64,000 nt of DNA, from NCBI GenBank assembly GCA_964654015.1, contig CAZZHQ010000001.1, positions 6,455-70,454 on the forward strand, in the 5' to 3' direction. Of this stretch, positions 1-64,000 are shown piece by piece. This DNA is from an uncultured Dehalococcoidales bacterium. GTDB taxonomy: Bacteria > Chloroflexota > Dehalococcoidia > GIF9 > AB-539-J10. Positions within the stretch are counted from its first letter, which is position 1. The number at the start of each line of letters is the position of its first letter. The notes beneath the pieces are model-generated. The model was not told where the DNA came from. It ran no database searches and saw only the letters and a program-made list of their open reading frames with translations. The translations under genes were made by a program, and so were the position numbers.

Positions 1-11
1 AGTAGCAGATT

Positions 12-1259
12 ATGACGGCACTGAAGCATGTTTGGTTCATTGCACTGAAAAATTTGAAGATATTTTCCGGGGACCGGCAGGCATTGGTTTTTGCGATACT
101 TTTCCCTTTTATGTTCGTGATTCTGTTCAGTGTTGCCATGAGCAGTATAGGCAGTGAGGATGAGAGGCTAGAATTACACATAGTTACTCAAGAAGATAGA
201 GAGGGCCGCAGTCATTTTATTATCGATGATATGGAAACCGAGGACGAGCTTGACCTTGAGCCTGGTGAGGCAATAATAGTCTGGGATGATGATTATGAGG
301 AGGCTAGAAAGGCCGTAGCCAGCCAAAAAATCGCTGGATTTGTGGCTTTTCCGGAAGACTTCACCGAAGGACTGACAATAGGTTACGGTACCAATCTTAT
401 CGTCGTTGTTGACCCGGGGGCTACCTACGATAGAGCCGCCCTGAACTCGATGGCCGAGGCTATTGCTTCCTACATCGGTATGCAGCACATAGTTAGTGAA
501 GCCATCAGTGAACTATTACTGGAGGGGTGGCTTGATGATACTTCAGATATGGCCCGTATCGGGCATGAATTGCCGGAATTTCTGTCAGCGCAGGGAAATA
601 TACCCATGAGGTCATCGCTGATAGAATTTGAGGTAGAGAAGGTTGGTGAAGTGAGGGCAGAGGAACCATCAAACTTCGTTATTCCGGGATACCTGGTCAT
701 GTTTGTCTTTTTTACTGCTGCCCTCTCCGCGGAAAGCATAGTTCGTGAGCGGCAGAATAATACCCTGGAGCGACTGCTGACCGGTTCGGTCAGACGTGTG
801 TCAATTCTGGGGGGAATATTTATGGGTACAGCTGCCAAGGGACTGATTCAGATAACGATATTCTGGCTGGTTGGTATTCTGGTTTTTAATCTGGACCTTG
901 GCTCTTCCCCTTTCGGGGCCATATTGTTGTCGATACTGATGGTTATCATGTCGTCCGCGTTTGGTTTAATGCTGGCTACTCTGACCAGGACAGAGCGTAG
1001 CGCTTCGGCAATCGCTGTGCTCACTTCTCTTGTGATGGCTCCACTTGGCGGCTGCTGGTGGCCCCTATTTATCACACCCAGGTGGATGCAATTCATTGCA
1101 AAAATAACCCCTCACGGCTGGGCAAACACAGGTTTTAGCAAATTACTGGTTTTTGGTGCTGATTTCAATGCCGCGGTTCCAGAAATGCTGGCGCTTGTTA
1201 TCTTTGCAACCATATTTGGCAGCATAGCGCTATGGCGTTTCCGTGCCAATGCAGTGTAA
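12..1259 (+). CDS. ABC-2 type transporter permease
   Basis: 415-aa ORF. One N-terminal TM helix, a ~170-aa hydrophilic loop, then a C-terminal bundle of hydrophobic helices, as in ABC-2 permeases. The partner ATPase would lie upstream of the window. Confidence 0.7.
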   Translation: MTALKHVWFIALKNLKIFSGDRQALVFAILFPFMFVILFSVAMSSIGSEDERLELHIVTQEDREGRSHFIIDDMETEDELDLEPGEAIIVWDDDYEEARKAVASQKIAGFVAFPEDFTEGLTIGYGTNLIVVVDPGATYDRAALNSMAEAIASYIGMQHIVSEAISELLLEGWLDDTSDMARIGHELPEFLSAQGNIPMRSSLIEFEVEKVGEVRAEEPSNFVIPGYLVMFVFFTAALSAESIVRERQNNTLERLLTGSVRRVSILGGIFMGTAAKGLIQITIFWLVGILVFNLDLGSSPFGAILLSILMVIMSSAFGLMLATLTRTERSASAIAVLTSLVMAPLGGCWWPLFITPRWMQFIAKITPHGWANTGFSKLLVFGADFNAAVPEMLALVIFATIFGSIALWRFRANAV

Positions 1260-1784
1260 GAATGATGTTTATAAAGTAACGAAGAGTAGGCAAGAGGGAC
1301 GCCACAGAAAAGTTCTAAAAGAATGCGTATAATATAGCCATTGCAACAGTGATCAGTAGTGTCACGCCTATCCAAACTTTAGCACCACCCATTCCTGAAA
1401 TATATCCGATCCAAAGTAAGGTTGGAACCAAAAACAACGGTACTACGTCCATTGGTTTACGTACTATATTCTTAAAAATATTGCCAACAGTAATGGAAGG
1501 ATAAGTGCAATTATTAGTATTTTTGTATCTCCCCTCATCTTTATCATAGTTATACCGCCCTCTAAATTTAATTATATTTAGTCGTTAGCTTTAATGGATG
1601 CAGCCAATTTCTTATTCATGAAATCAAAGTAATCACAGTAGTTTTGCATCCAGTTTCTTGTATCCTCATTAGGACTAGATACCTCAATTGTGGGAACATG
1701 AATTAGATTACTAATTGTCTCTGTGATAATTATTTATACTTCTGGATCTAACATGTTTCAATTATGTTACAGGATTAGAAGGTG

Positions 1785-2087
1785 TTAAGATGTCTGGATC
1801 TTGTAGGTATATCCATTGTCAGACTTTACAATCTCTTGGATCTCACAAATATATATTTTAGCTATCACTGGGGGGACGACCGCTTGATCCTTAGCTGGTT
1901 TGATAGTCACTATCTCAGTTCTGTTAAATACCGTGACCTTTGTGTTGATGGTAAACTCCCCCCTTAAACCACCTCCATCCATAACAAGTATATAGCTATC
2001 TTCCGCCAGGAACCAACTGGCACCATGAGCACCATTAATCTCAACTTCTCCCAGAATTATATTCGGTTTTATCCTATCAGTCTCCAT
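1785..2087 (-). CDS. hypothetical protein (100 aa)
   Basis: Open frame with protein-like composition. No motif recognised and only a weak SD. Confidence 0.3.
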   Translation of the reverse strand: METDRIKPNIILGEVEINGAHGASWFLAEDSYILVMDGGGLRGEFTINTKVTVFNRTEIVTIKPAKDQAVVPPVIAKIYICEIQEIVKSDNGYTYKIQTS

Positions 2088-2299
2088 TCATAGAGCCTTC
2101 ACGATATCGACAATGGTCATCATGATAGTAATGGTAGCTCTAGTTCTCGTAATTCCATTCTACTACTGGATTATGAGATGTCAAGAACAAGCTGGACTTG
2201 CTGCATTACTGCTGGACTGTTTTTTAGGGACAGGTCATTGCTAAGGCATAGACGTGCTACAAATGTCTCTTAAAATAGAGGTTTGGTTAGGTAGTTAGA

Positions 2300-2348
2300 T
2301 TAAAAGCTAACTTAAAAGTTCTGCCTATCGTACAGTAGCGCCCACCAT
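2300..2348. repeat. 49-nt repeat, copy A (42/49 identical, ungapped, to 4957-5005)
   Basis: ttaaaagctaacttaaaagttctgcctatcgtacagtagcgcccaccat versus ttaaaagctaattcaaaggttctgcctaacatacggtaccgcccaccat, aligned by hand. Confidence 0.8.
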
Positions 2349-2375
2349 TCCAAAAGACAATTTAGCTTCAGGAAA

Positions 2376-2621
2376 TTCACAAAGTTCACAAGAGATTTAC
2401 TGGATAGATTCCTTCGGTCTAGAGCATCTGGTACAAACCAAAGGACACTAGAACTGTACCACTATGCATTAGACAGGTTTCTTGGCTACCCACTAACCCC
2501 TGAAGATATTAAGAATTACCTTGATAGCCTTACTTGTGGAAATGCAGGTTACATAGCATGTACCCCACACAACTTCCCGAGGCTCCTGCAGAAACTTCAG
2601 GAGGGTTGTGGAGGTAACTAG
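2376..2621 (+). pseudogene. tyrosine recombinase (phage integrase) N-terminal SAM-like domain fragment; catalytic domain absent
   Basis: Translation FTKFTRDLLDRFLRSRASGTNQRTLELYHYALDRFLGYPLTPEDIKNYLDSL matches the integrase N-terminal core-binding pattern. There is no ATG, the frame stops at 2619-2621, and no R..HxxR..Y catalytic domain follows. Confidence 0.6.
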
Positions 2622-2805
2622 TGAAGCCGCTAGTCTATCACAATAGCCAACATGGTTTCAAAAACCCCAGTTAGCCTTAAAAGTACTGCTGGTGCTCTGT
2701 CCTAATGAACAGGTTTACTATCATAGAGGATTCTTCTCTTTCACTTAGCAATTATCCCCTGTAGATTAATAATTCGACTGGGAGGTAGTACCTTAATTTG
2801 GTGGT

Positions 2806-3030
2806 TTAAATGCTCAAATCAATGATTTCATGGTCACCTATGCAACCTACGCCACATGCACTTGTGTCTATGAATTTCTTTTCTTTCTCTGCTTCAGCCA
2901 TTGTTGGATAGAGGGTAACTGCAAGCGCCATACACCATGCAAGAAGGGCATATTGCCCGTCACCTTGTATCCATTCAGCTTTCCTTCCCCATTTTCTCTG
3001 TGCTTTTGCACGCCATACGCTATCAACCAT
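2806..3030 (-). CDS. hypothetical small protein (74 aa)
   Basis: ORF preceded by a GAAGGAGA Shine-Dalgarno about 8 nt upstream of the ATG. No recognisable domain. Confidence 0.4.
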   Translation of the reverse strand: MVDSVWRAKAQRKWGRKAEWIQGDGQYALLAWCMALAVTLYPTMAEAEKEKKFIDTSACGVGCIGDHEIIDLSI

Positions 3031-3372
3031 TTCTTAATCTCCTTCTGATTTCAGATGGCTAAAATCAGTCCCGGAGTAAATATCCCAAACCAATTTCCTG
3101 TATCTCCCGTGTAATCTGAAGATCCTCAGACAAGCCCTCACTGTTTCAGTAGCACTATTATACTCAGCCCTGTGGCCTCTTTGCTACTGACTTATCATCG
3201 CCTCGTTTAGGATTAATGGCTCAGGAATTGAGCCTGTATTGAGTCGGTCGGTCTAGTCTCCTGTTCCATAACGTGATGTAGAACAGTAAACTAGTCTAAA
3301 ACAGTCCAGTTAAATCACATGATAAGATGATCGGCTTTATTATCCCCTTAATATTGAGAGTTACGACCTCTT

Positions 3373-3867
3373 TCACAAGTGCGAGGTGATTTTTGGTTCA
3401 ATCGCTAGAACAACGGAGGCCTCGACCTGACGTTGGGATATCTCCCAGTACTTTTGCAGAAGCTCGTCTTTATCAGGCATTAGTTTAAATCCATGCTTCT
3501 TGTAGAAGTTAATTGCCCAGGTAGCGTCTGCCCAAGTGCCTACAAGTAAGTGCCTGGACTTTGTCATCTTTCGAATATGGTCGAGGAGCCTGCTGCCAAT
3601 GCCCCTCCTCTGATAATCAGGTAATATATAGGCATGCCTGATAAGTGCTACACCTTTAATGGGCTGTAAACCTATTACCCCTACCAGTTTTTCTGGTTCT
3701 TGCCAGCCGAAGAAGGTCATGTTTGTCATTTCATGTTGGAGTTCCTCTTCAGGCATATATGGCTCGTGATAACAGTCGTCTGGTATGACGCCATTGTAGA
3801 CACTAGCTGCTACGTTTATGATGTTGCAGATAGTTGTTTCGTCTTTGCTAGAAAGCCTTTTAATCAT
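3373..3867 (-). CDS. GNAT family N-acetyltransferase
   Basis: 164 aa with an acetyl-CoA binding motif (QRRGIGSRLLDHI) and a GNAT-like beta-alpha layout. Confidence 0.85.
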   Translation of the reverse strand: MIKRLSSKDETTICNIINVAASVYNGVIPDDCYHEPYMPEEELQHEMTNMTFFGWQEPEKLVGVIGLQPIKGVALIRHAYILPDYQRRGIGSRLLDHIRKMTKSRHLLVGTWADATWAINFYKKHGFKLMPDKDELLQKYWEISQRQVEASVVLAIEPKITSHL

Positions 3868-4188
3868 TACGTAGGCATAATACTATTGGAATAGGTACAA
3901 ATACAATTGCAGTAAGTCGCTTCTTAGCTTTAGAGTGATAAACCAGCTTCAGTTAACATTTGCCTGGTTTGTTAATTCATTACGCAAATCGTCAGATTGT
4001 TAGCTATTTGTTCTCTACGACAGAAACGATTATAATCCTAATCTAATAATGTGTCTACAGCCCAAACCCCCCGATAATGACAGCCGTAAGGTAACACCCG
4101 TCATGACGATTGATGCGCAGACGAGCAAAAGATTGGCTATGAGTTAAAAACTTGGAGACAACAAAGATTTCACGCAAGAGGTGGACGG

Positions 4189-4674
4189 ATGCTTAAACTG
4201 AGCGCTAAACAAGTTTCAGAGTTTTATCATCGCAGTTACACTGCCGTAGATGGGCTGTGGTACATGAAGGTTGAAGAGAAATACGGGTGTGACGCGGCAC
4301 TTGAGATTGATAATGACGTCTGGAAAGTTTTGCCAAAAATACAAGCGCGTATGCTTAAGTCCACAGGGAAAATAGAAAACGGAATGGAAGCACTCTTTGA
4401 GTGTCTTACGACAAAGCTGATTCTTGAGGGGTTTAAGTTTGAGACCGAGAAGACTGAGAACGGTAGCGGTTTCAGAGTAATCATTGACAGCTGCCCCTGG
4501 TATGATTTGATGGTGAAATCTGGAAGAGAACATCTCGCTGGAAAGGTAGGGTCCCGCATTTGTAATACAGAGTATTCGGCGTGGGCTTCTGAGTTCGATA
4601 ACGGCATTTGCTTTGAACTACAAAGTCAAATCTGCAGAGGTTCCGAATCCTGTCGACTACAGTTCAGTAATTGA
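4189..4674 (+). CDS. hypothetical protein, possibly DUF6125/ATC-hydrolase-like
   Basis: 161-aa ORF. The family assignment is from memory of similar cytosolic proteins (DGLWYMKVEEKYG, CPW motif) and is weak. Confidence 0.45.
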   Translation: MLKLSAKQVSEFYHRSYTAVDGLWYMKVEEKYGCDAALEIDNDVWKVLPKIQARMLKSTGKIENGMEALFECLTTKLILEGFKFETEKTENGSGFRVIIDSCPWYDLMVKSGREHLAGKVGSRICNTEYSAWASEFDNGICFELQSQICRGSESCRLQFSN

Positions 4675-4956
4675 CATTTTCCGCCCGGGAAATCCAGTAG
4701 AAGGAAAGAGCAGATTCAGCTGAACAAAAAACCAGAATGGTCAATAATGGAGAGGTCATGGCTAAGTAGAAGCTAATTTGACAAATATGGCTAATAGAAT
4801 AGAATAAGGGTACTACACATCAGAGGGGGTGGTGCCTATGGATAAACATTGTAAAGGTACCCTGGGAGTTCAAACTCCCAGGGTACAAATTATTAAGTAT
4901 CATTGGAGAAAAGATACCCGATAGTTAAATTGGTATTAATATACGACTAGATCAGG

Positions 4957-5005
4957 TTAAAAGCTAATTCAAAGGTTCTGCCTAACATACGGTACCGCCC
5001 ACCAT
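4957..5005. repeat. 49-nt repeat, copy B (pair of 2300-2348)
   Basis: See copy A. Read on the minus strand both copies give GGRY..(I/L)GRTF(K/E)LAFN followed by a stop within 3-4 codons. Confidence 0.8.
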
Positions 5006-5119
5006 CCGCTAGCTACAAGAACTCCAACCATTTACAACATCACAGATACAACTCCAGGCTAATCGCAACTGTCACGTAATCGAGCAATGTGTTGAATATG
5101 CATCTTTTAAGTCGCAAGT

Positions 5120-5698
5120 CTACTTCTGGCCATATTGCTCGTTGGAAACAAGTTCGGAGATCTCTTTTCTTGACGGAGTTTTCCCTTCTTCAGCAGGGTA
5201 TCCCAGCGGAGTCATTGCTACCACTTCCATCCCTCTTGGTAATTCGATAGCTTCAGTGACATCGCTCGAATTAAAACCTCCTACATAAACGGTACCCAGA
5301 CCGAGCGCATGGGCTGCCAGAACCAGGTTTTGCATGGCTATCCCTGCATCAAACATGTACCAGTCTCCCTTGTTGGTTAAGGAGACTTTCCAATCACTCC
5401 TGCCAGTGACTTTCTCTCCACCTGTAAATCCAGCTTTGCCAAGTTCAGCACAGACAACAATAACAACGGGAGCTTCCGTGAGTGCCGCTATTGCTGAATT
5501 GCCTGTACGAAGAGAGCTAGCAAGTTGTTTTCGTTTTTCCAAATCTCGTACTACTATATACCTGCTGCACTGGCTATTGGCCCAGGAGGGTGCCCATCGG
5601 GCTGCCTCCAGTACTTTTTGTAAAAGCTCCTCCGGAATAGGATCTGTCTTATAGTGGCGTATACTGCGCCTTGTTTTAATTGCATCCAGAACTTCCAT
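5120..5698 (-). CDS. nitroreductase family protein
   Basis: MEVLDAIKTRRSIRHY...EAARWAPSWANSQ is the classic nitroreductase N-terminus. The ATG at 5698 has an AAAGGAGAA SD, whereas the track start at 5743 has none. Confidence 0.85.
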   Translation of the reverse strand: MEVLDAIKTRRSIRHYKTDPIPEELLQKVLEAARWAPSWANSQCSRYIVVRDLEKRKQLASSLRTGNSAIAALTEAPVVIVVCAELGKAGFTGGEKVTGRSDWKVSLTNKGDWYMFDAGIAMQNLVLAAHALGLGTVYVGGFNSSDVTEAIELPRGMEVVAMTPLGYPAEEGKTPSRKEISELVSNEQYGQK

Positions 5699-5925
5699 AA
5701 TCGTTCTCCTTTCAACGGTTAATATTCCCCAGTATATTAGCACCTCTCAAGCTTCACAAAAAGATAATCCCTAGTCTTTATAATGGCGATCTCTAACAGC
5801 CTATAAAAACTGCGTAATGTCATTCGGTGACATATTGAAATAAAACTGGACTGCACCCCTATGATTGGACAGAAAGGGTTAGGAGAGGCTGGCGGGGAAT
5901 CCTCTTTTATCATCTTTTTCATAGA

Positions 5926-6027
5926 CAGTAATTCCTCGAACTCAGCAGGTGACCGATAATCCAGCGCCGAGTGAAGTCTCTCCTGATTATAGACTTCCTC
6001 GGTGAAATAGGAAAACCTAATCATCAT
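5926..6027 (-). pseudogene. IS3-family transposase C-terminal remnant
   Basis: FTEEVYNQERLHSALDYRSPAEFEE matches the conserved end of the rve integrase core (YN..R.HS.L.Y.SP..FE). A stop lies 2 codons upstream and no rest of the transposase is present. Confidence 0.7.
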
Positions 6028-6166
6028 ACTGGTTCATGCTTTCATCGTGAATATCTGCTTATTAATCAGTATATGAGTGACTATACAAATCTTTACAACT
6101 TTATGTGTTCAATTTCAAGGTTTCACTTCAATCTTTAATTAATAATCCATAATTTATCAGTGTGCA

Positions 6167-6952
6167 TTACAACCCGATACTTTTCTGATGGTTCCTCAAT
6201 TTTTTTATCTCATCGGTGCAGGGATCAACTTCATAAAAAACAAATTCACTATTTTCTTTAGTGAGGAAAATATTCCGCCAGACTAATATTTTTCCGTACT
6301 GAGTATCTATTTCTACTTTTACCAAGCTAAGAGACCAAGGAGAAAGACTATTCTTTATCCAGTGATCTTTAAGCTGGAAAGCCCACCCATCGTGGGCATT
6401 ATAATCGGTTCCCCTGCAGGAGGGACATACATTCGTTTGGTCATTTTCCAAAAATTGTTTTAAAGTTTCAATGCTCATCAAAGGATAAGAATACCCGGCA
6501 GAACCCGCTACGCCAAAGCGAGTGAAGAGTTTTTTTCCTACTTCTACAGTTTTTTTATAACTAATATATCCAGCTATTTCTCCCGATACTTTTTCGGGGG
6601 GTGGTTCTCTTAGACACCCAATCTCTACCTGAAGCTCAGCTTTCTCTTCTTCTAGTTTGGATATTTCAACATCTTTCTCGTCCAATACAGCACTAATTTC
6701 TTCTACTTGGCTATCTTTGATATTCAACTCGGTAATTTTCTCTTTAAGATCGCTCTTTAATCTGTCTCTTTCGGTCTCTACTACTGCTTTTTCATCTTGC
6801 AGCGCAGCTGCTTCAGCTTCTGCTGCTGTTTTCCCAGTTTGCAGCATTGCTACCTGAGACTCCAACTCATTTATTCGGCCGGTAGAGCATCCTGGCGAAA
6901 TTAATCCTACTATCAGAACTGCCAAAGCTATACTTGCAATCTTCTTTTTCAT
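6167..6952 (-). CDS. lipoprotein with coiled-coil region
   Basis: Signal peptide plus lipobox (LISPGC), followed by ~100 aa of E/K/L-rich heptad-like sequence and a Cys-containing C-terminal domain. Confidence 0.6.
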   Translation of the reverse strand: MKKKIASIALAVLIVGLISPGCSTGRINELESQVAMLQTGKTAAEAEAAALQDEKAVVETERDRLKSDLKEKITELNIKDSQVEEISAVLDEKDVEISKLEEEKAELQVEIGCLREPPPEKVSGEIAGYISYKKTVEVGKKLFTRFGVAGSAGYSYPLMSIETLKQFLENDQTNVCPSCRGTDYNAHDGWAFQLKDHWIKNSLSPWSLSLVKVEIDTQYGKILVWRNIFLTKENSEFVFYEVDPCTDEIKKLRNHQKSIGL

Positions 6953-6986
6953 TTCTATTCTCCCCTCAAAAAAGCTAAATTCGCTG

Positions 6987-7205
6987 TCACTCGCTTTTCA
7001 GCTTTTCCAGGTCTTCAAAAACATTGGTCAATTCCTGCCTGGCTTTCCTGAGAGTATCCTCCATGGACTTTATCAGCGAGGCTGCCTCCCTGGCATCATC
7101 AGAAAGCTTGTCCACAGGGGTTTCAGAGCGGTCAAGCCTTTTCAGTATCTCGTCAAGCCGTTCCTCTTTCTCTTCATAGGTCATATTTTCAATTTTGCGT
7201 TTCAT
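6987..7205 (-). CDS. xseB: exodeoxyribonuclease VII small subunit
   Basis: ~72 aa with YEEKEERLDEILKRLDRSETPVDKL, typical of XseB. GGAGGG SD 8 nt upstream of the ATG at 7205. Overlaps the xseA stop. Confidence 0.85.
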   Translation of the reverse strand: MKRKIENMTYEEKEERLDEILKRLDRSETPVDKLSDDAREAASLIKSMEDTLRKARQELTNVFEDLEKLKSE

Positions 7206-8640
7206 TGCCTGTACCCTCCGTTTTCTGAACGACACTCCATGTATAGCCATCGACAAACTGAGTTTCGATTGCTTCATCCTGCTGTAGCTGCGTAACACTC
7301 CGCAGGATTTCACTGCGAAGGTTCCTGGTAATGGTATATCCTTTCCTGAAAATCTGGGTGGGCATCATCGCGTTGAGTTGCCTTTCCATGTTAACCAGAT
7401 TCACTTTTCGCTCAGTAACTATCTTCAGATACCTTGGCAGGTTAATATGACTGGAAGTGGATATTAAACGCTTCCTACTTGAATTTAACGACCAGTCACA
7501 CTGGTGACGAAGTTTCTGATTTTTATTATTGAGAAACATCTTTTTACTGTTAAAGCATTCCTCGAATTGTGACTTTATCTTCAGCGTGCCGTTAGTAAAT
7601 TGCTGCAGTACAAGCTCATACTGTTTCCTGAATCCATTACGAGCTCCCAGTGACTTCCTGGATAACTCACGGCTGGATAACTCCATCCGCCAATCAACAG
7701 TATTCCTCAAACGACCACCGTCAAATTCAAGGCCATGCAGTAATTCTTGAAGAGTATTGACCAGAACTTCAGCGACTGCGGTTGGCGTCTTGAAGCTCGA
7801 ATGTGCAACAACATCCAGGACGCCAGTATCAATCTCGTGTCCTATACCTACCCATACAGGTACGGGGCACTTACTGATGGAGCGAGCAATCTGTTCGTTG
7901 TCGAACCATGCCAGGTCAAGCTGCGAACCTCCTCCTCTCACGATACAGATAACATCCACTTTTGCCTTTGCCAGAAGCTTAATCGCTGAAACCGTTTCCC
8001 TTTTGGTATTCTCCCCCTGCATAGTGCAGTCAGCAAGTATTACCTGAAAAGAAAATGCTGAGCTAAAAAGCGTTTTTGTAAAATCGTTATAGGCAGCCGA
8101 CTCTTTTCTGGTGATCAAACCTATTCGCAATGGAGCAGGGGTCAGGTAAGTTTCTGTATTCTTCTTAAGTACGTTTTCCCGGGATAACTTTTCAATAATT
8201 TGCCTGCGGTTAAGATTTATTTGTGACTCGCCAAACGAGGGGTCAATATCATAGATATTTAGACTGAGGCCGTATACTTCATGGTAGCGCACGGCGCAAA
8301 GGACGCAGACTTCGCTATTGTCCTGTAACGCATCCGGCATACCCGCCTCACGTAGTTTATTAAGGATTTCATTGTATTCCCCCTGCCAGATAATCGCCCT
8401 GATTTGCGCAATTATATTTCCCTTCTCATCTACATCGGTAAGCTCACAATAGTAGTTTTTATAACTGGTAGTACTCCTGGGTACAACCAAATGAGCTCTA
8501 ACCCAGAACTCCTGGTTGGACAAATCCAGGAGAGATTTCTTGATAGATGACGTTATTTCCTGTAATTGATATATCTTGTTTGCTGGATCCCGGTGAATAA
8601 ATGCTTTCATTGTAATCAGTTGTTCCCTGTTTATATGCAA
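7189..8640 (-). CDS. xseA: exodeoxyribonuclease VII large subunit
   Basis: 483 aa with an N-terminal OB fold, catalytic region (RGGGS, DLAWFD) and long helical C-terminus. Start is either TTG at 8640 or ATG at 8610. Confidence 0.85.
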   Translation of the reverse strand: MHINREQLITMKAFIHRDPANKIYQLQEITSSIKKSLLDLSNQEFWVRAHLVVPRSTTSYKNYYCELTDVDEKGNIIAQIRAIIWQGEYNEILNKLREAGMPDALQDNSEVCVLCAVRYHEVYGLSLNIYDIDPSFGESQINLNRRQIIEKLSRENVLKKNTETYLTPAPLRIGLITRKESAAYNDFTKTLFSSAFSFQVILADCTMQGENTKRETVSAIKLLAKAKVDVICIVRGGGSQLDLAWFDNEQIARSISKCPVPVWVGIGHEIDTGVLDVVAHSSFKTPTAVAEVLVNTLQELLHGLEFDGGRLRNTVDWRMELSSRELSRKSLGARNGFRKQYELVLQQFTNGTLKIKSQFEECFNSKKMFLNNKNQKLRHQCDWSLNSSRKRLISTSSHINLPRYLKIVTERKVNLVNMERQLNAMMPTQIFRKGYTITRNLRSEILRSVTQLQQDEAIETQFVDGYTWSVVQKTEGTGNETQN

Positions 8641-8689
8641 GCATTATACCACTCCAGATGGCACGCATTGCTTGTTAAAGACTATTGCA

Positions 8690-8935
8690 TGATGAGATTC
8701 TTCGCTTCGCTCAAGAATGACCTCCTCTCTTATAATACCCACTCTCTCATGTCATACCCGCGAAAACGGGTATCCCCCATCAGGCTCATTTCAAGACGGT
8801 GTTCTCACTGTTACATACGCATGGAACTTTAGAAATGTAAGCTTGTGGCGGTACCCAGCCTGCCCCGATACCGGGTAGATTCCTGCTACCTGCTTTCGCA
8901 GGCACAGGTTTCGCAGGAATGACATAAGGGACGCA
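8690..8935. repeat. cluster of REP-like palindromic units
   Basis: Hairpins atacccg-cgaaaa-cgggtat (8754-8773) and attcctgc...gcaggaat (about 8880-8930), plus a cgcttcgctcaagaatgac unit. Translations such as SYPRKRVS and FAGMT resemble widespread junk-ORF palindromic repeats. Confidence 0.55.
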
Positions 8936-8999
8936 GGAGTGCCACAAGCTATATTGTTAGACTGGTTTGTTCAATAATGCTTCAGAAAAGAGAAACTAT

Positions 9000-9046
9000 T
9001 AATGGATTTCAGCGCAGTGAGAAGTAATTGGTTTAACAGGACAGAT
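9000..9046. repeat. perfect 47-nt direct repeat, left copy
   Basis: taatggatttcagcgcagtgagaagtaattggtttaacaggacagat is identical at 9000-9046 and 10288-10334. The flanking bases differ on both sides. Confidence 0.95.
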
Positions 9047-9202
9047 GAGGTGGTGGTGGCTTTAATGCTAGTTGAAAATGTAGTTATTAATTTTGAAAAA
9101 TGGATCTCTGATGATAGAATCAATTTAGCCAAGTTTGCGGTACCAAGGTATTTGAGAGTGATGGATGATTTTCCAAAAACACAAACAGGAAAATTAAGTT
9201 AA
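9047..9202 (+). pseudogene. C-terminal fragment of an AMP-dependent synthetase/acyl-CoA ligase
   Basis: EVVVALMLVEN...LAKFAVPRYLRVMDDFPKTQTGKLS matches the ligase C-terminal motif (LA.YK.PR...F.D.LPKT.TGKI). Homology starts exactly at the repeat boundary, and the ATG of track ORF 9002 is supplied by the repeat. Confidence 0.7.
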
Positions 9203-9291
9203 GATAAAGAAGGTGTTACATTTGATACTTGGCAAAATCAAAATAGATAATTAACATGTTATAAACTATTTAATATTTTTGGGAGGTGATA

Positions 9292-10179
9292 ATGAATATT
9301 AATGAAATTAAAGGTGTAATACCGCCGGCGACTACGCCTTTTGATAAATCAGGTAATATAGATTTTGGAGCAATTAAAAGTCAAATAGACTGGCTTTGTA
9401 GTTTTAATATTGGTGCTATCGCTGTAGGTGGATCAACTGGTGAAGGCCACACTTTAAATAGAGAAGAATACAAAAATTTAATTTCAGAAGCTGTGAACTG
9501 TACTAAACAAAATATTCCTATTATAGCTGGAGTAATAACTGATAGCACTCAAGAATCAATACTGAGAGGCAACTTAGTAAAAGACATGGGCGTAGCTGCC
9601 CTACAAGTTACACCTGTGCATTATTTATTTAGACCAGATGATGAGGCTATGGTTCAGCACTTTAAAAGTTTAGCAGATGGTACGGGCTTACCTATTATTA
9701 TTTATAATGTAATTCCCTGGACTTATTTATCACCTCAATTACTTGTTAGAATTATGGACGAAGTACCTTTAGTAGTTGGTGTCAAACAAAGTGCAGGGGA
9801 TATGAAACTATTTGCAGATTTAATGATAATGGCAAAGCCAGAGTATCAAATTTATAGTGCTGTAGATGCCTTGCTGTATTCATCTTATACTCTTGGTGCG
9901 TATGGGTCTATAGCCGCAATTTTGACCGCTGCGCCTGGGCCTTCGGTTGATTTATGGGATGCTGTTAAAAATGGTGATCATAATGTTGCCAGAAATTTAC
10001 ATGAGAAATTACTAAGGTTATGGAATGCAATGCCTCATGAAAATTTACCAGCATGTGTAAAATATGCACAAAAAATACAGGGGGTTAATTCAGGTTTTTC
10101 TCGTGAACCAATGCCAATGCCTAGTAAAAATGTTCAACTTGAAATTGGAAAAGCATTATTAGGGTTAGGTATTTCATAA
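9292..10179 (+). CDS. dihydrodipicolinate synthase/N-acetylneuraminate lyase family protein
   Basis: GGSTGEGHTL motif and VGVKQS Schiff-base lysine region. GGGAGG SD 5 nt upstream of the ATG at 9292. Very AT-rich relative to its neighbours. Confidence 0.8.
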   Translation: MNINEIKGVIPPATTPFDKSGNIDFGAIKSQIDWLCSFNIGAIAVGGSTGEGHTLNREEYKNLISEAVNCTKQNIPIIAGVITDSTQESILRGNLVKDMGVAALQVTPVHYLFRPDDEAMVQHFKSLADGTGLPIIIYNVIPWTYLSPQLLVRIMDEVPLVVGVKQSAGDMKLFADLMIMAKPEYQIYSAVDALLYSSYTLGAYGSIAAILTAAPGPSVDLWDAVKNGDHNVARNLHEKLLRLWNAMPHENLPACVKYAQKIQGVNSGFSREPMPMPSKNVQLEIGKALLGLGIS

Positions 10180-10287
10180 TTTTTAAATATTTTATTTAAA
10201 AAATATTAGGATCAATGTTATCAAAAATTATATTAAAACATAAAGGATTATATTGATGGGAAATAATAAATTTAAGGGATGCTGGCC

Positions 10288-10334
10288 TAATGGATTTCAG
10301 CGCAGTGAGAAGTAATTGGTTTAACAGGACAGAT
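10288..10334. repeat. perfect 47-nt direct repeat, right copy
   Basis: Identical to 9000-9046, with a spacing of 1288 bp. Confidence 0.95.
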
Positions 10335-11664
10335 AAGCCAGGTAGTTGATAGCTCTCCCACCCGCCAGGTATGGTCGTCGCAACGTGCCTACGTACTGGC
10401 CTCAATAGCCGGAGTAGTTGGATTGGGAAACCTGTGGCGTTTCCCCTACATGGCAGGGCAGAACGGCGGAGGCAATTTTGTGCTGGCTTATATAATTTGC
10501 ATCATTGCCCTTGGTATCCCGCTATATGTTCTTGAGGCCAGCGCAGGCAAATTTGCCAGCAGAGGGGCGGTTGGACTTTTTCGTCTTATCAACAAGCGAT
10601 GGGGCCCATAGCTGGGTTGGTTCCTGGTTCTGCTGACTATATCCATCATGAGCTACTACCTTGTCGTCAGTGGCTGGACGCTTGGCTATGCAGTGGATGC
10701 CCTACGTCTTGACTTGAAAACGTTCGATGAGTTCACCAGTGGCTATAACACCCTGTGGCTCTTCCTGGCAACGGCCGTTCTTACAGGTATTATGATTTCA
10801 CGTGGTCTCAGTGGACTCGAACGATTGAGCAGAGTACTGCTACCCATGCTTGTATTAATTGTCGGTGGACTCGCTATTTACGCGCAAACCCTGCCCGGCG
10901 CGATACAAGCTCGCAGCTTCTATTTTTCGTTTGACCCGGCAGGGCTACTGGAGCCCAATATCTGGCGGATGGCGGCAGGGCAAGCTTTCTATTCACTGGC
11001 TATCGGCCAGGGATTCCTCATGGTCTACGGAAGCTATTCACCTAAGGAATTTAATATCGTCAGCTCATCCACGGCTGTTGCGCTGACAAATTCGGTAATC
11101 TCAATCACCGCCGGCCTGATGGTGTTCCCAATTGCCTTCACTTTCGGCATCGCCCCTGATACGGGAAGCCAGCTTTCCTTCACCGCCTTCCCTAGGATAT
11201 TTGACGAACTTGCCGGAGGCCAGTTCATGGGCATTGGCTTCTATGTCCTGCTGTTTATAGCAGCTTTCACTTCATGCGTCGGCGGACTGTCTGTAGCGCT
11301 GGCGTCTATCCGCGACGAGTTCCGCTTGTCCCAAAAAAAGGCAGCTCTTATCGTATTCGCTATTGCTACTGCCCTGGGCGTCCCCTCAGCCCTGAGCTTC
11401 ACCAGCATGGAACTTTCCGTTAACGGAAAGCCATTCCTGGATGTAATGGACCAGCTAACCGGTTCCGGGGTGGTAATTGTCGCCGGCATTGCTGGCGCCT
11501 GCCTGATCGCCTGGAAGCTACCCACACCAAAACTTCTTGATGCTATCAATGCTCCCACGCGACGACTTGGACCACTTTCGTTTTCTCCTCGGTGGATAAT
11601 ACAAGTAGGTCGCTATCTGCCGGCAGCGGCTGTGATACTGCTGGTTGTCACTTACCTGTTTTAA
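10306..11664 (+). pseudogene. sodium-dependent NSS/SNF-family transporter interrupted by a single in-frame TAG
   Basis: GLGNLWRFPYMAGQNGGG is the NSS signature. Track ORFs 10423-10611 and 10648-11664 share one frame, separated only by TAG at 10609-10611 (..NKRWGP*LGWFLVLL..). The start is uncertain; GTG at 10306 lies inside the repeat. Confidence 0.75.
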
Positions 11665-11750
11665 TCAACTATCTCCCGCGCCTCCGTGAAGTTTGCTATA
11701 GTCAAAGACTGTTCACTCTTTTTCACGTGATGATACAATAGCAACCGAAA

Positions 11751-12299
11751 ATGACATCATCAGAAGAAAAGGAAACAGGGGGAGTTGCTATAATCACTGT
11801 CCGACGGGAAGTTTCCGAAGACATTGAAGCTATTCGCGCTGTAAATAAGCAGGCCTTTGAGCAGGACAATGAGGCTACCATTATTGAAAAGCTTCGAAAT
11901 CGCGGTGCCCTCATGCTCTCTCTGGTTGCCCTCCGGCAAGGTCAACTTGTGGGGCATATCGCCTTCAGCACAGTTATTATAGGAGCTGTCGCATCGAGCT
12001 TCGAGGCGGTCGCCCTCGCTCCGATGGCTGTGCTTCCTTCTTACCAGCGCCAGGGGATCGGCTCTCAACTGGTTCGGACAGGCCTCAAGGAATGCCATCA
12101 TCTTGGTCATCATATAGTAGTCGTTCTGGGACACCCCACTTTTTATCCCCGTTTTGGCTTTGTTCCTGCCAAGGCGAAAGGCATCAACTGTGAATTCGAT
12201 GTTCCAGAAGAGGCATGGATGATTACTGAGCTACGAGCAGGAGCACTGGCGGGCAGAGCTGGTACAGTCAAATTCCAGTCAGAGTTTCTTGATGCCTGA
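11751..12299 (+). CDS. GNAT family N-acetyltransferase
   Basis: 182 aa with a QRQGIGSQLV acetyl-CoA motif and YhbS-like architecture. Confidence 0.8.
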   Translation: MTSSEEKETGGVAIITVRREVSEDIEAIRAVNKQAFEQDNEATIIEKLRNRGALMLSLVALRQGQLVGHIAFSTVIIGAVASSFEAVALAPMAVLPSYQRQGIGSQLVRTGLKECHHLGHHIVVVLGHPTFYPRFGFVPAKAKGINCEFDVPEEAWMITELRAGALAGRAGTVKFQSEFLDA

Positions 12300-12428
12300 A
12301 GAGAAAGCCACCAAAAAGTGAAGGAAGCTCGCAATAACGGATTCGCCATCAATGAGATCTGGAGGCGAGTAACTTTATTCGCGGTATTGTTATTCTAACA
12401 GGCAAATATTTACAATTAGAGTGCGGGG

Positions 12429-13031
12429 TCAGTCAGTAAAAACATAGCTGCCCTTCTTCAGGTAAGAGTAGAAGGTGAGCGCGGTAGAGATAATCGCAAG
12501 ATACATCATCACAGCAAGAAGAATATCCGGACCGATACCTAAAATAGCTATGATAAGTGGCGCCATCCAAAACCAGAAATTAACCTTGGCTATCCCCGTG
12601 GGAGTGGGGAACTCAAATACTCGACTACGGCGCTTCCAAAGATAGGTGACTACACCAGCTATTACCATGACTCCTCCGGCGAGTGCCGGTACCGCATAGG
12701 GATAAGGATTCAACGGCATCAGGGCATCTGCCCTTGAAAACAAGCCTGTAGCTATAGCCATTATTAAAGTTGGCATGAAAAGTATTTCATCAGCAACCAG
12801 GTCAAACAGCGAACCCGCCAAGCTTGATTGTCCTAACTTGCGAGCCAAGAAACCATCAAGCCAATCAGTAAGCGCGGCAATAATGAGAAGAATACCCGCT
12901 GTGTGAATTTCAGTTTCGCCGCCTGCATACAAGAGCCAGACAATTATTATAGCCATAACGACACGCACTGCGGTGATAGTATTGGGTACATTAAAGGCTA
13001 ATTTTACTTCTTGTTCTAACGGCTTGTTCAT
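12429..13031 (-). CDS. CDP-alcohol phosphatidyltransferase family protein
   Basis: DWLDGFLARKLGQSSLAGSLFDLVADE fits D(x)2DG(x)2AR(x)8G(x)3D(x)3D. Multi-TM protein. Confidence 0.85.
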   Translation of the reverse strand: MNKPLEQEVKLAFNVPNTITAVRVVMAIIIVWLLYAGGETEIHTAGILLIIAALTDWLDGFLARKLGQSSLAGSLFDLVADEILFMPTLIMAIATGLFSRADALMPLNPYPYAVPALAGGVMVIAGVVTYLWKRRSRVFEFPTPTGIAKVNFWFWMAPLIIAILGIGPDILLAVMMYLAIISTALTFYSYLKKGSYVFTD

Positions 13032-13055
13032 TTACTGCAATACTCCAATATTATT

Positions 13056-13961
13056 CTATTTTTTCTTAGCTGCTGGATTCCGGAATTCGCAAGGGACTTT
13101 CGTCTGGCAAAGCCCACAGCCAGCTACGCTGGTATCATTATTGTATCCCTCTTGCAATGCCTCTGTTGAGTAACCGAGAGTATCCCTCAGGTAAGCATGA
13201 CATTTTATCTTATCATGTCCCTTCTCTGTAATAGCTCCGGCCGGGCAACGTTCTATGCAGGCAATGCAGCTACCGTCCAGATAAAACAAACAGTTTGAAT
13301 ATGGCCCTTCGGCCGTCCTGGGACTTACGGGCAGTACCAGGTCAGTAACCACACTGCCACAACGGTGAGCAATTCCACGCTCAGTAATAAAGCCATCTGA
13401 AAGGCTGAAAGTGCCAAGCCCGGCGGCAAATGCCACGTGTCGTTCCGACCAATTTGAGTAAGGGCCCTTTTCATTGTTAAATATCTCAAAATAAGGCTGT
13501 AAAAATGGCGCCACTGCCAGATATCCCATAGTAGTGAGGAGTTCTACCATATGTGTACGCAATACCACATTGAATTTCTCCCCATAATAACGGGTGTGAG
13601 ACCAAAGACGGCTGGGAACGCGTGACTCGGCACGATTAGTTTTACGAGTTTCTTCCACGGCAGGTAAAATCCAGCTTATTACCGAAAGTCTTTCCGGTAA
13701 TTCTTCCGGATTTTTCTTATAGGTTTTAGCAAGTGCCTCTCGAGGAGTAAGGTAAGTGGAAGCGATAATGGTTTTGTATTCAGCGAAGATAGGGTCGTTA
13801 CCATCAGCAAACTGTACCAGCGGTTCGTCCCACATAACATAATCATCTATAAACGACAGACGATTAGCCTGACTCGTCCGTACAAATTCTTTGATTTCCC
13901 GCGCAATAAACTGAGCCGGATCGTTTTGAAGTCTTTTTTTCATCTCTACTGACTGTTCCAC
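13056..13961 (-). CDS. 4Fe-4S protein, epoxyqueuosine reductase (QueG)/RdhA-like family
   Basis: Cluster motifs CIACIERCP and CGLCQTKVPC near the C-terminus, with QueG-like overall length. No TAT signal. Confidence 0.55.
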   Translation of the reverse strand: MEQSVEMKKRLQNDPAQFIAREIKEFVRTSQANRLSFIDDYVMWDEPLVQFADGNDPIFAEYKTIIASTYLTPREALAKTYKKNPEELPERLSVISWILPAVEETRKTNRAESRVPSRLWSHTRYYGEKFNVVLRTHMVELLTTMGYLAVAPFLQPYFEIFNNEKGPYSNWSERHVAFAAGLGTFSLSDGFITERGIAHRCGSVVTDLVLPVSPRTAEGPYSNCLFYLDGSCIACIERCPAGAITEKGHDKIKCHAYLRDTLGYSTEALQEGYNNDTSVAGCGLCQTKVPCEFRNPAAKKK

Positions 13962-14123
13962 GTATTCTCGCTCCTGTTTCTTTTTATATATAGTTTATTG
14001 CCGAAACTAACCCGTAAGTGGGGATTGCAGCACTTATTAGGTTAGCATTGCACCATTTTGAACCTGTACCCTTTCCCGGACAAGTTTTACAGAGCTATGT
14101 CAGTGGACATTAAAAAATATAAC

Positions 14124-15239
14124 TCATTTACTACGTCTTAAAATGGTCCGCCGGCCATTGTATCTTTCAATATCATACTCGGTTTCTATATCTACCAAAC
14201 AGGGATTCCCCAGTGCGTCTTCAATCGGGATGGCGGTAATCTTGCCATGTCTATACGATACCATTTTCCCAAAGTCTTTCATGACGACCAAATCAACAGC
14301 GGCAATACCGAAATACCTCCCCATTCGGCGATCATAAGCACAGGGAACTCCACCCCGTTGCAGATGGCTCAGAACCATGCTTCGCGTCTCTTGCCCTGTC
14401 CCTTCATGAATTGCCCTGGCTACAAATTCTGCAACTCCACTCAAAGCTTTATGACCGAAACTATCTACGCTTCCATTTCTGACAAACTCGATTCCGCCCA
14501 CTGGTTTAGCTCCTTCAGCTACGATTATAATATCATATCTGGTACCGGACCTTCTTCCCTCTAAAACCAGCTCATTCACTTTTTCTATAGAAAAATCGTA
14601 TTCAGGAATTAATATGATATAGGCACCGCTGGACGCTCCTCCTTCCAGAGCTAGCCATCCGCTATTTCTACCCATTGTCTCCACAACAAATGTTCTCTGG
14701 TGAGAACCGGCTGTAGTTCTCAGCCTATCCACTCCCTCCACGATAACGTTCATGGCAGTTTCAAACCCCAAAGTGTAATCAGTTCCAGGAAGGTCTTTAT
14801 CAATCGTCTTGGGAATACAAACAATGTTTATTCCTTCTTTGGCTAACTTGAAAGCGACCCCCAGGGTATCATCGCCACCAATGACTATCAGTGTGTGCAG
14901 TCCCAGCTTTTCCAAGTTCTCAATTAGCACTTTCGACCGGTCGTTGTGAGGATCGTAGGGGTTTGTTCGAGAAGTCCCTAAATTGGTTCCGCCGTATCTA
15001 TCCCACGTCCGAACTTGTGCCTCACTCAAGGGCACGATGTATTCCTGGGCATCTGGACCTGTCAGGTTAATATTTATCAGTCCCTGCCACCCATTTCGAA
15101 TCCCAACAACCTCGTATTGTATGTTTCTTTCTGAGGCAAGCTGTTTATCTAGAGCAGTTTTAACAATCCATTTGATGGCTGGGTTGATGCCCGCACAGTC
15201 ACCACCACCAGTGAGAACGCCGATTCTCTGTTTGTTCAT
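14124..15239 (-). CDS. pfk: 6-phosphofructokinase, probably PPi-dependent
   Basis: GVLTGGGDCAGINPAI, IGGDDT, PKTIDKDL and MGR motifs. Asp in GGDD and Lys in PKTID sit at positions that are Gly/Gly in ATP-dependent PfkA. Confidence 0.85.
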   Translation of the reverse strand: MNKQRIGVLTGGGDCAGINPAIKWIVKTALDKQLASERNIQYEVVGIRNGWQGLININLTGPDAQEYIVPLSEAQVRTWDRYGGTNLGTSRTNPYDPHNDRSKVLIENLEKLGLHTLIVIGGDDTLGVAFKLAKEGINIVCIPKTIDKDLPGTDYTLGFETAMNVIVEGVDRLRTTAGSHQRTFVVETMGRNSGWLALEGGASSGAYIILIPEYDFSIEKVNELVLEGRRSGTRYDIIIVAEGAKPVGGIEFVRNGSVDSFGHKALSGVAEFVARAIHEGTGQETRSMVLSHLQRGGVPCAYDRRMGRYFGIAAVDLVVMKDFGKMVSYRHGKITAIPIEDALGNPCLVDIETEYDIERYNGRRTILRRSK

Positions 15240-15467
15240 GTTACCCCCCCCTTAATTAGCATTATTCCTATATATTACCTTAGTGATAGCTTTTTCTGTA
15301 GTTGCTATAATGCTGGAAAGATTATAGATTAAAGGTACAGAGGCTGAGATACATAGGGTAACACTCGTGGTATGTTATAGTAAGATAAGATAGGAGAAGA
15401 ACAAGCTAAGGAAATAGCCGGTATCTGAGGATTGGGAGAAAAGTCTTTATGGAGAATATGTATCACC

Positions 15468-16733
15468 ATGAAATACGAAATTGATGCCTTAATAGAAAAC
15501 GCCGTCTTTGCTGACGATGACAGTGCCAGAAAAGGGTACCAGCAGGAAATTCAAAAACTGGCCCTTGATCATGGTGTCTATCCTGCCAGCATCCAGGGCC
15601 TGTATAGCGCCGCCGGGAAAGGACTCTACAGCGGCAGGACGGTCCCTGCTATAAATATCCGTGGTATTACCTATCAGGTTGCGAGGGCTATCTTCAAAAC
15701 AGCTTTAAAAAATAAGGTCGGTGCTTTTATCTTTGAGATTGCACGCTCTGAGATAAGATATACTGCACAGAGTCCAAGTGAATATACCGCCTGCGTGTTA
15801 GCTGCTGCTATAAAGGAAGGGTTTCAGGGCCCAGTTTTCCTTCAAGGGGACCATTTTCAGGTTAACCAGAAAAGATATAGCTCAGGACCGGACAAGGAAC
15901 TGAAGGCCCTTAAAGAGCTGACCAAGGAGGCAATAGCTGCCGGGTTTTTTAACATAGACATAGATGCATCGACTTTAGTGGACCTGGAGAAGCAGACGCT
16001 CGAGGAGCAGCAGGAGGAAAACTGCCTAATAACTGCCGATATGACCAACTTAATACGAAAATTTGAACCCGAAGGAACAACCATTTCTATCGGTGGTGAG
16101 ATTGGTGAAGTTGGTAAAAGCAACAGCACCGTTGCTGACCTCAGGGCCTTTTTAGATGGCTATCTGCGTCGGTTAGAACCAAACGCCAAAGGAATCTCAA
16201 AAATTAGTGTACAAACCGGAACGAGTCATGGAGGCACAGTACTACCCAATGGCTCAGTAGCCAGCGTAAAGGTTGATTTCAAGACCCTGGAGGAGATATC
16301 CAGGGTAGCACGGGAGGAATACGGCTTAGCTGGTGCCGTACAACATGGCGCCTCTACTCTACCTGATGAAGCGTTTGATTTATTCCCGAAATCTGAAGCG
16401 ATAGAAGTGCATCTGGCCACCGGGTTTCAAAACCTTATCTATGATAGCTCCTACTTCCCGAGGGAACTGTTGGATAAAATCAATAAACACCTGATAGATA
16501 AGTATGCCGGCGAAAAATTGCCAGGAGATACCAAAGACCAGTTCCTGTATAAAACCAGAAAGAAGGGATTCGGTGACTTCAAGAAGGAGATGTGGCATAT
16601 GCCGGAAGAGAATTTAACGGCAATACGGGCTGCGCTGGAAGAACGTTTTATTTTACTTTTCCAGAAGTTGGGCGTGGTAGATACGGTGGGGTTAGTTAAC
16701 CAGTTTGTGGTTCAACCATCTCAATTGAAATAG
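15468..16733 (+). CDS. fba: class II fructose-bisphosphate aldolase (long form)
   Basis: PAINIRG, GDHFQ, GTSHGG and VQHGAST correspond to the class II FBA metal and substrate motifs. ATG at 15468 preferred over the TTG at 15432. Confidence 0.7.
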   Translation: MKYEIDALIENAVFADDDSARKGYQQEIQKLALDHGVYPASIQGLYSAAGKGLYSGRTVPAINIRGITYQVARAIFKTALKNKVGAFIFEIARSEIRYTAQSPSEYTACVLAAAIKEGFQGPVFLQGDHFQVNQKRYSSGPDKELKALKELTKEAIAAGFFNIDIDASTLVDLEKQTLEEQQEENCLITADMTNLIRKFEPEGTTISIGGEIGEVGKSNSTVADLRAFLDGYLRRLEPNAKGISKISVQTGTSHGGTVLPNGSVASVKVDFKTLEEISRVAREEYGLAGAVQHGASTLPDEAFDLFPKSEAIEVHLATGFQNLIYDSSYFPRELLDKINKHLIDKYAGEKLPGDTKDQFLYKTRKKGFGDFKKEMWHMPEENLTAIRAALEERFILLFQKLGVVDTVGLVNQFVVQPSQLK

Positions 16734-16758
16734 GCTGAGCTTAATTATTTTCCTTCAT

Positions 16759-17760
16759 TTAATGGAGTTCAAAGGGACTGAGTTTATCAAGCTTATTAAA
16801 GTTGTGCCAGGTATCTATCCAGCGGACGGTGCCAGAACTGGAGCGCATTGCAATAGACTGAGTCCGTGCGCCCCCACTAAAATAACTTACTCCCTTCAAT
16901 AATTCGCCGCTACTAACCCCGGTGGCAGTAAAATACACATCATCACAATCAATAAGGTCCTCTGTTTTATAAACCTTATCAACGTCAACTCCAGCTGCTA
17001 TTGCAAGCTCTCTTTCGTTGTCATCACGAGGCCAAGCCTTACATTGAAGACCACCCCCAATGCAGTGTATCGCCGCAGCGGAAAGGACTCCCTCAGACGT
17101 ACCACCGATACCCATAAGCACATCAACCCCTCTACCAGGAAGAGCTGCCTCTATGCTGGCTACAACATCACCATCAGAAATTAATTTAACCCTGGCACCA
17201 GCATTTCTAATATCCGTTAATAACTGCTCGTGGCGCGGCCTGTCTAAAACCACCACGGTAAGCTCTTCAATCTTTCTTCTCATGGCTCTGGCTATGTTCT
17301 TTAGATTTTCCGCCACTGGTGCGTTGATATCTATATAATCCTTTGCTTCCGGCCCGGTGATGATTTTATCCATATAAGCAAATTGTCCAGGGCAGTTTAT
17401 CGTCCCCTTAGTTGAAAGCGCTACTACGGAGATAGCTCCAGGAAGACCCCTGGAAACTAAGGTTGTCCCATCAATTGGGTCAACAGCAATATCAACCTGG
17501 AAACCAGAGCCATCACCAATATGCTCCCCTATATATAACATGGGGGCATGGTCTTTTTCCCCTTCGCCAATTATTACGGTCCCGTCTATCTGGATATGGC
17601 CCAAGACATAACGCATGGCAGCTACTGCCGCCTCGTCAACCAGGTTTTTATCGCCCTTCCCAAAATAACGGGCAGCAGCCATGGCCGCTGCTTCAGTGAC
17701 ACGAACTAGCTCTATAGCGATATTGCGTTCAATTGGCCCTTGATAATGCGTAGAATTCAT
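16759..17760 (-). CDS. glpX: class II fructose-1,6-bisphosphatase
   Basis: 333 aa with the GlpX N-terminus (ELVRVTEAAAMAAARYFGKGDKN), DPIDGT and GGTSEGV motifs. Confidence 0.9.
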   Translation of the reverse strand: MNSTHYQGPIERNIAIELVRVTEAAAMAAARYFGKGDKNLVDEAAVAAMRYVLGHIQIDGTVIIGEGEKDHAPMLYIGEHIGDGSGFQVDIAVDPIDGTTLVSRGLPGAISVVALSTKGTINCPGQFAYMDKIITGPEAKDYIDINAPVAENLKNIARAMRRKIEELTVVVLDRPRHEQLLTDIRNAGARVKLISDGDVVASIEAALPGRGVDVLMGIGGTSEGVLSAAAIHCIGGGLQCKAWPRDDNERELAIAAGVDVDKVYKTEDLIDCDDVYFTATGVSSGELLKGVSYFSGGARTQSIAMRSSSGTVRWIDTWHNFNKLDKLSPFELH

Positions 17761-17932
17761 ATTAATCCTTTCGCCTTTTTTAGAAAACTAAACGTATTTG
17801 TCATATTACTATCATGTTAATTTATATATACGACGGCGTCAACAACAAAATCAATCAACAACGCTAATGATCCCTGTTTTTTGCCAGTTAATTTTTCAGG
17901 ACATATGACCTGCCCAAGAAATAAAAGTAACA

Positions 17933-18754
17933 TTAAACACGATTTTCCACCGGCCAAAGTCTATGAGTTTGCGTTATACCACCGTCAACAACAAAATTAG
18001 CTGCTGTTACATATTTGGCTTCATCCGAAGCAAGATATAAGGCCATATAGGCAACGTCCCAGGCCTCTCCCTGATGACCGGTAGGACACATGGCATCACG
18101 CTTTCTATGTGCTTCATCAATGTCCTTGCCATAGGCCTGTTTCACCGACGCCTCAATCATCGGTGTCCTCATGTACCCGGGTAAAATGGCATTTGCCCGA
18201 ATCCCTTTCGCTGCATACTGAATCGCTATGTCCCGGGTTAGTCCAATAATGGCTGCCTTAGTTGTCTCATATGAAATGGCAGGAACAGGCATAGCGCGTA
18301 TGCCAGCAACGGAACTAATATTAATTATTGAACCGCTTCCTTGCCTCTCCATATACGGAAGTGCATATTTGCATGTCAAGAACATGCTTTTTACATTAAC
18401 ATCCTCAGCCCTGTCCCAATCTTCCTCACTGAGTTCAACCGGTCCGCCAAATATTGCGATACCCACATTATTATGTAAAATATCAACTTTCCCATATACT
18501 TCAATACATTTTTCTACCATACTTTTGCAATCACCGGACTTACTAACATCGGCTTCAAACGTAATACAGTCGCCGCCTTCTTGCTCAATTATCTTGACGG
18601 TCTCTTCAGCAGCATCAAGTCTATTATCAGCCACCATTACTTTAGCTCCCTCCCTGGCATAAACGATTGCCGCAGCTTTCCCGTTACCCATGCCAGGGCC
18701 AGCCGAACCGGCTCCAGTAACAATCGCTACTTTTCCTTCAACTCGTTTTCCCAT
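17933..18754 (-). CDS. SDR family oxidoreductase
   Basis: TGAGSAGPGMG (TGxxxGxG), NNVG and YETTKAA (YxxxK). Confidence 0.85.
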   Translation of the reverse strand: MGKRVEGKVAIVTGAGSAGPGMGNGKAAAIVYAREGAKVMVADNRLDAAEETVKIIEQEGGDCITFEADVSKSGDCKSMVEKCIEVYGKVDILHNNVGIAIFGGPVELSEEDWDRAEDVNVKSMFLTCKYALPYMERQGSGSIINISSVAGIRAMPVPAISYETTKAAIIGLTRDIAIQYAAKGIRANAILPGYMRTPMIEASVKQAYGKDIDEAHRKRDAMCPTGHQGEAWDVAYMALYLASDEAKYVTAANFVVDGGITQTHRLWPVENRV

Positions 18755-18946
18755 ATTTTCCCTCCTTACGTTTTTAGTAAAGCCCTGTCATTAGACAGAC
18801 ATGGTTAAAATTTTCTGGCAGGTTGAGGGTGCCTCAGTCTAACATTAATGCTGGGCTGTTTTTATTGAGGACTAGGTCAACTTGTAGTGGACATCCAGCA
18901 CACTACTTGATAATCTCACTACGGTTAATGATCTTTGCCTCTACCT

Positions 18947-20065
18947 TTAGATCATTATTGGTAGTGAACCATATTTTTCTATAAGCTCAGCAATTCGACT
19001 AACTCGTTTTAGCGTCCCGTCAAAGGGCAGATTATCCCCCATACCTGCTACAAAATGATCCCCAGGAGCTATTTCTTTGAGCATATTTATTACATAATTA
19101 TCAAACTCCTCATCACTGTAAGTAGGCTCAAAAAGCGTAGAGGGGATTCCCCCCCATATCGTAGCTTTATCTCCCAGTGCTTTCCTCAACTCCGCAGTGG
19201 TAACCTGCGTCATAGGATGGGGAGTCCAAGCCTCAAAAACGTCTATGTTAGTATCTAATAAAAACGGAATCAGCCTTTTATTTTCACCATCTATATGGCT
19301 AACGGCAAACCTTCCATGGGCATGAAGAAACTCTGTTATTTCCTGAAACCAGGGAATAAAATATTTCTTGAACACAGGGGTATGTATATCATCACTCCAA
19401 TTTCCGCATACTCGAATAAGTTCCAAGTCAGTAGTATCCACTATCAGCTTATACTGCTTCCTTCGTAGAACAGCTACCAACTCAATAAGCTCTTCGACCT
19501 CTTCAGGATGATCCTTCAGTTCATAGAAGAAGCGTTCATAACCCATTAATACTCTCATGACATACTGCGTCGGACAATATCGCGTTGCTGCCAGCATCAT
19601 TCCGTCCTCGCCAATCTCATCACGTGCTTTTGCATATTGTTCAGGATTACTTACGGGCACAGTATTCGCTATTAAGTATTTAATCGCGGGATAATCTTCC
19701 CTGGTCTTAAAGAATTTTTCCGTTTCATACCCTACGTGAGCTCCTTCATAATTATTCAATACTACTTTCCTTTGAATAGCGCCTACCGGAGTAATAAACT
19801 TCGTTGTTGTACAAGGACCATCTACTTCCTCAATCACCTCTATCCCCTGATATCTCTCTTTAAGTACATGATGAAAGAGATGTTCAAAACCCACACCTAA
19901 ATCCTTGAGAATTTCTACTTCACTCCACCCTCTATATTTCTCAGGTAAAGTGCCATGGGCTGTATTGTAGTTATACCACAGGTCTATTCGGACTCCAAGA
20001 GGAACCTTACTCAAACGTTCACCCCTGATTGTTGCCAACAACTCCTGTTTGTGAGTTATCGCCAT
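18947..20065 (-). CDS. uroporphyrinogen decarboxylase (URO-D) family protein, putative methyltransferase
   Basis: 372 aa with UroD/MtaA-like length and C-terminal pattern (FEAWTP, GDNLP). Adjacent to the corrinoid protein. Confidence 0.6.
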   Translation of the reverse strand: MAITHKQELLATIRGERLSKVPLGVRIDLWYNYNTAHGTLPEKYRGWSEVEILKDLGVGFEHLFHHVLKERYQGIEVIEEVDGPCTTTKFITPVGAIQRKVVLNNYEGAHVGYETEKFFKTREDYPAIKYLIANTVPVSNPEQYAKARDEIGEDGMMLAATRYCPTQYVMRVLMGYERFFYELKDHPEEVEELIELVAVLRRKQYKLIVDTTDLELIRVCGNWSDDIHTPVFKKYFIPWFQEITEFLHAHGRFAVSHIDGENKRLIPFLLDTNIDVFEAWTPHPMTQVTTAELRKALGDKATIWGGIPSTLFEPTYSDEEFDNYVINMLKEIAPGDHFVAGMGDNLPFDGTLKRVSRIAELIEKYGSLPIMI

Positions 20066-20178
20066 TCTCTAATTACTTCCTCCCTTTCATTAGCTCTTTA
20101 CACATATAAATCGTTTCACTTGCATAATGCGCATAGGTAGCTGTAGGCTCCATTCTGTCCAATATTTTAATTCCAACT

Positions 20179-20814
20179 TTAACCGCTGATTAAAAACATA
20201 GCTTTTTTAACAGCCTCAACAGCATCTTTGGCATAGGCATCAGCTCCAACCTTGTCAGCAAATTCCTGTGTTACCGGTGCACCACCAATCATTACCTTCA
20301 CCTTGTCCCTTAACCCCTCGGCTTTGAGTGCGTTTAGAACCTCAGATACCATTGGCATCGTAAATGTCAGTAATGTCGATAACCCAAGTATATCGTAGTC
20401 CCCCTCTTTGACTGCCTTACAGAATTTTTCCTCCGGTACATCAATCCCCAGGTCTGTTACCTCCCATCCATTCTGCTCTAACATCATTATCACTATGTTC
20501 TTGCCTATATCATGCGCATCTCCAGGCACCGTCCCTATTAAATACTTGCCAACGGTTACTCCCTTCGCCTTAGACAACTCAGGTTTCAATAAAGCTACCG
20601 CTGTTTTCATGGCATTGGCCGCCATTAATAACTCAGGAAAAAACACATCCCCCTTCTCAAATTGCTCGCCTATTATCTCCATGCTGGGTAAAAGCCACGA
20701 GCCCAGTATCTCCTTAGCTGGTATCTTCTCCGTCATCGCTTCCTTCGTCAGCTTCACTGCATTCTTACTATCTCCAGCTACTACTGCTTCTGTCAATTTG
20801 TTGAAATCAGTCAT
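20179..20814 (-). CDS. corrinoid (cobalamin-binding) protein of a methyltransferase system
   Basis: 211 aa with an N-terminal helical cap plus a B12-binding Rossmann domain. Carries the DxHxxG motif (GDAHDIGKN), STLLT and IGGAPV. Confidence 0.85.
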   Translation of the reverse strand: MTDFNKLTEAVVAGDSKNAVKLTKEAMTEKIPAKEILGSWLLPSMEIIGEQFEKGDVFFPELLMAANAMKTAVALLKPELSKAKGVTVGKYLIGTVPGDAHDIGKNIVIMMLEQNGWEVTDLGIDVPEEKFCKAVKEGDYDILGLSTLLTFTMPMVSEVLNALKAEGLRDKVKVMIGGAPVTQEFADKVGADAYAKDAVEAVKKAMFLISG

Positions 20815-20943
20815 AATTGCTCCTCAACTAAAAATCATATTCGTCCCTTAAAACTTACCACCCTGCTGAATTTCTCATGATGCAGCATACCACCCTTGCT
20901 TAATAACCCACTGTAACTCCGTGTTTTTCATATAAAGAAAGCG

Positions 20944-22023
20944 TTACTTCCTTAGGTTTTCGTTATCCACCCTAGTATGTAATATGCTCCCTGGGAAATC
21001 CGAGATACAACTTTCAAGTGACTCAGACAATTTACCTTTTACCGAACGAATGATTAGAGGTCTCATAGAATTAATTTCCACAAAGGTCTCCATCAACTCA
21101 TCAATGCCAGGACCCATTGGATCCAGGGTAATCTGTAAAGCCTTAATTGTACTCTTCGTTGATATACTCCTCCAGTCATAGACACTAGCAACATAGCCTG
21201 AGTGCATATGAATAGAAGAATACTCAAAGGCATTAGCTATCCGTACATCATAGGGAACCAGGAACTTAGTATATAATTTGGGAGATAGCAGAGAAGCAAT
21301 ATCCTCCTGTGATCTACCTGTTAGTTCTGGAGCCCAAATTCCATAAGCATTGCAGTAGCCTCCTGCAAATTGGCCGGCATATTGGTGGTGCATTTCTACA
21401 GTCTTAATAAATATTCTACTACATAGATCGAGCAATTCATTTAGAAAACCACTGTCCGTTGGATTTAGCATACGAGTCACGAGATTTTCATATCCAATCA
21501 GAGCACCCAGCATATCTCCAGGGCCACGTAACAAGGTTTGGCTTATAGGATAGTTACCATGCAATCCCTTAAGTACTGCTTCTATTCCATTACTTAGTTT
21601 CTGAAACCACACATTTTTATCCAGTTTTTCTAGAATATCTCGAAGATGCTGCGGTAAATTTTTGAAATCAACATCAGGGGGATAAGCAACCATACTAGCC
21701 CCTCTGCCTAATGAAAATAACTTACAGCCGATGATCCCTTCCATCCAAGGAACAACATAGGCAAATTGCACAAATTCAAAGACATCGCCATTTATAATAG
21801 GTCGTCCTTGAAAAGCCTTAACGTAGGCTTCAGCTAGCCAATTAATATCCAGCATTTCAGGAGTGAAAGTACCCTTGATATTTTCATCGTAAACATGTTT
21901 TCTAAAAGGCTCACGACCAAAATCCAAGCTGCTGCGCAGTACTAATCCAGGTTTGTTATCCCAAAACTCACGGTGCGATTGTATTAATTGCTTTTCTTTT
22001 TCCATTTCTTTTTCCTCTGACAT
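20944..22023 (-). CDS. hypothetical protein, possibly a second URO-D-fold methyltransferase
   Basis: 359 aa. Weak resemblance only (VPWMEGIIGC, HMHSG); placed directly upstream of the corrinoid protein. Confidence 0.35.
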   Translation of the reverse strand: MSEEKEMEKEKQLIQSHREFWDNKPGLVLRSSLDFGREPFRKHVYDENIKGTFTPEMLDINWLAEAYVKAFQGRPIINGDVFEFVQFAYVVPWMEGIIGCKLFSLGRGASMVAYPPDVDFKNLPQHLRDILEKLDKNVWFQKLSNGIEAVLKGLHGNYPISQTLLRGPGDMLGALIGYENLVTRMLNPTDSGFLNELLDLCSRIFIKTVEMHHQYAGQFAGGYCNAYGIWAPELTGRSQEDIASLLSPKLYTKFLVPYDVRIANAFEYSSIHMHSGYVASVYDWRSISTKSTIKALQITLDPMGPGIDELMETFVEINSMRPLIIRSVKGKLSESLESCISDFPGSILHTRVDNENLRK

Positions 22024-22036
22024 ACCACTTCAATTG

Positions 22037-23308
22037 TCACGAAGTAATATCTTTATAGTTTGACGGGAAGTATTGAAGAGTAGCATCTTTAATAATCGCT
22101 ACACGGGCTTTATCTGGATAGAGCTTTTGTAAGAAAGTCATTACCTCTGACCAAGTCTGGCACCATGTAATCTTCTGGTAAGGAGCAAACCAATCTGCGT
22201 CAGACATGCTTACATAAGGGCTTAAGGTAAAGAAATGACTAATATTGTGCGGAAGCTCTGTCTTAGGCTTAAAAAGTCTACCTCCAATAGTATGCCCAAA
22301 GCTGCGTATCAAATAGTGCGTTACTTGCCCTTCAGGAAAGATTGAAATAAGAACTATAGTGGAGCCAGGTTTAGTTGCCAGTTTCAGGGAAGTGCCAATA
22401 GCTTTAGCTGCTTCACTGGCTTCTGAATAGGCATTAGCGATAATGATATCAGGGTTTTCCATACTAGGGGTTGCATAGTGTTTTTTTGCCATGGTGTTCA
22501 CAGCGTGGCGGTGTTCTAAAATCGGATCACCAACAAATAGGGCCGTTGTATCTCTGTTACTATTAGTAATCGCATCAACTTTTATCTGCAAACCTGACAT
22601 CTTAGCAATTTCTTCGATCTGTGGTCTAAGAAGACTTTCCTCATACCTACCTGGCTCCATTGTAGGGTCGATGGCGTTACCAGTGAAGTATTGCTTAACT
22701 ACATTATGAGTACCTTCGATAGTATCAATATGCGCAATACCTGGAGCAACTATTTTTCCACCTCCTCCAAAGCCATTAACACGATGCGGAACAATACACC
22801 CGATACCTATTTTGACATCACTATCAATAAAATCTGAATTGATAGATACAGGTATTTGCTTGCTTGTATGACCAAGGAATGTGCAATTTTCATAGGGGTT
22901 ATGATTATAGACACAGAATTTTTCTGTTATTCCTTCCCCTAATTTTTTCCTAAATGCTATCAAATTCATAACACCATGTGCTCCTATAGCACTGATGAAA
23001 CGGATCTTGTTATCAGGGATACCTCCTTCACGAAGTTCCTCAATTACGAAAGGAAGAATTCCGTAAATTTTAGTTGGCCGGGTAAGATCGTCAAATATTA
23101 TGACTGCGTCTTTTTTGCCTTTAGCAACATCACAAATCCTTTCACTTCCAATAGGATTTGAGAATGACTTTTTAATCTGCTCTTCGCTGATAGCAAGAGC
23201 ATCGTCACCATACATCTTGAGCAGGTTCACTTCCCATGAATCCGGGAAATCGAGCTCTATATCTATATCACCATACCACGGCATCTGAGGCAGTTTTACA
23301 ATTGACAT
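22037..23308 (-). CDS. LarA-like (lactate racemase N-terminal domain, DUF2088) protein
   Basis: 423 aa. N-terminal pattern (IIFDDLTRPTK ... AIGAHG) resembles the LarA family. Called from memory. Confidence 0.55.
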   Translation of the reverse strand: MSIVKLPQMPWYGDIDIELDFPDSWEVNLLKMYGDDALAISEEQIKKSFSNPIGSERICDVAKGKKDAVIIFDDLTRPTKIYGILPFVIEELREGGIPDNKIRFISAIGAHGVMNLIAFRKKLGEGITEKFCVYNHNPYENCTFLGHTSKQIPVSINSDFIDSDVKIGIGCIVPHRVNGFGGGGKIVAPGIAHIDTIEGTHNVVKQYFTGNAIDPTMEPGRYEESLLRPQIEEIAKMSGLQIKVDAITNSNRDTTALFVGDPILEHRHAVNTMAKKHYATPSMENPDIIIANAYSEASEAAKAIGTSLKLATKPGSTIVLISIFPEGQVTHYLIRSFGHTIGGRLFKPKTELPHNISHFFTLSPYVSMSDADWFAPYQKITWCQTWSEVMTFLQKLYPDKARVAIIKDATLQYFPSNYKDITS

Positions 23309-23383
23309 TATCTACTCCTTAAGACTATATCAATCCCCTACGATCGCTACTAATTTCAACTTAATAATTAAATAGGCAAGGGA

Positions 23384-24709
23384 TCATCTACTAAATAAAA
23401 GGTCAGGAATGAATGTCACAATTGAAGGAAAAAGCATTACAATAATGAGTCCAATCAACTGTAATAGTACAAAAGGAGCAACGCTGCCATAGATGTCCCT
23501 CATGCTAATTTCTTTAGGAGCTACACCCCTAATATAAAACAAATTCAAACCAAACGGTGGTGTTAGTAACCCCATTTCCATGTTAACAATGAATAAAACT
23601 CCAAACCAAACAGGGTCAAACCCCAACATTTTAATAATAGGGAGAAATATAGGTACAGTGATGAAAATAATACCATTAGTTTCCATTATCATCCCGAGGA
23701 GAATAAGTAGGACCTGAATTGCAATTAATACTGTCCAAGGACTGGTATTATGAGATTGAATCAAATCTTGAAGAAATTGAAGCCCACCGATAGCACTATA
23801 GAGTGATGATAGCCAGGCAGCACAGGTTGCTATCCAAAGTACCATTGCCGTAAGACGTAGCGTCTCTCGACCGCACTTTTTAATAAGTTCCAAATTAAAT
23901 GACCGATTAATCATAGAACAGATTATAGCGCCGAGTGCACCTACACCTGCTGCTTCTGTAGGGGTTGCAATCCCACTAAAAATTGAGCCAAGTACTGCCA
24001 TAATAAGGAAAATTGGCAATATTAGAGATCGAAGCTGTGGCAATATTTTCTTTATGGGCTTTTGTTCTTCTGCCGGAATTGCAGGGCCAATATTTGGCTG
24101 GAAGTGGCATCTAATTAAAACGTAAGCTATAAAAAGTAACCCTAACAAGATGCCAGGCAATATTCCTCCTGCAAACAGTCTGCCAACAGAGACACCTGCC
24201 AGAACACCATAGATAATCATAGTTACACTGGGAGGGATAAGTATTCCTAAAGCTCCACCAGCACATATGCAACCTATTGCAATACTTTTATCGTAGTTTC
24301 GCTTTAACATGGATGGCAAAGCAATAAGCCCCATACTGACAGTGGCGGCTCCGCTTATGCCTGCCATTGCCGCAAAAATCATGCAAATAAAAACAGTTCC
24401 TGCTGCTAGACCTCCTCTCACTCTTCCCATAACGTTGTATATTAAATCGTACATGGCGTCTGCAATACCGCTGTTTTGTAAGAAATTAGCCATTAAGTAA
24501 AAGAGTGGAAGAGCAAGCAATACTGTACTACGCATGGTACCCAGCGTTTGAGTTGCAACTATGTTGAGCCCATTTGGCCCCCACAGTAAAAAAGTAAAAA
24601 TAAGTGCTACAGAACCGATAGCAAATGCAAAAGGAACACCCAGTGCTAGCAGTAACATTAATGAGCCAAAAATAAGCAGGGTGGCGAGTCCTATACTAAT
24701 TTCAAGCAT
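23384..24709 (-). CDS. dctM: TRAP transporter large permease
   Basis: 441 aa, highly hydrophobic with about 12 TM helices. Overlaps the small permease gene by 8 nt. Confidence 0.85.
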   Translation of the reverse strand: MLEISIGLATLLIFGSLMLLLALGVPFAFAIGSVALIFTFLLWGPNGLNIVATQTLGTMRSTVLLALPLFYLMANFLQNSGIADAMYDLIYNVMGRVRGGLAAGTVFICMIFAAMAGISGAATVSMGLIALPSMLKRNYDKSIAIGCICAGGALGILIPPSVTMIIYGVLAGVSVGRLFAGGILPGILLGLLFIAYVLIRCHFQPNIGPAIPAEEQKPIKKILPQLRSLILPIFLIMAVLGSIFSGIATPTEAAGVGALGAIICSMINRSFNLELIKKCGRETLRLTAMVLWIATCAAWLSSLYSAIGGLQFLQDLIQSHNTSPWTVLIAIQVLLILLGMIMETNGIIFITVPIFLPIIKMLGFDPVWFGVLFIVNMEMGLLTPPFGLNLFYIRGVAPKEISMRDIYGSVAPFVLLQLIGLIIVMLFPSIVTFIPDLLFSR

Positions 24710-25217
24710 TTAATGTTCTCCCGGTTATTGCGGCGTATAGATCACGCAAGAATTTGGCAAAGGCTTGAATCAGTAACATTATCGCTGCTAGCGGGATAAT
24801 GCCTCTCAAAGGGTATAATGGAGGACCAAATACAGTATTAGTATGCTCTAATTTTGCGAACGAATAGAGGAAGGCATTACCACCTTTCCAGATCATGATG
24901 ATACAAATAATAAGAGGACATATAAATAATATGGTATCGATTATGCTTTTCGCTCTAAAAGGAAGCCGTTCATGCAATATATCGACGTTAACCATAGAAC
25001 CACGCCATAAACAGTAAGCTCCTCCAAGCATAAACTGGGCACCGAAAATAAAGGTGCTCAACTCATGTGCCCAGTTAGTAGGATTATTAAAAAGGTATCT
25101 AACTAATACCTCATAGATGAGTATTCCCATATAGATGAAAGCAAGTGGAGCGATCACCTGACCGCTCCACTTGCTAATGTTGTCAATAACCCTTATTAAA
25201 CCTTTAAGCCCTTTCAC
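24702..25217 (-). CDS. dctQ: TRAP transporter small permease
   Basis: 171 aa, 4 TM helices, positioned between the DctP-like and DctM-like genes. Confidence 0.8.
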   Translation of the reverse strand: MKGLKGLIRVIDNISKWSGQVIAPLAFIYMGILIYEVLVRYLFNNPTNWAHELSTFIFGAQFMLGGAYCLWRGSMVNVDILHERLPFRAKSIIDTILFICPLIICIIMIWKGGNAFLYSFAKLEHTNTVFGPPLYPLRGIIPLAAIMLLIQAFAKFLRDLYAAITGRTLNA

Positions 25218-25233
25218 TAACTTCCTTACCTAA

Positions 25234-26358
25234 TTAATCAATTTTATAATCAGTGTACCCTTTGAACCTAAGATAATCGGTAATTAATTTCATGGCTTCT
25301 TTAGATCGTGGTGATTTCACAGCTATTGAATCCCAAACAGCCTCAGCCGCGGCTACCATCTGTGGATAGTCATCATCGGTTATGTAGGTACATTCAAGCC
25401 CCTCTTCCTTCATCTTTTCAACAGCGCTAACACTACCATATATATCAATTAAGTAGTTTTGTGTCATTAGATAATTTGTCGTGCAACTATGAACAATACC
25501 TTGAATATCTGGTGGTAATTTATCCCACGCTTCCTGATTGACAAAAGTATCATATGAGAGCATCGCGTCCAAAAGCCCCGGATACACAAGATATGGTGCA
25601 ACTTCATACCACTGATGTTCGTATAGGGTTTGCTCAGAACCCCACGTAGCAGCATCTGCGGTACCAGTTGCTAGTCCTGTATAAACTTCGCCACCGGGTA
25701 TATAGAGAGTAGAGGCTCCTAACTGTTCAACAAATTGTGCATAGGTAGTGTGTGTACGAATCTTCAACTTGGAAAGATCTTCTACGCTGTAAACTGGTTT
25801 GGTAGAGATCAAAAATACACCTCGGCACGCAGCTAAATCAAGTAGATGAAGACCATTTTGTGCATAACTCTCTGTATAAAAGTCCTTTAGACCGTAATTA
25901 TAATAGACTAATAATAAATCTGTTAAATTACGATATGCAAGCGGAGGATTTGCGGCTTCAATTTCAGGAATTGTGTCACGGTGGTAACCTGGAGAGCTAA
26001 TCCCCATTTCAAACTGCCCTTGAATTGCTGCATCAAACGTGTCTAAATCAGGGCAGAGAGCTCCTGGCGCATAAAGTTCAATCTCTAAACGGCCATCAGA
26101 TAGACGTTCAATCTCCCTAAGCATTGCCTCATGAAGATTATAAGATTCACTGGCAGGGGGGCTAATGTCTTGACATCTCCATTTAATTACCTCTTGCTCT
26201 GGCGCAGGAGTTGGTACTTGAGTTGGTGCTGCGGTTGGCGCTGTAGTTGGCGCTGTAGTTGGCGCTGGTGTTGGCGCTGGTGCTGCTTTGGGAGCACAGC
26301 CAGCAACAAGCAAGGCAAAAATGGTAATTGCTATTACTATTGCTAACCTGAATTTCAT
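25234..26358 (-). CDS. dctP: TRAP transporter substrate-binding lipoprotein
   Basis: Lipobox LVAGC, an Ala/Pro/Thr linker, then a ~320-aa periplasmic binding domain. First gene of the operon. Confidence 0.75.
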   Translation of the reverse strand: MKFRLAIVIAITIFALLVAGCAPKAAPAPTPAPTTAPTTAPTAAPTQVPTPAPEQEVIKWRCQDISPPASESYNLHEAMLREIERLSDGRLEIELYAPGALCPDLDTFDAAIQGQFEMGISSPGYHRDTIPEIEAANPPLAYRNLTDLLLVYYNYGLKDFYTESYAQNGLHLLDLAACRGVFLISTKPVYSVEDLSKLKIRTHTTYAQFVEQLGASTLYIPGGEVYTGLATGTADAATWGSEQTLYEHQWYEVAPYLVYPGLLDAMLSYDTFVNQEAWDKLPPDIQGIVHSCTTNYLMTQNYLIDIYGSVSAVEKMKEEGLECTYITDDDYPQMVAAAEAVWDSIAVKSPRSKEAMKLITDYLRFKGYTDYKID

Positions 26359-26649
26359 CGTTTCCTTTACCTCCTTAATAATTATTCACATTACCCAATC
26401 CAAGTATATCCTTCACATATACTTCACCTCCATTTATATAATAAGAGAGTTCAGAAAACAGAATTATGACAGATGATATTAATTGTTAAATAGTTGCATA
26501 TAGTGAAACTATTATTTATAATAATGAAACACATCATGAAAGTTTAACATTAATTATGATTTTGTCAAGGAGAATATGTAAAAATATTATATATTCTATT
26601 CAGTGTAGTGTGATAGTCTACGGTATTAATTAGATGTCAAAAGGGAGAT
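26359..26649. promoter_or_regulatory. AT-rich divergent promoter region between the TRAP operon and iclR
   Basis: 291 bp non-coding between divergent starts. Repeated (G/A)TGAAAC half-sites at 26503-26510, 26524-26530 and ATGAAAGTTT at about 26537-26546. Confidence 0.4.
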
Positions 26650-27414
26650 ATGATTAGTAATTTAAATAGCAAACCTAAATTAGTCAATTCTATAAGTGCA
26701 AGTGCTGAAATCCTGCAGATCCTTAAAGGTGGGTTTTGCAGAATTTCAGATATTTCGATTGAGCTTGGCATACATAAGTCAACAATCCATAGAATACTGA
26801 AATCATTGGTATTTGTCGGTCTAGTACAACAGGATCTAGTAACTAAGAAATATGGATTAGGGTATCTGGTTTTTAACTTGGCTTCTAATCCTATGATAGC
26901 TCACCAAAGGTTAGTAATGTGTGCATATGAGGAAATGAAAAGACTAAGGGATTTGAGCAATGAAACTGTTGCGCTTCATGTCCGCGTTGGGGTAGAGAGA
27001 ATGTGTCTAGAAGAAATACCTAGCCTTCAGACTCTGAAATATGAGATCGGGAAAGGTTCGATATCCCCTATTTATTTGGGATCACTAGGTAAAGCCATTC
27101 TTTCAGAATTAACTGAAGAAGAGTTAAGAATCGTTCTAAATAACATTAAGCTAGTACCATTTACAAAAGCAACTATTACTTCTAAGAAGGATTTAATTGA
27201 GGAAGTTAATAAATCAAAGATAGCAGGCTATGCATTGAGTTTTGGTGAGCGCTTTCCTCATAGTGCCTCTATTGCGGTACCTGTTAAGAACTACATGCAG
27301 GAAGCCGCAATCAGCATTTGTGGCCCTGATAATCGTTTATTGGATCCTGTCATGTACGCAAAAGAAATGATAATTACTGCAAGTAAGATAATGGAGAAGT
27401 ATACAAGAAACTGA
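26650..27414 (+). CDS. IclR family transcriptional regulator
   Basis: N-terminal wHTH (ISDISIELGIHKSTIHRILKSL) plus a C-terminal IclR effector domain. 254 aa. Confidence 0.85.
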   Translation: MISNLNSKPKLVNSISASAEILQILKGGFCRISDISIELGIHKSTIHRILKSLVFVGLVQQDLVTKKYGLGYLVFNLASNPMIAHQRLVMCAYEEMKRLRDLSNETVALHVRVGVERMCLEEIPSLQTLKYEIGKGSISPIYLGSLGKAILSELTEEELRIVLNNIKLVPFTKATITSKKDLIEEVNKSKIAGYALSFGERFPHSASIAVPVKNYMQEAAISICGPDNRLLDPVMYAKEMIITASKIMEKYTRN

Positions 27415-27630
27415 AGGTAGCCGACAACTACTATCGAATGAAGCTATTCTACATCATAAACCTCTTCAATCAAAGAGGGGAGTTTATTCATTAGATTGGG
27501 CTTATCCCTTGATTATTCCCTGCATTTCCTTATATCATGTGCCATCATACTTTACAGATAAACTTTCGAGAGATGTTTGCCCATAACCAGGGAGTAATCC
27601 CTGCTAACAGGGAAAAGGAGGAAGGAAAAT

Positions 27631-28572
27631 ATGATATACGGTGAAGGTAAATATAGATACGAGCTAGTAGAGGGATGGGGGAAGTATCCCGAAGGGTGGG
27701 AATATATTGATGTGGCCGGAATTTCCGTCGATGGGCAAGACAGGGTATACGTATTGAACAGGGGAGCTCATCCAATTATGGTCTTCGATCGCAATGGCAC
27801 ACTTGTCGACTCATGGGGAGAGGAATTCTTCGGCAGGGCTCATGGCAGTTGTACCGGGCCTGATGGCTCAATTTACTGTACGGACGACATTGATCACACA
27901 GTATCTAAATTCACCCCGGAAGGAAAACTGCTGATGATGTTAGGAGAGAAAGGGGTACCTTCTAATTCCGGGTACGTGAAAAAACCGGACCTATTTGAGA
28001 GCCTGGCCACTATACAACAGGGAGCTCCTCCATTCAACCGTCCGACAGGTGTAAGCCTTTCTTCCACCGGTGATATCTTTATAACGGATGGTTATGGTAA
28101 CGCACGGGTACACAAATTCAGCCCTGATGGCAATTTGTTGCTTTCCTGGGGAGAGCCTGGCACCGCACTCGGTCAATTTGTGCTTCCCCATAATCTCTGG
28201 GTAGATAGAAAGGACAGAGTATGGGTTGCTGATCGAGAAAACAGACGAATCCAGATTTTCGACCTACAGGGTAATTTTCTTACCCAGTGGACGAATCTCG
28301 GACGTCCAACTGACGTGATAATTGATGATGATGACATTGTATATGTCTCTGAACTAGAGCAGACGGTAAGCATATTTACCATGGAAGGTAAATTGCTGAC
28401 ACGCTGGGGAAGTCCAGGCGAAACGAACCCTGAGGCGTTGTTCGATGCCCCTCACGCTTTAGCAATTGACTCGCATGGTGACATCTACGTTGGGGAGGTC
28501 AGCTTCACACATGGCAAGCATAATAAAGGGCCCAAGACCATACAAAAGTTTGCCAGGATAACTCAGGCCTGA
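27631..28572 (+). CDS. NHL-repeat beta-propeller protein
   Basis: Six repeats of the (V/I)Y(V/C)xD type (VYVLNRG, IYCTDD, IFITDGYGN, VWVADRENRRIQIFD, VYVSE, IYVGE). Strong GGAGGAAGG SD. Confidence 0.75.
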   Translation: MIYGEGKYRYELVEGWGKYPEGWEYIDVAGISVDGQDRVYVLNRGAHPIMVFDRNGTLVDSWGEEFFGRAHGSCTGPDGSIYCTDDIDHTVSKFTPEGKLLMMLGEKGVPSNSGYVKKPDLFESLATIQQGAPPFNRPTGVSLSSTGDIFITDGYGNARVHKFSPDGNLLLSWGEPGTALGQFVLPHNLWVDRKDRVWVADRENRRIQIFDLQGNFLTQWTNLGRPTDVIIDDDDIVYVSELEQTVSIFTMEGKLLTRWGSPGETNPEALFDAPHALAIDSHGDIYVGEVSFTHGKHNKGPKTIQKFARITQA

Positions 28573-28626
28573 TAGAAGCGGCTGACTAACTCACGAACAG
28601 AATATGGGATAGCTGGCAACGGAGGT

Positions 28627-29631
28627 CTAGCTGTCCAAAAATTTTGCCAGTTCGTCTCGCTCGAACCGTGGTAAATCCTTCGTGCCTGTTGCAGTGTGCA
28701 ACTTCACTCCATACTTTGCCTCGAAAACTTTACCTATTACAGTTGCTTTAATTCCTGCCCCAAGCAACTCCTCTAATAGTCTGGAAGTGTCAGAGGCAGG
28801 CAACGTAATAAGTAGAGCCCCGGAGGCCAATAACCCGAGAGGGTCAACTGAAATCCCTTCGCAAATAGTCCTGCATTCAGGAAGCAGGGGAATCTTTTCT
28901 TCTTCCACTAAAATGCCAACTTTGGCGGCCACGGCTATTTCCAAAAGCCCCGTAGCCAGACCTCCCTCTGTTGGATCATGCATTGAATGTACATTGACAG
29001 TTGAACAGGCAATCTGTGCCTCTCGTAGAACACTGATTCCAGGAGAAAAAAGATAGTCCGCCGCTCTGGCGACAACTTTATCACTAATTCCAGCAGAAAA
29101 AAGAGATTGTTTTGACTCCCGGGCAAGGACGGCAGTCCCTTCTATGGCAATCCCTTTGGTAAGTACGATATCATCGCCAACCATAGCTCCTGACGTGGAT
29201 ATAATAGGCCGCTGCCCAGTTTCTCCCAGCATACAGCCAACAACTATTGGTCTATTCAAATCAAAAACTGTCTCCGTGTGCCCTCCAACAGGGGTAATGC
29301 CCAGCGAGGCACATGCTGCAATAATCTGATTGAAAATAGCCTCGACCTCCTGTTCATTAAAGCTTTCAGGCAGGAGGACTGTAGACAGGAACCAGCGAGG
29401 GACTGCCCCCATAGTAGCTATATCATTGGCATTAACGTTCACCACGTACCAGCCAATCAGGTCAGTTGCGAATGTCACTGGATCTGTTTTTACCACCAGT
29501 ATCTTGCTGTCGAATTGAATCGCCGCAGCGTCTTCGCCGATGCGAGGACCCAGCAGAACACGTTCATCTTCTATTTTTATTTTTGCCAGCAGTTTTTCCA
29601 GTAATGCCGGTGACAGTTTGCCAATTTTCAA
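28627..29631 (-). CDS. AIR synthase-related (HypE/ThiL/PurM superfamily) protein
   Basis: 334 aa with GEDAAAI ... TDP ... NDIATMGA ... GGHTE, typical of the PurM-like ATP-binding fold. Confidence 0.7.
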   Translation of the reverse strand: MKIGKLSPALLEKLLAKIKIEDERVLLGPRIGEDAAAIQFDSKILVVKTDPVTFATDLIGWYVVNVNANDIATMGAVPRWFLSTVLLPESFNEQEVEAIFNQIIAACASLGITPVGGHTETVFDLNRPIVVGCMLGETGQRPIISTSGAMVGDDIVLTKGIAIEGTAVLARESKQSLFSAGISDKVVARAADYLFSPGISVLREAQIACSTVNVHSMHDPTEGGLATGLLEIAVAAKVGILVEEEKIPLLPECRTICEGISVDPLGLLASGALLITLPASDTSRLLEELLGAGIKATVIGKVFEAKYGVKLHTATGTKDLPRFERDELAKFLDS

Positions 29632-29792
29632 GAGCTTCCCCTTTCAAACCTTATTCAAACCTGTTCTGCCTAAATAGAGTACAAGCGAAATTTACTCCAG
29701 GTGCATAATACTGTCAATGGGACATACGCATTTCATTCTCCTCGAAATTACCTGTAAAATTACGTTAGTAATTACGGCGGAGGCAAGAAACA

Positions 29793-31499
29793 ATGATAGA
29801 GCCAGTGCTAGACCCCAGAGGAATTCAGGAAAGGCCCAATATCAGGCTAGCCCCCCGTCCTACCCTGGAACGATTACGCCAGGGGCCTGTCCTTTTCTAT
29901 GATAACGGCAAGTTATCATTCCGTAACTGCGGTGAGATTTTTGTACGAATTAAAGAGAACCTTGCTAAAGAAGGAATCAGCAATTTCCTCGATTACAGTG
30001 AGACGGTTCGAGGGAAAACCAACCAGGAATTAAAAGACTATGCCTCCATGCTGGCAGAGTCAAAACCAGTAGCAGCAGTGCTCGCCCTGGGTGATGTTGG
30101 AGTCAGCCCGGCAACAACCATAATAACCATCGCACTGGAAGAACTGGGAGTGCCAAGCGTGTATATAACCGCTCCTCCAGGAACAGATTTAGCCAGGGCA
30201 GTCGCTTTCTATCGAGCCGGTCAGCTCTGCCTTTGCCCTATAGATATATACCAGGGCAGCGCAATTGCGGATATCCATCGAGAGATTGACGGACAAATGC
30301 AATGTATACTGGAATCTCTCACGCTTCCCTCCGACGAAATAGGGAAAAGAGCCTGCCTTGATTTTAAACTTGATGCTGAAGCCCCGGCGAAAGATGGATT
30401 TCTGCGATTCAAAGGCAGCTTAAAACTTGATACAGGGGATATTTCCGAACCAGCAGCAGGTATGGAGGAGGTGATGGACCTTTTCGATTCACTCCACCTG
30501 GGAGATGGATTGCCCATCGTAGCACCAACACAGAGACGTTATGAACGCATGCTCTCCTTCTGCCCCTACGAGCCAGGCGAGGTTCTTGCTACCGAAATCG
30601 GCCCTACCGGGAAAGACATAACCATCAGGGACGTGGCGATAGCGGCTGTAATGGCAGGATGCAAACCAGGGTATATGCCAATCCTTGTAACCGCATTCAA
30701 AGCCCTGGCCAATCCGAAATATAATTTTCTTCAGTCTGTAACTACTTCCCACCCGGGAGGCAACCTGATTCTGGTCAGTGGCCCTCTGGCAGAGGAGTTA
30801 GGCATTCATGGCGGACAGGGCTGTCTTGGTCCCGGATTTACTGCCAATATGACCATCGGAAGGGCGGTGAATCTGGCTATTATTAATGTGTGCCGCGCGG
30901 TGCCAAATTATGCAGACCTGGCCTGTCTCTCCTCCTCAGCAGAGCTGAGCTATTGTTTTTCAGAAGACCCAGAGCTGAGTCCCTGGCCCACTATTAACGC
31001 CGAGCATTATAACTCTGAAACGACAACCGTGTACGTACTTAAGGCTGAGCCTCCTCACGACATAATCGACTTCTTGAGCCAAACGGCTGGTGATTTACTG
31101 GACACCCTGGTTGGCAGCTGCACTACTCTTGGCAGCAATAACTCCTATATCCCCGGTCCTCTCATTATAGTTATTACCAGAGACCATGCATGGCTTCTCA
31201 ATCGTGAAGGATGGGATAAAAACAAGATTCGAGAGCATATTCACGCCAGGGTCCACCACGAAGCACCCATGGTTCGGGGCAGGGGATTAGTCCCTGTCCG
31301 CCCTGCAGGTTTCAACGAGCTTCATCCCATTCCTGTTACCCGTTCGCCAAAGGATGTGGAGATAGTTGTAGCCGGTGGCCGTGGAGGACACTCATCGGTT
31401 ATTCTGCCCTGGGCACTACACAGTGAAGCTATCATCGAACCGGTCCTTCTTCCTGATGGCAAAGTACCGAAAGGTATTGCCGACTTCCAGCAGAAGTAA
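29793..31499 (+). CDS. conserved hypothetical protein (568 aa)
   Basis: Long ORF with a GGAGG SD and no family I can name. The GDGLPIV.PT ... AVMAGCKP ... motifs look like a conserved domain of unknown function. Confidence 0.6.
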   Translation: MIEPVLDPRGIQERPNIRLAPRPTLERLRQGPVLFYDNGKLSFRNCGEIFVRIKENLAKEGISNFLDYSETVRGKTNQELKDYASMLAESKPVAAVLALGDVGVSPATTIITIALEELGVPSVYITAPPGTDLARAVAFYRAGQLCLCPIDIYQGSAIADIHREIDGQMQCILESLTLPSDEIGKRACLDFKLDAEAPAKDGFLRFKGSLKLDTGDISEPAAGMEEVMDLFDSLHLGDGLPIVAPTQRRYERMLSFCPYEPGEVLATEIGPTGKDITIRDVAIAAVMAGCKPGYMPILVTAFKALANPKYNFLQSVTTSHPGGNLILVSGPLAEELGIHGGQGCLGPGFTANMTIGRAVNLAIINVCRAVPNYADLACLSSSAELSYCFSEDPELSPWPTINAEHYNSETTTVYVLKAEPPHDIIDFLSQTAGDLLDTLVGSCTTLGSNNSYIPGPLIIVITRDHAWLLNREGWDKNKIREHIHARVHHEAPMVRGRGLVPVRPAGFNELHPIPVTRSPKDVEIVVAGGRGGHSSVILPWALHSEAIIEPVLLPDGKVPKGIADFQQK

Positions 31500-31600
31500 T
31501 ATATTTTACTGTGATAAAGTATTAGTTTCCCTGTAGCGTAGAGAAGTAGCAGAAGGGCAATAATATAAAAAGGAATTATTACAGGCGAAGGAGGTTTTCC

Positions 31601-32764
31601 ATGTACGATTTATTAATCAAAGGCGGCAGGGTGACAGATCCTGCGCAGAAGGTTGATGGGGTTTTCGATGTTGCCATAAACGGACAGAAGATTGCCCTGG
31701 TTGCAAAGGACATCTCTCCAGCTGAAGGAAAGCAAGTCCTTAATGCTAAAGGGAAAATCGTTACCCCTGGGCTCATTGATTTGCACTGCCATATCTTTGA
31801 TAGCATCCATGGTATCAGCATCGAGCCTGATATTGCTGGAGTGAAGCAAGGAGTAACTACTGTTGCCGACGGGGGCAGCACAGGCCAGGCAACCTTCAGA
31901 GCATTCCTCAAATACATTATCCCTCCCTCTAAAAGCGCGGTTTTTTGTTTCCTCCACCTTTGCTCTTTAGGGCAACTGTTGACACCCGAGCTAAGAGACT
32001 GGGAAGGGATTGATCTCGATGCCATCAAAGCTGTTGTCAATTCAAATCGTGAAATAATCAAGGGAATCAAATTACGCCTGGTTGGCAATATCGTTGCCAG
32101 TGACGGACCCAAGGTGATAAAGATAACCAGAGAACTGGCACGAAGTCTTGGGTTACCAATGATGGTACATATTGGTGATCCAGAAGAGTTGGTCCCTCCA
32201 GAGCTAACCCAGGAATTGCTAGGTGTCATGGACGCTGGCGATATCCTGACTCATGTTTTCACCTCCAAACAAGGCGGTATCCTGCGCCCTGATGGCACTA
32301 TTTTGCCAGAACTGAGAGAGGCCATGGATAGAGGGATAGTCATGGAAGTTGCCCATGGGAGAAATAATTTTAGCTTTGCTGTAGCCAGAAAATGTATGGA
32401 CCAGGGTATTTTACCAACGGTTTTAAGTACGGACATTAACACCCTGTGTCTTAATGGGCCAGTATTCGGCCTGGCAGCGGTCATGTCCAAGTTCATGGCG
32501 CTTGGATTAAGCCTGGGTGAAGTGATAAAAATGAGCACCATTAATCCAGCGCGTGCCCTGGGTATTGATAATAGAGCAGGAAGTCTCCAGTGCGGTATGG
32601 ATGCAGACGTATCCATACTAGAGTTGAATTCCGGTAAATGGGAGATGGAGGATTCCATAGGCCAAACCATGCTCGCAACCAGTTTATTAACTCCCAGGAT
32701 GACTATCAAATCAGGACTGGTAATTCCTGCAGAACCTGCTGCCTGGCCTCAGCCTGTAAAATAA
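31601..32764 (+). CDS. amidohydrolase/deacetylase family metallohydrolase
   Basis: YDLLIKGGRVTDP ... GLIDLHCHIF (HxH metal motif). 387 aa with a GAAGGAGG SD. Confidence 0.8.
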   Translation: MYDLLIKGGRVTDPAQKVDGVFDVAINGQKIALVAKDISPAEGKQVLNAKGKIVTPGLIDLHCHIFDSIHGISIEPDIAGVKQGVTTVADGGSTGQATFRAFLKYIIPPSKSAVFCFLHLCSLGQLLTPELRDWEGIDLDAIKAVVNSNREIIKGIKLRLVGNIVASDGPKVIKITRELARSLGLPMMVHIGDPEELVPPELTQELLGVMDAGDILTHVFTSKQGGILRPDGTILPELREAMDRGIVMEVAHGRNNFSFAVARKCMDQGILPTVLSTDINTLCLNGPVFGLAAVMSKFMALGLSLGEVIKMSTINPARALGIDNRAGSLQCGMDADVSILELNSGKWEMEDSIGQTMLATSLLTPRMTIKSGLVIPAEPAAWPQPVK

Positions 32765-32923
32765 AGAACCCGCTACCAATATCAACATGGGACGAAAGAG
32801 GGACTATGTTGAGTACCAGCTTTATGGTCTTGCCAATGCTAGCCGGCAATGCTATATTTTAAGGGAATAAAGGAACTAACTCCATATTAAAAATAACCAC
32901 TCTTTATCTTAGAAAGGAGATTC

Positions 32924-33622
32924 ATGAGCGTATTTGATCAAGTCACCACTTTGACCTTTGATTGTTTTGGCACCATTCTTAATCTGCGAGGCAGCCTTAG
33001 TGGTCCCCTGGATAAATTCCTGCAGACGAAAGGCGTTTCCATCAATGGAGATGAGATGTGGACCCGCTGGCGGTACCGCCAGCGTATAGAGCAATATCAG
33101 GATAATCTTATAATGATGGGGCACTCTGGCTACCTTGAGGTGGCACGCAAAGCACTGGTTTATGTTTTGAGACAATCCTCTGTCCCCTTTACCGAAGAAG
33201 AGATTAAGGAAGTTATGGAAGCATGGCAATTTCTTTCTCCTTTCCCGGAGGCTGTCGATGGTCTAAAGAAATTGAAAAAGCGTTTCCGCCTTGTTGTCTT
33301 ATCAAACGGAAACAGGTGGTTCCTGGATCATCTGGTCAAAAACCGTATTAAATATGATTTCGATGAGATCATTTCAGTTGAGGAAGTGGGGAATTTCAAA
33401 CCACATCCTTCAGTTTATCGAGCTACTCAAAGAATCCTTGGGGCAGAGCCATTCCACCTGGGTATGGTTTCAGCCAACACCTTTGATGTAATGGGAGCTC
33501 GCGCTTCCGGCTATCGAGGTATCTGGGTTGACCGTTACAATCTACCCTATGAAGAGACTCCTTATCGCCCGGATCTCCACATACACGATTTCACCGAGAT
33601 GGCGGATGCTCTTGTTCCATGA
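32924..33622 (+). CDS. HAD superfamily hydrolase, haloacid dehalogenase type II-like
   Basis: FDCFGTIL nucleophile motif, VLSNGN, KPHPSVY. 232 aa. Confidence 0.75.
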   Translation: MSVFDQVTTLTFDCFGTILNLRGSLSGPLDKFLQTKGVSINGDEMWTRWRYRQRIEQYQDNLIMMGHSGYLEVARKALVYVLRQSSVPFTEEEIKEVMEAWQFLSPFPEAVDGLKKLKKRFRLVVLSNGNRWFLDHLVKNRIKYDFDEIISVEEVGNFKPHPSVYRATQRILGAEPFHLGMVSANTFDVMGARASGYRGIWVDRYNLPYEETPYRPDLHIHDFTEMADALVP

Positions 33623-33667
33623 AGACTTTGCAACAGAACCGCTTTTCGTAAGAGAGTTCTATCTGTT

Positions 33668-34924
33668 TTAGTTTCCAAGTAGCAGAGTTCCTTCGTTGCT
33701 GAAGCACATTTCGTATGCCTCGTCTTCGATTTCCCAATCTGGCTGGCTTTTAAGCTCTGTAGCCAGCGATTGTGAGATATAAATTTTATCCAGATGCAGG
33801 GTGTTCTTTATTTTCACCACCCTGGCATCCTGAGGCTCGACAGCCCCTATTGTCTGAAATGCCCATTCAATAGCCTCTCTGTCCGTCTCCCCTGTTGGAG
33901 GGACACGTCCTTTCTCCGGAGTCATGGCAGTAAAGCAGTTGACATAGGTAACCTTAAAATCAATCTTATTTACCAATCGGCGGGTAACAAAGTCAGCGAG
34001 GCCCATCCCTAAAGCACTGCCACATGTCTTATCGGTTAGGTCAAGCACCACTATCCTGATTATTTTAGGCCATTCTGGCTCAGGACCACCAACAAACATA
34101 ACCCTGCCAATAATATTGGTGTCAATTCCGGTTCCGCTTATTTCCTTTCCCATCTCGTCAACAATCAGGATATCCATCTTTTCGAAAGGAAGCCTGGGCA
34201 GAAATTCCTTGGCCTTCTTTAACAAGGATTTATCTGTTTCTTCAAATAAATCCGGCTTCACGGCAGCAACTATAGCTGTCTTGTCATACGCATTTTCCAC
34301 TACCCCTAACCCAAATAATATCGGTGCTTCTTTCAAGATATGTTTACCTACAGCGGGGATAGCGATTTGATAGCCCAATTGAACCGCATAACTGTGGGTA
34401 GTATATCCACCCTTATGTTTACCCAATCCAATGGCCATCATCTTCAACAGGCCACTCTCAATCTCTCCCTTATACTCTGTATGCGGTTTTATCCTGTTTA
34501 CCACAACAATTCCATCGGCACTAGCAGCAACTTTATCGATATAAACAGGGATGCCTTCAGGGGTATGTCCCAACTGTACAACTTCCATCTGAGAGATGAT
34601 GGGGCATTCCATCGTTTCTTCGGTTATTCCAAGGGCATTTAGTATGCCGAGCTGCCCCTCCGCTGTGGCTCCTCCATGACTTCCCATTGCAGGAATGACA
34701 AACGGGTCAGCTCCATATCTCTTCAATTCGGAAACAACTGTGGCCAATATGAGCACATTGTCGGTTATCCCCCGGCTTCCTGCTGTTACGGCCACTTTCA
34801 TCCCCGGGCGAACCCCGGTGCGCAAATTCAGTTTCTGCATCTCTGCGACAATTGCCTGCCTGACATCCCCTATCCTGGGACTTTCCCGTTTCCGCTCAGC
34901 AAGGAACATTCTGGGGAATTTCAT
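33668..34924 (-). CDS. LarA-like/DUF2088 domain protein (second paralog)
   Basis: 418 aa. VAVTAGSRGI ... PAMGSHGGATAEGQ pattern recalled from lactate-racemase-domain proteins. Confidence 0.5.
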   Translation of the reverse strand: MKFPRMFLAERKRESPRIGDVRQAIVAEMQKLNLRTGVRPGMKVAVTAGSRGITDNVLILATVVSELKRYGADPFVIPAMGSHGGATAEGQLGILNALGITEETMECPIISQMEVVQLGHTPEGIPVYIDKVAASADGIVVVNRIKPHTEYKGEIESGLLKMMAIGLGKHKGGYTTHSYAVQLGYQIAIPAVGKHILKEAPILFGLGVVENAYDKTAIVAAVKPDLFEETDKSLLKKAKEFLPRLPFEKMDILIVDEMGKEISGTGIDTNIIGRVMFVGGPEPEWPKIIRIVVLDLTDKTCGSALGMGLADFVTRRLVNKIDFKVTYVNCFTAMTPEKGRVPPTGETDREAIEWAFQTIGAVEPQDARVVKIKNTLHLDKIYISQSLATELKSQPDWEIEDEAYEMCFSNEGTLLLGN

Positions 34925-34990
34925 AAGGGAACACCTCCGTTATTTAAGTCTCGATAAACCATGTTTCACCTGATTAACTACCAATAACAA

Positions 34991-36187
34991 CTACAAGCTG
35001 CTCACTGCCTCCTCTATTCTAAACAGCGCTTCTGACAGAGTACTACGAGGGCAGGCGATATTAATTCGCTGAAATCCTGATCCTGAAGGCCCAAAAAGAT
35101 AGCCATCATCGAGGCCAACCCTGGCTTTCTCTCTCATAAAGCTCCTGAGTCCTGCATCGCCCAATCCCAGTTTCCGGCAATCCAGCCAGATCAAATAGGT
35201 GCCTTCTGGTTTGATGACTTCGATTTTCGAAATCTTCTGTTCGAAATATGCCATTAAATAATCAAGATTACCCTGCAGGTACTCCAGGAGCTGCCCCAGC
35301 CATTCATCGCCATAGCGATAAGCCGCTTCCATCGCGGTCAGTCCGAACAGGTTCACCCTGGTTACAATGCCATGCCTGGCTGCATTAAATCGGAGCCGGA
35401 GCTCCTCATTGGGAATGATTATGATAGAGGCATTCAAACCCGCCAGATTGAAAGTCTTGCTTGGCGCCATACACAGCACGGAATGCTGTTCAAATTCCTT
35501 TGATATTGAAGCGAAGGGAATGTGTTTAGCGCCTTTGAAGAGAAGTTCACAATGAATCTCATCCGATAGCATCAGCGCTCCTCCTTCGATGACGATTTCC
35601 CCCATCTGTACCAGTTCGTCCCTGGTCCATACCCGCCCTACCGGGTTATGAGGGTTACAGAGTATCATCATCCTGGCACGTGAGGCAGTCGGAGACATTC
35701 CATCTTTAGGCGCAAACTTGCTCTTGAGGTCATTGTAATCAATCTCATAATGCATATCCAGTAGTTTTAGCTGGTTATTGGCCACCTGGCATCCACAGTC
35801 ATGGAGCGCTGACCAGAATGGATAGTAGACAGGACCCTGGATGATGATGTCATCACCGGGATGAGTAAATGCCCGAATAGCAGCATGTATTGAGGGAATA
35901 ACACCCGGGGTGAACACAATCCACTCTGGATTGATGCTCCAACCATATTTTTGCTGTATCCTGTCTACGATAGCCCCAGTGACTGACTTTTCTGGAAGTG
36001 TATAGCCAAATACCTGATGCCCTGCCCTCTCTATAATGGCATCTATGATCGGTTTAGCTGATGGAAAATCCATATCCGCCACCCACATTGGCAGAATGTC
36101 TTCCTCTCCAAACAGAGAGCTCACTGTATCCCATTTCATGGAAGCAGTGCCTTTCCTGTTTACAACCCTATCAAAATCGTATTTCAT
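34991..36187 (-). CDS. MalY/PatB family PLP-dependent C-S lyase (cystathionine beta-lyase-like)
   Basis: KYDFDRVVNRKGTASMKWD N-terminus and PLP lysine motif APSKTFNLAGL. Confidence 0.85.
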   Translation of the reverse strand: MKYDFDRVVNRKGTASMKWDTVSSLFGEEDILPMWVADMDFPSAKPIIDAIIERAGHQVFGYTLPEKSVTGAIVDRIQQKYGWSINPEWIVFTPGVIPSIHAAIRAFTHPGDDIIIQGPVYYPFWSALHDCGCQVANNQLKLLDMHYEIDYNDLKSKFAPKDGMSPTASRARMMILCNPHNPVGRVWTRDELVQMGEIVIEGGALMLSDEIHCELLFKGAKHIPFASISKEFEQHSVLCMAPSKTFNLAGLNASIIIIPNEELRLRFNAARHGIVTRVNLFGLTAMEAAYRYGDEWLGQLLEYLQGNLDYLMAYFEQKISKIEVIKPEGTYLIWLDCRKLGLGDAGLRSFMREKARVGLDDGYLFGPSGSGFQRINIACPRSTLSEALFRIEEAVSSL

Positions 36188-36209
36188 AGGCTACTCTCTC
36201 CCAACACCA

Positions 36210-37103
36210 TCAAAGAAGAGGCAAGTCTTCAGTATCAGCGGTTATGGCTTTATATAAGTCAGGTCTGCGGTCCCTGAGCACGGAAGTAGTCTGTCGCAAA
36301 TGTATCAGCTTCCCTCTATCCAGTTCACAATGGATAACCCCTTCACAGTCTCCAATGGAAACTATCACCTCTCCCCAGGGATCGACGACACGTGACTCCC
36401 CAATGATAACGGCATCCTTTTCCTGACCTACATGGTTGCATGCCGCCAGATATACCTGGTTTTCGATTGCTCTTTGAGCTGTTTTCAGATCCCACTGGCG
36501 AAGCCAGCCTTCCTTATTCATTGCTTCGACACCGGTGTTCTCGGGCAAACTACTTGCAGCAGGTGACAGGTAGTTGACCGCTTCACAGAAAGGGACGACG
36601 AGCAACTCTGCTCCATTCAACATCGCGCACCGTGCCGCCTCGGGGAAATTAAGGTCATAACAGATAACAACTCCTACTTTCCAGCCACACACATTAAAGA
36701 CCGGAAACTTGGAGCCATAACGATAATATATTCTCTCCAAGCTACGGTTCCCTGGAGGGTGCGTTTTACGATATTTACCAGCTATCCGTCCCTGGGGACT
36801 TACAAGCATGGCAGTATCGTAATATATGGCAGGCATTTGTTCTTCATAAATAGTGGCAAGGATATAGGCACTGTGCTGGCGTGCCTTGTCCTTGATTCTG
36901 GTCATGGTATAGCCATCATCTTTCTCTGCCATCTGTACGTATTTATAATCCCGGTACATGGCGAAGTAGAAATAATTAAAGAACTCTGGCAGGACTATCA
37001 GATCTGGCTTTTCTTTAGCCGCTTCGTCAATAAAATTGCATGCTTTCTCAACATTGGCATCTCGGTCGTCACCGGCATTCATTTGAATAAGGCTGAGTTT
37101 CAT
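36210..37103 (-). CDS. carbon-nitrogen hydrolase (nitrilase superfamily)
   Basis: E-K-C triad context: LPEFF, YRKTHP, VVICYDLNFPE. Confidence 0.8.
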   Translation of the reverse strand: MKLSLIQMNAGDDRDANVEKACNFIDEAAKEKPDLIVLPEFFNYFYFAMYRDYKYVQMAEKDDGYTMTRIKDKARQHSAYILATIYEEQMPAIYYDTAMLVSPQGRIAGKYRKTHPPGNRSLERIYYRYGSKFPVFNVCGWKVGVVICYDLNFPEAARCAMLNGAELLVVPFCEAVNYLSPAASSLPENTGVEAMNKEGWLRQWDLKTAQRAIENQVYLAACNHVGQEKDAVIIGESRVVDPWGEVIVSIGDCEGVIHCELDRGKLIHLRQTTSVLRDRRPDLYKAITADTEDLPLL

Positions 37104-37202
37104 AGCAGAGTCCCTCCCTAAATGAGTGATGCCTAATTCTAGCAGGGTAAACAGGCACCTTCAATGCAGTATCTTTAGAGGATACTCTATGGGTTTACTC
37201 TA

Positions 37203-38411
37203 CTAGCTATTGAATGCATATTGTTGTTTCCGTACTAAAGGACGTTGTAATTGACGTGGAAAGCGGCTTTTCCCAATGTTTGGCGCAGGCACAGAGTAAT
37301 CAAAGCCTTGCATCGTCTGCCGCTCCAGTGTCTCATTAAGCACGCGCTCCAGGGCATTCACCATAGTCAGGTCCGCATCAGTTATTAAAGTTATTGCATC
37401 TCCGGTTTTATTAACCCTTCCTGTACGGCCAATACGGTGAGTGTAAGCATCTACGTTCTCAGGCATGTCATAGTTAATGACGTGTGAAATACACGAAACA
37501 TCGATGCCACGGGCGGCAATATCTGTCGCTACCAGGATTTTAAACGAGCCCATACGAAAGCCATCAATTGCTGCCTGGCGTCTTTGTTGAGACAGGTTTC
37601 CTTGCAGTGAGATTGCACTGAATCCCTCTTTCTTCAAGTGCTGTGCGACACGCTCGGCACGATGTTTGGTACGAGTAAAAACAAGTACTGACTCCGTTTT
37701 AGTATGATTTAAGAGTTTCACCAGCAGTGCAGTTTTGAGATGCTGCTTAACTGGATACAGCGCATGTGACACTGTGGTTGCCGGTACTGTGCGGCCTATT
37801 TGTACCGTGACCGGGTTATGCAGGAATTCTTTGACCAGGTGCCGGATGTCATCAGGCATGGTAGCCGAAAAAAGTAGCGTCTGATGCTGTTTTAAGATGC
37901 ATTTCATAATACTCCTGATATCTGGTAGAAAACCCATATCCAGCATCCTGTCCGCCTCGTCAATTACAAGAACTTCCAGATTGGATAAATCGATAGTACC
38001 TTTCCAGAGGTGGTCAAGCAATCGGCCTGGACAGGCAACCGCTATTTCCACTCCATTGCGCAGCCTCTGGATTTGTTGTTCTATGCTCACTCCCCCATAG
38101 ATGGGAATGCTTTGCAACCTGGTTTGCCGTCCCAATTCACTGAAAAACTCGCATGTTTGCACGGTCAATTCCCGTGTGGGAGAGATGATGACAGCTCCTA
38201 CCTGGCCTTTGGGACGCTGCAGCAGGCGCTGCAAAATTGGCAGCACAAAAGCAGCGGTTTTACCAGTTCCCGTCTGGGCCAGGCCAATAACATCATGGCC
38301 CTTCATGATAGTAGGGATTGCTTTACGCTGGATGGCCGTGGGCGTGGTATAACCTTGTGCCTGAACGCCAGCCATAATACTTGGATTAAGATTGAATGAT
38401 TCGAAACTCAC
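37203..38411 (-). CDS. DEAD-box ATP-dependent RNA helicase
   Basis: Q motif (TPTAIQ), AQTGTGKT, PTRELT, DEAD (VIDEADRMLD), SAT, HRIGRTGR. Confidence 0.95.
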   Translation of the reverse strand: MSFESFNLNPSIMAGVQAQGYTTPTAIQRKAIPTIMKGHDVIGLAQTGTGKTAAFVLPILQRLLQRPKGQVGAVIISPTRELTVQTCEFFSELGRQTRLQSIPIYGGVSIEQQIQRLRNGVEIAVACPGRLLDHLWKGTIDLSNLEVLVIDEADRMLDMGFLPDIRSIMKCILKQHQTLLFSATMPDDIRHLVKEFLHNPVTVQIGRTVPATTVSHALYPVKQHLKTALLVKLLNHTKTESVLVFTRTKHRAERVAQHLKKEGFSAISLQGNLSQQRRQAAIDGFRMGSFKILVATDIAARGIDVSCISHVINYDMPENVDAYTHRIGRTGRVNKTGDAITLITDADLTMVNALERVLNETLERQTMQGFDYSVPAPNIGKSRFPRQLQRPLVRKQQYAFNS

Positions 38412-38687
38412 TAATGCTCCTTATATGTGTAAATATATATACAAATTTGTTTTAGATGATTTGGCCTATTCATATAGTAAACTGGTCTCCATTTGTAGTA
38501 AAAAGAATGTTTCTTTTTCTAGAAAGGCCTTTTTCAGAAAGCTATTATTTTTATGCATCCTGGTGATACAGCCCGCCATGAAAGTCTTTCTGCGCCAATC
38601 TCTCCCCTATTTTTCTCTAGAGGCAGCTTGCCCACATAGACTTGCATATTACGCAATTACTGCGAAGATGGTTGCGTCACAAAGACC

Positions 38688-38723
38688 ACAACCTAAGAGT
38701 GGCAACAGCCATTCTTAGGTTGT
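38688..38723 (-). terminator. hairpin downstream of the RRM gene
   Basis: Perfect 11-bp stem acaacctaaga/tcttaggttgt with a 14-nt loop, 47 nt past the stop. On the minus strand it is followed by GGUCUUUGUG, a weak U tract. Confidence 0.4.
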
Positions 38724-38769
38724 AAAAATATCAGTATAACTATTTAATTCAGGTCGAAGGGAAGACAGA

Positions 38770-39120
38770 TTAATACCTGCGTCTTCCTCCTCCTCCTCCG
38801 GATCTATTGTCCCTACCGCCACCACCATAACCACCACCGCTTCCTCTGTCGCCATACGACCCGCCACTTCGATTGTCAGGACGCGGACGAGCTTCGTTTA
38901 CCACTATCGTCCGTTCTCCCATAACTTTACCATTCAAAGCCTCGATCGCAGCTTCGCTTTCAGGCTTTGAGGTCATTTCAACAAAAGCAAATCCTTTCGG
39001 TCGCCCACTGAATTTGTCAGTTATTATGCTTACTGACGTCACATCCCCGAAAGTCTGAAATTCCTGTTGTAATGCTTCTTCGGTTACCTCATATGGTAGA
39101 TTTCCTACGTAAATTCTCAT
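38770..39120 (-). CDS. RRM-domain RNA-binding protein with Gly/Arg-rich tail
   Basis: RNP2 (IYVGNL) and RNP1 (KGFAFVEM) motifs, plus a C-terminal GGYGGGGRDNRSGGGGGRRR tail. Confidence 0.9.
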   Translation of the reverse strand: MRIYVGNLPYEVTEEALQQEFQTFGDVTSVSIITDKFSGRPKGFAFVEMTSKPESEAAIEALNGKVMGERTIVVNEARPRPDNRSGGSYGDRGSGGGYGGGGRDNRSGGGGGRRRY

Positions 39121-39488
39121 TGATTAATCTCCTCCTTGTTTATTAGTGTTTATTTCCTACCTGCCTATTACAGTTAAGCAGTACCAACCAATTATCTTCC
39201 CCACGATGAGTTTTTGCTCGTTCTTCAGCATTGAAACTAAACTTGATATTAAAGTGGGGGAGTTAAGATTGATTTGTTCTGATAAAACCTGGACAACCTC
39301 CTCTTTATTCTTCCGTTAGAGTCAGGGTCATCCAATACTAAAGAGGAACCAATAAATTTCTGCAAAGCTTGTAACAACCAAAACTGTAACAATTCGAAGA
39401 ACATTATACACTGAAGAAGATTCTTATGCAAACTAAAGAACAGGGTTGCATCTTCCCCCTGTAAATTAGCCCTATTTTCTATATGATG

Positions 39489-39565
39489 TGGTACCCCTGG
39501 GGCGACTCGAACGCCCGACACGCGGTTTAGGAAACCGCTGCTCTATCCACCTGAGCTACAGGGGC
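39489..39565 (-). tRNA. tRNA-Arg (anticodon CCT)
   Basis: Hand-folded cloverleaf: acceptor GCCCCTG/CAGGGGT, D arm GCTC..GAGC, anticodon stem GCGGT/ACCGC with loop TTCCTAA, T arm GGGCG-TTCGAGT-CGCCC. CCA is encoded. Confidence 0.9.
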
Positions 39566-39566
39566 A

Positions 39567-39642
39567 TGGTGGAGATAGGGGGATTCGAACCCCCAACCTC
39601 TGCATTGCGAACGCAGCGCTCTCCCAACTGAGCTATATCCCC
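39567..39642 (-). tRNA. tRNA-Ala (anticodon CGC)
   Basis: Acceptor GGGGATA/TATCTCC with the G3:U70 identity pair, anticodon loop TTCGCAA, T arm GGGGG-TTCGAAT-CCCCC. CCA is encoded. Confidence 0.9.
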
Positions 39643-39723
39643 ATGAATATAATCCTAACAAGGCACCAAAGGCAGGTCAAGTTTGCACCAGAGCTGCCCC
39701 TTATCAAAAAACCTTAAACGAAG

Positions 39724-41112
39724 CTAGGCCTTCATCCTTTTCAACCGCATTGCGGCAGCATCCACCGCCAGCGTCATACAATCAAAGGTCGGTGCGGCAG
39801 GAGGAGCATAGCACGTCTCCAGTTGAAGGAAATCTTTAACGGTCATCCCTTGCAGAATAGCAACAGCAAAGACGTTAACCCGCTGATGCACCTCCTGCTC
39901 TCCTACGATCTGTGCTGCCAGAATTTTCCCATCCTCAGGATTAACCATGACCTTCACATTAATCTCTTTTCCTCCGGGGTAGTATGGAGGCAATGTGGTC
40001 CCTTTGGCTTTGCCCAGCACCGGGGTTATTCCCGCTTTTTTCAGTTCCTTTATTGTTGGTCCCACCGCAGCCACCTGCAGGTTAAACAGCTCTGTCGTCC
40101 TGTTATTCAGAATGCCTCGAGGCATCTCTTCTTCTCCTCCAACAGCATTAACGCTGGCCACTCTACCCTGTTTAACGCCGATACTACCCAGTCCTATTAA
40201 ACATGGCTCCCCCGTAACGATGTCCGGATACTCCGTACAATCTCCCGCCGCATATATATCCTTAACAGATGTCCGCCCCTTCTCATCAATCACTATCCCT
40301 CCAGTAGATCCGATTTTACAGCCTGCCTTCTCTGCCATCTCAATACGAGCCGTGCTTCCCGCGGATATTATCAACAAATCCATCGGATACTCTGTCTCTT
40401 CTCCTGTATCCAGATTTTTAAGAACCACACACTCCATCTTGTCATCCCCCTTGATTTCAGAGACAGTGACCCTCTGTATAAAATGTATGCCCTCCATCTC
40501 CGCATTCTTCTGAACAATGCCAGCCATATCTTCATCTATCATACCAGTAAGCATGTGTGTTCTAAGTCTCACATAGGTATCCATGCCCATCCGAGCCAGT
40601 GCTTCCGCCATCTCCATTCCGACCAGGCCAGACCCTGCTATCATCCCTCGCTTGCTTTTCTTAGCCCAGGCCATAACCCGTTTCGCATCATCCATATCTC
40701 GAAGCGTGAAGACCCCCTTTTTCAAATTTCCCTCTGCACTATAAGCCCCTTTTATTTCAGGTACCCATGACCTGGCTCCTGTAGCAATAATAAGGGCGTT
40801 GTATTCATGCAATCGTTCGTCCCCACCCTGCAAAGACCGTGACTTCACTATTTTCTTCTCTGTATCGATGGCATATACGTCCCTTTCAAGTTGCAAATCA
40901 ATCTTAAATCGCTGGAACCAGGCGGGTGTAAACTCTATCAATTCCTCGAAATCCGGAATAATGTCCCCAAACACATAAGGCAAGCCACATTTGGAGTATA
41001 AACTGTAATGTTCGTCGCCAAGTATCGTTATCTCGGCCTTCATATCTGCCTTTCGGGCAAACTGTGCTGCCGTTGTGCCAGCAGCTCCACTCCCAATAAT
41101 TAACAGTTTCAT
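39724..41112 (-). CDS. FAD-dependent pyridine nucleotide-disulfide oxidoreductase (NADH oxidase/CoA-disulfide reductase-like)
   Basis: GSGAAGTTAA dinucleotide fold, single redox Cys motif YSKCGLPYV, second GxGxxG (AGSGLVGME). 462 aa. Confidence 0.8.
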   Translation of the reverse strand: MKLLIIGSGAAGTTAAQFARKADMKAEITILGDEHYSLYSKCGLPYVFGDIIPDFEELIEFTPAWFQRFKIDLQLERDVYAIDTEKKIVKSRSLQGGDERLHEYNALIIATGARSWVPEIKGAYSAEGNLKKGVFTLRDMDDAKRVMAWAKKSKRGMIAGSGLVGMEMAEALARMGMDTYVRLRTHMLTGMIDEDMAGIVQKNAEMEGIHFIQRVTVSEIKGDDKMECVVLKNLDTGEETEYPMDLLIISAGSTARIEMAEKAGCKIGSTGGIVIDEKGRTSVKDIYAAGDCTEYPDIVTGEPCLIGLGSIGVKQGRVASVNAVGGEEEMPRGILNNRTTELFNLQVAAVGPTIKELKKAGITPVLGKAKGTTLPPYYPGGKEINVKVMVNPEDGKILAAQIVGEQEVHQRVNVFAVAILQGMTVKDFLQLETCYAPPAAPTFDCMTLAVDAAAMRLKRMKA

Positions 41113-41393
41113 ATAACATTCCCTCCTTGGTTTAGTTTCTATTATTCAGACGCCTGTTAAGTGTATCAAATCTGGCTGCTATAATTAAGGATTAAAAAGC
41201 CCCAACTTTGATAATTAGTTGAGGCCAATATAAAAGCTTTAGTTTTATAGGTTAATGGTGGCTCTTTATTCCTTCTCTTTTAGCTTGAGAACTTATCCAA
41301 GCATATATTTTATATTCATCGTTTCCTATCTTCGTGTTTAGCTAACACATAGGCTTTCATTTTGTGGCTTCTTACCAGGGTTTAAAGAGGCTT

Positions 41394-41588
41394 TTATATA
41401 AAGTTTGGGTCTAAGATAGAGCTGAGATAATCCCCAAAGCCTTCGTCTGTTTTCTTTTTTAGGTTCTTTAATTCAGGTGTGATTTCCTCAAGGTAATCTT
41501 TGTCTTTTGGTATCCTTATGCTCTCTAGCCCGGCTTCCAGCCAGACCTTGAGGTAATTGAATCTACTAGGATACCCCTCACCATACAC
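41394..41588 (-). CDS. hypothetical 64-aa protein, last ORF of the candidate defence operon
   Basis: GTG-initiated ORF 17 nt downstream of the OLD-like gene. No domain recognised; it may be a remnant. Confidence 0.3.
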   Translation of the reverse strand: MYGEGYPSRFNYLKVWLEAGLESIRIPKDKDYLEEITPELKNLKKKTDEGFGDYLSSILDPNFI

Positions 41589-41605
41589 AATTGCATTTAA
41601 TCTTA

Positions 41606-43456
41606 TTATAATCCCTCCCTAGCTTTGCCCACATTGCCAGAGTTTCCTTCCACGGCATCATAGATATGAGTTAGTTTATCTTTTATTTCATCATCAATCT
41701 GCTCGGGTATCATTTTCTTAATAACCTTGTCTGCAAGTGGTATTTTCCACCAACCTCTATTTCGACCTTTATCTAGGAGGCAATCAAGCCTACTAACTGT
41801 CTCTCCTACCTCTATCTCGTCGGGTATGTGATCGCTTTTACCCTTTTTCTCAGCATAGTCCCGAGCAAATTGTAATATGATGTCACGAGGATAGTAATCC
41901 TCAAGGTCTCCTTTATCCAAGAACTGGGTATTCGCCTTGGGAACCACATCCTCAGCTTTTTCCCTTACCCATTTGGCATTCCTATCGGCTAAGCAAAATA
42001 ACTTGAAAGTCGTTCTTTGTACCACCTCTGAACTCAAATATTTCTTGATGCTGCCTGCCCCTTCAGCATCAATGACAAGAATATGAGCTCGTTCAAATGG
42101 CTTTCCCATTTTCCTTGCCCAGTCTGCATAGACATCCTTATCTGTAGGTCCTTCTACAACCAAAACTCCATTTGCTAGGAGAAGATCCGAGGGTTTTACA
42201 CCCAGATTGTAGAACAAATCCGACAGGTTATTAGTGTTTAGAGGATCAATCAGGGAATATTTCTGGCCTGACTCGCTATCTTTATTGATGTAAACATAGA
42301 AAATGTTTCCTCCTATGCTTAGAAACTGATCAATAAACACATTAGAGTGGGTAGCAATTAAGTACTGGTGTTTGAAAGTGTCTTGGTTGTCAGCCAGAAA
42401 ACGCAGCATTTTCCTCTGTAAATCAGGGTGAAAATGAACCTCTGGCTCTTCTATTAAAACTACCTTATTAGAACCGTGACGCACAATTTTAGTAGCCATA
42501 GCAAGCATTTGCTCGACACCAGAGCCATAGTGGCTCAATGGTAACAGCAGTCCCCCCGCTCTGATCTGTATATCGCGTTTTCCCCCCTGTCCTGGGGGAA
42601 AATTGACTAAAATGTCCCGGTCGTCAGCAAAGATGAGCTCCTTGATAAAGTCCTGCACTCGTGAGAGTATTGTGAGTTCAGCCTGTCCAGCATCACGCAA
42701 GTTCGCCAGCGAGTTGACAGTCTCATCACCTGGTTCAATCTTACGAACGGCGACAACATGCACACATAATTCCTTGACAACCTCACCGTAAAGCTTCCCT
42801 AGAAATTCTCTGAGGCTATTTTCTATGAGTGGGTAGTGCCTGCTCCAAAGCTCATCATTACAAGGACCTATGATCTTATAAATAGTCTCGTCTTTGAAAC
42901 CATCTTCCACCAAAGCTAGAATTTTCCTATTATCTCTGTCGAACAGGGTAGGTTCTTTACTATATGCAGGGTAGTCATTGGGTATTTTCACCTTTGTGAG
43001 ACTGGTATAGAAGTGTCCCTCTCTATGCTCGATAAATCCGCTTATTTTGATAATCTTAGGATAGCCATTCTTACGTTGAAACATGAATAAAACAGGGGGA
43101 TTCGTATTCCTTTCATCGTGCCCATCAATCATCTCAACTAAAGCCTGGTCACTCTTTTCGATTTCCAGGGAGAAACAAAATGATATTTTCTTGGTTAAAT
43201 CCTGGCTGAAAAACCAATCCTTGAAGTAGGAAGAATCGCCATGGAAGGCGATTGGAAAATTAGATAAGTTGCTAGCATTTCTTATAGAGAATAATATCAG
43301 CTCAACGAGGTCCAAGAGCTTTAGAACGTTGGATTTTCCAGCATTGTTAGCGCCTATGAACAAGTTAAAATCTCCCAACTGAAGGCCATCCTCATTATTT
43401 AAGCCCTTCTCACCGAAACTCAAGCAATTCTTAATTGACAGCTCTCGAATCTTCAC
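41606..43456 (-). CDS. OLD-family nuclease: ABC-type ATPase plus C-terminal Toprim
   Basis: Walker A GANNAGKSN, signature-like GSGVEQ, Walker B VVLIEEPEVHFHP, H-loop ATHS. The C-terminal region has Toprim acidic motifs (VVEGPTDKD, VIDAEG, LADRN). Confidence 0.8.
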   Translation of the reverse strand: MKIRELSIKNCLSFGEKGLNNEDGLQLGDFNLFIGANNAGKSNVLKLLDLVELILFSIRNASNLSNFPIAFHGDSSYFKDWFFSQDLTKKISFCFSLEIEKSDQALVEMIDGHDERNTNPPVLFMFQRKNGYPKIIKISGFIEHREGHFYTSLTKVKIPNDYPAYSKEPTLFDRDNRKILALVEDGFKDETIYKIIGPCNDELWSRHYPLIENSLREFLGKLYGEVVKELCVHVVAVRKIEPGDETVNSLANLRDAGQAELTILSRVQDFIKELIFADDRDILVNFPPGQGGKRDIQIRAGGLLLPLSHYGSGVEQMLAMATKIVRHGSNKVVLIEEPEVHFHPDLQRKMLRFLADNQDTFKHQYLIATHSNVFIDQFLSIGGNIFYVYINKDSESGQKYSLIDPLNTNNLSDLFYNLGVKPSDLLLANGVLVVEGPTDKDVYADWARKMGKPFERAHILVIDAEGAGSIKKYLSSEVVQRTTFKLFCLADRNAKWVREKAEDVVPKANTQFLDKGDLEDYYPRDIILQFARDYAEKKGKSDHIPDEIEVGETVSRLDCLLDKGRNRGWWKIPLADKVIKKMIPEQIDDEIKDKLTHIYDAVEGNSGNVGKAREGL

Positions 43457-43479
43457 TTCAAATATCTACTCCATCGCTT

Positions 43480-46400
43480 TCACTTAGCTTCTAATATTAT
43501 TTTTACCAGATCGTCTATTTGGGCAAGCTCCTCTTTAAGCTCGGCTTTTATCAATCGGCGGGTGTGGCCGATGCTGCGGGATTTTGCGTGTTGTGGGAGC
43601 AGTTGCTCTACCTTTCGGGTACATTGCTCGCCAAGTTGGGAGAGTGCCTTGTGATTTTCATCCGATGAACTGTATTGAGGAATAGGAATTTCTAAAACCT
43701 TTTTGTGAATATCCCTGGGCCCCCACAAACCTCGGCTCTGCATTGGTTTCAGAAGTTCATCTACAGTAGGAGAATTGAGAACAGTAGCCAGATAATAAGC
43801 CTCTTCTTTGTTATCAGTATCAAAATAATACGTCTTGGATTCTGCCACAAACCCCTGTATTTCAACACTCTGTCCCTCAACTTCAATGCTGATGGGTTTG
43901 TCCTCCGCCACGCAGCCACACAGATAGGTAGCAGATGTGGGATAAAGGACTTTATACTTTGCCAAGCGATTTTGGCCTGTGATTCCCTTGATGCGGTCGA
44001 GCCTTTGATAAATGTCCATCTTCTCTGCCTTCTCTCCTCTCCGCTCTTCCCACTCAGACTGAGCCTTTTCCAACCAGTTTGCCAGGTTAAGAAAGCCCTG
44101 GCTGCGGGCTTCATTACTACTCAAAATCTTGAAATGCTTTCCTGAGGGCAGAAGGGGTAAGACCACCAATCTAAAATCCAAATGACCGAAGGGGACAATG
44201 TCTGTGGAAAGCAAAGTGGCATAGAGGAAATCCTTGTCGATGTTTCCTTCAAGTCTTAATCCCTTGTAAGCTGGCTTAGCTTCCTTTTGAGCTCTTTCTG
44301 CTGTCTGAACATAAGGTGTGGTGGGGTCAAAGCCGAACACGGGATGAGATTTTATTTCCACGAACCACAAAGAGCGAGGAACGATAGTCGCACCTTCCTT
44401 AAAATAGGGCTGATAGAAGCTTCTCAAACCCACGGTGGGCTTCCTCTTCGAAGTGCTCAGGAAACTCCGCTTTCCTATCTGGGTGACAAAGAGTTCCTCC
44501 GGAGTAACTGTGAGAGCCTGCTTTGCCTCCGTCAGAGAGGAATTCTTTCGTTTTAGCTTTCCAAAGAAGCTCTGGCATTTTATAGAGCGTCCTGTTTTAA
44601 TTCTCCTTTTGCCGAAGAACACACAGGCGGGCACATTAAATAGTGGCGCTACCTTTTCTAAATCCCAGACTTCCTCGAAACCAAGGTCAAGGGAAAAATA
44701 GGAGCGACGGAAGTTATAATGCTGGTCGGCAGAAAATACGCTTCTAGGAAGGACAAAACCGATAGTTCCTCTTTCCTTAAGGTAAAGGTCAGCAGCTCTA
44801 AGGAAGAACAATGTTGCCAGTTCCATGTGAGTTATTAGTTCGCCTCTGCCGGAGAGAAGCCTGTATTCCTCTATAATTTGCCGCTTGAGAAATTTCTGGT
44901 ATTCACCCTTCTCCACATAACGGTAAGAGAGCCACGGTGGATTGCCCAGAACCACATCGAATTTCCCTTTGAGGAATAGAGGTTTATACAGATTTTTGAG
45001 AATGAAAGCCCAGATGGTGTCTCGCCTTCCTTCTATGAGCTCCTTCATCGTCTTGGCGAGATTGTAGAGGGCGAGGGAAAGAGTTTTATCAGCAGCTATT
45101 CTGGGAGATGCTTTCCCCAGGAAGTTAAGAAATGTTTTCTCGTCTCCCCCTTCTCTGCCAGCGAAATTCCGAGCAAAGTCCTTTGATCCCTCGATAGCTT
45201 CATCGTAAAGTTGGGAGTTATGGGTAAGGAGTTCGGGGATTAGGACTCGCTTCCCATCGATTTCCATCTTGAACCCAAGGAAGGGCATGTCCATGTCCAT
45301 CTGCCCCTCCATCCGGGGAAGCATGATAGAATCAGCAAGATAAACGGGAAGCGAGACAGGCTTTCTTCTCTTCCTAAGTAGATCGCCTAAGGCAAGCAAG
45401 TAATTCGTTTTAGAGATGATTACCGCCAGGGGGTGAATATCTATGCCCGCTACATTTTCAAGAATATGTTCCAATGTATCCCTGGAATTTCCCAGTTGAT
45501 CTCTCTTGTGCTTTATAGTCATATAAAGGAAAGTCCCCGAGCCACAGGCGGGGTCGAGAACAGAGTACCGGGGATTCTCCTCCAAGGTCTTTTCTACCAT
45601 ACGGTGAGCAAGCCAGTCCGGGGTATAGTATTCACCTAAGTCGTGACGTGTCTCAGGATCAACAAGCTGTTGATAGAGTGTCTTGAGAACATCCTCGGAG
45701 AGTTCCTTCAAATTATATCTCAGGAGCAGACTCAGGAGCTTTTTAGAAATATCAAGTCCGATAGCCCCTGAATCCTGCCGTGCTAGCCAGGAGAAGAAGT
45801 CCTCTTCCAGGAAATTGGCGATGCGCTGGCCCCGGAAGAACTCTCCGTTCAATATACTGGATATTTCCTCACTTGAAGGAATTAGACTTTTTTCGGTAAG
45901 TCTCGCCCAGGCAATCAACTTGGCCAGCGTCGCCAGATAAGTATGCCTGAGGAAAAGGTCTTTGCTTCCGATGACGCTACCGTAGGTAACACGGAGATAC
46001 CTCTCCCAGTTTTCGTAAATGACCTGAAAGTCACTTCTATCTTCGACTTGTATCAGGGCGTCTTTCAGCAGTCGAAAGGAAAAGAGAAAAGCAGGACTTC
46101 GCATGCCGAAGTCTCGTTCAATCTCCTCAGTTCGGGGTGGAAGGATTCTTTCCCTGAGGAAATACCTATCCAGCCAGAAATATGCCTGGTATGGGTCTGG
46201 AGTTGGTAACCTGAGCTCATCAACCTTATCAAGCAGGATGTCTTCTGGGAGCAAGGGCTCGGTCAAAGGCTTTTCGGTACTGGGAGAGAATATCTGGAAG
46301 TCTATCCCATCTGCTGCCATGCACAGGTAGTTTACCTTTCGCTCCTCTTCTTCGGACCAGAGGCAGGCGATATATCTCTTAAGCTGATCTTTGGCTTCTG

Positions 46401-46722
46401 GCAGCGTCTTATTCAAATCCCTCTCAAATTCAATCACTAAATTTCCATAAAGATTGTCTACCTTGCCTCTTAACACGATATCCTTTTTCCTGCTCTTCAC
46501 ATATTTTTCGACGCCGTGGAGGTAATCCTCAACGAATTTTGTGTTTACATCTCCGAATATGTCATTGAGAAGTAGAAGGAATCTCTGAGTTTTTGCTGAT
46601 TCCGAGCCCAGGTGGGAAATCTGTTCAACATAATTCTGGATACTCGCTGATTTCTGGACATCAAACAGGTCAGAAAAGCGAGATGGTTTTTCAGGGATTT
46701 TAGGTGGTTCTCTTTTTCTCAC
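43480..46722 (-). CDS. single-chain N6-adenine DNA methyltransferase with MmeI/type IIL-like N-terminal domain and large C-terminal TRD-like region
   Basis: Gamma-class order of GEYYTPDW, motif I DPACGSGTF and motif IV GNPPWLSY. The N-terminal segment GKVDNLYGNLVIEFERDLNK..AKDQLKRYI resembles the MmeI-family nuclease region. 1080 aa. Confidence 0.8.
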   Translation of the reverse strand: MRKREPPKIPEKPSRFSDLFDVQKSASIQNYVEQISHLGSESAKTQRFLLLLNDIFGDVNTKFVEDYLHGVEKYVKSRKKDIVLRGKVDNLYGNLVIEFERDLNKTLPEAKDQLKRYIACLWSEEEERKVNYLCMAADGIDFQIFSPSTEKPLTEPLLPEDILLDKVDELRLPTPDPYQAYFWLDRYFLRERILPPRTEEIERDFGMRSPAFLFSFRLLKDALIQVEDRSDFQVIYENWERYLRVTYGSVIGSKDLFLRHTYLATLAKLIAWARLTEKSLIPSSEEISSILNGEFFRGQRIANFLEEDFFSWLARQDSGAIGLDISKKLLSLLLRYNLKELSEDVLKTLYQQLVDPETRHDLGEYYTPDWLAHRMVEKTLEENPRYSVLDPACGSGTFLYMTIKHKRDQLGNSRDTLEHILENVAGIDIHPLAVIISKTNYLLALGDLLRKRRKPVSLPVYLADSIMLPRMEGQMDMDMPFLGFKMEIDGKRVLIPELLTHNSQLYDEAIEGSKDFARNFAGREGGDEKTFLNFLGKASPRIAADKTLSLALYNLAKTMKELIEGRRDTIWAFILKNLYKPLFLKGKFDVVLGNPPWLSYRYVEKGEYQKFLKRQIIEEYRLLSGRGELITHMELATLFFLRAADLYLKERGTIGFVLPRSVFSADQHYNFRRSYFSLDLGFEEVWDLEKVAPLFNVPACVFFGKRRIKTGRSIKCQSFFGKLKRKNSSLTEAKQALTVTPEELFVTQIGKRSFLSTSKRKPTVGLRSFYQPYFKEGATIVPRSLWFVEIKSHPVFGFDPTTPYVQTAERAQKEAKPAYKGLRLEGNIDKDFLYATLLSTDIVPFGHLDFRLVVLPLLPSGKHFKILSSNEARSQGFLNLANWLEKAQSEWEERRGEKAEKMDIYQRLDRIKGITGQNRLAKYKVLYPTSATYLCGCVAEDKPISIEVEGQSVEIQGFVAESKTYYFDTDNKEEAYYLATVLNSPTVDELLKPMQSRGLWGPRDIHKKVLEIPIPQYSSSDENHKALSQLGEQCTRKVEQLLPQHAKSRSIGHTRRLIKAELKEELAQIDDLVKIILEAK

Positions 46723-47012
46723 TTAAGTTCTCCATGAATAACTCGCCGGGCGATTTCGAAGGCGGCAGCAATACGGATTATCTTGGTATCGCCAAGTCCC
46801 TTTATACCCAAGAGCTTTTCCAACGGCTGGCTTGCCATTCCCTTAAAGCTGCCGAATTTTTGCAGAATCTCCTGAGCAATCTCTTCCGCTGAACTACCCT
46901 GAATACCAGGTGCTATAAGAATAGAAAGAAGCTCGGCATCAGTCAGCGTTTCGGCGCCAAGTTCTCGAAGCTTGCCACCGGGGTGATGCCATTTCTGAGG
47001 CTTATCATTCAT
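46719..47012 (-). CDS. RadC/UPF0758 N-terminal helix-hairpin-helix domain protein lacking the JAB domain
   Basis: LTDAELLSILIAPG...AEEIAQEILQKFGSF..L..IKGLGDTKIIRIAAAFEIARR matches the RadC N-terminal half. The ORF ends where the JAB/MPN domain normally begins, and its TGA overlaps the GTG of the next gene (GTGA). Confidence 0.75.
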   Translation of the reverse strand: MNDKPQKWHHPGGKLRELGAETLTDAELLSILIAPGIQGSSAEEIAQEILQKFGSFKGMASQPLEKLLGIKGLGDTKIIRIAAAFEIARRVIHGELK

Positions 47013-47433
47013 CTTTTATTTTCTAAGTTTATTTACCTATCCAGTAATATTCACCAAGTCAACGTCGAGAGGTTTCTCTTTCAAGGCACTAACCTCCATA
47101 ATAGAAAATTCTATAAGGCGCCTCTCCATTTCTATTTTACACATTACCTAGTCAAACTGTGTCCCTTGAAAACAATCTTCATGGTCGTACCAAACTTATA
47201 CCTTTTATATAAAGTTCCTCTTTGTTTAACCATACTAAGAAAATGTGCCTCGACAAAAAAGCATTATCTTTCTGTAGTTATTTTATCACTACAACATGCA
47301 CTTCTCATACAGTCTATCTCAATTCTCTATTTACACAAAACACTGTAGCCCCAATCAGTACAGATGCTTGCTTTAATCCCTGTCACATAGTATATTCTCT
47401 AACTTAACAGTTAATTGTGAGAGGAGCTGCAAG

Positions 47434-48348
47434 ATGCCACCATATGTCTTTTTCGAAAACCAATTTATGCCTTTAGAGGATGCCAAGATAGGAGTTTTAA
47501 CCCACGCCCTGCACTATGGCACGGCCTGCTTTGAGGGCATCCGTGGTAACTGGGACAGTGAGCAGAATAGAATCTGCCTCTTCCGTATTCAAGATCACTA
47601 TAAGCGCATGCTCAATGGCTGCCACCTGCTAAAAATCAAGCTGCCTTATTCGCTCGATGATTTATGCCAGTTGACTGTGGATTTGCTGAAAAAAAGTGAA
47701 TTCCGCGAAGATGTCTATATTCGACCCCTTGCCTATAAAAGTTCTCAGGCAATAGGGGTTCGACTCCATGGGCTGGAAGATGCACTGCTTATCATCGTAA
47801 CTACCCTGGGGTCTTACCTGGGTAAAGATAAGGTTCGTTGCTGCACGTCATCGTGGCGACGGGTAGACGACACCATGATTCCTGCCCGTGGGAAAATCTG
47901 CGGTATATATGTAAACAGCGCCCTGGCTAAAACCGAAGCAGAGGAAAATGGCTTCGATGAGGCTATATTGCTCAGCAACGATGGACATGTATCTGAAGGA
48001 AGCGGCGAGAATATATTCGTTGTTATTGATGGCACTCTGATAACACCACCCTCACAAGATAATATCCTTATTGGTATCACCAGAAATACGGTCATAGAAC
48101 TGGCGAAGAAGGAGTTGGGGATAGACACCGTAGAGCGAAGCATCGATAGGAGCGAATTATATCTTGCGGATGAATGTTTTTTCACCGGCACCGCAACACA
48201 TATTGCTCCAATCATAGAAATTGACAACCGCATAATAGGCACAGGCGATATCGGTAAGATTACCGGTGATTTACAGAAATTATATAGTAAAGTAATAAAG
48301 GGCAGTAATCCTAAATATGACAAATGGGCTACCTTCGTTTCCCCTTAA
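47434..48348 (+). CDS. ilvE: branched-chain amino acid aminotransferase (class IV)
   Basis: 304 aa with a fold-type IV pattern (FEGIRG, YIRP, GENIF, GITR). Confidence 0.85.
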   Translation: MPPYVFFENQFMPLEDAKIGVLTHALHYGTACFEGIRGNWDSEQNRICLFRIQDHYKRMLNGCHLLKIKLPYSLDDLCQLTVDLLKKSEFREDVYIRPLAYKSSQAIGVRLHGLEDALLIIVTTLGSYLGKDKVRCCTSSWRRVDDTMIPARGKICGIYVNSALAKTEAEENGFDEAILLSNDGHVSEGSGENIFVVIDGTLITPPSQDNILIGITRNTVIELAKKELGIDTVERSIDRSELYLADECFFTGTATHIAPIIEIDNRIIGTGDIGKITGDLQKLYSKVIKGSNPKYDKWATFVSP

Positions 48349-48551
48349 GGTTCCTGCCATACTTGGCCCCATGGTAAAATGACACTATCGGCTTGCTGAG
48401 CTGTATATCAAGTTCTCTTAATTACCAACTTAACGGTGCTAGCACACGTCCAATAACCGATAGCATACAGCGCAGTGAAGATGCCGCCGCTGCACTACTA
48501 CTACACTTCCAGCAAAATAGTTGGCGAAAAAGGGAAGGCTAAAAAGAGGAA

Positions 48552-49172
48552 ATGATTACCATAATTGACTACGGCGCCGGAAATTTGCGTAGCGTGTCCA
48601 ATGCTATTACAAGTCTGGGATATAAAGCGAAGGTAAGCAGCGACCCCGATGAAGTAATCCGAGCTGAATCTGTCATCCTTCCAGGGGTCGGGGCCGCCGC
48701 AGACACGATGGCAAACCTGGAGGAGAGAGGACTGCTCGATCCAATTCGCCAGGTAATCGCCGCAGGGCTTCCCTTCCTTGGCATCTGCATGGGATTGCAG
48801 GTTCTGTTCACTGAAACAGAAGAGGGAGGGTTGCATAAATGCCTGGACATCATTCCCGGCAAAGTGAGAAAGTTGCCTTCAGGGCTGAAGAATCCTCATA
48901 TGGGATGGAATCAGGTACGGCAGCTTTACTCCCACCCTATATTCGATGGAATCCCAGACAATTCATACTTCTATTTTGTTCATGGCTATTATGCTGACCC
49001 TGACGATAGCTCTCTCGTTGCAGGAGAGACAAAATATGGTCTGCCTTTATGCAGCGTCCTTATCAGGAACAACTTGATAGCGACGCAGTTTCATCCAGAA
49101 AAAAGCGGAGCGTTGGGGCTCAGGATGTATAATAACTTTATAAAAATAGCTGCGTCGAAGCAAACATTCTAA
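48552..49172 (+). CDS. hisH: imidazole glycerol phosphate synthase, glutamine amidotransferase subunit
   Basis: [19 protein letters not shown] (catalytic Cys), QFHPEKS. Confidence 0.9.
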
Positions 49173-49203
49173 ACTGGAACAAGAAGGGAAGGCTTTACCG
49201 TAT

Positions 49204-50001
49204 ATGGACTATACCCAGAATATGCTGACCAAAAGGATAATTCCCTGCCTGGATGTAAAAGATGGCAGGGTAGTAAAAGGCAGCAGTTTCAAAAACTTGC
49301 GAGACGCTGGTGACCCAGCGGTATTAGCACGCTTCTACTACGAAGAGGGTGCCGATGAGCTTGTTCTGCTGGATATAAGTGCCACCCCCGAAGAAAGAAG
49401 CACCATGGTAGATGTGGTCCAACGCATTTCAGGGGATATTTTCATGCCCTTAACCGTAGGAGGGGGACTACGAAACATCAGTGACATAAGACATCTCTTG
49501 CTGGCAGGGGCCGACAAGGTCTCCATTAACACCGCCGCTGTGCTTACCCCTGCCCTGATTAGCGCAAGCGCTGGTAAATTCGGCAGCCAATGCATCGTGG
49601 TAGCTATAGACGCCAAACGTATAGAGGAGAAAGAGCAACCCCACTGGGAAGTCTATACCCACAGTGGCACCCGGGCAACAGGAATAGATGCCCTTTCCTG
49701 GGCAAAAAAAGTAACAACATTGGGAGCAGGGGAGATTCTGCTTACCAGCATAGACGCCGATGGACATCGCTCGGGATACGACATTGACCTGACCCGCACT
49801 ATTTCCGAAGCAGTAAGCATACCTGTCATAGCCAGTGGAGGTGCTGGCACAGCCGAGGACCTGTATCAAGCCCTGGTCGCCGGAAAAGCAGACGCGGTTC
49901 TTGCTGCAAGTATATTCCATTACAAAAGTTTTTCTATACATGAGATTAAGAAATATCTAAGGCAACGAGGATTAGCAATACGCATTGAACCAAAAAGGTA
50001 G
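49204..50001 (+). CDS. hisF: imidazole glycerol phosphate synthase, cyclase subunit
   Basis: [29 protein letters not shown]. An alternative start at 49222 would give the canonical [12 protein letters not shown]. Confidence 0.9.
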
Positions 50002-50152
50002 CTGCAAGGCAATATCAAAGACCCCTACCACTTGAAACAAAGGACAAAATGCTTCAAAATATACTTTCAATGCTCCAGTAGCATGTCCTTATTTGGGCTT
50101 GCTATAAAGAAAAATAAAAATGCTATATAGCCAGAATAAAGGGGTGGTATAA

Positions 50153-51496
50153 ATGTTAGACAAGAACGTAAAGAAAAGTAAAGAATACATCTTGGAGCTT
50201 GTTAAAGAACAAAATGTTAGATTTATCCGCCTATGGTTCACTGATATTCTTGGCACTCTTAAGAGCTTCGCCATAACGGTAGGGGAACTGAAAAGAGCTA
50301 TAGAAGAAGGTATGGGCTTTGATGGTTCTTCTATTCAAGGTTTCGTCCGAATCGACGAGAGCGACATGATAGCCATGCCTGATCCGAATACATTCCTCCT
50401 GCTTCCACAGAGCGCACAAGAAAAATACCCGGAGGCAAGAATGTTTTGTGACATCCAAAAACCAGGGGGAGACATCTTCGAAGGAGACCCCCGGTACGTC
50501 TTGAAGAGGAATTTAAAAAGAGCTGCAGATATGGGATACACTTTCTATGTTGGTCCAGAACTGGAGTACTTCTACTTCAAGGACAAATACAGTACGGAGA
50601 CCATTGATGATGGGGGATATTTTGACCTTACCTCTCTCGACACAGCCACCGACCTGAGCAGAGAGACTGTAATCACCCTGGAAAGCATGGGGATTGGCAT
50701 TGACTATTATCACCATGAGGTCGCCCCAAGCCAACACGAGATAGTTATGAAATATACCGATGCTCTTACCATGGCTGATAACGTAATGACCTATCGTTTG
50801 ATTATCAAAGAAGTCGCACTCAATCATGGAGTTTATGCCACATTTATGCCCAAGCCTATCTTCGGCATCAATGGCAGCGGAATGCACGTGCATCAATCGC
50901 TATTCAAGGGCAATACCAATGCGTTCTTTGCCAGGGATGATGAATATTACCTCTCGACTATAGCGAAGCAGTACATAGCAGGGCTGCTCAAACATGCACC
51001 AGAAATAACCCTCATCAACAACCAGTGGATCAATTCCTATAAACGACTGGTACCTGGTTATGAAGCCCCAGTCTATCTTTCTTGGGCACAGCGTAACAGG
51101 GCTGATCTGATAAGGGTTCCCGGATACAAACCAGGCCAGGAAAACGCCACCAGGATTGAATTCCGCTCCCCCGACCCTGCTTGTAACCCTTACCTTGCCT
51201 TTAGTGTTATGCTGGCTGCGGGGCTCGAGGGAATCGAAAAACAATACGACTTTGTTGAACCAATAGAATTAAATGTATATGAGCTAAATGAGCAGGAACG
51301 AAAGAAAATGGGGATTGGGACATTGCCTGCCAGTCTCTGGGAAGCTATACAGCTGGCAGAGAAAAGTGAACTTGTGCAAAAAGCCCTGGGAGAACATGTT
51401 TTTAATGCTCTTATCGAAGATAAGAAATTTGAGTGGGATAAATACAGAACCCAGGTAACCGAATATGAATTAAAACAATATCTGCCTGTACTATAA
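50153..51496 (+). CDS. glnA: glutamine synthetase, type I
   Basis: 447 aa with FTDILG, HHEVAPSQHEI, GSGMHVHQS and NPYL motifs. Confidence 0.9.
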   Translation: MLDKNVKKSKEYILELVKEQNVRFIRLWFTDILGTLKSFAITVGELKRAIEEGMGFDGSSIQGFVRIDESDMIAMPDPNTFLLLPQSAQEKYPEARMFCDIQKPGGDIFEGDPRYVLKRNLKRAADMGYTFYVGPELEYFYFKDKYSTETIDDGGYFDLTSLDTATDLSRETVITLESMGIGIDYYHHEVAPSQHEIVMKYTDALTMADNVMTYRLIIKEVALNHGVYATFMPKPIFGINGSGMHVHQSLFKGNTNAFFARDDEYYLSTIAKQYIAGLLKHAPEITLINNQWINSYKRLVPGYEAPVYLSWAQRNRADLIRVPGYKPGQENATRIEFRSPDPACNPYLAFSVMLAAGLEGIEKQYDFVEPIELNVYELNEQERKKMGIGTLPASLWEAIQLAEKSELVQKALGEHVFNALIEDKKFEWDKYRTQVTEYELKQYLPVL

Positions 51497-51676
51497 AGGG
51501 GCCAAGACACAGGGAGTCTCCTGGCCTTATCCATCCAATATCATGCAGGAGTTTCTCATAAGCCCTGGATTGTAGTTACTTATTCCAGTGATTCACAGAT
51601 ATGACAAAAAGTCTGAAGGGGATAAACATTATCACCAGGTTGTTCGAAGGAATCTTAATCGGAAAGGAAGTTGCTG

Positions 51677-53068
51677 ATGCATGAGAGTTGTGCCGTTTTC
51701 GGAATATATACTCCAGGTGTTGATGTCAGTCGTTTAATCTTCTTCGCTTTGTTCAGTCTCCAGCACCGCGGGCAGGAAAGCAGTGGCATCGCAGTTAGTG
51801 ACGGTATCAGCATAAAAAACCACACAGGGGCAGGGCTTGTTTCTCGCGTATTTACCGAAGATGATATTGCCAACCTGAAGGGAAATATTGGCATCGGCCA
51901 TAATAGATATTCGACAACAGGGGCAAGCACCATTGTTAATGCACAGCCAGTGATCATCGATTCAGCAGGCCTGGCACTGGCCCACAATGGCAACCTGGTT
52001 AATAGTAAAACTCTCCGAGAAGAGTTAACACAAAAGGGATACAGTTTTCATAGCTCCACTGATTCTGAGGTCATAGCCAACATGATACTGGCCTCACCTG
52101 GTAAAGACTGGGAGGACAAAATCAGGTCCGCCATGTACCGCCTCCAGGGCGCCTATTCTATGACCATCATGACCGCTGATAAACTCATTGCTGTTCGTGA
52201 CCCCCTGGGTGTTCGCCCTCTCTGTCTGGGTACCCTGGATGGAGGTTATGCCATCGCATCGGAAAGCTGTGCTCTGGACCACATCGGCGCCAAGTTTTCC
52301 AGGGAAATCAACCCCGGAGAAATCGTCATCATCGACAAGACGGGAATCAGCTCTTTCACTCAGAAAAGTCAGAGGAAGGCTCTGTGCATCTTTGAATATG
52401 TCTATTTTGCACGCCCGGACAGCACCATTAATGGCAAGCTTGTGTACAGGACCAGGCAGGCAATGGGAGAGCTGCTGGCTAAAGAATATCCTGTTGATGC
52501 AGACCTGGTCATTGGCGTCCCTGACTCTGCCACTGCTGCCGGGATTGGTTATTCCAGGGCATCAGGAATACCTTATTGCGAGGGTCTAATCAAGAACCGC
52601 TATGTGGGGCGCACTTTCATCATGCCCAACCAGAGATTGAGGGACCTTGGTGTCGGGATGAAGTTCAATCCTCTCTCCGAGATTATAGCAGGGAAGCGCC
52701 TGGTGGTCGTCGATGACAGCATTGTCCGGGGAACCACCACTCCCAAGATAGTTGCCCTGTTGAGAAAAGCAGGCGCCAGAGAAGTCCACCTCCGTATCTG
52801 TTGTCCTCCTATTCGGCACCCCTGTTTCCTGGGAGTAGATATGGCCACGGAAGGGGAACTCATCGCCGCCAGAAAGAGTATCTCAGAGATCAAGGAATAT
52901 CTGGAAGCTGATTCGCTTGGTTATCTCAGTCTGGAGAGCTTGATACAGGCGATAGGATTACCCAGAGATACCTTCTGCCTGGCTTGCTTCAATAACGATT
53001 ATCCCATACCAGTACAAAGAGAAATGCCCAAACTTGCCCTGGAAACAGTATCAAGCCCTGACAGGTAA
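51677..53068 (+). CDS. purF: amidophosphoribosyltransferase
   Basis: MHES-CAVFGI Ntn cysteine, PRTase motif VVVDDSIVRGTT, and C-terminal Cys ligands for a 4Fe-4S cluster. Confidence 0.9.
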   Translation: MHESCAVFGIYTPGVDVSRLIFFALFSLQHRGQESSGIAVSDGISIKNHTGAGLVSRVFTEDDIANLKGNIGIGHNRYSTTGASTIVNAQPVIIDSAGLALAHNGNLVNSKTLREELTQKGYSFHSSTDSEVIANMILASPGKDWEDKIRSAMYRLQGAYSMTIMTADKLIAVRDPLGVRPLCLGTLDGGYAIASESCALDHIGAKFSREINPGEIVIIDKTGISSFTQKSQRKALCIFEYVYFARPDSTINGKLVYRTRQAMGELLAKEYPVDADLVIGVPDSATAAGIGYSRASGIPYCEGLIKNRYVGRTFIMPNQRLRDLGVGMKFNPLSEIIAGKRLVVVDDSIVRGTTTPKIVALLRKAGAREVHLRICCPPIRHPCFLGVDMATEGELIAARKSISEIKEYLEADSLGYLSLESLIQAIGLPRDTFCLACFNNDYPIPVQREMPKLALETVSSPDR

Positions 53069-53663
53069 GGAGGAAACAGTTACGAAAATCGGTGTATTAG
53101 CTCTACAAGGAGCCTTTATAGAACATATCGGCATCATACAACAATTAGGGGCGTTGCCTTTGCCGATTCGTTTGCCTGATCAACTTAAAGGTTTGGATGG
53201 CCTTATTATCCCTGGTGGGGAGAGCAGTACCCTCCTTAAGCTAATGCACAGCTTCGGTTTATTCAATGTCTTACGAGAGCTAGTACTGGACGGATTGCCT
53301 ATTTGGGGTACATGCGCCGGGTTGATTTGCCTGGGGCAAACTACTTCTCGTCATGATGAAGCTACTCTGGCAGTTATGGACATTAATGTTAAACGTAACG
53401 CCTTTGGCAGGCAGACAGAAAGCTTTGAAACTGACCTTGATATTCCAGTCCTGGGAGACAGCCTTTTTAAAGCGATATTTATTCGCGCTCCAGCTATCAC
53501 AAAAGTAGGCCCGATGGTGGAAGTACTGGCCAAGCTACACGACGACACCATTACCGCCGCCAGACAAGAAAACATGCTAGCAACGGCTTTTCATCCGGAG
53601 TTGAGTGGCGACTTCAGGTTTCACCAGTATTTTATCAGGGAAATCATCACTAAAAAGGATTAA
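53034..53663 (+). CDS. pdxT: pyridoxal 5'-phosphate synthase glutaminase subunit
   Basis: KIGVLALQGAFIEH, GTCAGLI (catalytic Cys), FHPE. The true start is unclear (see finding); the track start TTG 53034 overlaps purF by 35 nt. Confidence 0.8.
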   Translation: MPWKQYQALTGKEETVTKIGVLALQGAFIEHIGIIQQLGALPLPIRLPDQLKGLDGLIIPGGESSTLLKLMHSFGLFNVLRELVLDGLPIWGTCAGLICLGQTTSRHDEATLAVMDINVKRNAFGRQTESFETDLDIPVLGDSLFKAIFIRAPAITKVGPMVEVLAKLHDDTITAARQENMLATAFHPELSGDFRFHQYFIREIITKKD

Positions 53664-53788
53664 ACAAAGGCTAACCTGATAACTATGCTCTTTGTTATCT
53701 TATACTATCGATATCAGTGCAAGCACCAAACCAATACCCATCAATCCGTAGAATGTGCATGTAATTACCTTGAAAACCGTCATAAACA

Positions 53789-54097
53789 TTATCCGTCTCC
53801 CTTCTCTGCTTCGTACTGCTTAGAATCATGAACCGACTGGGCATTATTCAGTTTTTTATCCAGTTTAGTCTTAAGGTTTGCTCCCTTATTCTTGTGAATA
53901 ACATTTTTCTTGACAGCTTTATCGATGTTACTCATAGCCTCCACAGCCTCTCGCTGTGCTACTTCTGTTTCATTTGAGGCAATAAGCACTTCCACCTTAG
54001 ACAGGCTGGTTTTATACTTACTGCGCATCAAGCGATTCCTCAATCTTTTTGCCTCTACGCCCGTTGCTGATTTAATGTTTGCCTTATTGGCTGGCAT
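53789..54097 (-). CDS. rpsT: 30S ribosomal protein S20
   Basis: ANKANIKSA...KRLRNRLMRSKYKT, a basic helical protein typical of S20. Confidence 0.9.
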   Translation of the reverse strand: MPANKANIKSATGVEAKRLRNRLMRSKYKTSLSKVEVLIASNETEVAQREAVEAMSNIDKAVKKNVIHKNKGANLKTKLDKKLNNAQSVHDSKQYEAEKGDG

Positions 54098-56237
54098 TTC
54101 TATCCCCTTTTCTGAACACAGCCATCACGCTCCCTACTGACTGTATCTTCGACATTATTTTATTCAATTGTGCAACACTATTTATCTGCATTGTAACATA
54201 CATGGACCTAATACTGTCACGTTCTGCCATTTTAAAATCACTAATGTTCACGCCGTCTTCAGCCAGCACATTGCTAATATCGCGAAGCAAGCCAACCCTA
54301 TCCCATGAGTCAATCTGAATGTTCACTGGATACAACTCCTCCACATCCCCCCAGCTAACTGCAATTAACCTCTCCTTTTCCTCTTCATTAATAATATTAA
54401 GGCAATCCCTTTGATGTACGGTAATTCCTTTACCCTGCGTAATATACCCGATAATCTTATCTCCTGGCAAGGGATGGCAACAAGCAGCTAAACGCGTAGA
54501 CAGGTTGCCAACTCCCAGTACTTTCACCTGTGAAGGGGTAATTTTTTTAGTTTCCGATATTTCGATCGATGCTTCCTGAGGTTCTAGATCAGCATTTAAT
54601 TTCAGCGTCACCTGTCCAAGGTGGATGCCGCCTGAACCTAGAGTTGATAGAAAATCATCCGTATTAACAAACTTGAACTGCCGCGCTAGCTTCTCAACTC
54701 GTACAGGGTCAATCCCTAAACGCTTAAACTCCTTCTCCAGAAGCTGCCTTCCTCTTTCAATATTTTGCCCTCGGTCCTGCTTGTTGAACCACTGCCTGAT
54801 TTTATTTTGGGAATGAGATGTTTTAATATAACCAAGAGCGGGATTAAGCCAATCCAGGCTTGGGCCCTTTCCGGTCTTAGCCGCAATTATCTCCACCACA
54901 TCGGCATTGTTTAGCTGGTAATTCAGAGGCATCAGGCGTTCGTTCACCTTCGCCCCGATACATCGATATCCAAGGTCCGTATGAATTCGAAAGGCAAAAT
55001 CCAGAGAAGTCGCTCCTTTGGGCAACTCCTTTATCTCCCCCTTAGGGGTGTATACGTACACGCGATCAGAGAGGACATCGTTTTTTACAGATTCCACAAA
55101 CTCCTCGCTATCAATCTCTTCACGCAGCTCGTTAATCTCATGCAACCAGTGAATCTTATCTTCAAAAGAAGCCTCCCCCTTTTCCCCTCCCTTGTAAAGC
55201 CAATGCGCAGCTACCCCATCCTTAGCAACTTGATGCATCTCATTGGTCCTGATTTGTATCTCCAGATGAGTTGTCCCCTTGCACATTACTGTGGTATGCA
55301 AAGACTGATAGCCGTTATCCTTCGGATTGGCAATATAATCATTAAATTCCTCAGTTATGGGATGCCAGTAATTGTGAATTGCGCCCAGGGCTTTATAGCA
55401 ATCGGAGACTGAGTCTACCAGCACCCGGAGAGCAAAGAGATCATGAATATCACTAAAAGCCTTGCCCTGTAAAGCATATTTTTTTATCTTCTGGTATGTA
55501 CTGTAGATATGTTTCGGCCTGCCGAAAATCGTCGCTTCTATATTAGCCTCATGCAGTTTTTGCTTCAATGTCTCTGTCACCTCACCAACGAACTTCTCCC
55601 GCTCCTCCAGCTTCGTAGCTATCAACCGCGAGACCCGGTGATATTCCTTCGGTTCCAGGTAACGAAAAGACAGGTCTTCCAGTTGCCATTTCACACTACG
55701 CATACCCAGACGATGCGCCAGGGGCGCATATATATCCAGGGTTTCCTGTGCGATCTCATGTCGTTTCTTAGAAGGTAAAGCAGCTAAAGTACGCATATTA
55801 TGCAACCTATCCGCCAATTTAATGAGAATCACCCTTAAGTCTTCCGACATGGCCACCAGCATCTTGCGCAGGTTCTCATTTTGACTCCTTGATCTTAACC
55901 CCGCTGCTTCTTTTCGCCATCCCAGCCCCCTCAATTTTGTGACTCCATCAACCAGTCTACTTACCTGGGAGCCAAATTCGGACTCAATGTCCTCCAGGGA
56001 TATACCACAATCCTCCGGAACATCGTGTAGCAAGGCGGCAGCCAGAGTTTCTGCATCAAGATGTAATTCGGCCAATGTCATAGCGGCCTGTAATGGATGG
56101 TCCACAAAAGGCTCTCCTGATCGGCGCAACTGCCCCTGGTGGGCCTCTAGGGCACGTTCATAAGCCGCCCTGACCAAGTTCACCTTGTTCTCAGGCAAAT
56201 ACTCTCCAGCCTTGTTCAGTAACGTGCTTACGTCCAT
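54084..56237 (-). CDS. rel: bifunctional (p)ppGpp synthetase/hydrolase (RelA/SpoT homolog)
   Basis: HD hydrolase motif (HDVPED), RelA_SpoT synthetase region (YQSLHTTV), TGS and C-terminal ACT. 717 aa. Confidence 0.95.
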   Translation of the reverse strand: MDVSTLLNKAGEYLPENKVNLVRAAYERALEAHQGQLRRSGEPFVDHPLQAAMTLAELHLDAETLAAALLHDVPEDCGISLEDIESEFGSQVSRLVDGVTKLRGLGWRKEAAGLRSRSQNENLRKMLVAMSEDLRVILIKLADRLHNMRTLAALPSKKRHEIAQETLDIYAPLAHRLGMRSVKWQLEDLSFRYLEPKEYHRVSRLIATKLEEREKFVGEVTETLKQKLHEANIEATIFGRPKHIYSTYQKIKKYALQGKAFSDIHDLFALRVLVDSVSDCYKALGAIHNYWHPITEEFNDYIANPKDNGYQSLHTTVMCKGTTHLEIQIRTNEMHQVAKDGVAAHWLYKGGEKGEASFEDKIHWLHEINELREEIDSEEFVESVKNDVLSDRVYVYTPKGEIKELPKGATSLDFAFRIHTDLGYRCIGAKVNERLMPLNYQLNNADVVEIIAAKTGKGPSLDWLNPALGYIKTSHSQNKIRQWFNKQDRGQNIERGRQLLEKEFKRLGIDPVRVEKLARQFKFVNTDDFLSTLGSGGIHLGQVTLKLNADLEPQEASIEISETKKITPSQVKVLGVGNLSTRLAACCHPLPGDKIIGYITQGKGITVHQRDCLNIINEEEKERLIAVSWGDVEELYPVNIQIDSWDRVGLLRDISNVLAEDGVNISDFKMAERDSIRSMYVTMQINSVAQLNKIMSKIQSVGSVMAVFRKGDRNASQ

Positions 56238-56428
56238 ATACTAAGCTCCATAATAGCCCAAGCGAAAAATCAACGCAACCTCAATTTCTATGTTACAATG
56301 CAATGCTCTTAGAGAAGGTGGCCTGTTTTATAAATTTTAGTCATCTCCCTTTGCGGACCTAACCAAGACAGCCTCTCCTTAACTCTGGGGCAAGAAAAGG
56401 TAGTTAAATTGATTACAGGAAATCTGAG

Positions 56429-56734
56429 ATGAGTAAGTTACAGGCAATAGTGATAAACAAACGAGATAATGTGGCTACCGCAGTAACCAATCTGCAGGAA
56501 GGTACTCCCGTAATACTTATTATAGGGGAGGGGAGCTTGTCTATTAAATTGCAGGAGGCCATCTCGCTGGGTCACAAGTTCAGCATCACACATATAGAAG
56601 ACGGCTCAGCTATAATAAAGTACGGTGAAGTAATAGGCTACGCCACCAGGCCAATCGAGGCAGGGAAACATGTGCATGTACATAATGTGCTTGGCAACAG
56701 AGGCCGTGGAGATTTACCGAAGGAGGCTATTTGA
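56429..56734 (+). CDS. UxaA/GarD-family dehydratase, N-terminal SAF-domain subunit
   Basis: 101 aa with a SAF-like motif (DNVATA ... GHKF). TTGA start/stop overlap with the next ORF. Confidence 0.7.
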   Translation: MSKLQAIVINKRDNVATAVTNLQEGTPVILIIGEGSLSIKLQEAISLGHKFSITHIEDGSAIIKYGEVIGYATRPIEAGKHVHVHNVLGNRGRGDLPKEAI

Positions 56735-57891
56735 GTTTTCTGGCGTATCCCCGTACCGATAACTCCTTCGGCGTAAGAAATCAGGTAGGCATTATAGCCA
56801 CAGTTGCCTGCGCTAATGACGTGGCACGCTGGATAAGCAATCAGACCTTCGGTAGTGTACCCTTCACCCACCAGCAGGGTTGTTGCCAGACAAAACCAGA
56901 CCTTGATATAGTAACCCGCACGTTAATCTCACTGGGTAGAAACCCCAATCTGACCAGCGTGATTCTGGTGAGCCTTGGCTGTGAGAGTATTTCTCCAAAC
57001 GAGGTAGCGGAAGGGATATCAGTGACAGGAAAAGAAGTGGAACAAATAGTCATCCAAAAAATAGGCGGCTCTGGTCCTGCCATTGCTGAGGGTTCCCGCC
57101 TAGCGCGCCAGTTAGTGAAAAAAGCTTCTCTACTCCAGCGCAGCTCCGTTCCTGACTCCGAATTAAGATTTGGTATTAAGTGTGGCGCCTCTGATACTAC
57201 TTCAGGATTAGTCTCCAATCCTGCCACCGGTGCCGCCGTAGACCTGCTTATAGAACACGGGGGCAGCTGTGTTTTCGGAGAGACCACAGAGTTCATGGGT
57301 GCCGAGCACCTGCTGGCTAAAAGAGCGGCATCTCCTGAGGTAGGGCAGCAGATTTTCGATATTGTTGAGCGAATGGAGAGGCGAGCCATAGATGCAGGAA
57401 CAGACATGCGTGGTGGACAACCTACTGGAGGTAATATTGCCGGTGGGTTAACTACTATCGAGGAAAAATCATTGGGAGCCATCAGTAAATGCGGTAGCAA
57501 ACCTATTCAAGCAGTGTACAAGTACGGAGAATGTCCCCAAGGTAAAGGCCTTTTTATAATCGACTCTCCAGGACGAGAGCCAGAAGCACTAACGGGCCTG
57601 GCGGCTGGAGGAGCACAGGTTATCTTGTTTTCAACAGGCAGGGGCGCTCCACAGGGCTTTCCTTTCGTCCCTGTAATAAAAATCACTGGCAACCCCCAAA
57701 CTTATGAACGTCTTCCTGATCATATAGACCTCTATATAGATATCGAAAATGGCTCCAGTCATGGCTTTGCCACGGCTGGCAGTATCATCTATGAAGAGGC
57801 GCTAAGAGTCGCATCGGGACAGAAAACCGTTGCGGAGATCACCGGTTACTCCGGTGCTACCAACATATATACCATCGGGCCAGTTATATAG
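56731..57891 (+). CDS. UxaA/GarD-family dehydratase, catalytic subunit
   Basis: 386 aa. GCES, GASDTTSG and STGRG patterns are typical of altronate/galactarate dehydratase C-terminal domains. Confidence 0.7.
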   Translation: MSFLAYPRTDNSFGVRNQVGIIATVACANDVARWISNQTFGSVPFTHQQGCCQTKPDLDIVTRTLISLGRNPNLTSVILVSLGCESISPNEVAEGISVTGKEVEQIVIQKIGGSGPAIAEGSRLARQLVKKASLLQRSSVPDSELRFGIKCGASDTTSGLVSNPATGAAVDLLIEHGGSCVFGETTEFMGAEHLLAKRAASPEVGQQIFDIVERMERRAIDAGTDMRGGQPTGGNIAGGLTTIEEKSLGAISKCGSKPIQAVYKYGECPQGKGLFIIDSPGREPEALTGLAAGGAQVILFSTGRGAPQGFPFVPVIKITGNPQTYERLPDHIDLYIDIENGSSHGFATAGSIIYEEALRVASGQKTVAEITGYSGATNIYTIGPVI

Positions 57892-58004
57892 AAGGCTCTC
57901 TGCATCGCGTTATGACATTTATCCTTCAAGGTAAGGCTAAACAACAATTTATGTTAAACTACTCTTATATAGACGTGTGATTATATACATAAAAAGGAGC
58001 TATC

Positions 58005-59252
58005 TTGTACAAAGCCCCGAGAGGCACTTCAGATATATTACCGGAAGAGCAAGGATACTGGAGGCATGTAACGGATGTCGCCGCTTCTATAGGTCTTCTC
58101 TATGGATACCGCCCAATAACCACACCAATATTTGAAGATGCCCAACTCTTCTTGCGCTCCGCTGCTGTGGGAACAGACCTTGCTGATAAGGAGATGTATG
58201 TCTTCAACGATCCTGGAGGTCAACAGTTATCATTAAAGGCAGAGGGCACAGCCCCAGTCTGTCGAGCTTACCTGGAACATGGTATGTTTAATCTACCTCA
58301 GCCAGTCAAACTGTACTATATAACACCTGCATTCAGATTTGAACGCCCACAGGCAGGTCGCTACCGTCAGCATTACCAGTGCGGCTTTGAAGCTATTGGG
58401 GAGGCTGACCCCATTATAGATGCTGAGTTGATCGACCTGGCACAACGATTTCTTTGCTCGCTGGGCCTATCTGAATTCTCAATCGGGCTTAACAGTATAG
58501 GTTGTCAGACATGCCAGCCCCAATACGTTGAGGCCCTGAAAGAATACTATTCCTCATATCTCTCCGAGCTATGTCCTGACTGCGAGGTAAGATTTGTCAG
58601 AAACCCCCTTCGCCTTCTAGACTGTAAAAAGGAACACTGCCATGAGATAGCCGATGCCGCACCAAAGACTCTAGATTATTTATGTACTGAGTGCCAGACT
58701 CACTTTGAAGATGTACAGCAATATTTAGTAGCATTGGGAATTCCGTTCAGTATTAAGCATCGCCTGGTGCGCGGGTTAGACTACTACTCCAGGACTGTAT
58801 TTGAAATTGAACCTCTCGAAGAGAAATCTCAGAGTGCTCTTGGGGGAGGAGGTCGCTACGACAACCTCATTGAGCAACTAGGGGGAAACCCAACCCCTGC
58901 GGTGGGTTTTGCCACTGGAATGGAGAGGATTATAGCTAATTTACATAAACAAGGAGTTTCTATAGCTTCTTATACTGCACCTGTTGCTTTCATTGCTCAT
59001 ATGGGCAAGGAAGCCAAACTGGCAGCAATCGAGCTCGGTGCCAGGCTGCGTGCATCTGGTATTTCTGTAGTAATTGCCACCGGGTCTAAAAGTCTGAAAT
59101 CCCAATTGAGACAGGCAAACTCGCTAAGTGCCAGCTATGCTATCATCATTGGTGAACAGGAACTCAGCTCCGCAACCGTAGTCCTGAGAGACATGAAGGC
59201 AAAGGGGCAAACTACTATTCCCCTGGCGAATATTGAAAAAGCCCTGTTATAG
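58005..59252 (+). CDS. hisS: histidine--tRNA ligase
   Basis: Class II motifs (PRGTSD, FRFERPQAGRYRQHYQ, GGGRYD) and an anticodon-binding C-terminus. TTG start with an AAAAGGAG SD. Confidence 0.95.
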   Translation: MYKAPRGTSDILPEEQGYWRHVTDVAASIGLLYGYRPITTPIFEDAQLFLRSAAVGTDLADKEMYVFNDPGGQQLSLKAEGTAPVCRAYLEHGMFNLPQPVKLYYITPAFRFERPQAGRYRQHYQCGFEAIGEADPIIDAELIDLAQRFLCSLGLSEFSIGLNSIGCQTCQPQYVEALKEYYSSYLSELCPDCEVRFVRNPLRLLDCKKEHCHEIADAAPKTLDYLCTECQTHFEDVQQYLVALGIPFSIKHRLVRGLDYYSRTVFEIEPLEEKSQSALGGGGRYDNLIEQLGGNPTPAVGFATGMERIIANLHKQGVSIASYTAPVAFIAHMGKEAKLAAIELGARLRASGISVVIATGSKSLKSQLRQANSLSASYAIIIGEQELSSATVVLRDMKAKGQTTIPLANIEKALL

Positions 59253-59458
59253 TATCTATAGAAAAGATATAGTTCCTGGTCTCCTACAGCTCTGGAAACT
59301 AGGTGTTACAAATACATTTACTCCTCGAAATATGCTATACTTCTAGCTAGTGGATAAAGCTATATTCATCATTGAGCGAATACGGGCTTTATTCTTACTA
59401 TGTGTTAATAGCATTTTTAGTCATACTAAGGGGCAATAATGCTGGAGGTTAGTAAAAT

Positions 59459-61420
59459 ATGTCCCAAAACCTGATTCCGCCGGATTCAGAACAAAAAAGC
59501 AACAACAAACTTAATAGCCAGGAAAACAATAACGGTTATACCGCCGAGCATGTTCAAATTCTGGATGAAATAGAGGCAGTCCGCCTTAGGCCAGGGATGT
59601 ACATCGGCGGTACCGGGCGAGATGGTTTACACCACCTGCTATACGAAATTGTATATAACAGCATAGACGAGGCGATGGAGGGTCATTGTGACCACATCGA
59701 GGTGACTATCCACAAGGACAATAGCATCACTGTAGTGGACAATGGGCGTGGAGTACCTGTGGACATTATCCCTGGAACAGATATAACCGCTCTGGAGGCA
59801 GTACTAACCCATTTACATGCCGGAGCCAAGTTTGGCAAGGGAGCTTATCATATATCCAGCGGGTTACATGGAGTCGGAGCCGCAGCGGTTAATGCCCTAT
59901 CCACGTGGCTACGCGCCGAGGTTAGACGCGAGGGTAATATCTACTTACAGGAATATCAAAAAGGTATTCCTGTGGATTCGATTCGTGTAATAGGAGAGGC
60001 GGCTGAAACAGGTCTCACCATCTCTTTTCTCGCAGATGATACCATTTTCGAGGACATAGACTACGACTTTAACACTACCTATCAACGGCTACGTGAGCTG
60101 GCTTTCTTAAACAAGGGAGTCCCTATACATCTCAAAGATGAGAGAAGCGGCCAGGAAAAGGTAGCTTATTTTGAGGGCGGTATTGCCAGTTTCGTTCACC
60201 GTCTGAACAGAAACAGGCCAGTCATCCATCCTGAGCCGATTTACCTGTCAGCAACCGTTGAGTCTACTGCCATCGAAGTAGCTATGCAATACAACAGTAG
60301 TTTCACCGATTCTTCCTTTTGTTTCGCCAACTGTGTGAACACCAAGGAAGGTGGAACGCATCTGACCGGCTTCAGGTCAGCATTAACCCGTGCTCTTAAT
60401 GATTACTCCCGTAAGAATAACCTCATCAAGGACAGCGAAGCTAATTTCACTGGTGATGATGTACGGCAGGGCTTAGTATCCATTATAAGTGTTAAATTGC
60501 CAGAACCCCAGTTCGAAGGGCAAACCAAGTCAAAGCTTGGGAACCCTGAAGTAAGGGGCCATGTTGAATTTGCTGTAGCTGATAAACTAACTCTCTACCT
60601 GGAACAACATCCTGACGAAGCCAGGACAATAATTGGGAAATGTCTCACCGCCGCCAAAGCCAGAGAAGCCGCTCGAAAGGCCCGCGATCTTGTACTGCAA
60701 AAGAGCAGTTTTGAATCTTCTACCCTCCCCGGAAAATTGGCCGACTGCTCCGAGAAAAATCCCGAGCTGTGTGAAATATACCTTGTAGAGGGTGACTCCG
60801 CTGGTGGCTCAGCAAAGCAAGGGCGTGATCGCCGCTTCCAGGCAATCTTGCCACTTAAAGGTAAGATCCTTAATGTAGAGAAGGCAAGCCAGGAAAAAAT
60901 CCTTCAACATGAAGAGATACGAGCTATTATTACCGCCCTGAGGGCGAATTCCGATGGCGACTTAAATCTGGCCAAACTCAGGTACCATCGTGTTATCATC
61001 ATGACCGATGCCGATATAGACGGTTCACATATTCGCACGCTATTGCTCACTTTCTTTTATCGCCATATGGTGGATCTTATCAACGAAGGCTACCTTTACA
61101 TAGCACAACCTCCTCTTTTTCGTATAAAGTCCGGTAAGAAAGAGCACTGGATATACTCAGACCAAGAACGAGAGAGACTAACCAAAGAACTTCAAGGAAG
61201 CAAGATAGACATTCAGCGCTATAAAGGATTGGGCGAGATGAGCCCAGAGCAATTATGGTCAACCACTATGAACCCTGCCTCCAGAACACTGTTTAAAGTG
61301 CATATCGAAGACGCTATGTCCGTTGACCAGACCTTCCAGATGCTCATGGGAAGCGAGGTGCTACCCCGGAAGAACTTCATCCAGGCCCATGCTCAAAGCG
61401 TCAGAAACCTGGATATCTAA
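59459..61420 (+). CDS. gyrB: DNA gyrase subunit B
   Basis: GHKL ATPase (LEAVRLRPGMYIG, DNGRGVP), Toprim (LVEGDSAGG, DADIDGSHI), QRYKGLGEM. Confidence 0.95.
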   Translation: MSQNLIPPDSEQKSNNKLNSQENNNGYTAEHVQILDEIEAVRLRPGMYIGGTGRDGLHHLLYEIVYNSIDEAMEGHCDHIEVTIHKDNSITVVDNGRGVPVDIIPGTDITALEAVLTHLHAGAKFGKGAYHISSGLHGVGAAAVNALSTWLRAEVRREGNIYLQEYQKGIPVDSIRVIGEAAETGLTISFLADDTIFEDIDYDFNTTYQRLRELAFLNKGVPIHLKDERSGQEKVAYFEGGIASFVHRLNRNRPVIHPEPIYLSATVESTAIEVAMQYNSSFTDSSFCFANCVNTKEGGTHLTGFRSALTRALNDYSRKNNLIKDSEANFTGDDVRQGLVSIISVKLPEPQFEGQTKSKLGNPEVRGHVEFAVADKLTLYLEQHPDEARTIIGKCLTAAKAREAARKARDLVLQKSSFESSTLPGKLADCSEKNPELCEIYLVEGDSAGGSAKQGRDRRFQAILPLKGKILNVEKASQEKILQHEEIRAIITALRANSDGDLNLAKLRYHRVIIMTDADIDGSHIRTLLLTFFYRHMVDLINEGYLYIAQPPLFRIKSGKKEHWIYSDQERERLTKELQGSKIDIQRYKGLGEMSPEQLWSTTMNPASRTLFKVHIEDAMSVDQTFQMLMGSEVLPRKNFIQAHAQSVRNLDI

Positions 61421-61458
61421 GCGCCTGATGCCCAAAGACCAAGCTTTCCCGCGGCTCA

Positions 61459-62055
61459 TTACAGGTAGAGCCTATGCTCTGTTATATATTGCTGCACTTC
61501 AGCAGGTACCAGATAACGAATAGATTCTCCCTGAGTAATTCTGCTGCGTATGTCGGAGGAGCTTATATCTATTATAGGCATTTCTAATAGCGTAATATTA
61601 TCAACTAGTCCCGGGACAGCAGCTTCCAGAGGACTCAAATCTATCTGCAACGAACCCGAACGCGATACAACTACTAAACGGCACATCTGAAGCAGTTTTA
61701 TCGGCTCTTTCCATAAAGGAAATCCCTTAAGGCTATCGCCACCAATGATAAAGTAGGGATTGCCTATTCCTTGCCTGTCACGTAACTCTGCCATAGTATC
61801 TATGGTATACGAAGGACCAGTACGTCTTATTTCCACTGTACAAAGTTTGAAGCTTGGGTTGGAAGAAATGGCTAGCCGTACCATCTCCACCCTGTGATTC
61901 GCGGCTGTAATCCCGTTGTTAGCCTTAAACCATGGCTGTCCTGCTGGTATAAAAATAACCTCTGTTAATCCTAACCTGGTTCGTGCTTGCTCGGCGGCAA
62001 TCAGGTGTCCCGTGTGGATCGGGTCGAAAGTGCCACCAATAATACCCGTAGTCAT
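61459..62055 (-). CDS. nadD: nicotinate-nucleotide adenylyltransferase
   Basis: GGTFDPIHTGH nucleotidyltransferase motif and ISSSDIR. Confidence 0.9.
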   Translation of the reverse strand: MTTGIIGGTFDPIHTGHLIAAEQARTRLGLTEVIFIPAGQPWFKANNGITAANHRVEMVRLAISSNPSFKLCTVEIRRTGPSYTIDTMAELRDRQGIGNPYFIIGGDSLKGFPLWKEPIKLLQMCRLVVVSRSGSLQIDLSPLEAAVPGLVDNITLLEMPIIDISSSDIRSRITQGESIRYLVPAEVQQYITEHRLYL

Positions 62056-62059
62056 AACT

Positions 62060-63115
62060 TTAATTCCTGGGTTTTGGACGGAATATCTTCGTCTCAGACC
62101 CCTTCTGATACTCTTCCTCCCCGGTTATTTTTTCAACCATTTCAGTTATTTCGTTACTGAATTGCACCACGCCCTGACCAGTCTCTGCTGATAGAAAGAA
62201 TACAGATATACCTAATAATTTCAATTCAAGCTTTATCTCATCGATTCTAGATGAGATATCTGGCAAGTCAATTTTATTCACTACGATGACCTTATTTTTT
62301 ATCGATAAATTCCTGTCGCAGAGAGCTAACTCAGTATCCAAGATAGCAAGATCTTTTGTGGCATCTAAAGAGGTACCATCCAGGAGATACACTAAAAGCC
62401 GGGTTCGCTCCACGTGTTGTAAGAACTTATTCCCCAAACCTCTGCCGGAGGAAGAGCCCTCATCGATTGCCGGTATTTCAGCGATTACATAGTCTCTTGT
62501 ATCACCTCTAACCATGCCCAATACTGGTTGTTGTGTGCTGAAGGGATAGCTGGCTATTCTTGGCCGCGCCCTTGTCATTATTTTTAACAAACTGGACTTC
62601 CCGGAATTTGGTCTCCCTATCAGGCAAATATCAGTCACCATCTTATACTCAAGGACTATCCGTATCTCCTGCCCAATATCTCCCTTTTCAGCGTTTCTCG
62701 GAGCCTGATTTACCGCTGTAGCAAAATGTATATTTCCTCGCCCGCCTCCTCCTCCTTTTACTACTTGTATTTTGTCACCGCACTTAACCATATCAACAAG
62801 CACCGACAAACTCCCATCCTCTTTCATCTCGTAGACAGTAGTTCCTCTTGGTACTCTCAATACCAGATTTTTCCCTGCCCTACCATGTCTCTTCTCTTTG
62901 CCTCCACCTAAACCATTTTCGGCTATAAGGCTCCCCTTATTATCAAGATGGGATAAATCCGATAATTTCTCGTCAACCAGAATAACACTATCACCACCTT
63001 TACCACCGTCTCCACCATCTGGCCCACCTAAAGGAATATATCGTTCCCTGTGGAAGCTTGCGGCACCATCGCCACCACGACCTGCTTTAACATGAATATT
63101 AACTCTGTCAATCAT
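62060..63115 (-). CDS. obg: GTPase Obg
   Basis: Gly-rich Obg fold (GGDGGKGG), G1 GRPNSGKS, G3 and G4 (NKID). Confidence 0.95.
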   Translation of the reverse strand: MIDRVNIHVKAGRGGDGAASFHRERYIPLGGPDGGDGGKGGDSVILVDEKLSDLSHLDNKGSLIAENGLGGGKEKRHGRAGKNLVLRVPRGTTVYEMKEDGSLSVLVDMVKCGDKIQVVKGGGGGRGNIHFATAVNQAPRNAEKGDIGQEIRIVLEYKMVTDICLIGRPNSGKSSLLKIMTRARPRIASYPFSTQQPVLGMVRGDTRDYVIAEIPAIDEGSSSGRGLGNKFLQHVERTRLLVYLLDGTSLDATKDLAILDTELALCDRNLSIKNKVIVVNKIDLPDISSRIDEIKLELKLLGISVFFLSAETGQGVVQFSNEITEMVEKITGEEEYQKGSETKIFRPKPRN

Positions 63116-63287
63116 AATTATATTTATATTGGTATCTTAACTAATATATATTTATATATTAGTTATTATATTTGATTCTGTTGATTGTTGCGAAGTATTC
63201 AAAGATAGAAAGCCAACACCTCAGTACAAGTATATCAACAAGATGTAACTTGAGGTGATATCCGTTTTCGACAGAGTTTCAACATCG

Positions 63288-64000
63288 CTAGTCTGAAGAA
63301 GAAGAAGACTTTTTTAACTGCTCTCTAATTTCTAGTACCTGGTTATTTAATCGAGCGTCGCTATGAATATTGTCTGCTATCCGCTTATAGCCATGTATAA
63401 CTGTGGCGTGGGTTCTGTTTCCCAGTTGTCTACCTATATCAGCCAGCGAGAGACCACTATCCACTCTCATTAGATACATGGCTATCTGGCGTGCCTGAGA
63501 TGTCTTGCGGTCTCGAGTTTTACTGGGCAGATCCTCAGGGAGGAGGTTAAAATAGTTTGCAACTGTTTGGAGTAAGATTTTAGTACTGCGTTTATTTTGG
63601 GTTATGTTTGTTAACATATTGTTGACTGTCTGTTGATTAATTTCCATTCCAGTCAACTTGGCCTGTGCCGTTAAGTAGATAAGCGCTCCCTCCAGACGCC
63701 TGGAGTTGTTCTGTATTCTTTCCGCCAGTAGTTTCATAATTTCATCACTAATGAGCAATGACATTTCTGCTGCCTTGGTTCGTAGTATAGCGAGGCGAGT
63801 CTCAAAATCTGGCGCCTGTAGAGGAAATACAGGACCCCACTCGAGGCGGGATTTCAACTGGCTATTAAAAGAATCCATCTCATCCAGATGACGGTCAGCA
63901 GTGATTATGAATTGGCAATTACTACTGATTAAAGTATTGAATATTTGCAGCAGAGAACGCTGGGTTTGCTTTTTGCCATTAATAAATTGTATATCATCGA
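63288..64000 (-). CDS. dnaA: chromosomal replication initiator DnaA (C-terminal part; runs off the window)
   Basis: The frame stays open to the window edge: IDDIQFINGKKQTQRSLLQIFNTL..ITADR..LKSRLEWG (AAA+ sensor region), then the domain IV HTH (ARQIAMYLMR, HATVIHGYKRI). Confidence 0.9.
   Translation of the reverse strand, partial: DDIQFINGKKQTQRSLLQIFNTLISSNCQFIITADRHLDEMDSFNSQLKSRLEWGPVFPLQAPDFETRLAILRTKAAEMSLLISDEIMKLLAERIQNNSRRLEGALIYLTAQAKLTGMEINQQTVNNMLTNITQNKRSTKILLQTVANYFNLLPEDLPSKTRDRKTSQARQIAMYLMRVDSGLSLADIGRQLGNRTHATVIHGYKRIADNIHSDARLNNQVLEIREQLKKSSSSSD

Follow-up and report, generated by a model that had tools for sequence, protein, structure and literature searches.

In the characterized bacterial systems of corrinoid-dependent methyl transfer, MTI is a UroD-superfamily protein and MTII binds tetrahydrofolate (H4F); MtvB, OdmB, VdmB, MtoB, and CdmB are MTIs of this superfamily, their partners being a corrinoid protein, an MTII that binds H4F, and an activator (PMC13222342). 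Thiol-methylating MtaA-type enzymes carry a His-Cys-Cys zinc site (PMC10418091). The cluster described here lies in a 64-kb stretch of DNA, referred to as the window, and comprises, in order along the minus strand, dctP-dctQ-dctM and genes for a LarA homolog, a 359-aa protein ("351-type"), a corrinoid protein, a URO-D family protein, and an SDR (Table 1). Its most likely function is the corrinoid-dependent demethylation of a methylated 2-hydroxy-carboxylate that is imported by the TRAP transporter. All nine open reading frames of the original prediction are present, and spacer measurement bears out the 8-nt overlap of dctQ, which starts at GTG, with dctM. The remaining spacers are 16 nt (dctP/dctQ), 75 nt (dctM/larA), 13 nt (larA/359-aa gene), 129 nt (359-aa gene/corrinoid gene), 113 nt (corrinoid/URO-D), and 192 nt (URO-D/SDR), the last being the weakest link in the run. 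Based on a Shine-Dalgarno argument, the true start of the 359-aa gene is probably M7, at 22005.

Table 1. Genes and control elements of the cluster, in window coordinates.
Feature	Position	Strand	Assignment or property
SDR	17933-18754	-	adh_short_C2, E 2e-60
URO-D family protein, 372 aa	18947-20065	-	PF01208, E 1e-10
Corrinoid protein	20179-20814	-	B12-binding_2 + B12-binding; GDAHDIGKN
359-aa protein (351-type)	20944-22023	-	UroD fold by predicted structure
LarA homolog, 423 aa	22037-23308	-	Lar_N, E 2e-48
dctM	23384-24709	-	PF06808, E 3e-91
dctQ	24702-25217	-	PF04290, E 2e-27
dctP, 374 aa	25234-26358	-	PF03480, E 6e-43
Divergent control region	26359-26649		291 bp, 26.5% GC
Inverted repeat	26489-26513		In control region; 10-nt arms, 5-nt gap
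Inverted repeat	26571-26597		In control region
iclR	26650-27414	+	HTH_IclR + IclR_C

The corrinoid protein is flanked by two proteins with predicted UroD folds. The 359-aa protein has no Pfam, NCBIfam, or PDB match by sequence, and PF01208 is matched weakly by 18 of the 39 members of its family. The AF2 model (pLDDT 95) nevertheless depicts a divergent UroD-fold barrel, with all of the top six Foldseek matches being UROD (TM 0.56-0.62), such that the TIM-barrel UroD fold, previously proposed with a question mark, is borne out by structure rather than by sequence. The 372-aa protein matches the URO-D model in its C-terminal half only (41 bits versus a gathering score of 23.9), and its AF2 model (pLDDT 93) confirms the UroD fold, with UroD and MtaA (4AY7) among its Foldseek matches at TM 0.60-0.65. 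Both proteins are just 10-14% identical to their UroD structural matches. The best genuine PDB sequence match of the 372-aa family profile is CdmB (9RUI, E 0.007), and the family has an invariant H257-x-D259-G-E261 motif and no invariant Cys. The corrinoid protein, a predicted cobalamin-binding methyl carrier, has a DxHxxG motif. Among NCBIfam models it comes closest to MtgC and MtbC, both below cutoff; its best PDB match is 1Y80, a predicted cobalamin-binding protein (E 3e-51), and it is 77-90% identical to the corrinoid proteins that adjoin members of the 359-aa family in other loci (L003-L008 and L019).

Fold and neighborhood together point to methyl transfer by both UroD-fold families, and the 359-aa protein is a predicted substrate:corrinoid methyltransferase. 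Genes of its family are found directly upstream of a corrinoid gene in about 50 of the 99 loci fetched. The corrinoid gene is then followed by RACo (L031, L050, L055, L056), by a pterin-binding methyltransferase (L073), or by both (L048); RACo and a pterin methyltransferase directly follow the family gene in L007, L049, and L058, and MttB and two FolD genes join it in L003. In every 351-type locus, the ortholog of the window protein (66-75% identity) comes after dctQM, with dctM directly upstream, and is separated from the corrinoid gene by a second paralog, T364. Paralogs of the T364 type are very frequently found together with a further MTI-type gene (MttB, URO-D, or 351-type), a co-occurrence that would also fit a common acceptor-side (MTII-like) role for part of the family. 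Orthologs of the 372-aa protein (59-61% identity), itself predicted to be a second corrinoid methyltransferase, are encoded by the first methyltransferase gene after dctPQM and the corrinoid gene, with a LarA homolog alongside; in L100, the ortholog adjoins MTHFR-FolD-FTHFS.

The original prediction likened this arrangement to the triads of MtaABC and Odm. The corrinoid methyl-transfer unit stands, whereas MT1 and MT2 roles for the flanking UroD-fold proteins are not established. Because, elsewhere, orthologs of each protein stand behind a TRAP system as the leading or sole methyltransferase gene, two substrate-side enzymes are at least as likely as an MT1/MT2 pair. We give about an even chance to the proposal that an anaerobic Dehalococcoidia-like bacterium uses the cluster as the substrate-specific entry to a pathway of corrinoid-dependent demethylation, with both UroD-fold proteins of the MTI type. 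It is possible, and we entertain it tentatively, that the triad is instead a self-contained MT1/corrinoid/MT2 system like MtaABC, in which the 351-type protein probably takes the substrate methyl group and the 372-aa protein probably passes the methyl group of methyl-Co(III) to tetrahydrofolate or a thiol. Two non-identical UroD-fold genes do flank the corrinoid gene, an order of family member, corrinoid gene, and 372-aa homolog that is repeated in L024, L035, L045, and L063; MtaA, a methanogen MT2 with a UroD fold, is the second structural match of the 372-aa protein; T364 looks like a constant partner in the 351-type loci; and the window lacks a pterin-binding MTII. However, the characterized bacterial MTIIs bind H4F (PMC13222342), and related loci have a Pterin_bind methyltransferase beside the module. 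The 372-aa family does not have the His-Cys-Cys zinc site of thiol-methylating MtaA-type enzymes; its invariant residues are those of the H-x-D-G-E motif and include no Cys. Furthermore, in L100-L102 no methyltransferase gene other than the ortholog of the 372-aa protein adjoins the TRAP and corrinoid genes, and a substrate-specific cluster needs an MT1.

Coupling of the methyl-transfer unit to carboxylate import, as first proposed, is supported. DctP has a lipobox (LVAGC) and a Pro/Thr/Ala-rich tether, and its carboxylate-clamp Arg (KIRT) is retained, aligning with an Arg conserved in 4PE3 and in 2ZZV, a lactate-binding protein. The closest solved relative of DctP, 4UAB, which we take to be an ethanolamine binder, has Phe at the clamp-Arg position. 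DctM matches TIGR00786 at 359 bits, above cutoff. The LarA homolog is, by sequence, a putative 2-hydroxyacid racemase/epimerase of the nickel-pincer-nucleotide (NPN) type in the LarA superfamily; its best equivalog is the LarAH6 malate racemase, at 177 bits versus a 500-bit cutoff. Cofactor and catalytic residues are all kept, with R77, H111, H175, K185, and H201 corresponding to R75, H108, H174, K184, and H200 of L. plantarum LarA.

A role for the LarA homolog was at first left unexplained; it is instead a recurrent, conserved partner of related methyltransfer modules and not an add-on. A transporter, a LarA homolog (38-68% identity), a corrinoid protein, and a UroD-fold gene occur together in at least five further architectures, and the Lar_N protein of L100-L102 is even more divergent. 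Because the gene combination is found again in independent loci, it is not due to chance. L061 repeats the core of LarA, family member, corrinoid, and URO-D genes in this order, preceded by genes for an ABC importer and a GntR-type regulator. In L105, the TRAP system is orthologous to that of the window (56, 65, and 67.5% identity for DctP, DctQ, and DctM, respectively), LarA is 68% identical, and the space between TRAP and LarA is taken by a corrinoid gene and a URO-D gene that differs from that of the window. Most related clusters have TRAP systems with just 27-44% identity to that of the window; therefore, these clusters probably serve different substrates, and the analogy holds at the level of class. 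The recurring combination points to an undescribed anaerobic route for the removal of methyl groups from chiral hydroxy acids.

We consider it improbable that two unrelated neighbors are present, namely, a TRAP/LarA(/SDR) unit for hydroxy-acid uptake and racemization and a mobile methyltransferase/corrinoid cassette for another, freely diffusing methyl donor. The original prediction tied the triad to its TRAP and LarA neighbors, and paralogous modules do occur without them, the methyltransferase/corrinoid pair being joined by MttB, FolD, RACo, or MR_MLE genes, whereas orthologous 351-type genes always follow dctM. Same-clade LarA homologs are likewise found apart from any methyltransferase, as in L106 beside an ABC importer and a GD_AH lyase, and the orthologous clusters of the window and L105 differ in gene order. 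In both of these clusters, however, methyltransferase genes adjoin the TRAP and LarA genes or lie between them, the spacer between larA and the 359-aa gene in the window is very short (13 nt), and the shared architectures described above speak against separate units. That the UroD-fold proteins are cofactor-free decarboxylases and the B12-binding protein a sensor or cobamide store is very improbable: both UroD-fold proteins find their best structural matches in true uroporphyrinogen decarboxylases, but at low identity, and in its two-domain architecture and motif the corrinoid protein is like a methyl carrier, with methyltransferase corrinoid proteins as closest relatives and RACo, pterin methyltransferases, MttB, FolD, MTHFR, and FTHFS in the family neighborhood.

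In the favored demethylation pathway, membrane-tethered DctP would bind a methylated carboxylate for import by DctQM, with a chiral 2-hydroxy (or polyhydroxy) acid as the likeliest candidate, and the LarA homolog would interconvert C2 stereoisomers, making the environmental form usable by stereospecific enzymes. The 351-type and 372-aa proteins, sharing one corrinoid protein, would each transfer a heteroatom-bound methyl group to its Co(I), and may serve two methyl groups or two related substrates. A pterin-binding MTII would then move the methyl group to tetrahydrofolate, and a RACo/RamA-type activator would rescue oxidized Co(II). In agreement with the absence noted originally, tblastn detected no RACo/RamA-type activator, pterin-binding methyltransferase, MttB, or FolD in the 64 kb, and Pfam scans of all window ORFs of at least 150 aa agree. 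The activator and folate-side enzyme would be encoded elsewhere in the genome, common to other methyltransferase modules. The SDR, a classical SDR oxidoreductase with no specific equivalog among NCBIfam models (best PDB match 5JC8, a putative SDR), may oxidize one hydroxyl group of the product after demethylation. Whether it belongs to the unit is uncertain, its proposed place in the operon being weakened by the long spacer and by its lack of conservation beside related clusters.

The uncultured Dehalococcoidia-like lake bacterium expresses the cluster in the lake. RNA contigs of at least 99% identity were found for seven of the eight genes in four lake metatranscriptomes, with none for the URO-D gene. 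They cover all of dctP in the four metatranscriptomes, reaching upstream to 26459-26477, and parts of dctQ (24727-25121), dctM, the LarA homolog (22359-22714), the 359-aa gene (21229-21577), the corrinoid gene (20164-20314), and, by a single contig, the SDR (18241-18413). One contig spans the dctP/dctQ junction; overall, the contigs are too short to prove a single transcript. As predicted, iclR diverges from dctP across a region that is AT-rich relative to the window (44.5% GC). IclR, the presumed local regulator by its divergent position, probably senses the substrate; its nearest NCBIfam models, BhcR, KdgR, and PcaR, are all far below cutoff. The control region contains promoter-like hexamers on both strands and several palindromes.

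The cluster most likely encodes the substrate-specific entry steps of a corrinoid-dependent demethylation pathway. It comprises eight co-oriented minus-strand ORFs that diverge from an iclR gene (see the table of coordinates), and the gene run of the original prediction was recovered with exact ORF coordinates. Pfam and NCBIfam agree with it, assigning DctP, DctQ, DctM, a Lar_N protein, a two-domain corrinoid protein, a URO-D protein, a classical SDR, and an IclR regulator with both HTH_IclR and IclR_C domains. The dctQ and dctM genes overlap by 8 nt, and the spacers measure 16 nt (dctP/dctQ), 75 nt (dctM/larA), 13 nt (larA/359-aa gene), 129 nt (359-aa gene/corrinoid gene), 113 nt (corrinoid gene/URO-D gene), and 192 nt (URO-D gene/SDR gene). 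The intergenic region shared by dctP and iclR spans 291 bp, contains palindromes, and has a GC content of 26.5%, versus 44.5% for the window. Strong Shine-Dalgarno sequences precede all genes except the 359-aa ORF, the annotated start of which lacks one; an AAGGA instead precedes its seventh codon, an ATG. Because of this sequence and because P0001, a relative that is 97% identical, is 353 aa long, the true start is probably M7, which would yield a protein of 353 aa.

Coordinates of the cluster and of other features discussed in the text (window positions unless a related locus is named)
Feature	Coordinates	Strand
Phosphofructokinase, class II aldolase-like, and GlpX genes	14124-17760	
338-aa ORF	10648-11664	+
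Eight-ORF cluster	17933-26358	-
372-aa URO-D gene	18947-20065	-
359-aa gene	20944-22023	-
Annotated start of 359-aa gene	22023	-
ATG at codon 7 of 359-aa gene	22005	-
RNA contig coverage, 359-aa gene	21229-21577	
RNA contig coverage, larA homolog	22359-22714	
iclR, divergent start	26650	+
NHL-repeat beta-propeller gene	27631-28572	+
AIR-synthase-related gene	28627-29631	-
568-aa protein gene	29793-31499	+
Second LarA-superfamily gene	33668-34924	-
Class I/II aminotransferase and carbon-nitrogen hydrolase genes	34991-36187, 36210-37103	
Two tandem tRNA genes	39492-39642	-
Restriction-modification methylase and OLD-family nuclease genes	41606-46722	-
SAF-like small-subunit gene	56429-56734	+
GD_AH protein gene	56731-57891	+
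Two conserved ORFs of L006	L006:11981-13732	
NHL-repeat remnant of L105	L105:3289-3462	

Neither a RACo/RamA activator, a pterin-binding methyltransferase (MTII), MttB, nor FolD was found in the 64-kb window, in keeping with the predicted lack of a RamA-type activator and of a methyl-tetrahydrofolate-side enzyme. Likewise, larB, larC, and larE were not recognized among window ORFs of at least 150 aa, a search that covers 64 kb of the genome. Rfam detected no cobalamin or other riboswitch in the cluster, its sole matches being two tRNAs at 39.5 kb, and no rRNA gene is present in the window. Homologs of the window proteins are labelled Dehalococcoidales, Dehalococcoidia, and Chloroflexota, and these labels are the sole basis for placing the source among Dehalococcoidia-like Chloroflexota; a mobile-element reading was rejected, as the window has no plasmid match.

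The 359-aa protein has no match in Pfam, NCBIfam, or PDB sequences, either as a single sequence or as a 39-sequence profile; TetR, AraR, and Sestrin matches were noise of the sequence searches, and the question was settled by a fold search. An AlphaFold2 model (pLDDT 95, pTM 0.93) yields six significant structural matches, all of which are uroporphyrinogen decarboxylases (probability 1.0, TM 0.56-0.62, 9-12% identity), and 18 of 39 relatives weakly touch PF01208 (best E 2e-6). By its model, the protein forms a divergent barrel with the UroD fold. Its family is unannotated, and it is placed in the fold superfamily, outside the Pfam URO-D family. The conserved polar residues are found right after successive predicted strands (C224 and N225; Q239, E240, and D241; H272-x-H274; D301), a placement that would be expected of a barrel active site, and a motif, R166-G-P-G-D170, is also conserved. 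The family is real but modest in size: with a threshold of E 1e-30, an exhaustive profile search returned 285 clusters (50% identity), and with one of E 1e-10 it returned 659. Two types are observed, a 351-type that is 61-97% identical to the window protein and a much commoner T364-type that is 45-58% identical. A metagenome scan was a far richer source of loci than the genome collection, which supplied nine, mostly distant. Thus far invisible to Pfam and NCBIfam, the family now has a predicted, testable function.

The second flanking protein, of 372 aa, matches PF01208 at 41.4 bits (gathering score 23.9) over its C-terminal half only. Its model (pLDDT 93) overlays with UroD enzymes and with MtaA (4AY7, rank 2) at TM 0.60-0.65, with MetE lower in the list, so that the structure-based annotation proposed for both flanking genes returns a UroD fold in each case. 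The best genuine PDB sequence match of the 372-aa family profile is CdmB, the chloromethane MTI (substrate:corrinoid methyltransferase) of Acetobacterium (9RUI, E 0.007). Invariant residues include H257-x-D259-G-E261; N222, W223, and D225; D275 and E278; and G343, D344, and N345, with no invariant Cys. The two UroD-fold families are barely alignable (hhalign probability 16% over 83 columns); kinship between them was rejected on this basis, and they are treated here as separate. Between their genes lies that of the corrinoid protein, which contains PF02607 (B12-binding_2, E 6e-21) and PF02310 (B12-binding, E 9e-27) and carries the DxHxxG motif as GDAHDIGKN. Its best NCBIfam models are MtgC and MtbC, and its best solved relative is 1Y80 (E 3e-51), a Moorella protein. 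By fold, both flanking proteins fit an MTI-type UroD-superfamily barrel beside a corrinoid protein, an activity that is predicted.

Gene neighborhoods, surveyed in 106 loci, appear to link both UroD-fold families with corrinoid methyl transfer. In about 50 loci, a gene of the T364 or 351 type immediately precedes a ~211-aa corrinoid gene, and the window corrinoid protein shares 77-90% identity with its counterparts of L003-L008 and L019. Behind the corrinoid gene lies a RACo-type activator gene in four loci (L031, L050, L055, and L056), a Pterin_bind methyltransferase gene in L073, and one of each in L048; in L007, L049, and L058, RACo and Pterin_bind methyltransferase genes directly follow the 359-aa family gene. 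An MTII is listed beside a homologous module in L007, L048, and L073, and an activator in L007, L031, L048, L049, L050, L055, L056, and L058. MttB homologs and two FolD genes share loci with the family/corrinoid pair in L003, L006, and L044. The 351-type orthologs always lie after dctQ-dctM and before a T364 paralog and a corrinoid gene (L006, L017-L023, and one further contig). URO-D372 orthologs (59-61% identity) directly follow dctPQM and a corrinoid gene; in L100-L102 the genes next to the ortholog on its far side encode a Lar_N protein and a corrinoid-MttB pair, and in L100 MTHFR-FolD-FTHFS precede the cluster. The triad of family member, corrinoid protein, and URO-D372 homolog, the conservation of which had been proposed as a check, is seen again in L024, L035, L045, and L063. 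In L006, two conserved ORFs of 220 and 347 aa with no Pfam match follow the corrinoid gene of a TRAP/351-type cluster and may be further components of these systems.

With regard to the roles of the two flanking proteins, we favor two MTI-type enzymes over a pair of MT1 and MT2, the latter being the acceptor-side enzyme. Characterized bacterial MTIs belong to the UroD superfamily and MTII binds tetrahydrofolate (H4F), and each window protein has orthologs that follow TRAP genes as the leading or sole methyltransferase gene; both observations argue for this assignment. An MT1/corrinoid/MT2 triad, in which one flanking UroD-fold protein serves the acceptor side, is a less likely alternative. In its favor, the T364 genes act like a fixed companion of changing MTI genes, and no other acceptor-side enzyme is found in the window; against it, three paralogs surround one corrinoid gene in L017 and L019, and not all three can be MT2. 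The original prediction of corrinoid methyl transfer coupled to import is accordingly upheld in part: the UroD folds, the corrinoid neighborhoods, and a carboxylate-binding Arg of the transporter speak for it, and its MT1/MT2 layout is the less favored reading.

Bacterial O-demethylase and haloalkane systems (MtvABC of Moorella, OdmABCD/Vdm of Acetobacterium dehalogenans, MtoABCD, and CdmBCA) similarly place a UroD-superfamily MTI beside a ~210-aa two-domain corrinoid protein and need an H4F-binding MTII and a RACo/RamA-type activator, both of which are present in related loci. The main differences are that the window cluster has two UroD-fold genes, from families barely related to each other or to known MTIs, that it lacks MTII and activator genes, and that it is coupled to a TRAP importer and a LarA racemase of the nickel-pincer nucleotide (NPN) type. 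From this coupling, the substrate would be expected to carry a charge and a chiral center and probably to be non-aromatic or a hydroxy acid, unlike phenyl methyl ethers or methyl halides. MtaABC, the methanol:coenzyme M system of methanogens, also pairs a corrinoid protein with a UroD-fold partner, MtaA, whose structure ranks second for the 372-aa protein. Unlike that system, the window has no MtaB-type MT1: no cluster protein matches MtaB in Pfam or NCBIfam, MtaA models reach only an E of about 1e-3, far below cutoff, and neither UroD-fold protein has the His-Cys-Cys zinc site. To our knowledge, coenzyme M is not expected in the source bacterium. The MttB-superfamily quaternary-amine systems (MtgBCA, and MtpB/MtcB/MtyB with MtqC/MtqA) use the same kind of corrinoid protein, and the loci of the 359-aa family in related genomes include MttB homologs, FolD, and MR_MLE genes; in the window, however, there is no MttB homolog, and the methyltransferases have the UroD rather than the MttB fold.

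Two further systems are reminiscent of the cluster. The Bathyarchaeial MtgB has been described as a "novel MT1" for lignin-derived methoxy aromatics that is without recognized homology and works with a corrinoid protein (PMC10989822). Relatives of the 359-aa family at ~30% identity are found in Bathyarchaeia MAGs (L010 and L012); MtgB, compared here by description only, differs in its length of ~300 aa and its reported restriction to Bathyarchaeia. Type 1 mlp clusters of Firmicutes comprise MtaA-like proteins, a corrinoid protein, and a Ram/RACE activator (PMC10418091), and resemble the loci studied here in that several UroD-superfamily paralogs accompany one corrinoid protein in non-methanogens. 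The Mlp proteins differ in having His-Cys-Cys and acting in methyl-sulfur/-selenium metabolism, whereas the window proteins lack this site and are joined by TRAP and LarA genes instead. A literature search returned nothing on UroD-type corrinoid methyltransferases of Dehalococcoidia or on TRAP-linked corrinoid systems of this kind.

The LarA homolog adopts the hallmarks of its superfamily. It matches Lar_N at E 2e-48, and its R77, H111, H175, K185, and H201 correspond to R75, H108, H174, K184, and H200 of Lactobacillus plantarum LarA, so that two catalytic His, the NPN-binding Lys, the Ni-binding His, and an Arg are all kept; these five residues are invariant in three cluster-linked homologs. 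Superfamily members act on C2 of 2-hydroxy acids (PMC11770544), the substrates being lactate, malate, 2-hydroxyglutarate, gluconate, and hydrophobic 2-hydroxy acids (PMC7583248, PMC11770544). The window protein differs in that it fits none of these characterized specificity groups: its best equivalog, at 177 bits, is well short of the 500-bit cutoff, and all curated specificity models are missed by a wide margin. After its second catalytic His it has R-V, a pair that is not among the listed patterns and that differs from those of the L042 and L061 partners (P-M and H-P); the equivalents of W358/T359 are not alignable. Elsewhere, the window encodes another LarA-superfamily protein of 418 aa, which is strongly diverged and matches Lar_N over its N-terminal part only (E 9e-11); it adjoins a class I/II aminotransferase and a carbon-nitrogen hydrolase.

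The role of the LarA-like protein had been left unexplained by the original prediction; what can now be added is a recurring partnership. LarA homologs lie immediately upstream of a 359-aa family member and corrinoid gene in L042 (39% identity) and L061 (38%), the latter repeating the core order LarA/family member/corrinoid/URO-D behind an ABC importer and ahead of a GntR regulator. The best-preserved ortholog on a usable contig (68%) is in L105, with the order dctP (56%)-dctQ (65%)-dctM (67.5%)-corrinoid (54%)-URO-D (351 aa)-larA, which reads as an orthologous transporter and racemase with a different predicted UroD-fold methyltransferase. The L103/L104 cluster contains a homolog 50% identical to the window LarA together with three corrinoid genes, three UroD-fold genes (one without a Pfam match), and two split SAF and GD_AH lyase pairs. 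In total, importer, LarA homolog, corrinoid protein, and UroD-fold gene are joined in at least six distinct architectures, the window included, and by gene order LarA is a conserved partner of these putative methyltransfer modules. An enolase-superfamily (MR_MLE) gene occupies the site upstream of T364 genes in L006, L025, and L030, which suggests that these predicted methyltransferases are generally accompanied by an enzyme that inverts stereochemistry. The cluster is of a corrinoid methyltransferase kind with an unannotated UroD-fold family, and its recurrent link to NPN-type LarA and TRAP import is undescribed: the literature search found no paper joining LarA or nickel-pincer with corrinoid, and PMC11770544 never mentions methyltransferase, cobalamin, or B12. 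LarA homologs that lack a known substrate number in the hundreds, and the clade of the window protein comprises roughly 1,900 homologs. The corrinoid linkage offers a concrete physiological context in which to test them.

The TRAP components match PF03480, PF04290, and PF06808, and DctP has a lipobox followed by a Pro/Thr/Ala-rich tether. The Arg of its KIRT sequence aligns with a conserved Arg of 2ZZV and 4PE3, the carboxylate-clamping residue of TRAP binding proteins (R147 of SiaP); the closest solved relative, 4UAB, an ethanolamine binder, has Phe at this position. Since DctP keeps this Arg, the imported compound is predicted to be an organic acid. As to the identity of the substrate, DctP reveals the carboxylate clamp alone, since its best solved relatives are mixed, with ligands that include ethanolamine, lactate, 2-oxo acids, and glucuronate. 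The PDB matches of the SDR are uninformative on this point: the best is an uncharacterized SDR, and the others are generic glucose, 3-oxoacyl, and steroid dehydrogenases. Directly downstream of the SDR gene lie genes for phosphofructokinase, a class II aldolase-like protein, and a GlpX fructose-1,6-bisphosphatase; glpX shares the strand of the SDR gene and is separated from it by 172 nt that contain no terminator-like site.

The putative metal sites bear on the methyl donor. In the UroD superfamily, thiol- and selenol-methylating enzymes have a His-Cys-Cys zinc site, and O-methyl-directed enzymes have carboxylates or non-ligands in place of Cys (PMC10418091). That site was found in neither window UroD-fold protein: the 359-aa family has H272-x-H274, and the 372-aa family has H257-x-D259 with no invariant Cys. 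By this rule, neither protein would resemble an S-methyltransferase or an MtaA-type coenzyme M methylase, and non-thiol-type sites argue for O-methyl rather than S-methyl donors. Methylated sugar acids or aliphatic hydroxy acids would fit as substrates, because LarA homologs of the clade adjoin UxaA/SuyAB-like SAF and GD_AH pairs and sugar-type importers, and because the regulator is weakly KdgR/BhcR-like and the SDR weakly like sugar dehydrogenases in NCBIfam. Methoxylated aromatic 2-hydroxy acids and S-methyl 2-hydroxy acids are possible substrates; the latter (4-methylthio-2-hydroxybutyrate or its dimethylsulfonio form) were retained as a minority option, as neither methyltransferase has His-Cys-Cys. 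The window also encodes a pair of its own, a split SAF-like small subunit (101 aa) that overlaps by 4 nt with a protein of the galactarate dehydratase/altronate hydrolase family (GD_AH), forming a UxaA/SuyAB-like heterodimer; pairs of the same kind flank LarA homologs in L103/L104 and L106.

In the proposed mechanism, the TRAP system would import a methylated chiral 2-hydroxy (or polyhydroxy) carboxylate, and LarA would invert its stereochemistry at C2. Both UroD-fold proteins would then move heteroatom-bound methyl group(s) to the Co(I) corrinoid protein, from which a pterin-binding MTII would pass the methyl to tetrahydrofolate, with repair by a RACo-type activator; these last two enzymes would be encoded elsewhere. 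A bolder version, which we regard as unlikely though worth stating, is a new pathway of cob(I)amide O-demethylation of aliphatic methoxylated hydroxy acids or sugar acids by a Pfam-less UroD-fold methyltransferase, with a LarA epimerase as an integral part for stereochemistry; the carboxylate-/His-based, not Cys-based, putative metal sites are a hint in this direction. If true, aliphatic rather than aromatic methyl ethers would be demethylated anaerobically, and the pathway would provide the first functional link between nickel-pincer and cobamide cofactors. Corrinoid methyltransferase systems decide which methylated compounds anaerobes feed into folate one-carbon metabolism, and the bacterial substrates known are aromatic methyl ethers, quaternary amines, methanol, methyl halides, and methyl sulfides. 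In this cluster type the methyltransfer core is joined by a carboxylate importer and a 2-hydroxyacid racemase, which suggests chiral, methylated hydroxy acids as a further substrate class.

DNA of the window is found in lake-water, salt-lake, and marine-sediment metagenomes, and four lake metatranscriptomes contain contigs at least 99% identical to cluster genes. These RNA contigs span the whole of dctP, extend in two runs 101-119 nt beyond its ATG on the upstream side, and cross into dctQ; they also include portions of dctQ and dctM, segments of larA and the 359-aa gene, the 3' end of the corrinoid gene with 15 nt of the next spacer, and, in one run, the SDR gene; no contig in the four metatranscriptomes covers the 372-aa gene. 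The cluster is thus transcribed in nature, and a single transcript is unproven by these data, which are assembled contigs rather than reads and cover junctions at dctP/dctQ and the corrinoid 3' end only. Because its genes are transcribed there, the pathway is probably active in the lake. Dehalococcoidia are abundant in stratified lakes and sediments, and the cluster type points to a carbon and methyl sink in these settings. An NHL-repeat beta-propeller gene beside iclR is also transcribed in the lake samples. A 58-aa remnant of an NHL-repeat homolog (50% identity) is located between dctM and the corrinoid gene of L105, which hints at rearrangement of a shared ancestral locus.

Elsewhere in the window, a 568-aa protein with only a weak N-terminal match to the UGSC family adjoins an AIR-synthase-related (HypE/ThiL/SelD-like) protein. 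A 338-aa ORF matches only positions 207-452 of a 524-position sodium:neurotransmitter symporter model; the gene may be truncated, or its start may be wrong. A 1080-aa Eco57I/MmeI-like restriction-modification methylase adjoins an OLD-family AAA/TOPRIM nuclease in what is likely a defence islet, and the two tandem tRNA genes lie ~2 kb from it.

Follow-up and report, generated by a model that had tools for sequence, protein, structure and literature searches.

Gene arrangement within the locus

The analyzed DNA (the window in the following) comprises 64,000 nt from an uncultured Dehalococcoidales bacterium. It contains a block of four open reading frames (ORFs) on the minus strand, associated with two types of repeats. 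From upstream to downstream, the features are:

47202..47216, plus strand: upstream copy of a perfect 15-nt direct repeat, CTTTTATATAAAGTT
46719..47012, minus strand: RadC-N, a 97-aa standalone UPF0758_N helix-hairpin-helix (HhH) protein without JAB domain (ORF and Pfam UPF0758_N, E=1e-16)
43480..46722, minus strand: 1080-aa single-chain type IIG/IIL-like enzyme (Pfam N6_Mtase and Eco57I; PADLOC type IIG)
46423..46458, minus strand: D89-x8-E98-F-E100, VDNLYGNLVIEFE, a motif of nuclease-like type within the enzyme's N-terminal domain (HMM alignment to MmeI)
45529..45555, minus strand: methyltransferase (MTase) motif I, SAM-binding DPACGSGTF, residues 390–398 (translation; alignment with motif I of type I HsdM)
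44932..44943, minus strand: MTase motif IV, catalytic NPPW, residues 594–597 (translation; context GNPPWLSY)
41606..43456, minus strand: 616-aa nuclease of the OLD family with ABC-type ATPase and Toprim, of the standalone Class 1-like type (matches to Pfam AAA_15, AAA_21 and OLD-like_TOPRIM)
41580..41652, minus strand: copy of a ~65-nt oriented intergenic repeat (blastn and fuzzy matching)
41394..41588, minus strand: 64-aa ORF (ORF call; no family matches)
41391..41405, plus strand: second, downstream copy of the 15-nt repeat, overlapping the 64-aa ORF at its stop codon

The ORF calls on the window agree with an earlier note on this DNA in the positions of all four frames and in their spacing: the GTG start of the enzyme overlaps the RadC-N stop codon (GTGA, 4 nt), 23 nt separate the enzyme from OLD, and 17 nt lie between OLD and the 64-aa ORF. 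No terminator was predicted between the four ORFs, and the description as co-oriented, tightly packed conflict-system genes is supported. The AT-rich flanks, previously estimated at ~280 and ~420 bp, measure 281 and 421 bp with a G+C content of 0.34–0.35. As noted before, the block is bracketed by a CoA-disulfide-reductase-like gene, scoring below the curated cut-off, and by ilvE, scoring above it. The two nearby tRNA genes are present as well (tRNA-Arg and tRNA-Ala, 39489–39642), at a distance of ~1.75 kb instead of 1.5 kb. The block had also appeared lower in G+C than the flanking sequence; its value of 0.446 versus a window mean of 0.445 (44th percentile among equal-sized windows) contradicts this. 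Because the OLD gene is the sole slightly low part (0.419), there is no compositional anomaly.

PADLOC and profile HMM searches assigned the enzyme to type IIG and confirmed the OLD and RadC-N domains; the 64-aa ORF, previously counted as a fourth component, matched nothing in Pfam, PADLOC or NCBIfam. The frame exists, but its status as a gene is doubtful. Among 5.8 billion proteins only the ORF itself was found, and a single partial relative with a different start and end occurs in one other locus (L085). Its GTG start falls within the ~65-nt repeat and its stop within the 15-nt repeat. Searches recovered 17 copies of the ~65-nt repeat from 12 loci in variable regions of Dehalococcoidia; every copy is intergenic and co-oriented. 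At the present locus, the repeat extends from the last ~14 codons of OLD across the 17-nt gap into the beginning of the 64-aa ORF. An Rfam search with this repeat gave no match and RNA-structure analysis no support. Most likely, the 64-aa ORF is an accidental frame opened by the intergenic repeat; it is probably no conserved component and possibly no gene at all. The two 15-nt copies bracket the four-ORF block and are the only ones within the 64 kb, compared with zero in 100 shuffles. The closest related locus (L005) has this repeat with one mismatch, and it is missing from all other loci.

The enzyme and its nuclease-like N-terminus

In the 1080-aa enzyme, a helical connector joins a nuclease-like N-terminus to a gamma-class N6-adenine MTase, which is followed by a TRD-like region at the C-terminus. 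This is the single-chain layout of type IIL/IIG enzymes such as MmeI, DrdV, BpuSI, Eco57I and BseRI with their C-terminal recognition region; likewise, motif I precedes NPPW and a second methylase is absent nearby. Both MTase motifs on which the gamma-class assignment had been based are present, and Pfam matches to N6_Mtase and Eco57I, plus a weak one to MmeI_Mtase, agree with it. The strongest family match was to the PADLOC model REase_MTase_IIG (PDLC03630, E=2.4e-83). Residues D390, P391, C393, G394, S395, G396 and F398 of motif I and N594, P595, P596 and W597 of motif IV are invariant in 50 homologs. The database contains more than 5,800 relatives. Identity across phyla, 44–85%, is unusually high over the whole protein including the C-terminal region, whose scaffold is mostly conserved, with variable patches at residues 691–780 and 901–990. 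Distant homologs were found on plasmids, one of them annotated as BseRI.

Foldseek returned DrdV as the best structural match, followed by PglX/BrxX, LlaBIII, BsaXI and BpuSI among the top matches, with the similarity to PglX/BrxX almost equaling that to DrdV. In fold, the enzyme resembles the BREX methylase PglX/BrxX, and both are large methylases of the gamma class equipped with a TRD. The enzyme differs in scoring far under the cut-off of the NCBIfam PglX models and in possessing the nuclease-like N-terminus, which PglX lacks. No linked BREX genes (PglZ, BrxC, BrxL or others) were found in the neighborhoods.

In the HMM alignment, D89, E98 and E100 fall on D70, E80 and K82, the nuclease residues of MmeI (PMC2731913). 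The first two are shared, but the catalytic lysine is replaced by glutamate, giving an invariant D…E-x-E in the enzyme family versus D…E-x-K in MmeI. All three residues are invariant in the 50 homologs, and the motif is kept family-wide across phyla, with or without RadC-N, the lone degenerate exception being L034. Overall similarity to MmeI is marginal, at an E-value of about 5e-4, whereas the MmeI family was defined at e-20 over the full length (PMC2731913). None of the Pfam domains MmeI_N, hel, TRD and C reached threshold in the enzyme, and MmeI_N gave sub-threshold matches in two of ten members tested (E=0.004 to 0.06). A fold search with the structural model of the N-terminus yielded no match; the hairpin bearing D89 is poorly modeled. 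The type IIL-like N-terminus proposed earlier is backed by weak remote homology. We interpret this region as a putative PD-(D/E)xK-like nuclease domain, judging from its sequence motif.

RadC-N accompanies the enzyme across many phyla

The UPF0758_N domain is the only Pfam domain matched by RadC-N, consistent with the earlier assignment as the N-terminal HhH module of RadC without JAB. The NCBIfam RadC models match just its N-terminal ~85 positions (PRK00024 positions 3–84), with scores far under the full-length cut-offs. The protein resembles the N-terminal domain of the RadC/UPF0758 family, but has no JAB domain, the defining feature of RadC, and is linked to a methylase instead of the usual RadC contexts. 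It had been regarded as a truncated RadC, which proved incorrect: the orthologs are standalone genes of ~95–105 aa (most close relatives have 90–125 aa), mostly located upstream of the enzyme. The 47 aligned sequences share the core W.HPGGKLRE ... PLE..L.IKG..D.KIIRIAAAFE, and identity across phyla (53–88%) is above that of the enzyme. RadC-N is a conserved partner gene and not a gene fragment.

Of 60 species-representative loci that could be evaluated, 50 have RadC-N directly upstream of the enzyme; they come from many phyla, among them Chloroflexota, Nitrospirota, Nitrospinota, Planctomycetota, Bacteroidota, Desulfobacterota, Acidobacteriota and WOR-3. The linkage follows enzyme identity, being found in 34/34 loci at ≥50%, in 16/21 at 44–50% and in 0/5 below 44%, and the identities of the two proteins correlate (Spearman 0.87, n=51). 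In most loci the two genes overlap or abut. Toxin-antitoxin (TA) cassettes between them, with both genes kept (L010, L014, L017, L031, L048), indicate that strict translational coupling is dispensable. The neighbors are often conflict genes (TIR-TPR, GHKL ATPase, IrrE/HTH, DarT, TA modules), but no further gene cluster travels with the pair in the neighborhoods of these loci. In a distant plasmid homolog from Methylocystis, an XRE-family regulator occupies the RadC-N slot.

Nuclease-bearing MmeI homologs have no consistently flanking gene (PMC2731913), in contrast to the separate HhH partner conserved here. UPF0758_N domains also occur fused to unrelated DNA methylases, with N6_N4_Mtase in P0318 and P0358 and with UPF0020 in P0310, which speaks for a direct involvement of the domain with methylases. 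The searched literature contained no description of the RadC-N(HhH)–enzyme pair.

OLD is an optional, separable neighbor

The 616-aa protein matches AAA_15, AAA_21 and OLD-like_TOPRIM, in line with its earlier identification as an OLD-type ABC ATPase plus Toprim. Invariant in 18 homologs are Walker A K41, E336/E337 and H370, as well as E435, D439, D463, D491, D517, E519 and D520 of the Toprim domain. All conserved motifs of the ATPase-Toprim fusion known from phage P2 Old and Thermus scotoductus OLD are present, and a UvrD-type helicase partner is lacking. Single isolated OLD genes constitute Class 1, to which the T. scotoductus homolog was assigned (PMC6755086). The gene is a standalone, Class 1-like OLD, although the similarity to the closest solved relative, T. 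scotoductus OLD (6P74), is remote (E=1.3e-11, residues 217–473). Its clade, largely limited to Dehalococcoidia-like metagenome bins, differs further in that its members typically lie between mtnA and mtnP, two methionine-salvage genes.

A fixed partnership of OLD, methyltransferase and RadC-N, as the earlier note had envisaged, is not borne out. Of 42 species-representative loci with ≥2 kb of sequence beyond the enzyme, two have OLD behind it, both in Dehalococcoidia and none in other phyla; conversely, only 3 of 13 OLD loci with ≥3.5 kb upstream contain the enzyme. Most OLD relatives lack it, and in many loci OLD is alone between mtnA and mtnP, while the same interval harbors the pair without OLD in L007, L008 and L054. 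Deletion scars of the pair lie beside an intact OLD in L086 and L117; in L005, OLD is a pseudogene (frameshift and premature stop) next to an intact pair. Because OLD-only loci are packed equally tightly against mtnA (−4 to +15 nt), the close spacing is a property of compact genomes and no evidence of coupling. The trio does recur in at least three other genomic contexts of related Dehalococcoidales (L001/L006, L085, L088/L110) with a constant enzyme-to-OLD gap of 18–24 nt. Three OLD variants (616-, 527- and 660-aa types) occur downstream of the enzyme in Dehalococcoidia; in L009 and L014, the OLD directly behind it is of another type than in the trio. Some functional synergy is therefore possible. 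We conclude that OLD is an optional, separable neighbor of the pair that also occurs alone.

Interpretation of the locus

It is improbable that the locus is an integrated system that requires all of its genes, with the methyltransferase marking self, OLD as the dedicated effector that destroys DNA lacking the mark, and RadC-N and the small ORF as further subunits. The compact arrangement, the recurrent trio and the variants in L009 and L014 fit such a system, and the lysine-to-glutamate change could have left the enzyme nuclease inactive and in need of a partner. Yet the linkage counts, the survival of OLD after loss of the pair, the pseudogene in L005, the equally tight OLD-mtnA spacing and the lack of small-ORF homologs all speak against it, and a dead domain is hard to reconcile with D/E/E invariance in lineages without OLD. 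With its own nuclease-like motif, the enzyme would not have to borrow OLD as effector, contrary to the coupling suggested earlier. The change in the motif might also indicate that the pair consists of a mobile "orphan" adenine methyltransferase whose nuclease is dead and a helper that binds DNA (epigenetic, anti-restriction, or PglX-like with unlinked partners), OLD being unrelated. No member has the canonical lysine, no significant fold or family match backs a nuclease domain, and no cleavage was observed for MmeI homologs lacking the PD-ExK motif (PMC2731913). The PglX/BrxX-like fold and the unusual conservation of the whole protein point the same way. We nevertheless consider this unlikely, as a relic should drift, as L034 illustrates, instead of keeping all three residues across phyla. 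In BamHI (D94/E111/E113), an acidic residue at the lysine position is compatible with catalysis. Moreover, neither BREX nor helicase partners are linked at these loci, neighborhoods resemble defense islands, and type IIG REase-MTase models give the strongest family match.

For RadC-N, a role as controller is conceivable, similar to the C proteins of classical restriction-modification (RM) systems. It would act on the transcription or the timing of the enzyme gene, letting methylation come before cleavage once the genes have been transferred horizontally. A small, translationally coupled gene just upstream is in the classic C-protein position, the Methylocystis plasmid has a regulator in this slot, and the interposed TA cassettes are tolerated. 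However, HhH modules contact the DNA backbone without sequence specificity and are atypical as operator-reading regulators. The conservation of RadC-N, exceeding that of the enzyme, is more easily reconciled with an interface to protein and DNA backbone than with operators that co-evolve, and the covalent fusions with other methylases suggest a role in the DNA engagement of the enzyme, making a controller unlikely.

From the gene structure, domain content, conservation and linkage statistics, all directly observed, we consider the locus to be probably a small defense island of two separable modules, with the pair as a type IIG/IIL-like RM unit and OLD independent of it. In the first module, RadC-N, as a non-specific DNA-binding HhH protein translationally coupled to the enzyme of MmeI/DrdV architecture, would be an accessory subunit that helps to load, bridge or hold the enzyme on DNA. 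The enzyme would methylate its own recognition sites on host DNA and cleave incoming DNA lacking this methylation. The second module, the standalone Class 1-like OLD nuclease, may provide an independent second or "backup" defense layer. OLD genes next to methylase-based systems are an already described theme: OLD-ABC/Toprim genes beside BREX and related systems were reported in at least 1,242 taxa and read as semi-autonomous "backup effectors", with no mention of RadC or HhH partners (PMC12839542). OLD probably adjoins the pair here because both modules occupy one variable region in Dehalococcoidia, whereas the pair itself is conserved across many bacterial phyla as a two-gene unit.

Gene arrangement of the locus

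The locus comprises four ORFs on the minus strand, found exactly where the earlier note had placed them, and the domain calls made there for all four stand after checking with Pfam, NCBIfam and PADLOC:

46719-47012, minus strand: RadC-N, a standalone HhH protein of 97 aa
43480-46722, minus strand: methyltransferase-like enzyme of 1080 aa (in the following "the enzyme"; with RadC-N, "the pair")
41606-43456, minus strand: OLD, ATPase and Toprim nuclease of 616 aa (with the pair, "the trio")
41394-41588, minus strand: 64-aa ORF without family match

The GTGA stop/start overlap and the gaps of 23 nt and 17 nt between the four ORFs were re-found, and no terminator-like site between the genes rose above chance level. 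The block has AT-rich flanks (G+C 0.34-0.35) and lies between a CoA-disulfide-reductase-like gene and ilvE, as described before. The low G+C noticed earlier by eye is absent, the block having 0.446 versus a window mean of 0.445, and a low-G+C island was therefore rejected. Two tRNA genes are indeed nearby, at a distance of 1.75 kb beyond the reductase gene and not at 1.5 kb. Integration linked to these tRNA genes was discarded as well, since no integrase was seen and they lie that far off, past a housekeeping-type gene.

The spacer between RadC-N and ilvE (47160-47460) shows 84-93% identity to L005, the closest relative of the window locus, which is above the identity of the neighbouring RadC-N and ilvE coding DNA. 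It may carry divergent promoters or else a leader for ilvE; an Rfam search of this spacer returned nothing at E<=1.

RadC-N and the enzyme form a conserved pair

All four proteins were scored in 80 loci centred on the enzyme, taken from species-representative genomes, and in 50 metagenome loci centred on OLD. In 50 of the 60 loci with enough upstream DNA, RadC-N directly precedes the enzyme. Sorted by enzyme identity, this arrangement was present in 34/34 loci at 50% or more, in 16/21 at 44-50% and in 0/5 below 44%. The pair occurs in Chloroflexota, Nitrospirota, Nitrospinota, Planctomycetota, Bacteroidota, Desulfobacterota, Acidobacteriota, WOR-3 and other phyla. Overlap or abutment is the usual junction of the two genes, and their divergence is closely correlated (Spearman 0.87, n=51). 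Clustering of all neighbouring ORFs in the 80 loci revealed no other gene travelling with the pair. A replacement partner in the divergent loci lacking RadC-N was also considered and dismissed, the upstream genes there being mutually unrelated when their sequences were read by eye. In the part of the literature that could be searched, we found no description of a RadC-N/HhH plus type IIG pairing.

In several lineages, TA cassettes (MNT + HEPN, antitoxin + PIN_3, or ParE) sit precisely between RadC-N and the enzyme, parting genes that otherwise overlap.

TA insertion sites in homologous loci
L010: 405-1177
L014: 7208-7992
L017: 7369-7988
L048
L031: 5978-6232

The neighbours of the pair in other phyla vary and are often conflict-related (TIR-TPR, GHKL ATPase, IrrE/HTH, DarT, WYL + OLD, TA modules), which is consistent with defence islands and independent modules. 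In two loci of Dehalococcoidia, L085 (5036-6013) and L013, a gene for DarT, an ssDNA thymidine ADP-ribosyltransferase (cluster c81), lies downstream of the trio or the pair. In L014, the enzyme is followed by a 79-aa WYL protein and a distant OLD of 660 aa. We take both observations as further signs of a defence-island setting.

RadC-N is a candidate accessory subunit

The sole domain of RadC-N is UPF0758_N (Pfam E=1e-16), the N-terminal HhH domain that it has in common with RadC. It differs from RadC in ending at residue 97 without the JAB domain, and the NCBIfam RadC model reaches 71.5 bits versus a cut-off of 180. No JAB remnant was found in the flanks of RadC-N, where the next gene begins by a 4-nt overlap. 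The idea that an inserting island had split a radC gene and left RadC-N behind was rejected on these grounds and because the ~97-aa gene is kept in 50 loci across phyla. The 47 RadC-N orthologs have a strongly conserved core, and close relatives in a library of 1.8 billion proteins are mostly standalone proteins of 90-125 aa. The library also holds tandem doubles of ~200 aa and fusions, among them UPF0758_N with N6_N4_Mtase (P0318 and P0358), UPF0758_N with UPF0020 (P0310) and RadC-N with TPR repeats (P0290); P0242 and P0243 are further fusion or tandem proteins of this set. A fusion to this very enzyme family was looked for and discarded, P0290 being the TPR fusion and P0318 carrying a methylase of a different class.

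The methylase fusions, together with the linkage and the co-divergence of the two genes, point to an HhH module that works directly with DNA methylases. We argue that RadC-N would most simply be a DNA-binding accessory subunit of the methylase enzyme. It might instead act as a controller protein, a weaker alternative: an XRE regulator occupies the upstream slot of a distant Methylocystis homolog, and the TA cassettes between RadC-N and the enzyme can be read in the same direction.

The enzyme fits the broad type IIG class, with a putative nuclease part

The Pfam content of the enzyme is N6_Mtase plus Eco57I, and motifs I and IV (DPACGSGTF and NPPW) are invariant in its homologs. Its strongest family match is PADLOC REase_MTase_IIG (E=2.4e-83). 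The AlphaFold model of the full-length protein (mean pLDDT 68.6) matched DrdV best, followed by PglX/BrxX, the type ISP enzymes LlaBIII/LlaGI, BsaXI and BpuSI. Judged by its sequence, the enzyme fits the broad type IIG class: the gamma-class N6A MTase with both motifs is present, and the nuclease part is putative, recognizable at motif level only.

The earlier note had called the N-terminus type IIL-like. In the family profile alignment, RGRVD89...IE98FE100 of the enzyme is set on RGFVD70...IE80MK82 of MmeI, so that D89 and E98 match D70 and E80, whereas K82 is replaced by E100, a Glu invariant in the family (50 close homologs, with D and E retained). This D/E/E triad is kept in all phyla, with or without RadC-N, with one degenerate exception (L034). 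The MmeI residues D70, E80 and K82 are completely conserved and their mutation abolishes cleavage; membership of the MmeI family was defined by alignment of these three residues and E<1e-20 over the whole MmeI length (PMC2731913). The enzyme profile matched MmeI (5HR4) at E=5.5e-4 and in two short stretches only, Pfam MmeI_Mtase reached 25.5 bits versus a 27-bit cut-off, and matches to MmeI_hel and to the MmeI TRD and C families in Pfam were missing. With the Lys missing and the similarity marginal, the enzyme falls outside the MmeI family as defined. Two of ten diverse members gave sub-threshold MmeI_N matches. A PDB search with the single N-terminal sequence found nothing, and the model built from the first 321 residues had no fold match at E<=0.001 because the D89-bearing hairpin is poorly predicted (residues 67-94 with pLDDT below 50). 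The nuclease-like domain is likely homologous to MmeI-type domains, and any cleavage activity is putative. BamHI has an acidic residue at the position equivalent to the MmeI Lys, which makes catalysis by the putative nuclease domain plausible.

The scaffold of the C-terminal region is conserved except for variable patches at residues 691-780 and 901-990, and the second of these coincides with the sole tract in which the window enzyme diverges from that of L005. Distant full-length homologs (28-33% identity) reside on plasmids, one of them annotated BseRI. Carriage by phages was rejected, as no enzyme homologs were matched in phage genomes.

No PglZ, BrxC or other BREX core gene is linked to the enzyme, RadC-N being its only conserved neighbour in the 80 loci, and the NCBIfam PglX models score 20-32 bits versus cut-offs of 400-900. 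For MADS, the methylation-associated defence system, the MAD2 methyltransferase model scores 65.6 bits (cut-off 720) and the MAD3 ATPase model 29.2 (cut-off 420) at the locus. Partners of MADS, BREX, Gabija, PARIS and retrons are all missing there.

OLD fits the Class 1 definition and is separable from the pair

OLD contains AAA_15, AAA_21 and OLD-like_TOPRIM, and its ATPase and Toprim motifs are all invariant within its clade. The best solved relative is the OLD of Thermus scotoductus (6P74), a Class 1 homolog; Class 1 consists of single isolated genes (PMC6755086). As in that class, an N-terminal ABC-type ATPase and a C-terminal Toprim are joined in one protein, and no UvrD/PcrA/Rep helicase gene adjoins in the clade of the window OLD (no helicase cluster among the neighbours in 56 OLD-bearing loci). 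The GajA models of Gabija match only at E~1e-20, over the common ATPase/Toprim core, and there is no GajB-like helicase neighbour. For PARIS, the AriA models cover the ATPase half only (E~3e-22), AriA structures match residues 246-384 only and AriAB reaches E=3.5e-15, short of a PARIS assignment. The retron_eff_Eco8 model of NCBIfam scores 58 bits versus a cut-off of 250; the locus has no Rfam match and no reverse transcriptase among its neighbours. Without helicase, retron or split-AriB partner, OLD therefore suits the published definition of Class 1.

The earlier note had proposed a fixed partnership of OLD and the methyltransferase, and the counts speak against it. OLD follows the enzyme in only 2/42 loci with >=2 kb of downstream DNA, and from the OLD side the enzyme is found in only 3/13 loci with >=3.5 kb upstream. 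According to gene-order maps and Pfam, the interval from IF-2B/mtnA to PNP_UDP_1/mtnP in Dehalococcoidia carries variable cargo: OLD alone in many loci, often with a 4-nt overlap with mtnA; the pair alone in L007, L008 and L054; or the pair and OLD in L009, L014 and L088/L110, with RadC-N first, then the enzyme, then OLD in every case. The trio also occurs at other sites, beside hisH-ilvE in the window and L005, beside a CNNM gene in L001/L006, and in L085. Neither mtnA nor mtnP is present in the window, whose trio has therefore relocated. L086 (1017-1140) and L117 (7799-7965) have deletion scars immediately before an intact OLD; in each, the initial ~25-30 codons of RadC-N run straight into the final ~20-30 codons of the enzyme. 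The junctions differ, so the deletions are independent; in both loci the pair is lost and OLD is kept. In L005 (enzyme 96% identical), RadC-N and the enzyme are intact and OLD (6639-8491) is frameshifted at or after the Walker A region with a stop in the Toprim DAEGAG motif, reflecting either a pseudogene or assembly errors.

The linkage counts, the cargo variants, the scars and L005 show that OLD can be separated from the pair. In compact genomes in which OLD overlaps mtnA, close packing does not count as evidence of coupling. The adjacency of OLD and the enzyme is best explained by a common variable region together with inheritance of one arrangement in a sublineage. Nor is it a new context in kind, as had been supposed: OLD-ABC/Toprim genes beside methylase-based defences (BREX and related) are published from at least 1,242 taxa and were read as semi-autonomous backup effectors (PMC12839542).

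The OLD clade between mtnA (IF-2B) and mtnP (PNP_UDP_1), often with the 4-nt mtnA overlap, is found at 43-55% identity in L002, L004/L098, L093, L096, L097, L103, L105, L107, L126 and others. One or both mtn genes lie beside OLD in 22/47 OLD-centred loci, a synteny that is unusually stable for a defence gene supposed to be mobile.

Compared with L005 (111-8533), the window (41564-49983) displays mosaic divergence. Identity is ~70-80% in hisF/hisH, 72-89% in ilvE and 93-100% over 2.7 kb of the enzyme gene (46710-44011); it falls to ~80% at 44010-43711, and OLD switches between segments of 99% and 63-80%. This pattern points to segments of the defence genes that have recently recombined or been exchanged laterally, with a chimeric metagenome assembly as the alternative.

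The 64-aa ORF and the repeats

We did not count the 64-aa ORF as a fourth component, as which it had been proposed: it has no homologs among 5.8 billion proteins, and its borders lie inside repeats, the GTG start in a ~65-nt intergenic repeat and the stop in a 15-nt direct repeat. Its sole relative, in L085, differs in both start and end.

Positions of the repeats
41580-41652, minus strand: window copy of the ~65-nt repeat, core CAATGTGGGCAAAGCTAGGGATGGATTATAGAAAGATTAAATG
L008, 13121-13163, 13691-13733 and 14402-14444: copies of the ~65-nt repeat
L009, 12816-12858 and 13357-13399: copies of the ~65-nt repeat
L011, 13401-13443 and 13972-14014: copies of the ~65-nt repeat
L007, 11294-11336: copy of the ~65-nt repeat
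L054, L085, L087, L088/L089/L110 and L115: further loci with the ~65-nt repeat
41391-41405 and 47202-47216: perfect 15-nt direct repeat CTTTTATATAAAGTT, bracketing the four-ORF block

The ~65-nt repeat punctuates the variable region of Dehalococcoidia, always intergenic and co-oriented with the cassette genes. It follows OLD or the enzyme by 12-93 nt or lies between small cassette genes, often 47-98 nt ahead of the next gene, and its reverse complement contains a good promoter-like match, TACACA-17-TATAAT. Its role may be that of a promoter/operator or of a site for recombination at cassette boundaries; a structured RNA was rejected (no covariation, -1.8 kcal/mol, no Rfam match). The 15-nt repeat occurs twice in 64 kb, and 100 shuffles yielded none; L005 has the upstream copy with a single mismatch, and the other loci lack the repeat. 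A target-site duplication, an att-like remnant or coincidence in AT-rich DNA could account for it.

Implications

We place the interest of the locus in the conserved HhH-enzyme pair and not in the proposed OLD partnership. The adjacency of OLD is largely due to the common variable region in Dehalococcoidia genomes; by itself it adds little and suits the published view of OLD as a semi-autonomous layer beside methylase-based defences. A more far-reaching reading, which we consider rather unlikely, is that the pair would represent an undescribed, widespread two-component restriction-modification family present in a dozen phyla or more. Its standalone HhH protein would be indispensable to an enzyme of DrdV/MmeI architecture as the subunit for DNA loading or bridging, and the enzyme would cut with a D/E/E site without the canonical Lys. 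In Dehalococcoidia, this pair would repeatedly have been joined to OLD nucleases that fire as a second line once the enzyme is blocked.

For annotation, "truncated RadC" genes beside large N6 methylases should be regarded as real conserved partners. If the pair is an active restriction system, it would show that single-chain enzymes may need a separate subunit that binds DNA non-specifically. Taken with the fusions of RadC-N to methylases of other kinds, this would make the orphan "RadC N-terminal" module a helper of DNA methylases. The pair would then also bring a broadly distributed and uncharacterised branch into the type IIG/IIL group of single-chain enzymes, a class prized for engineering new DNA specificities.
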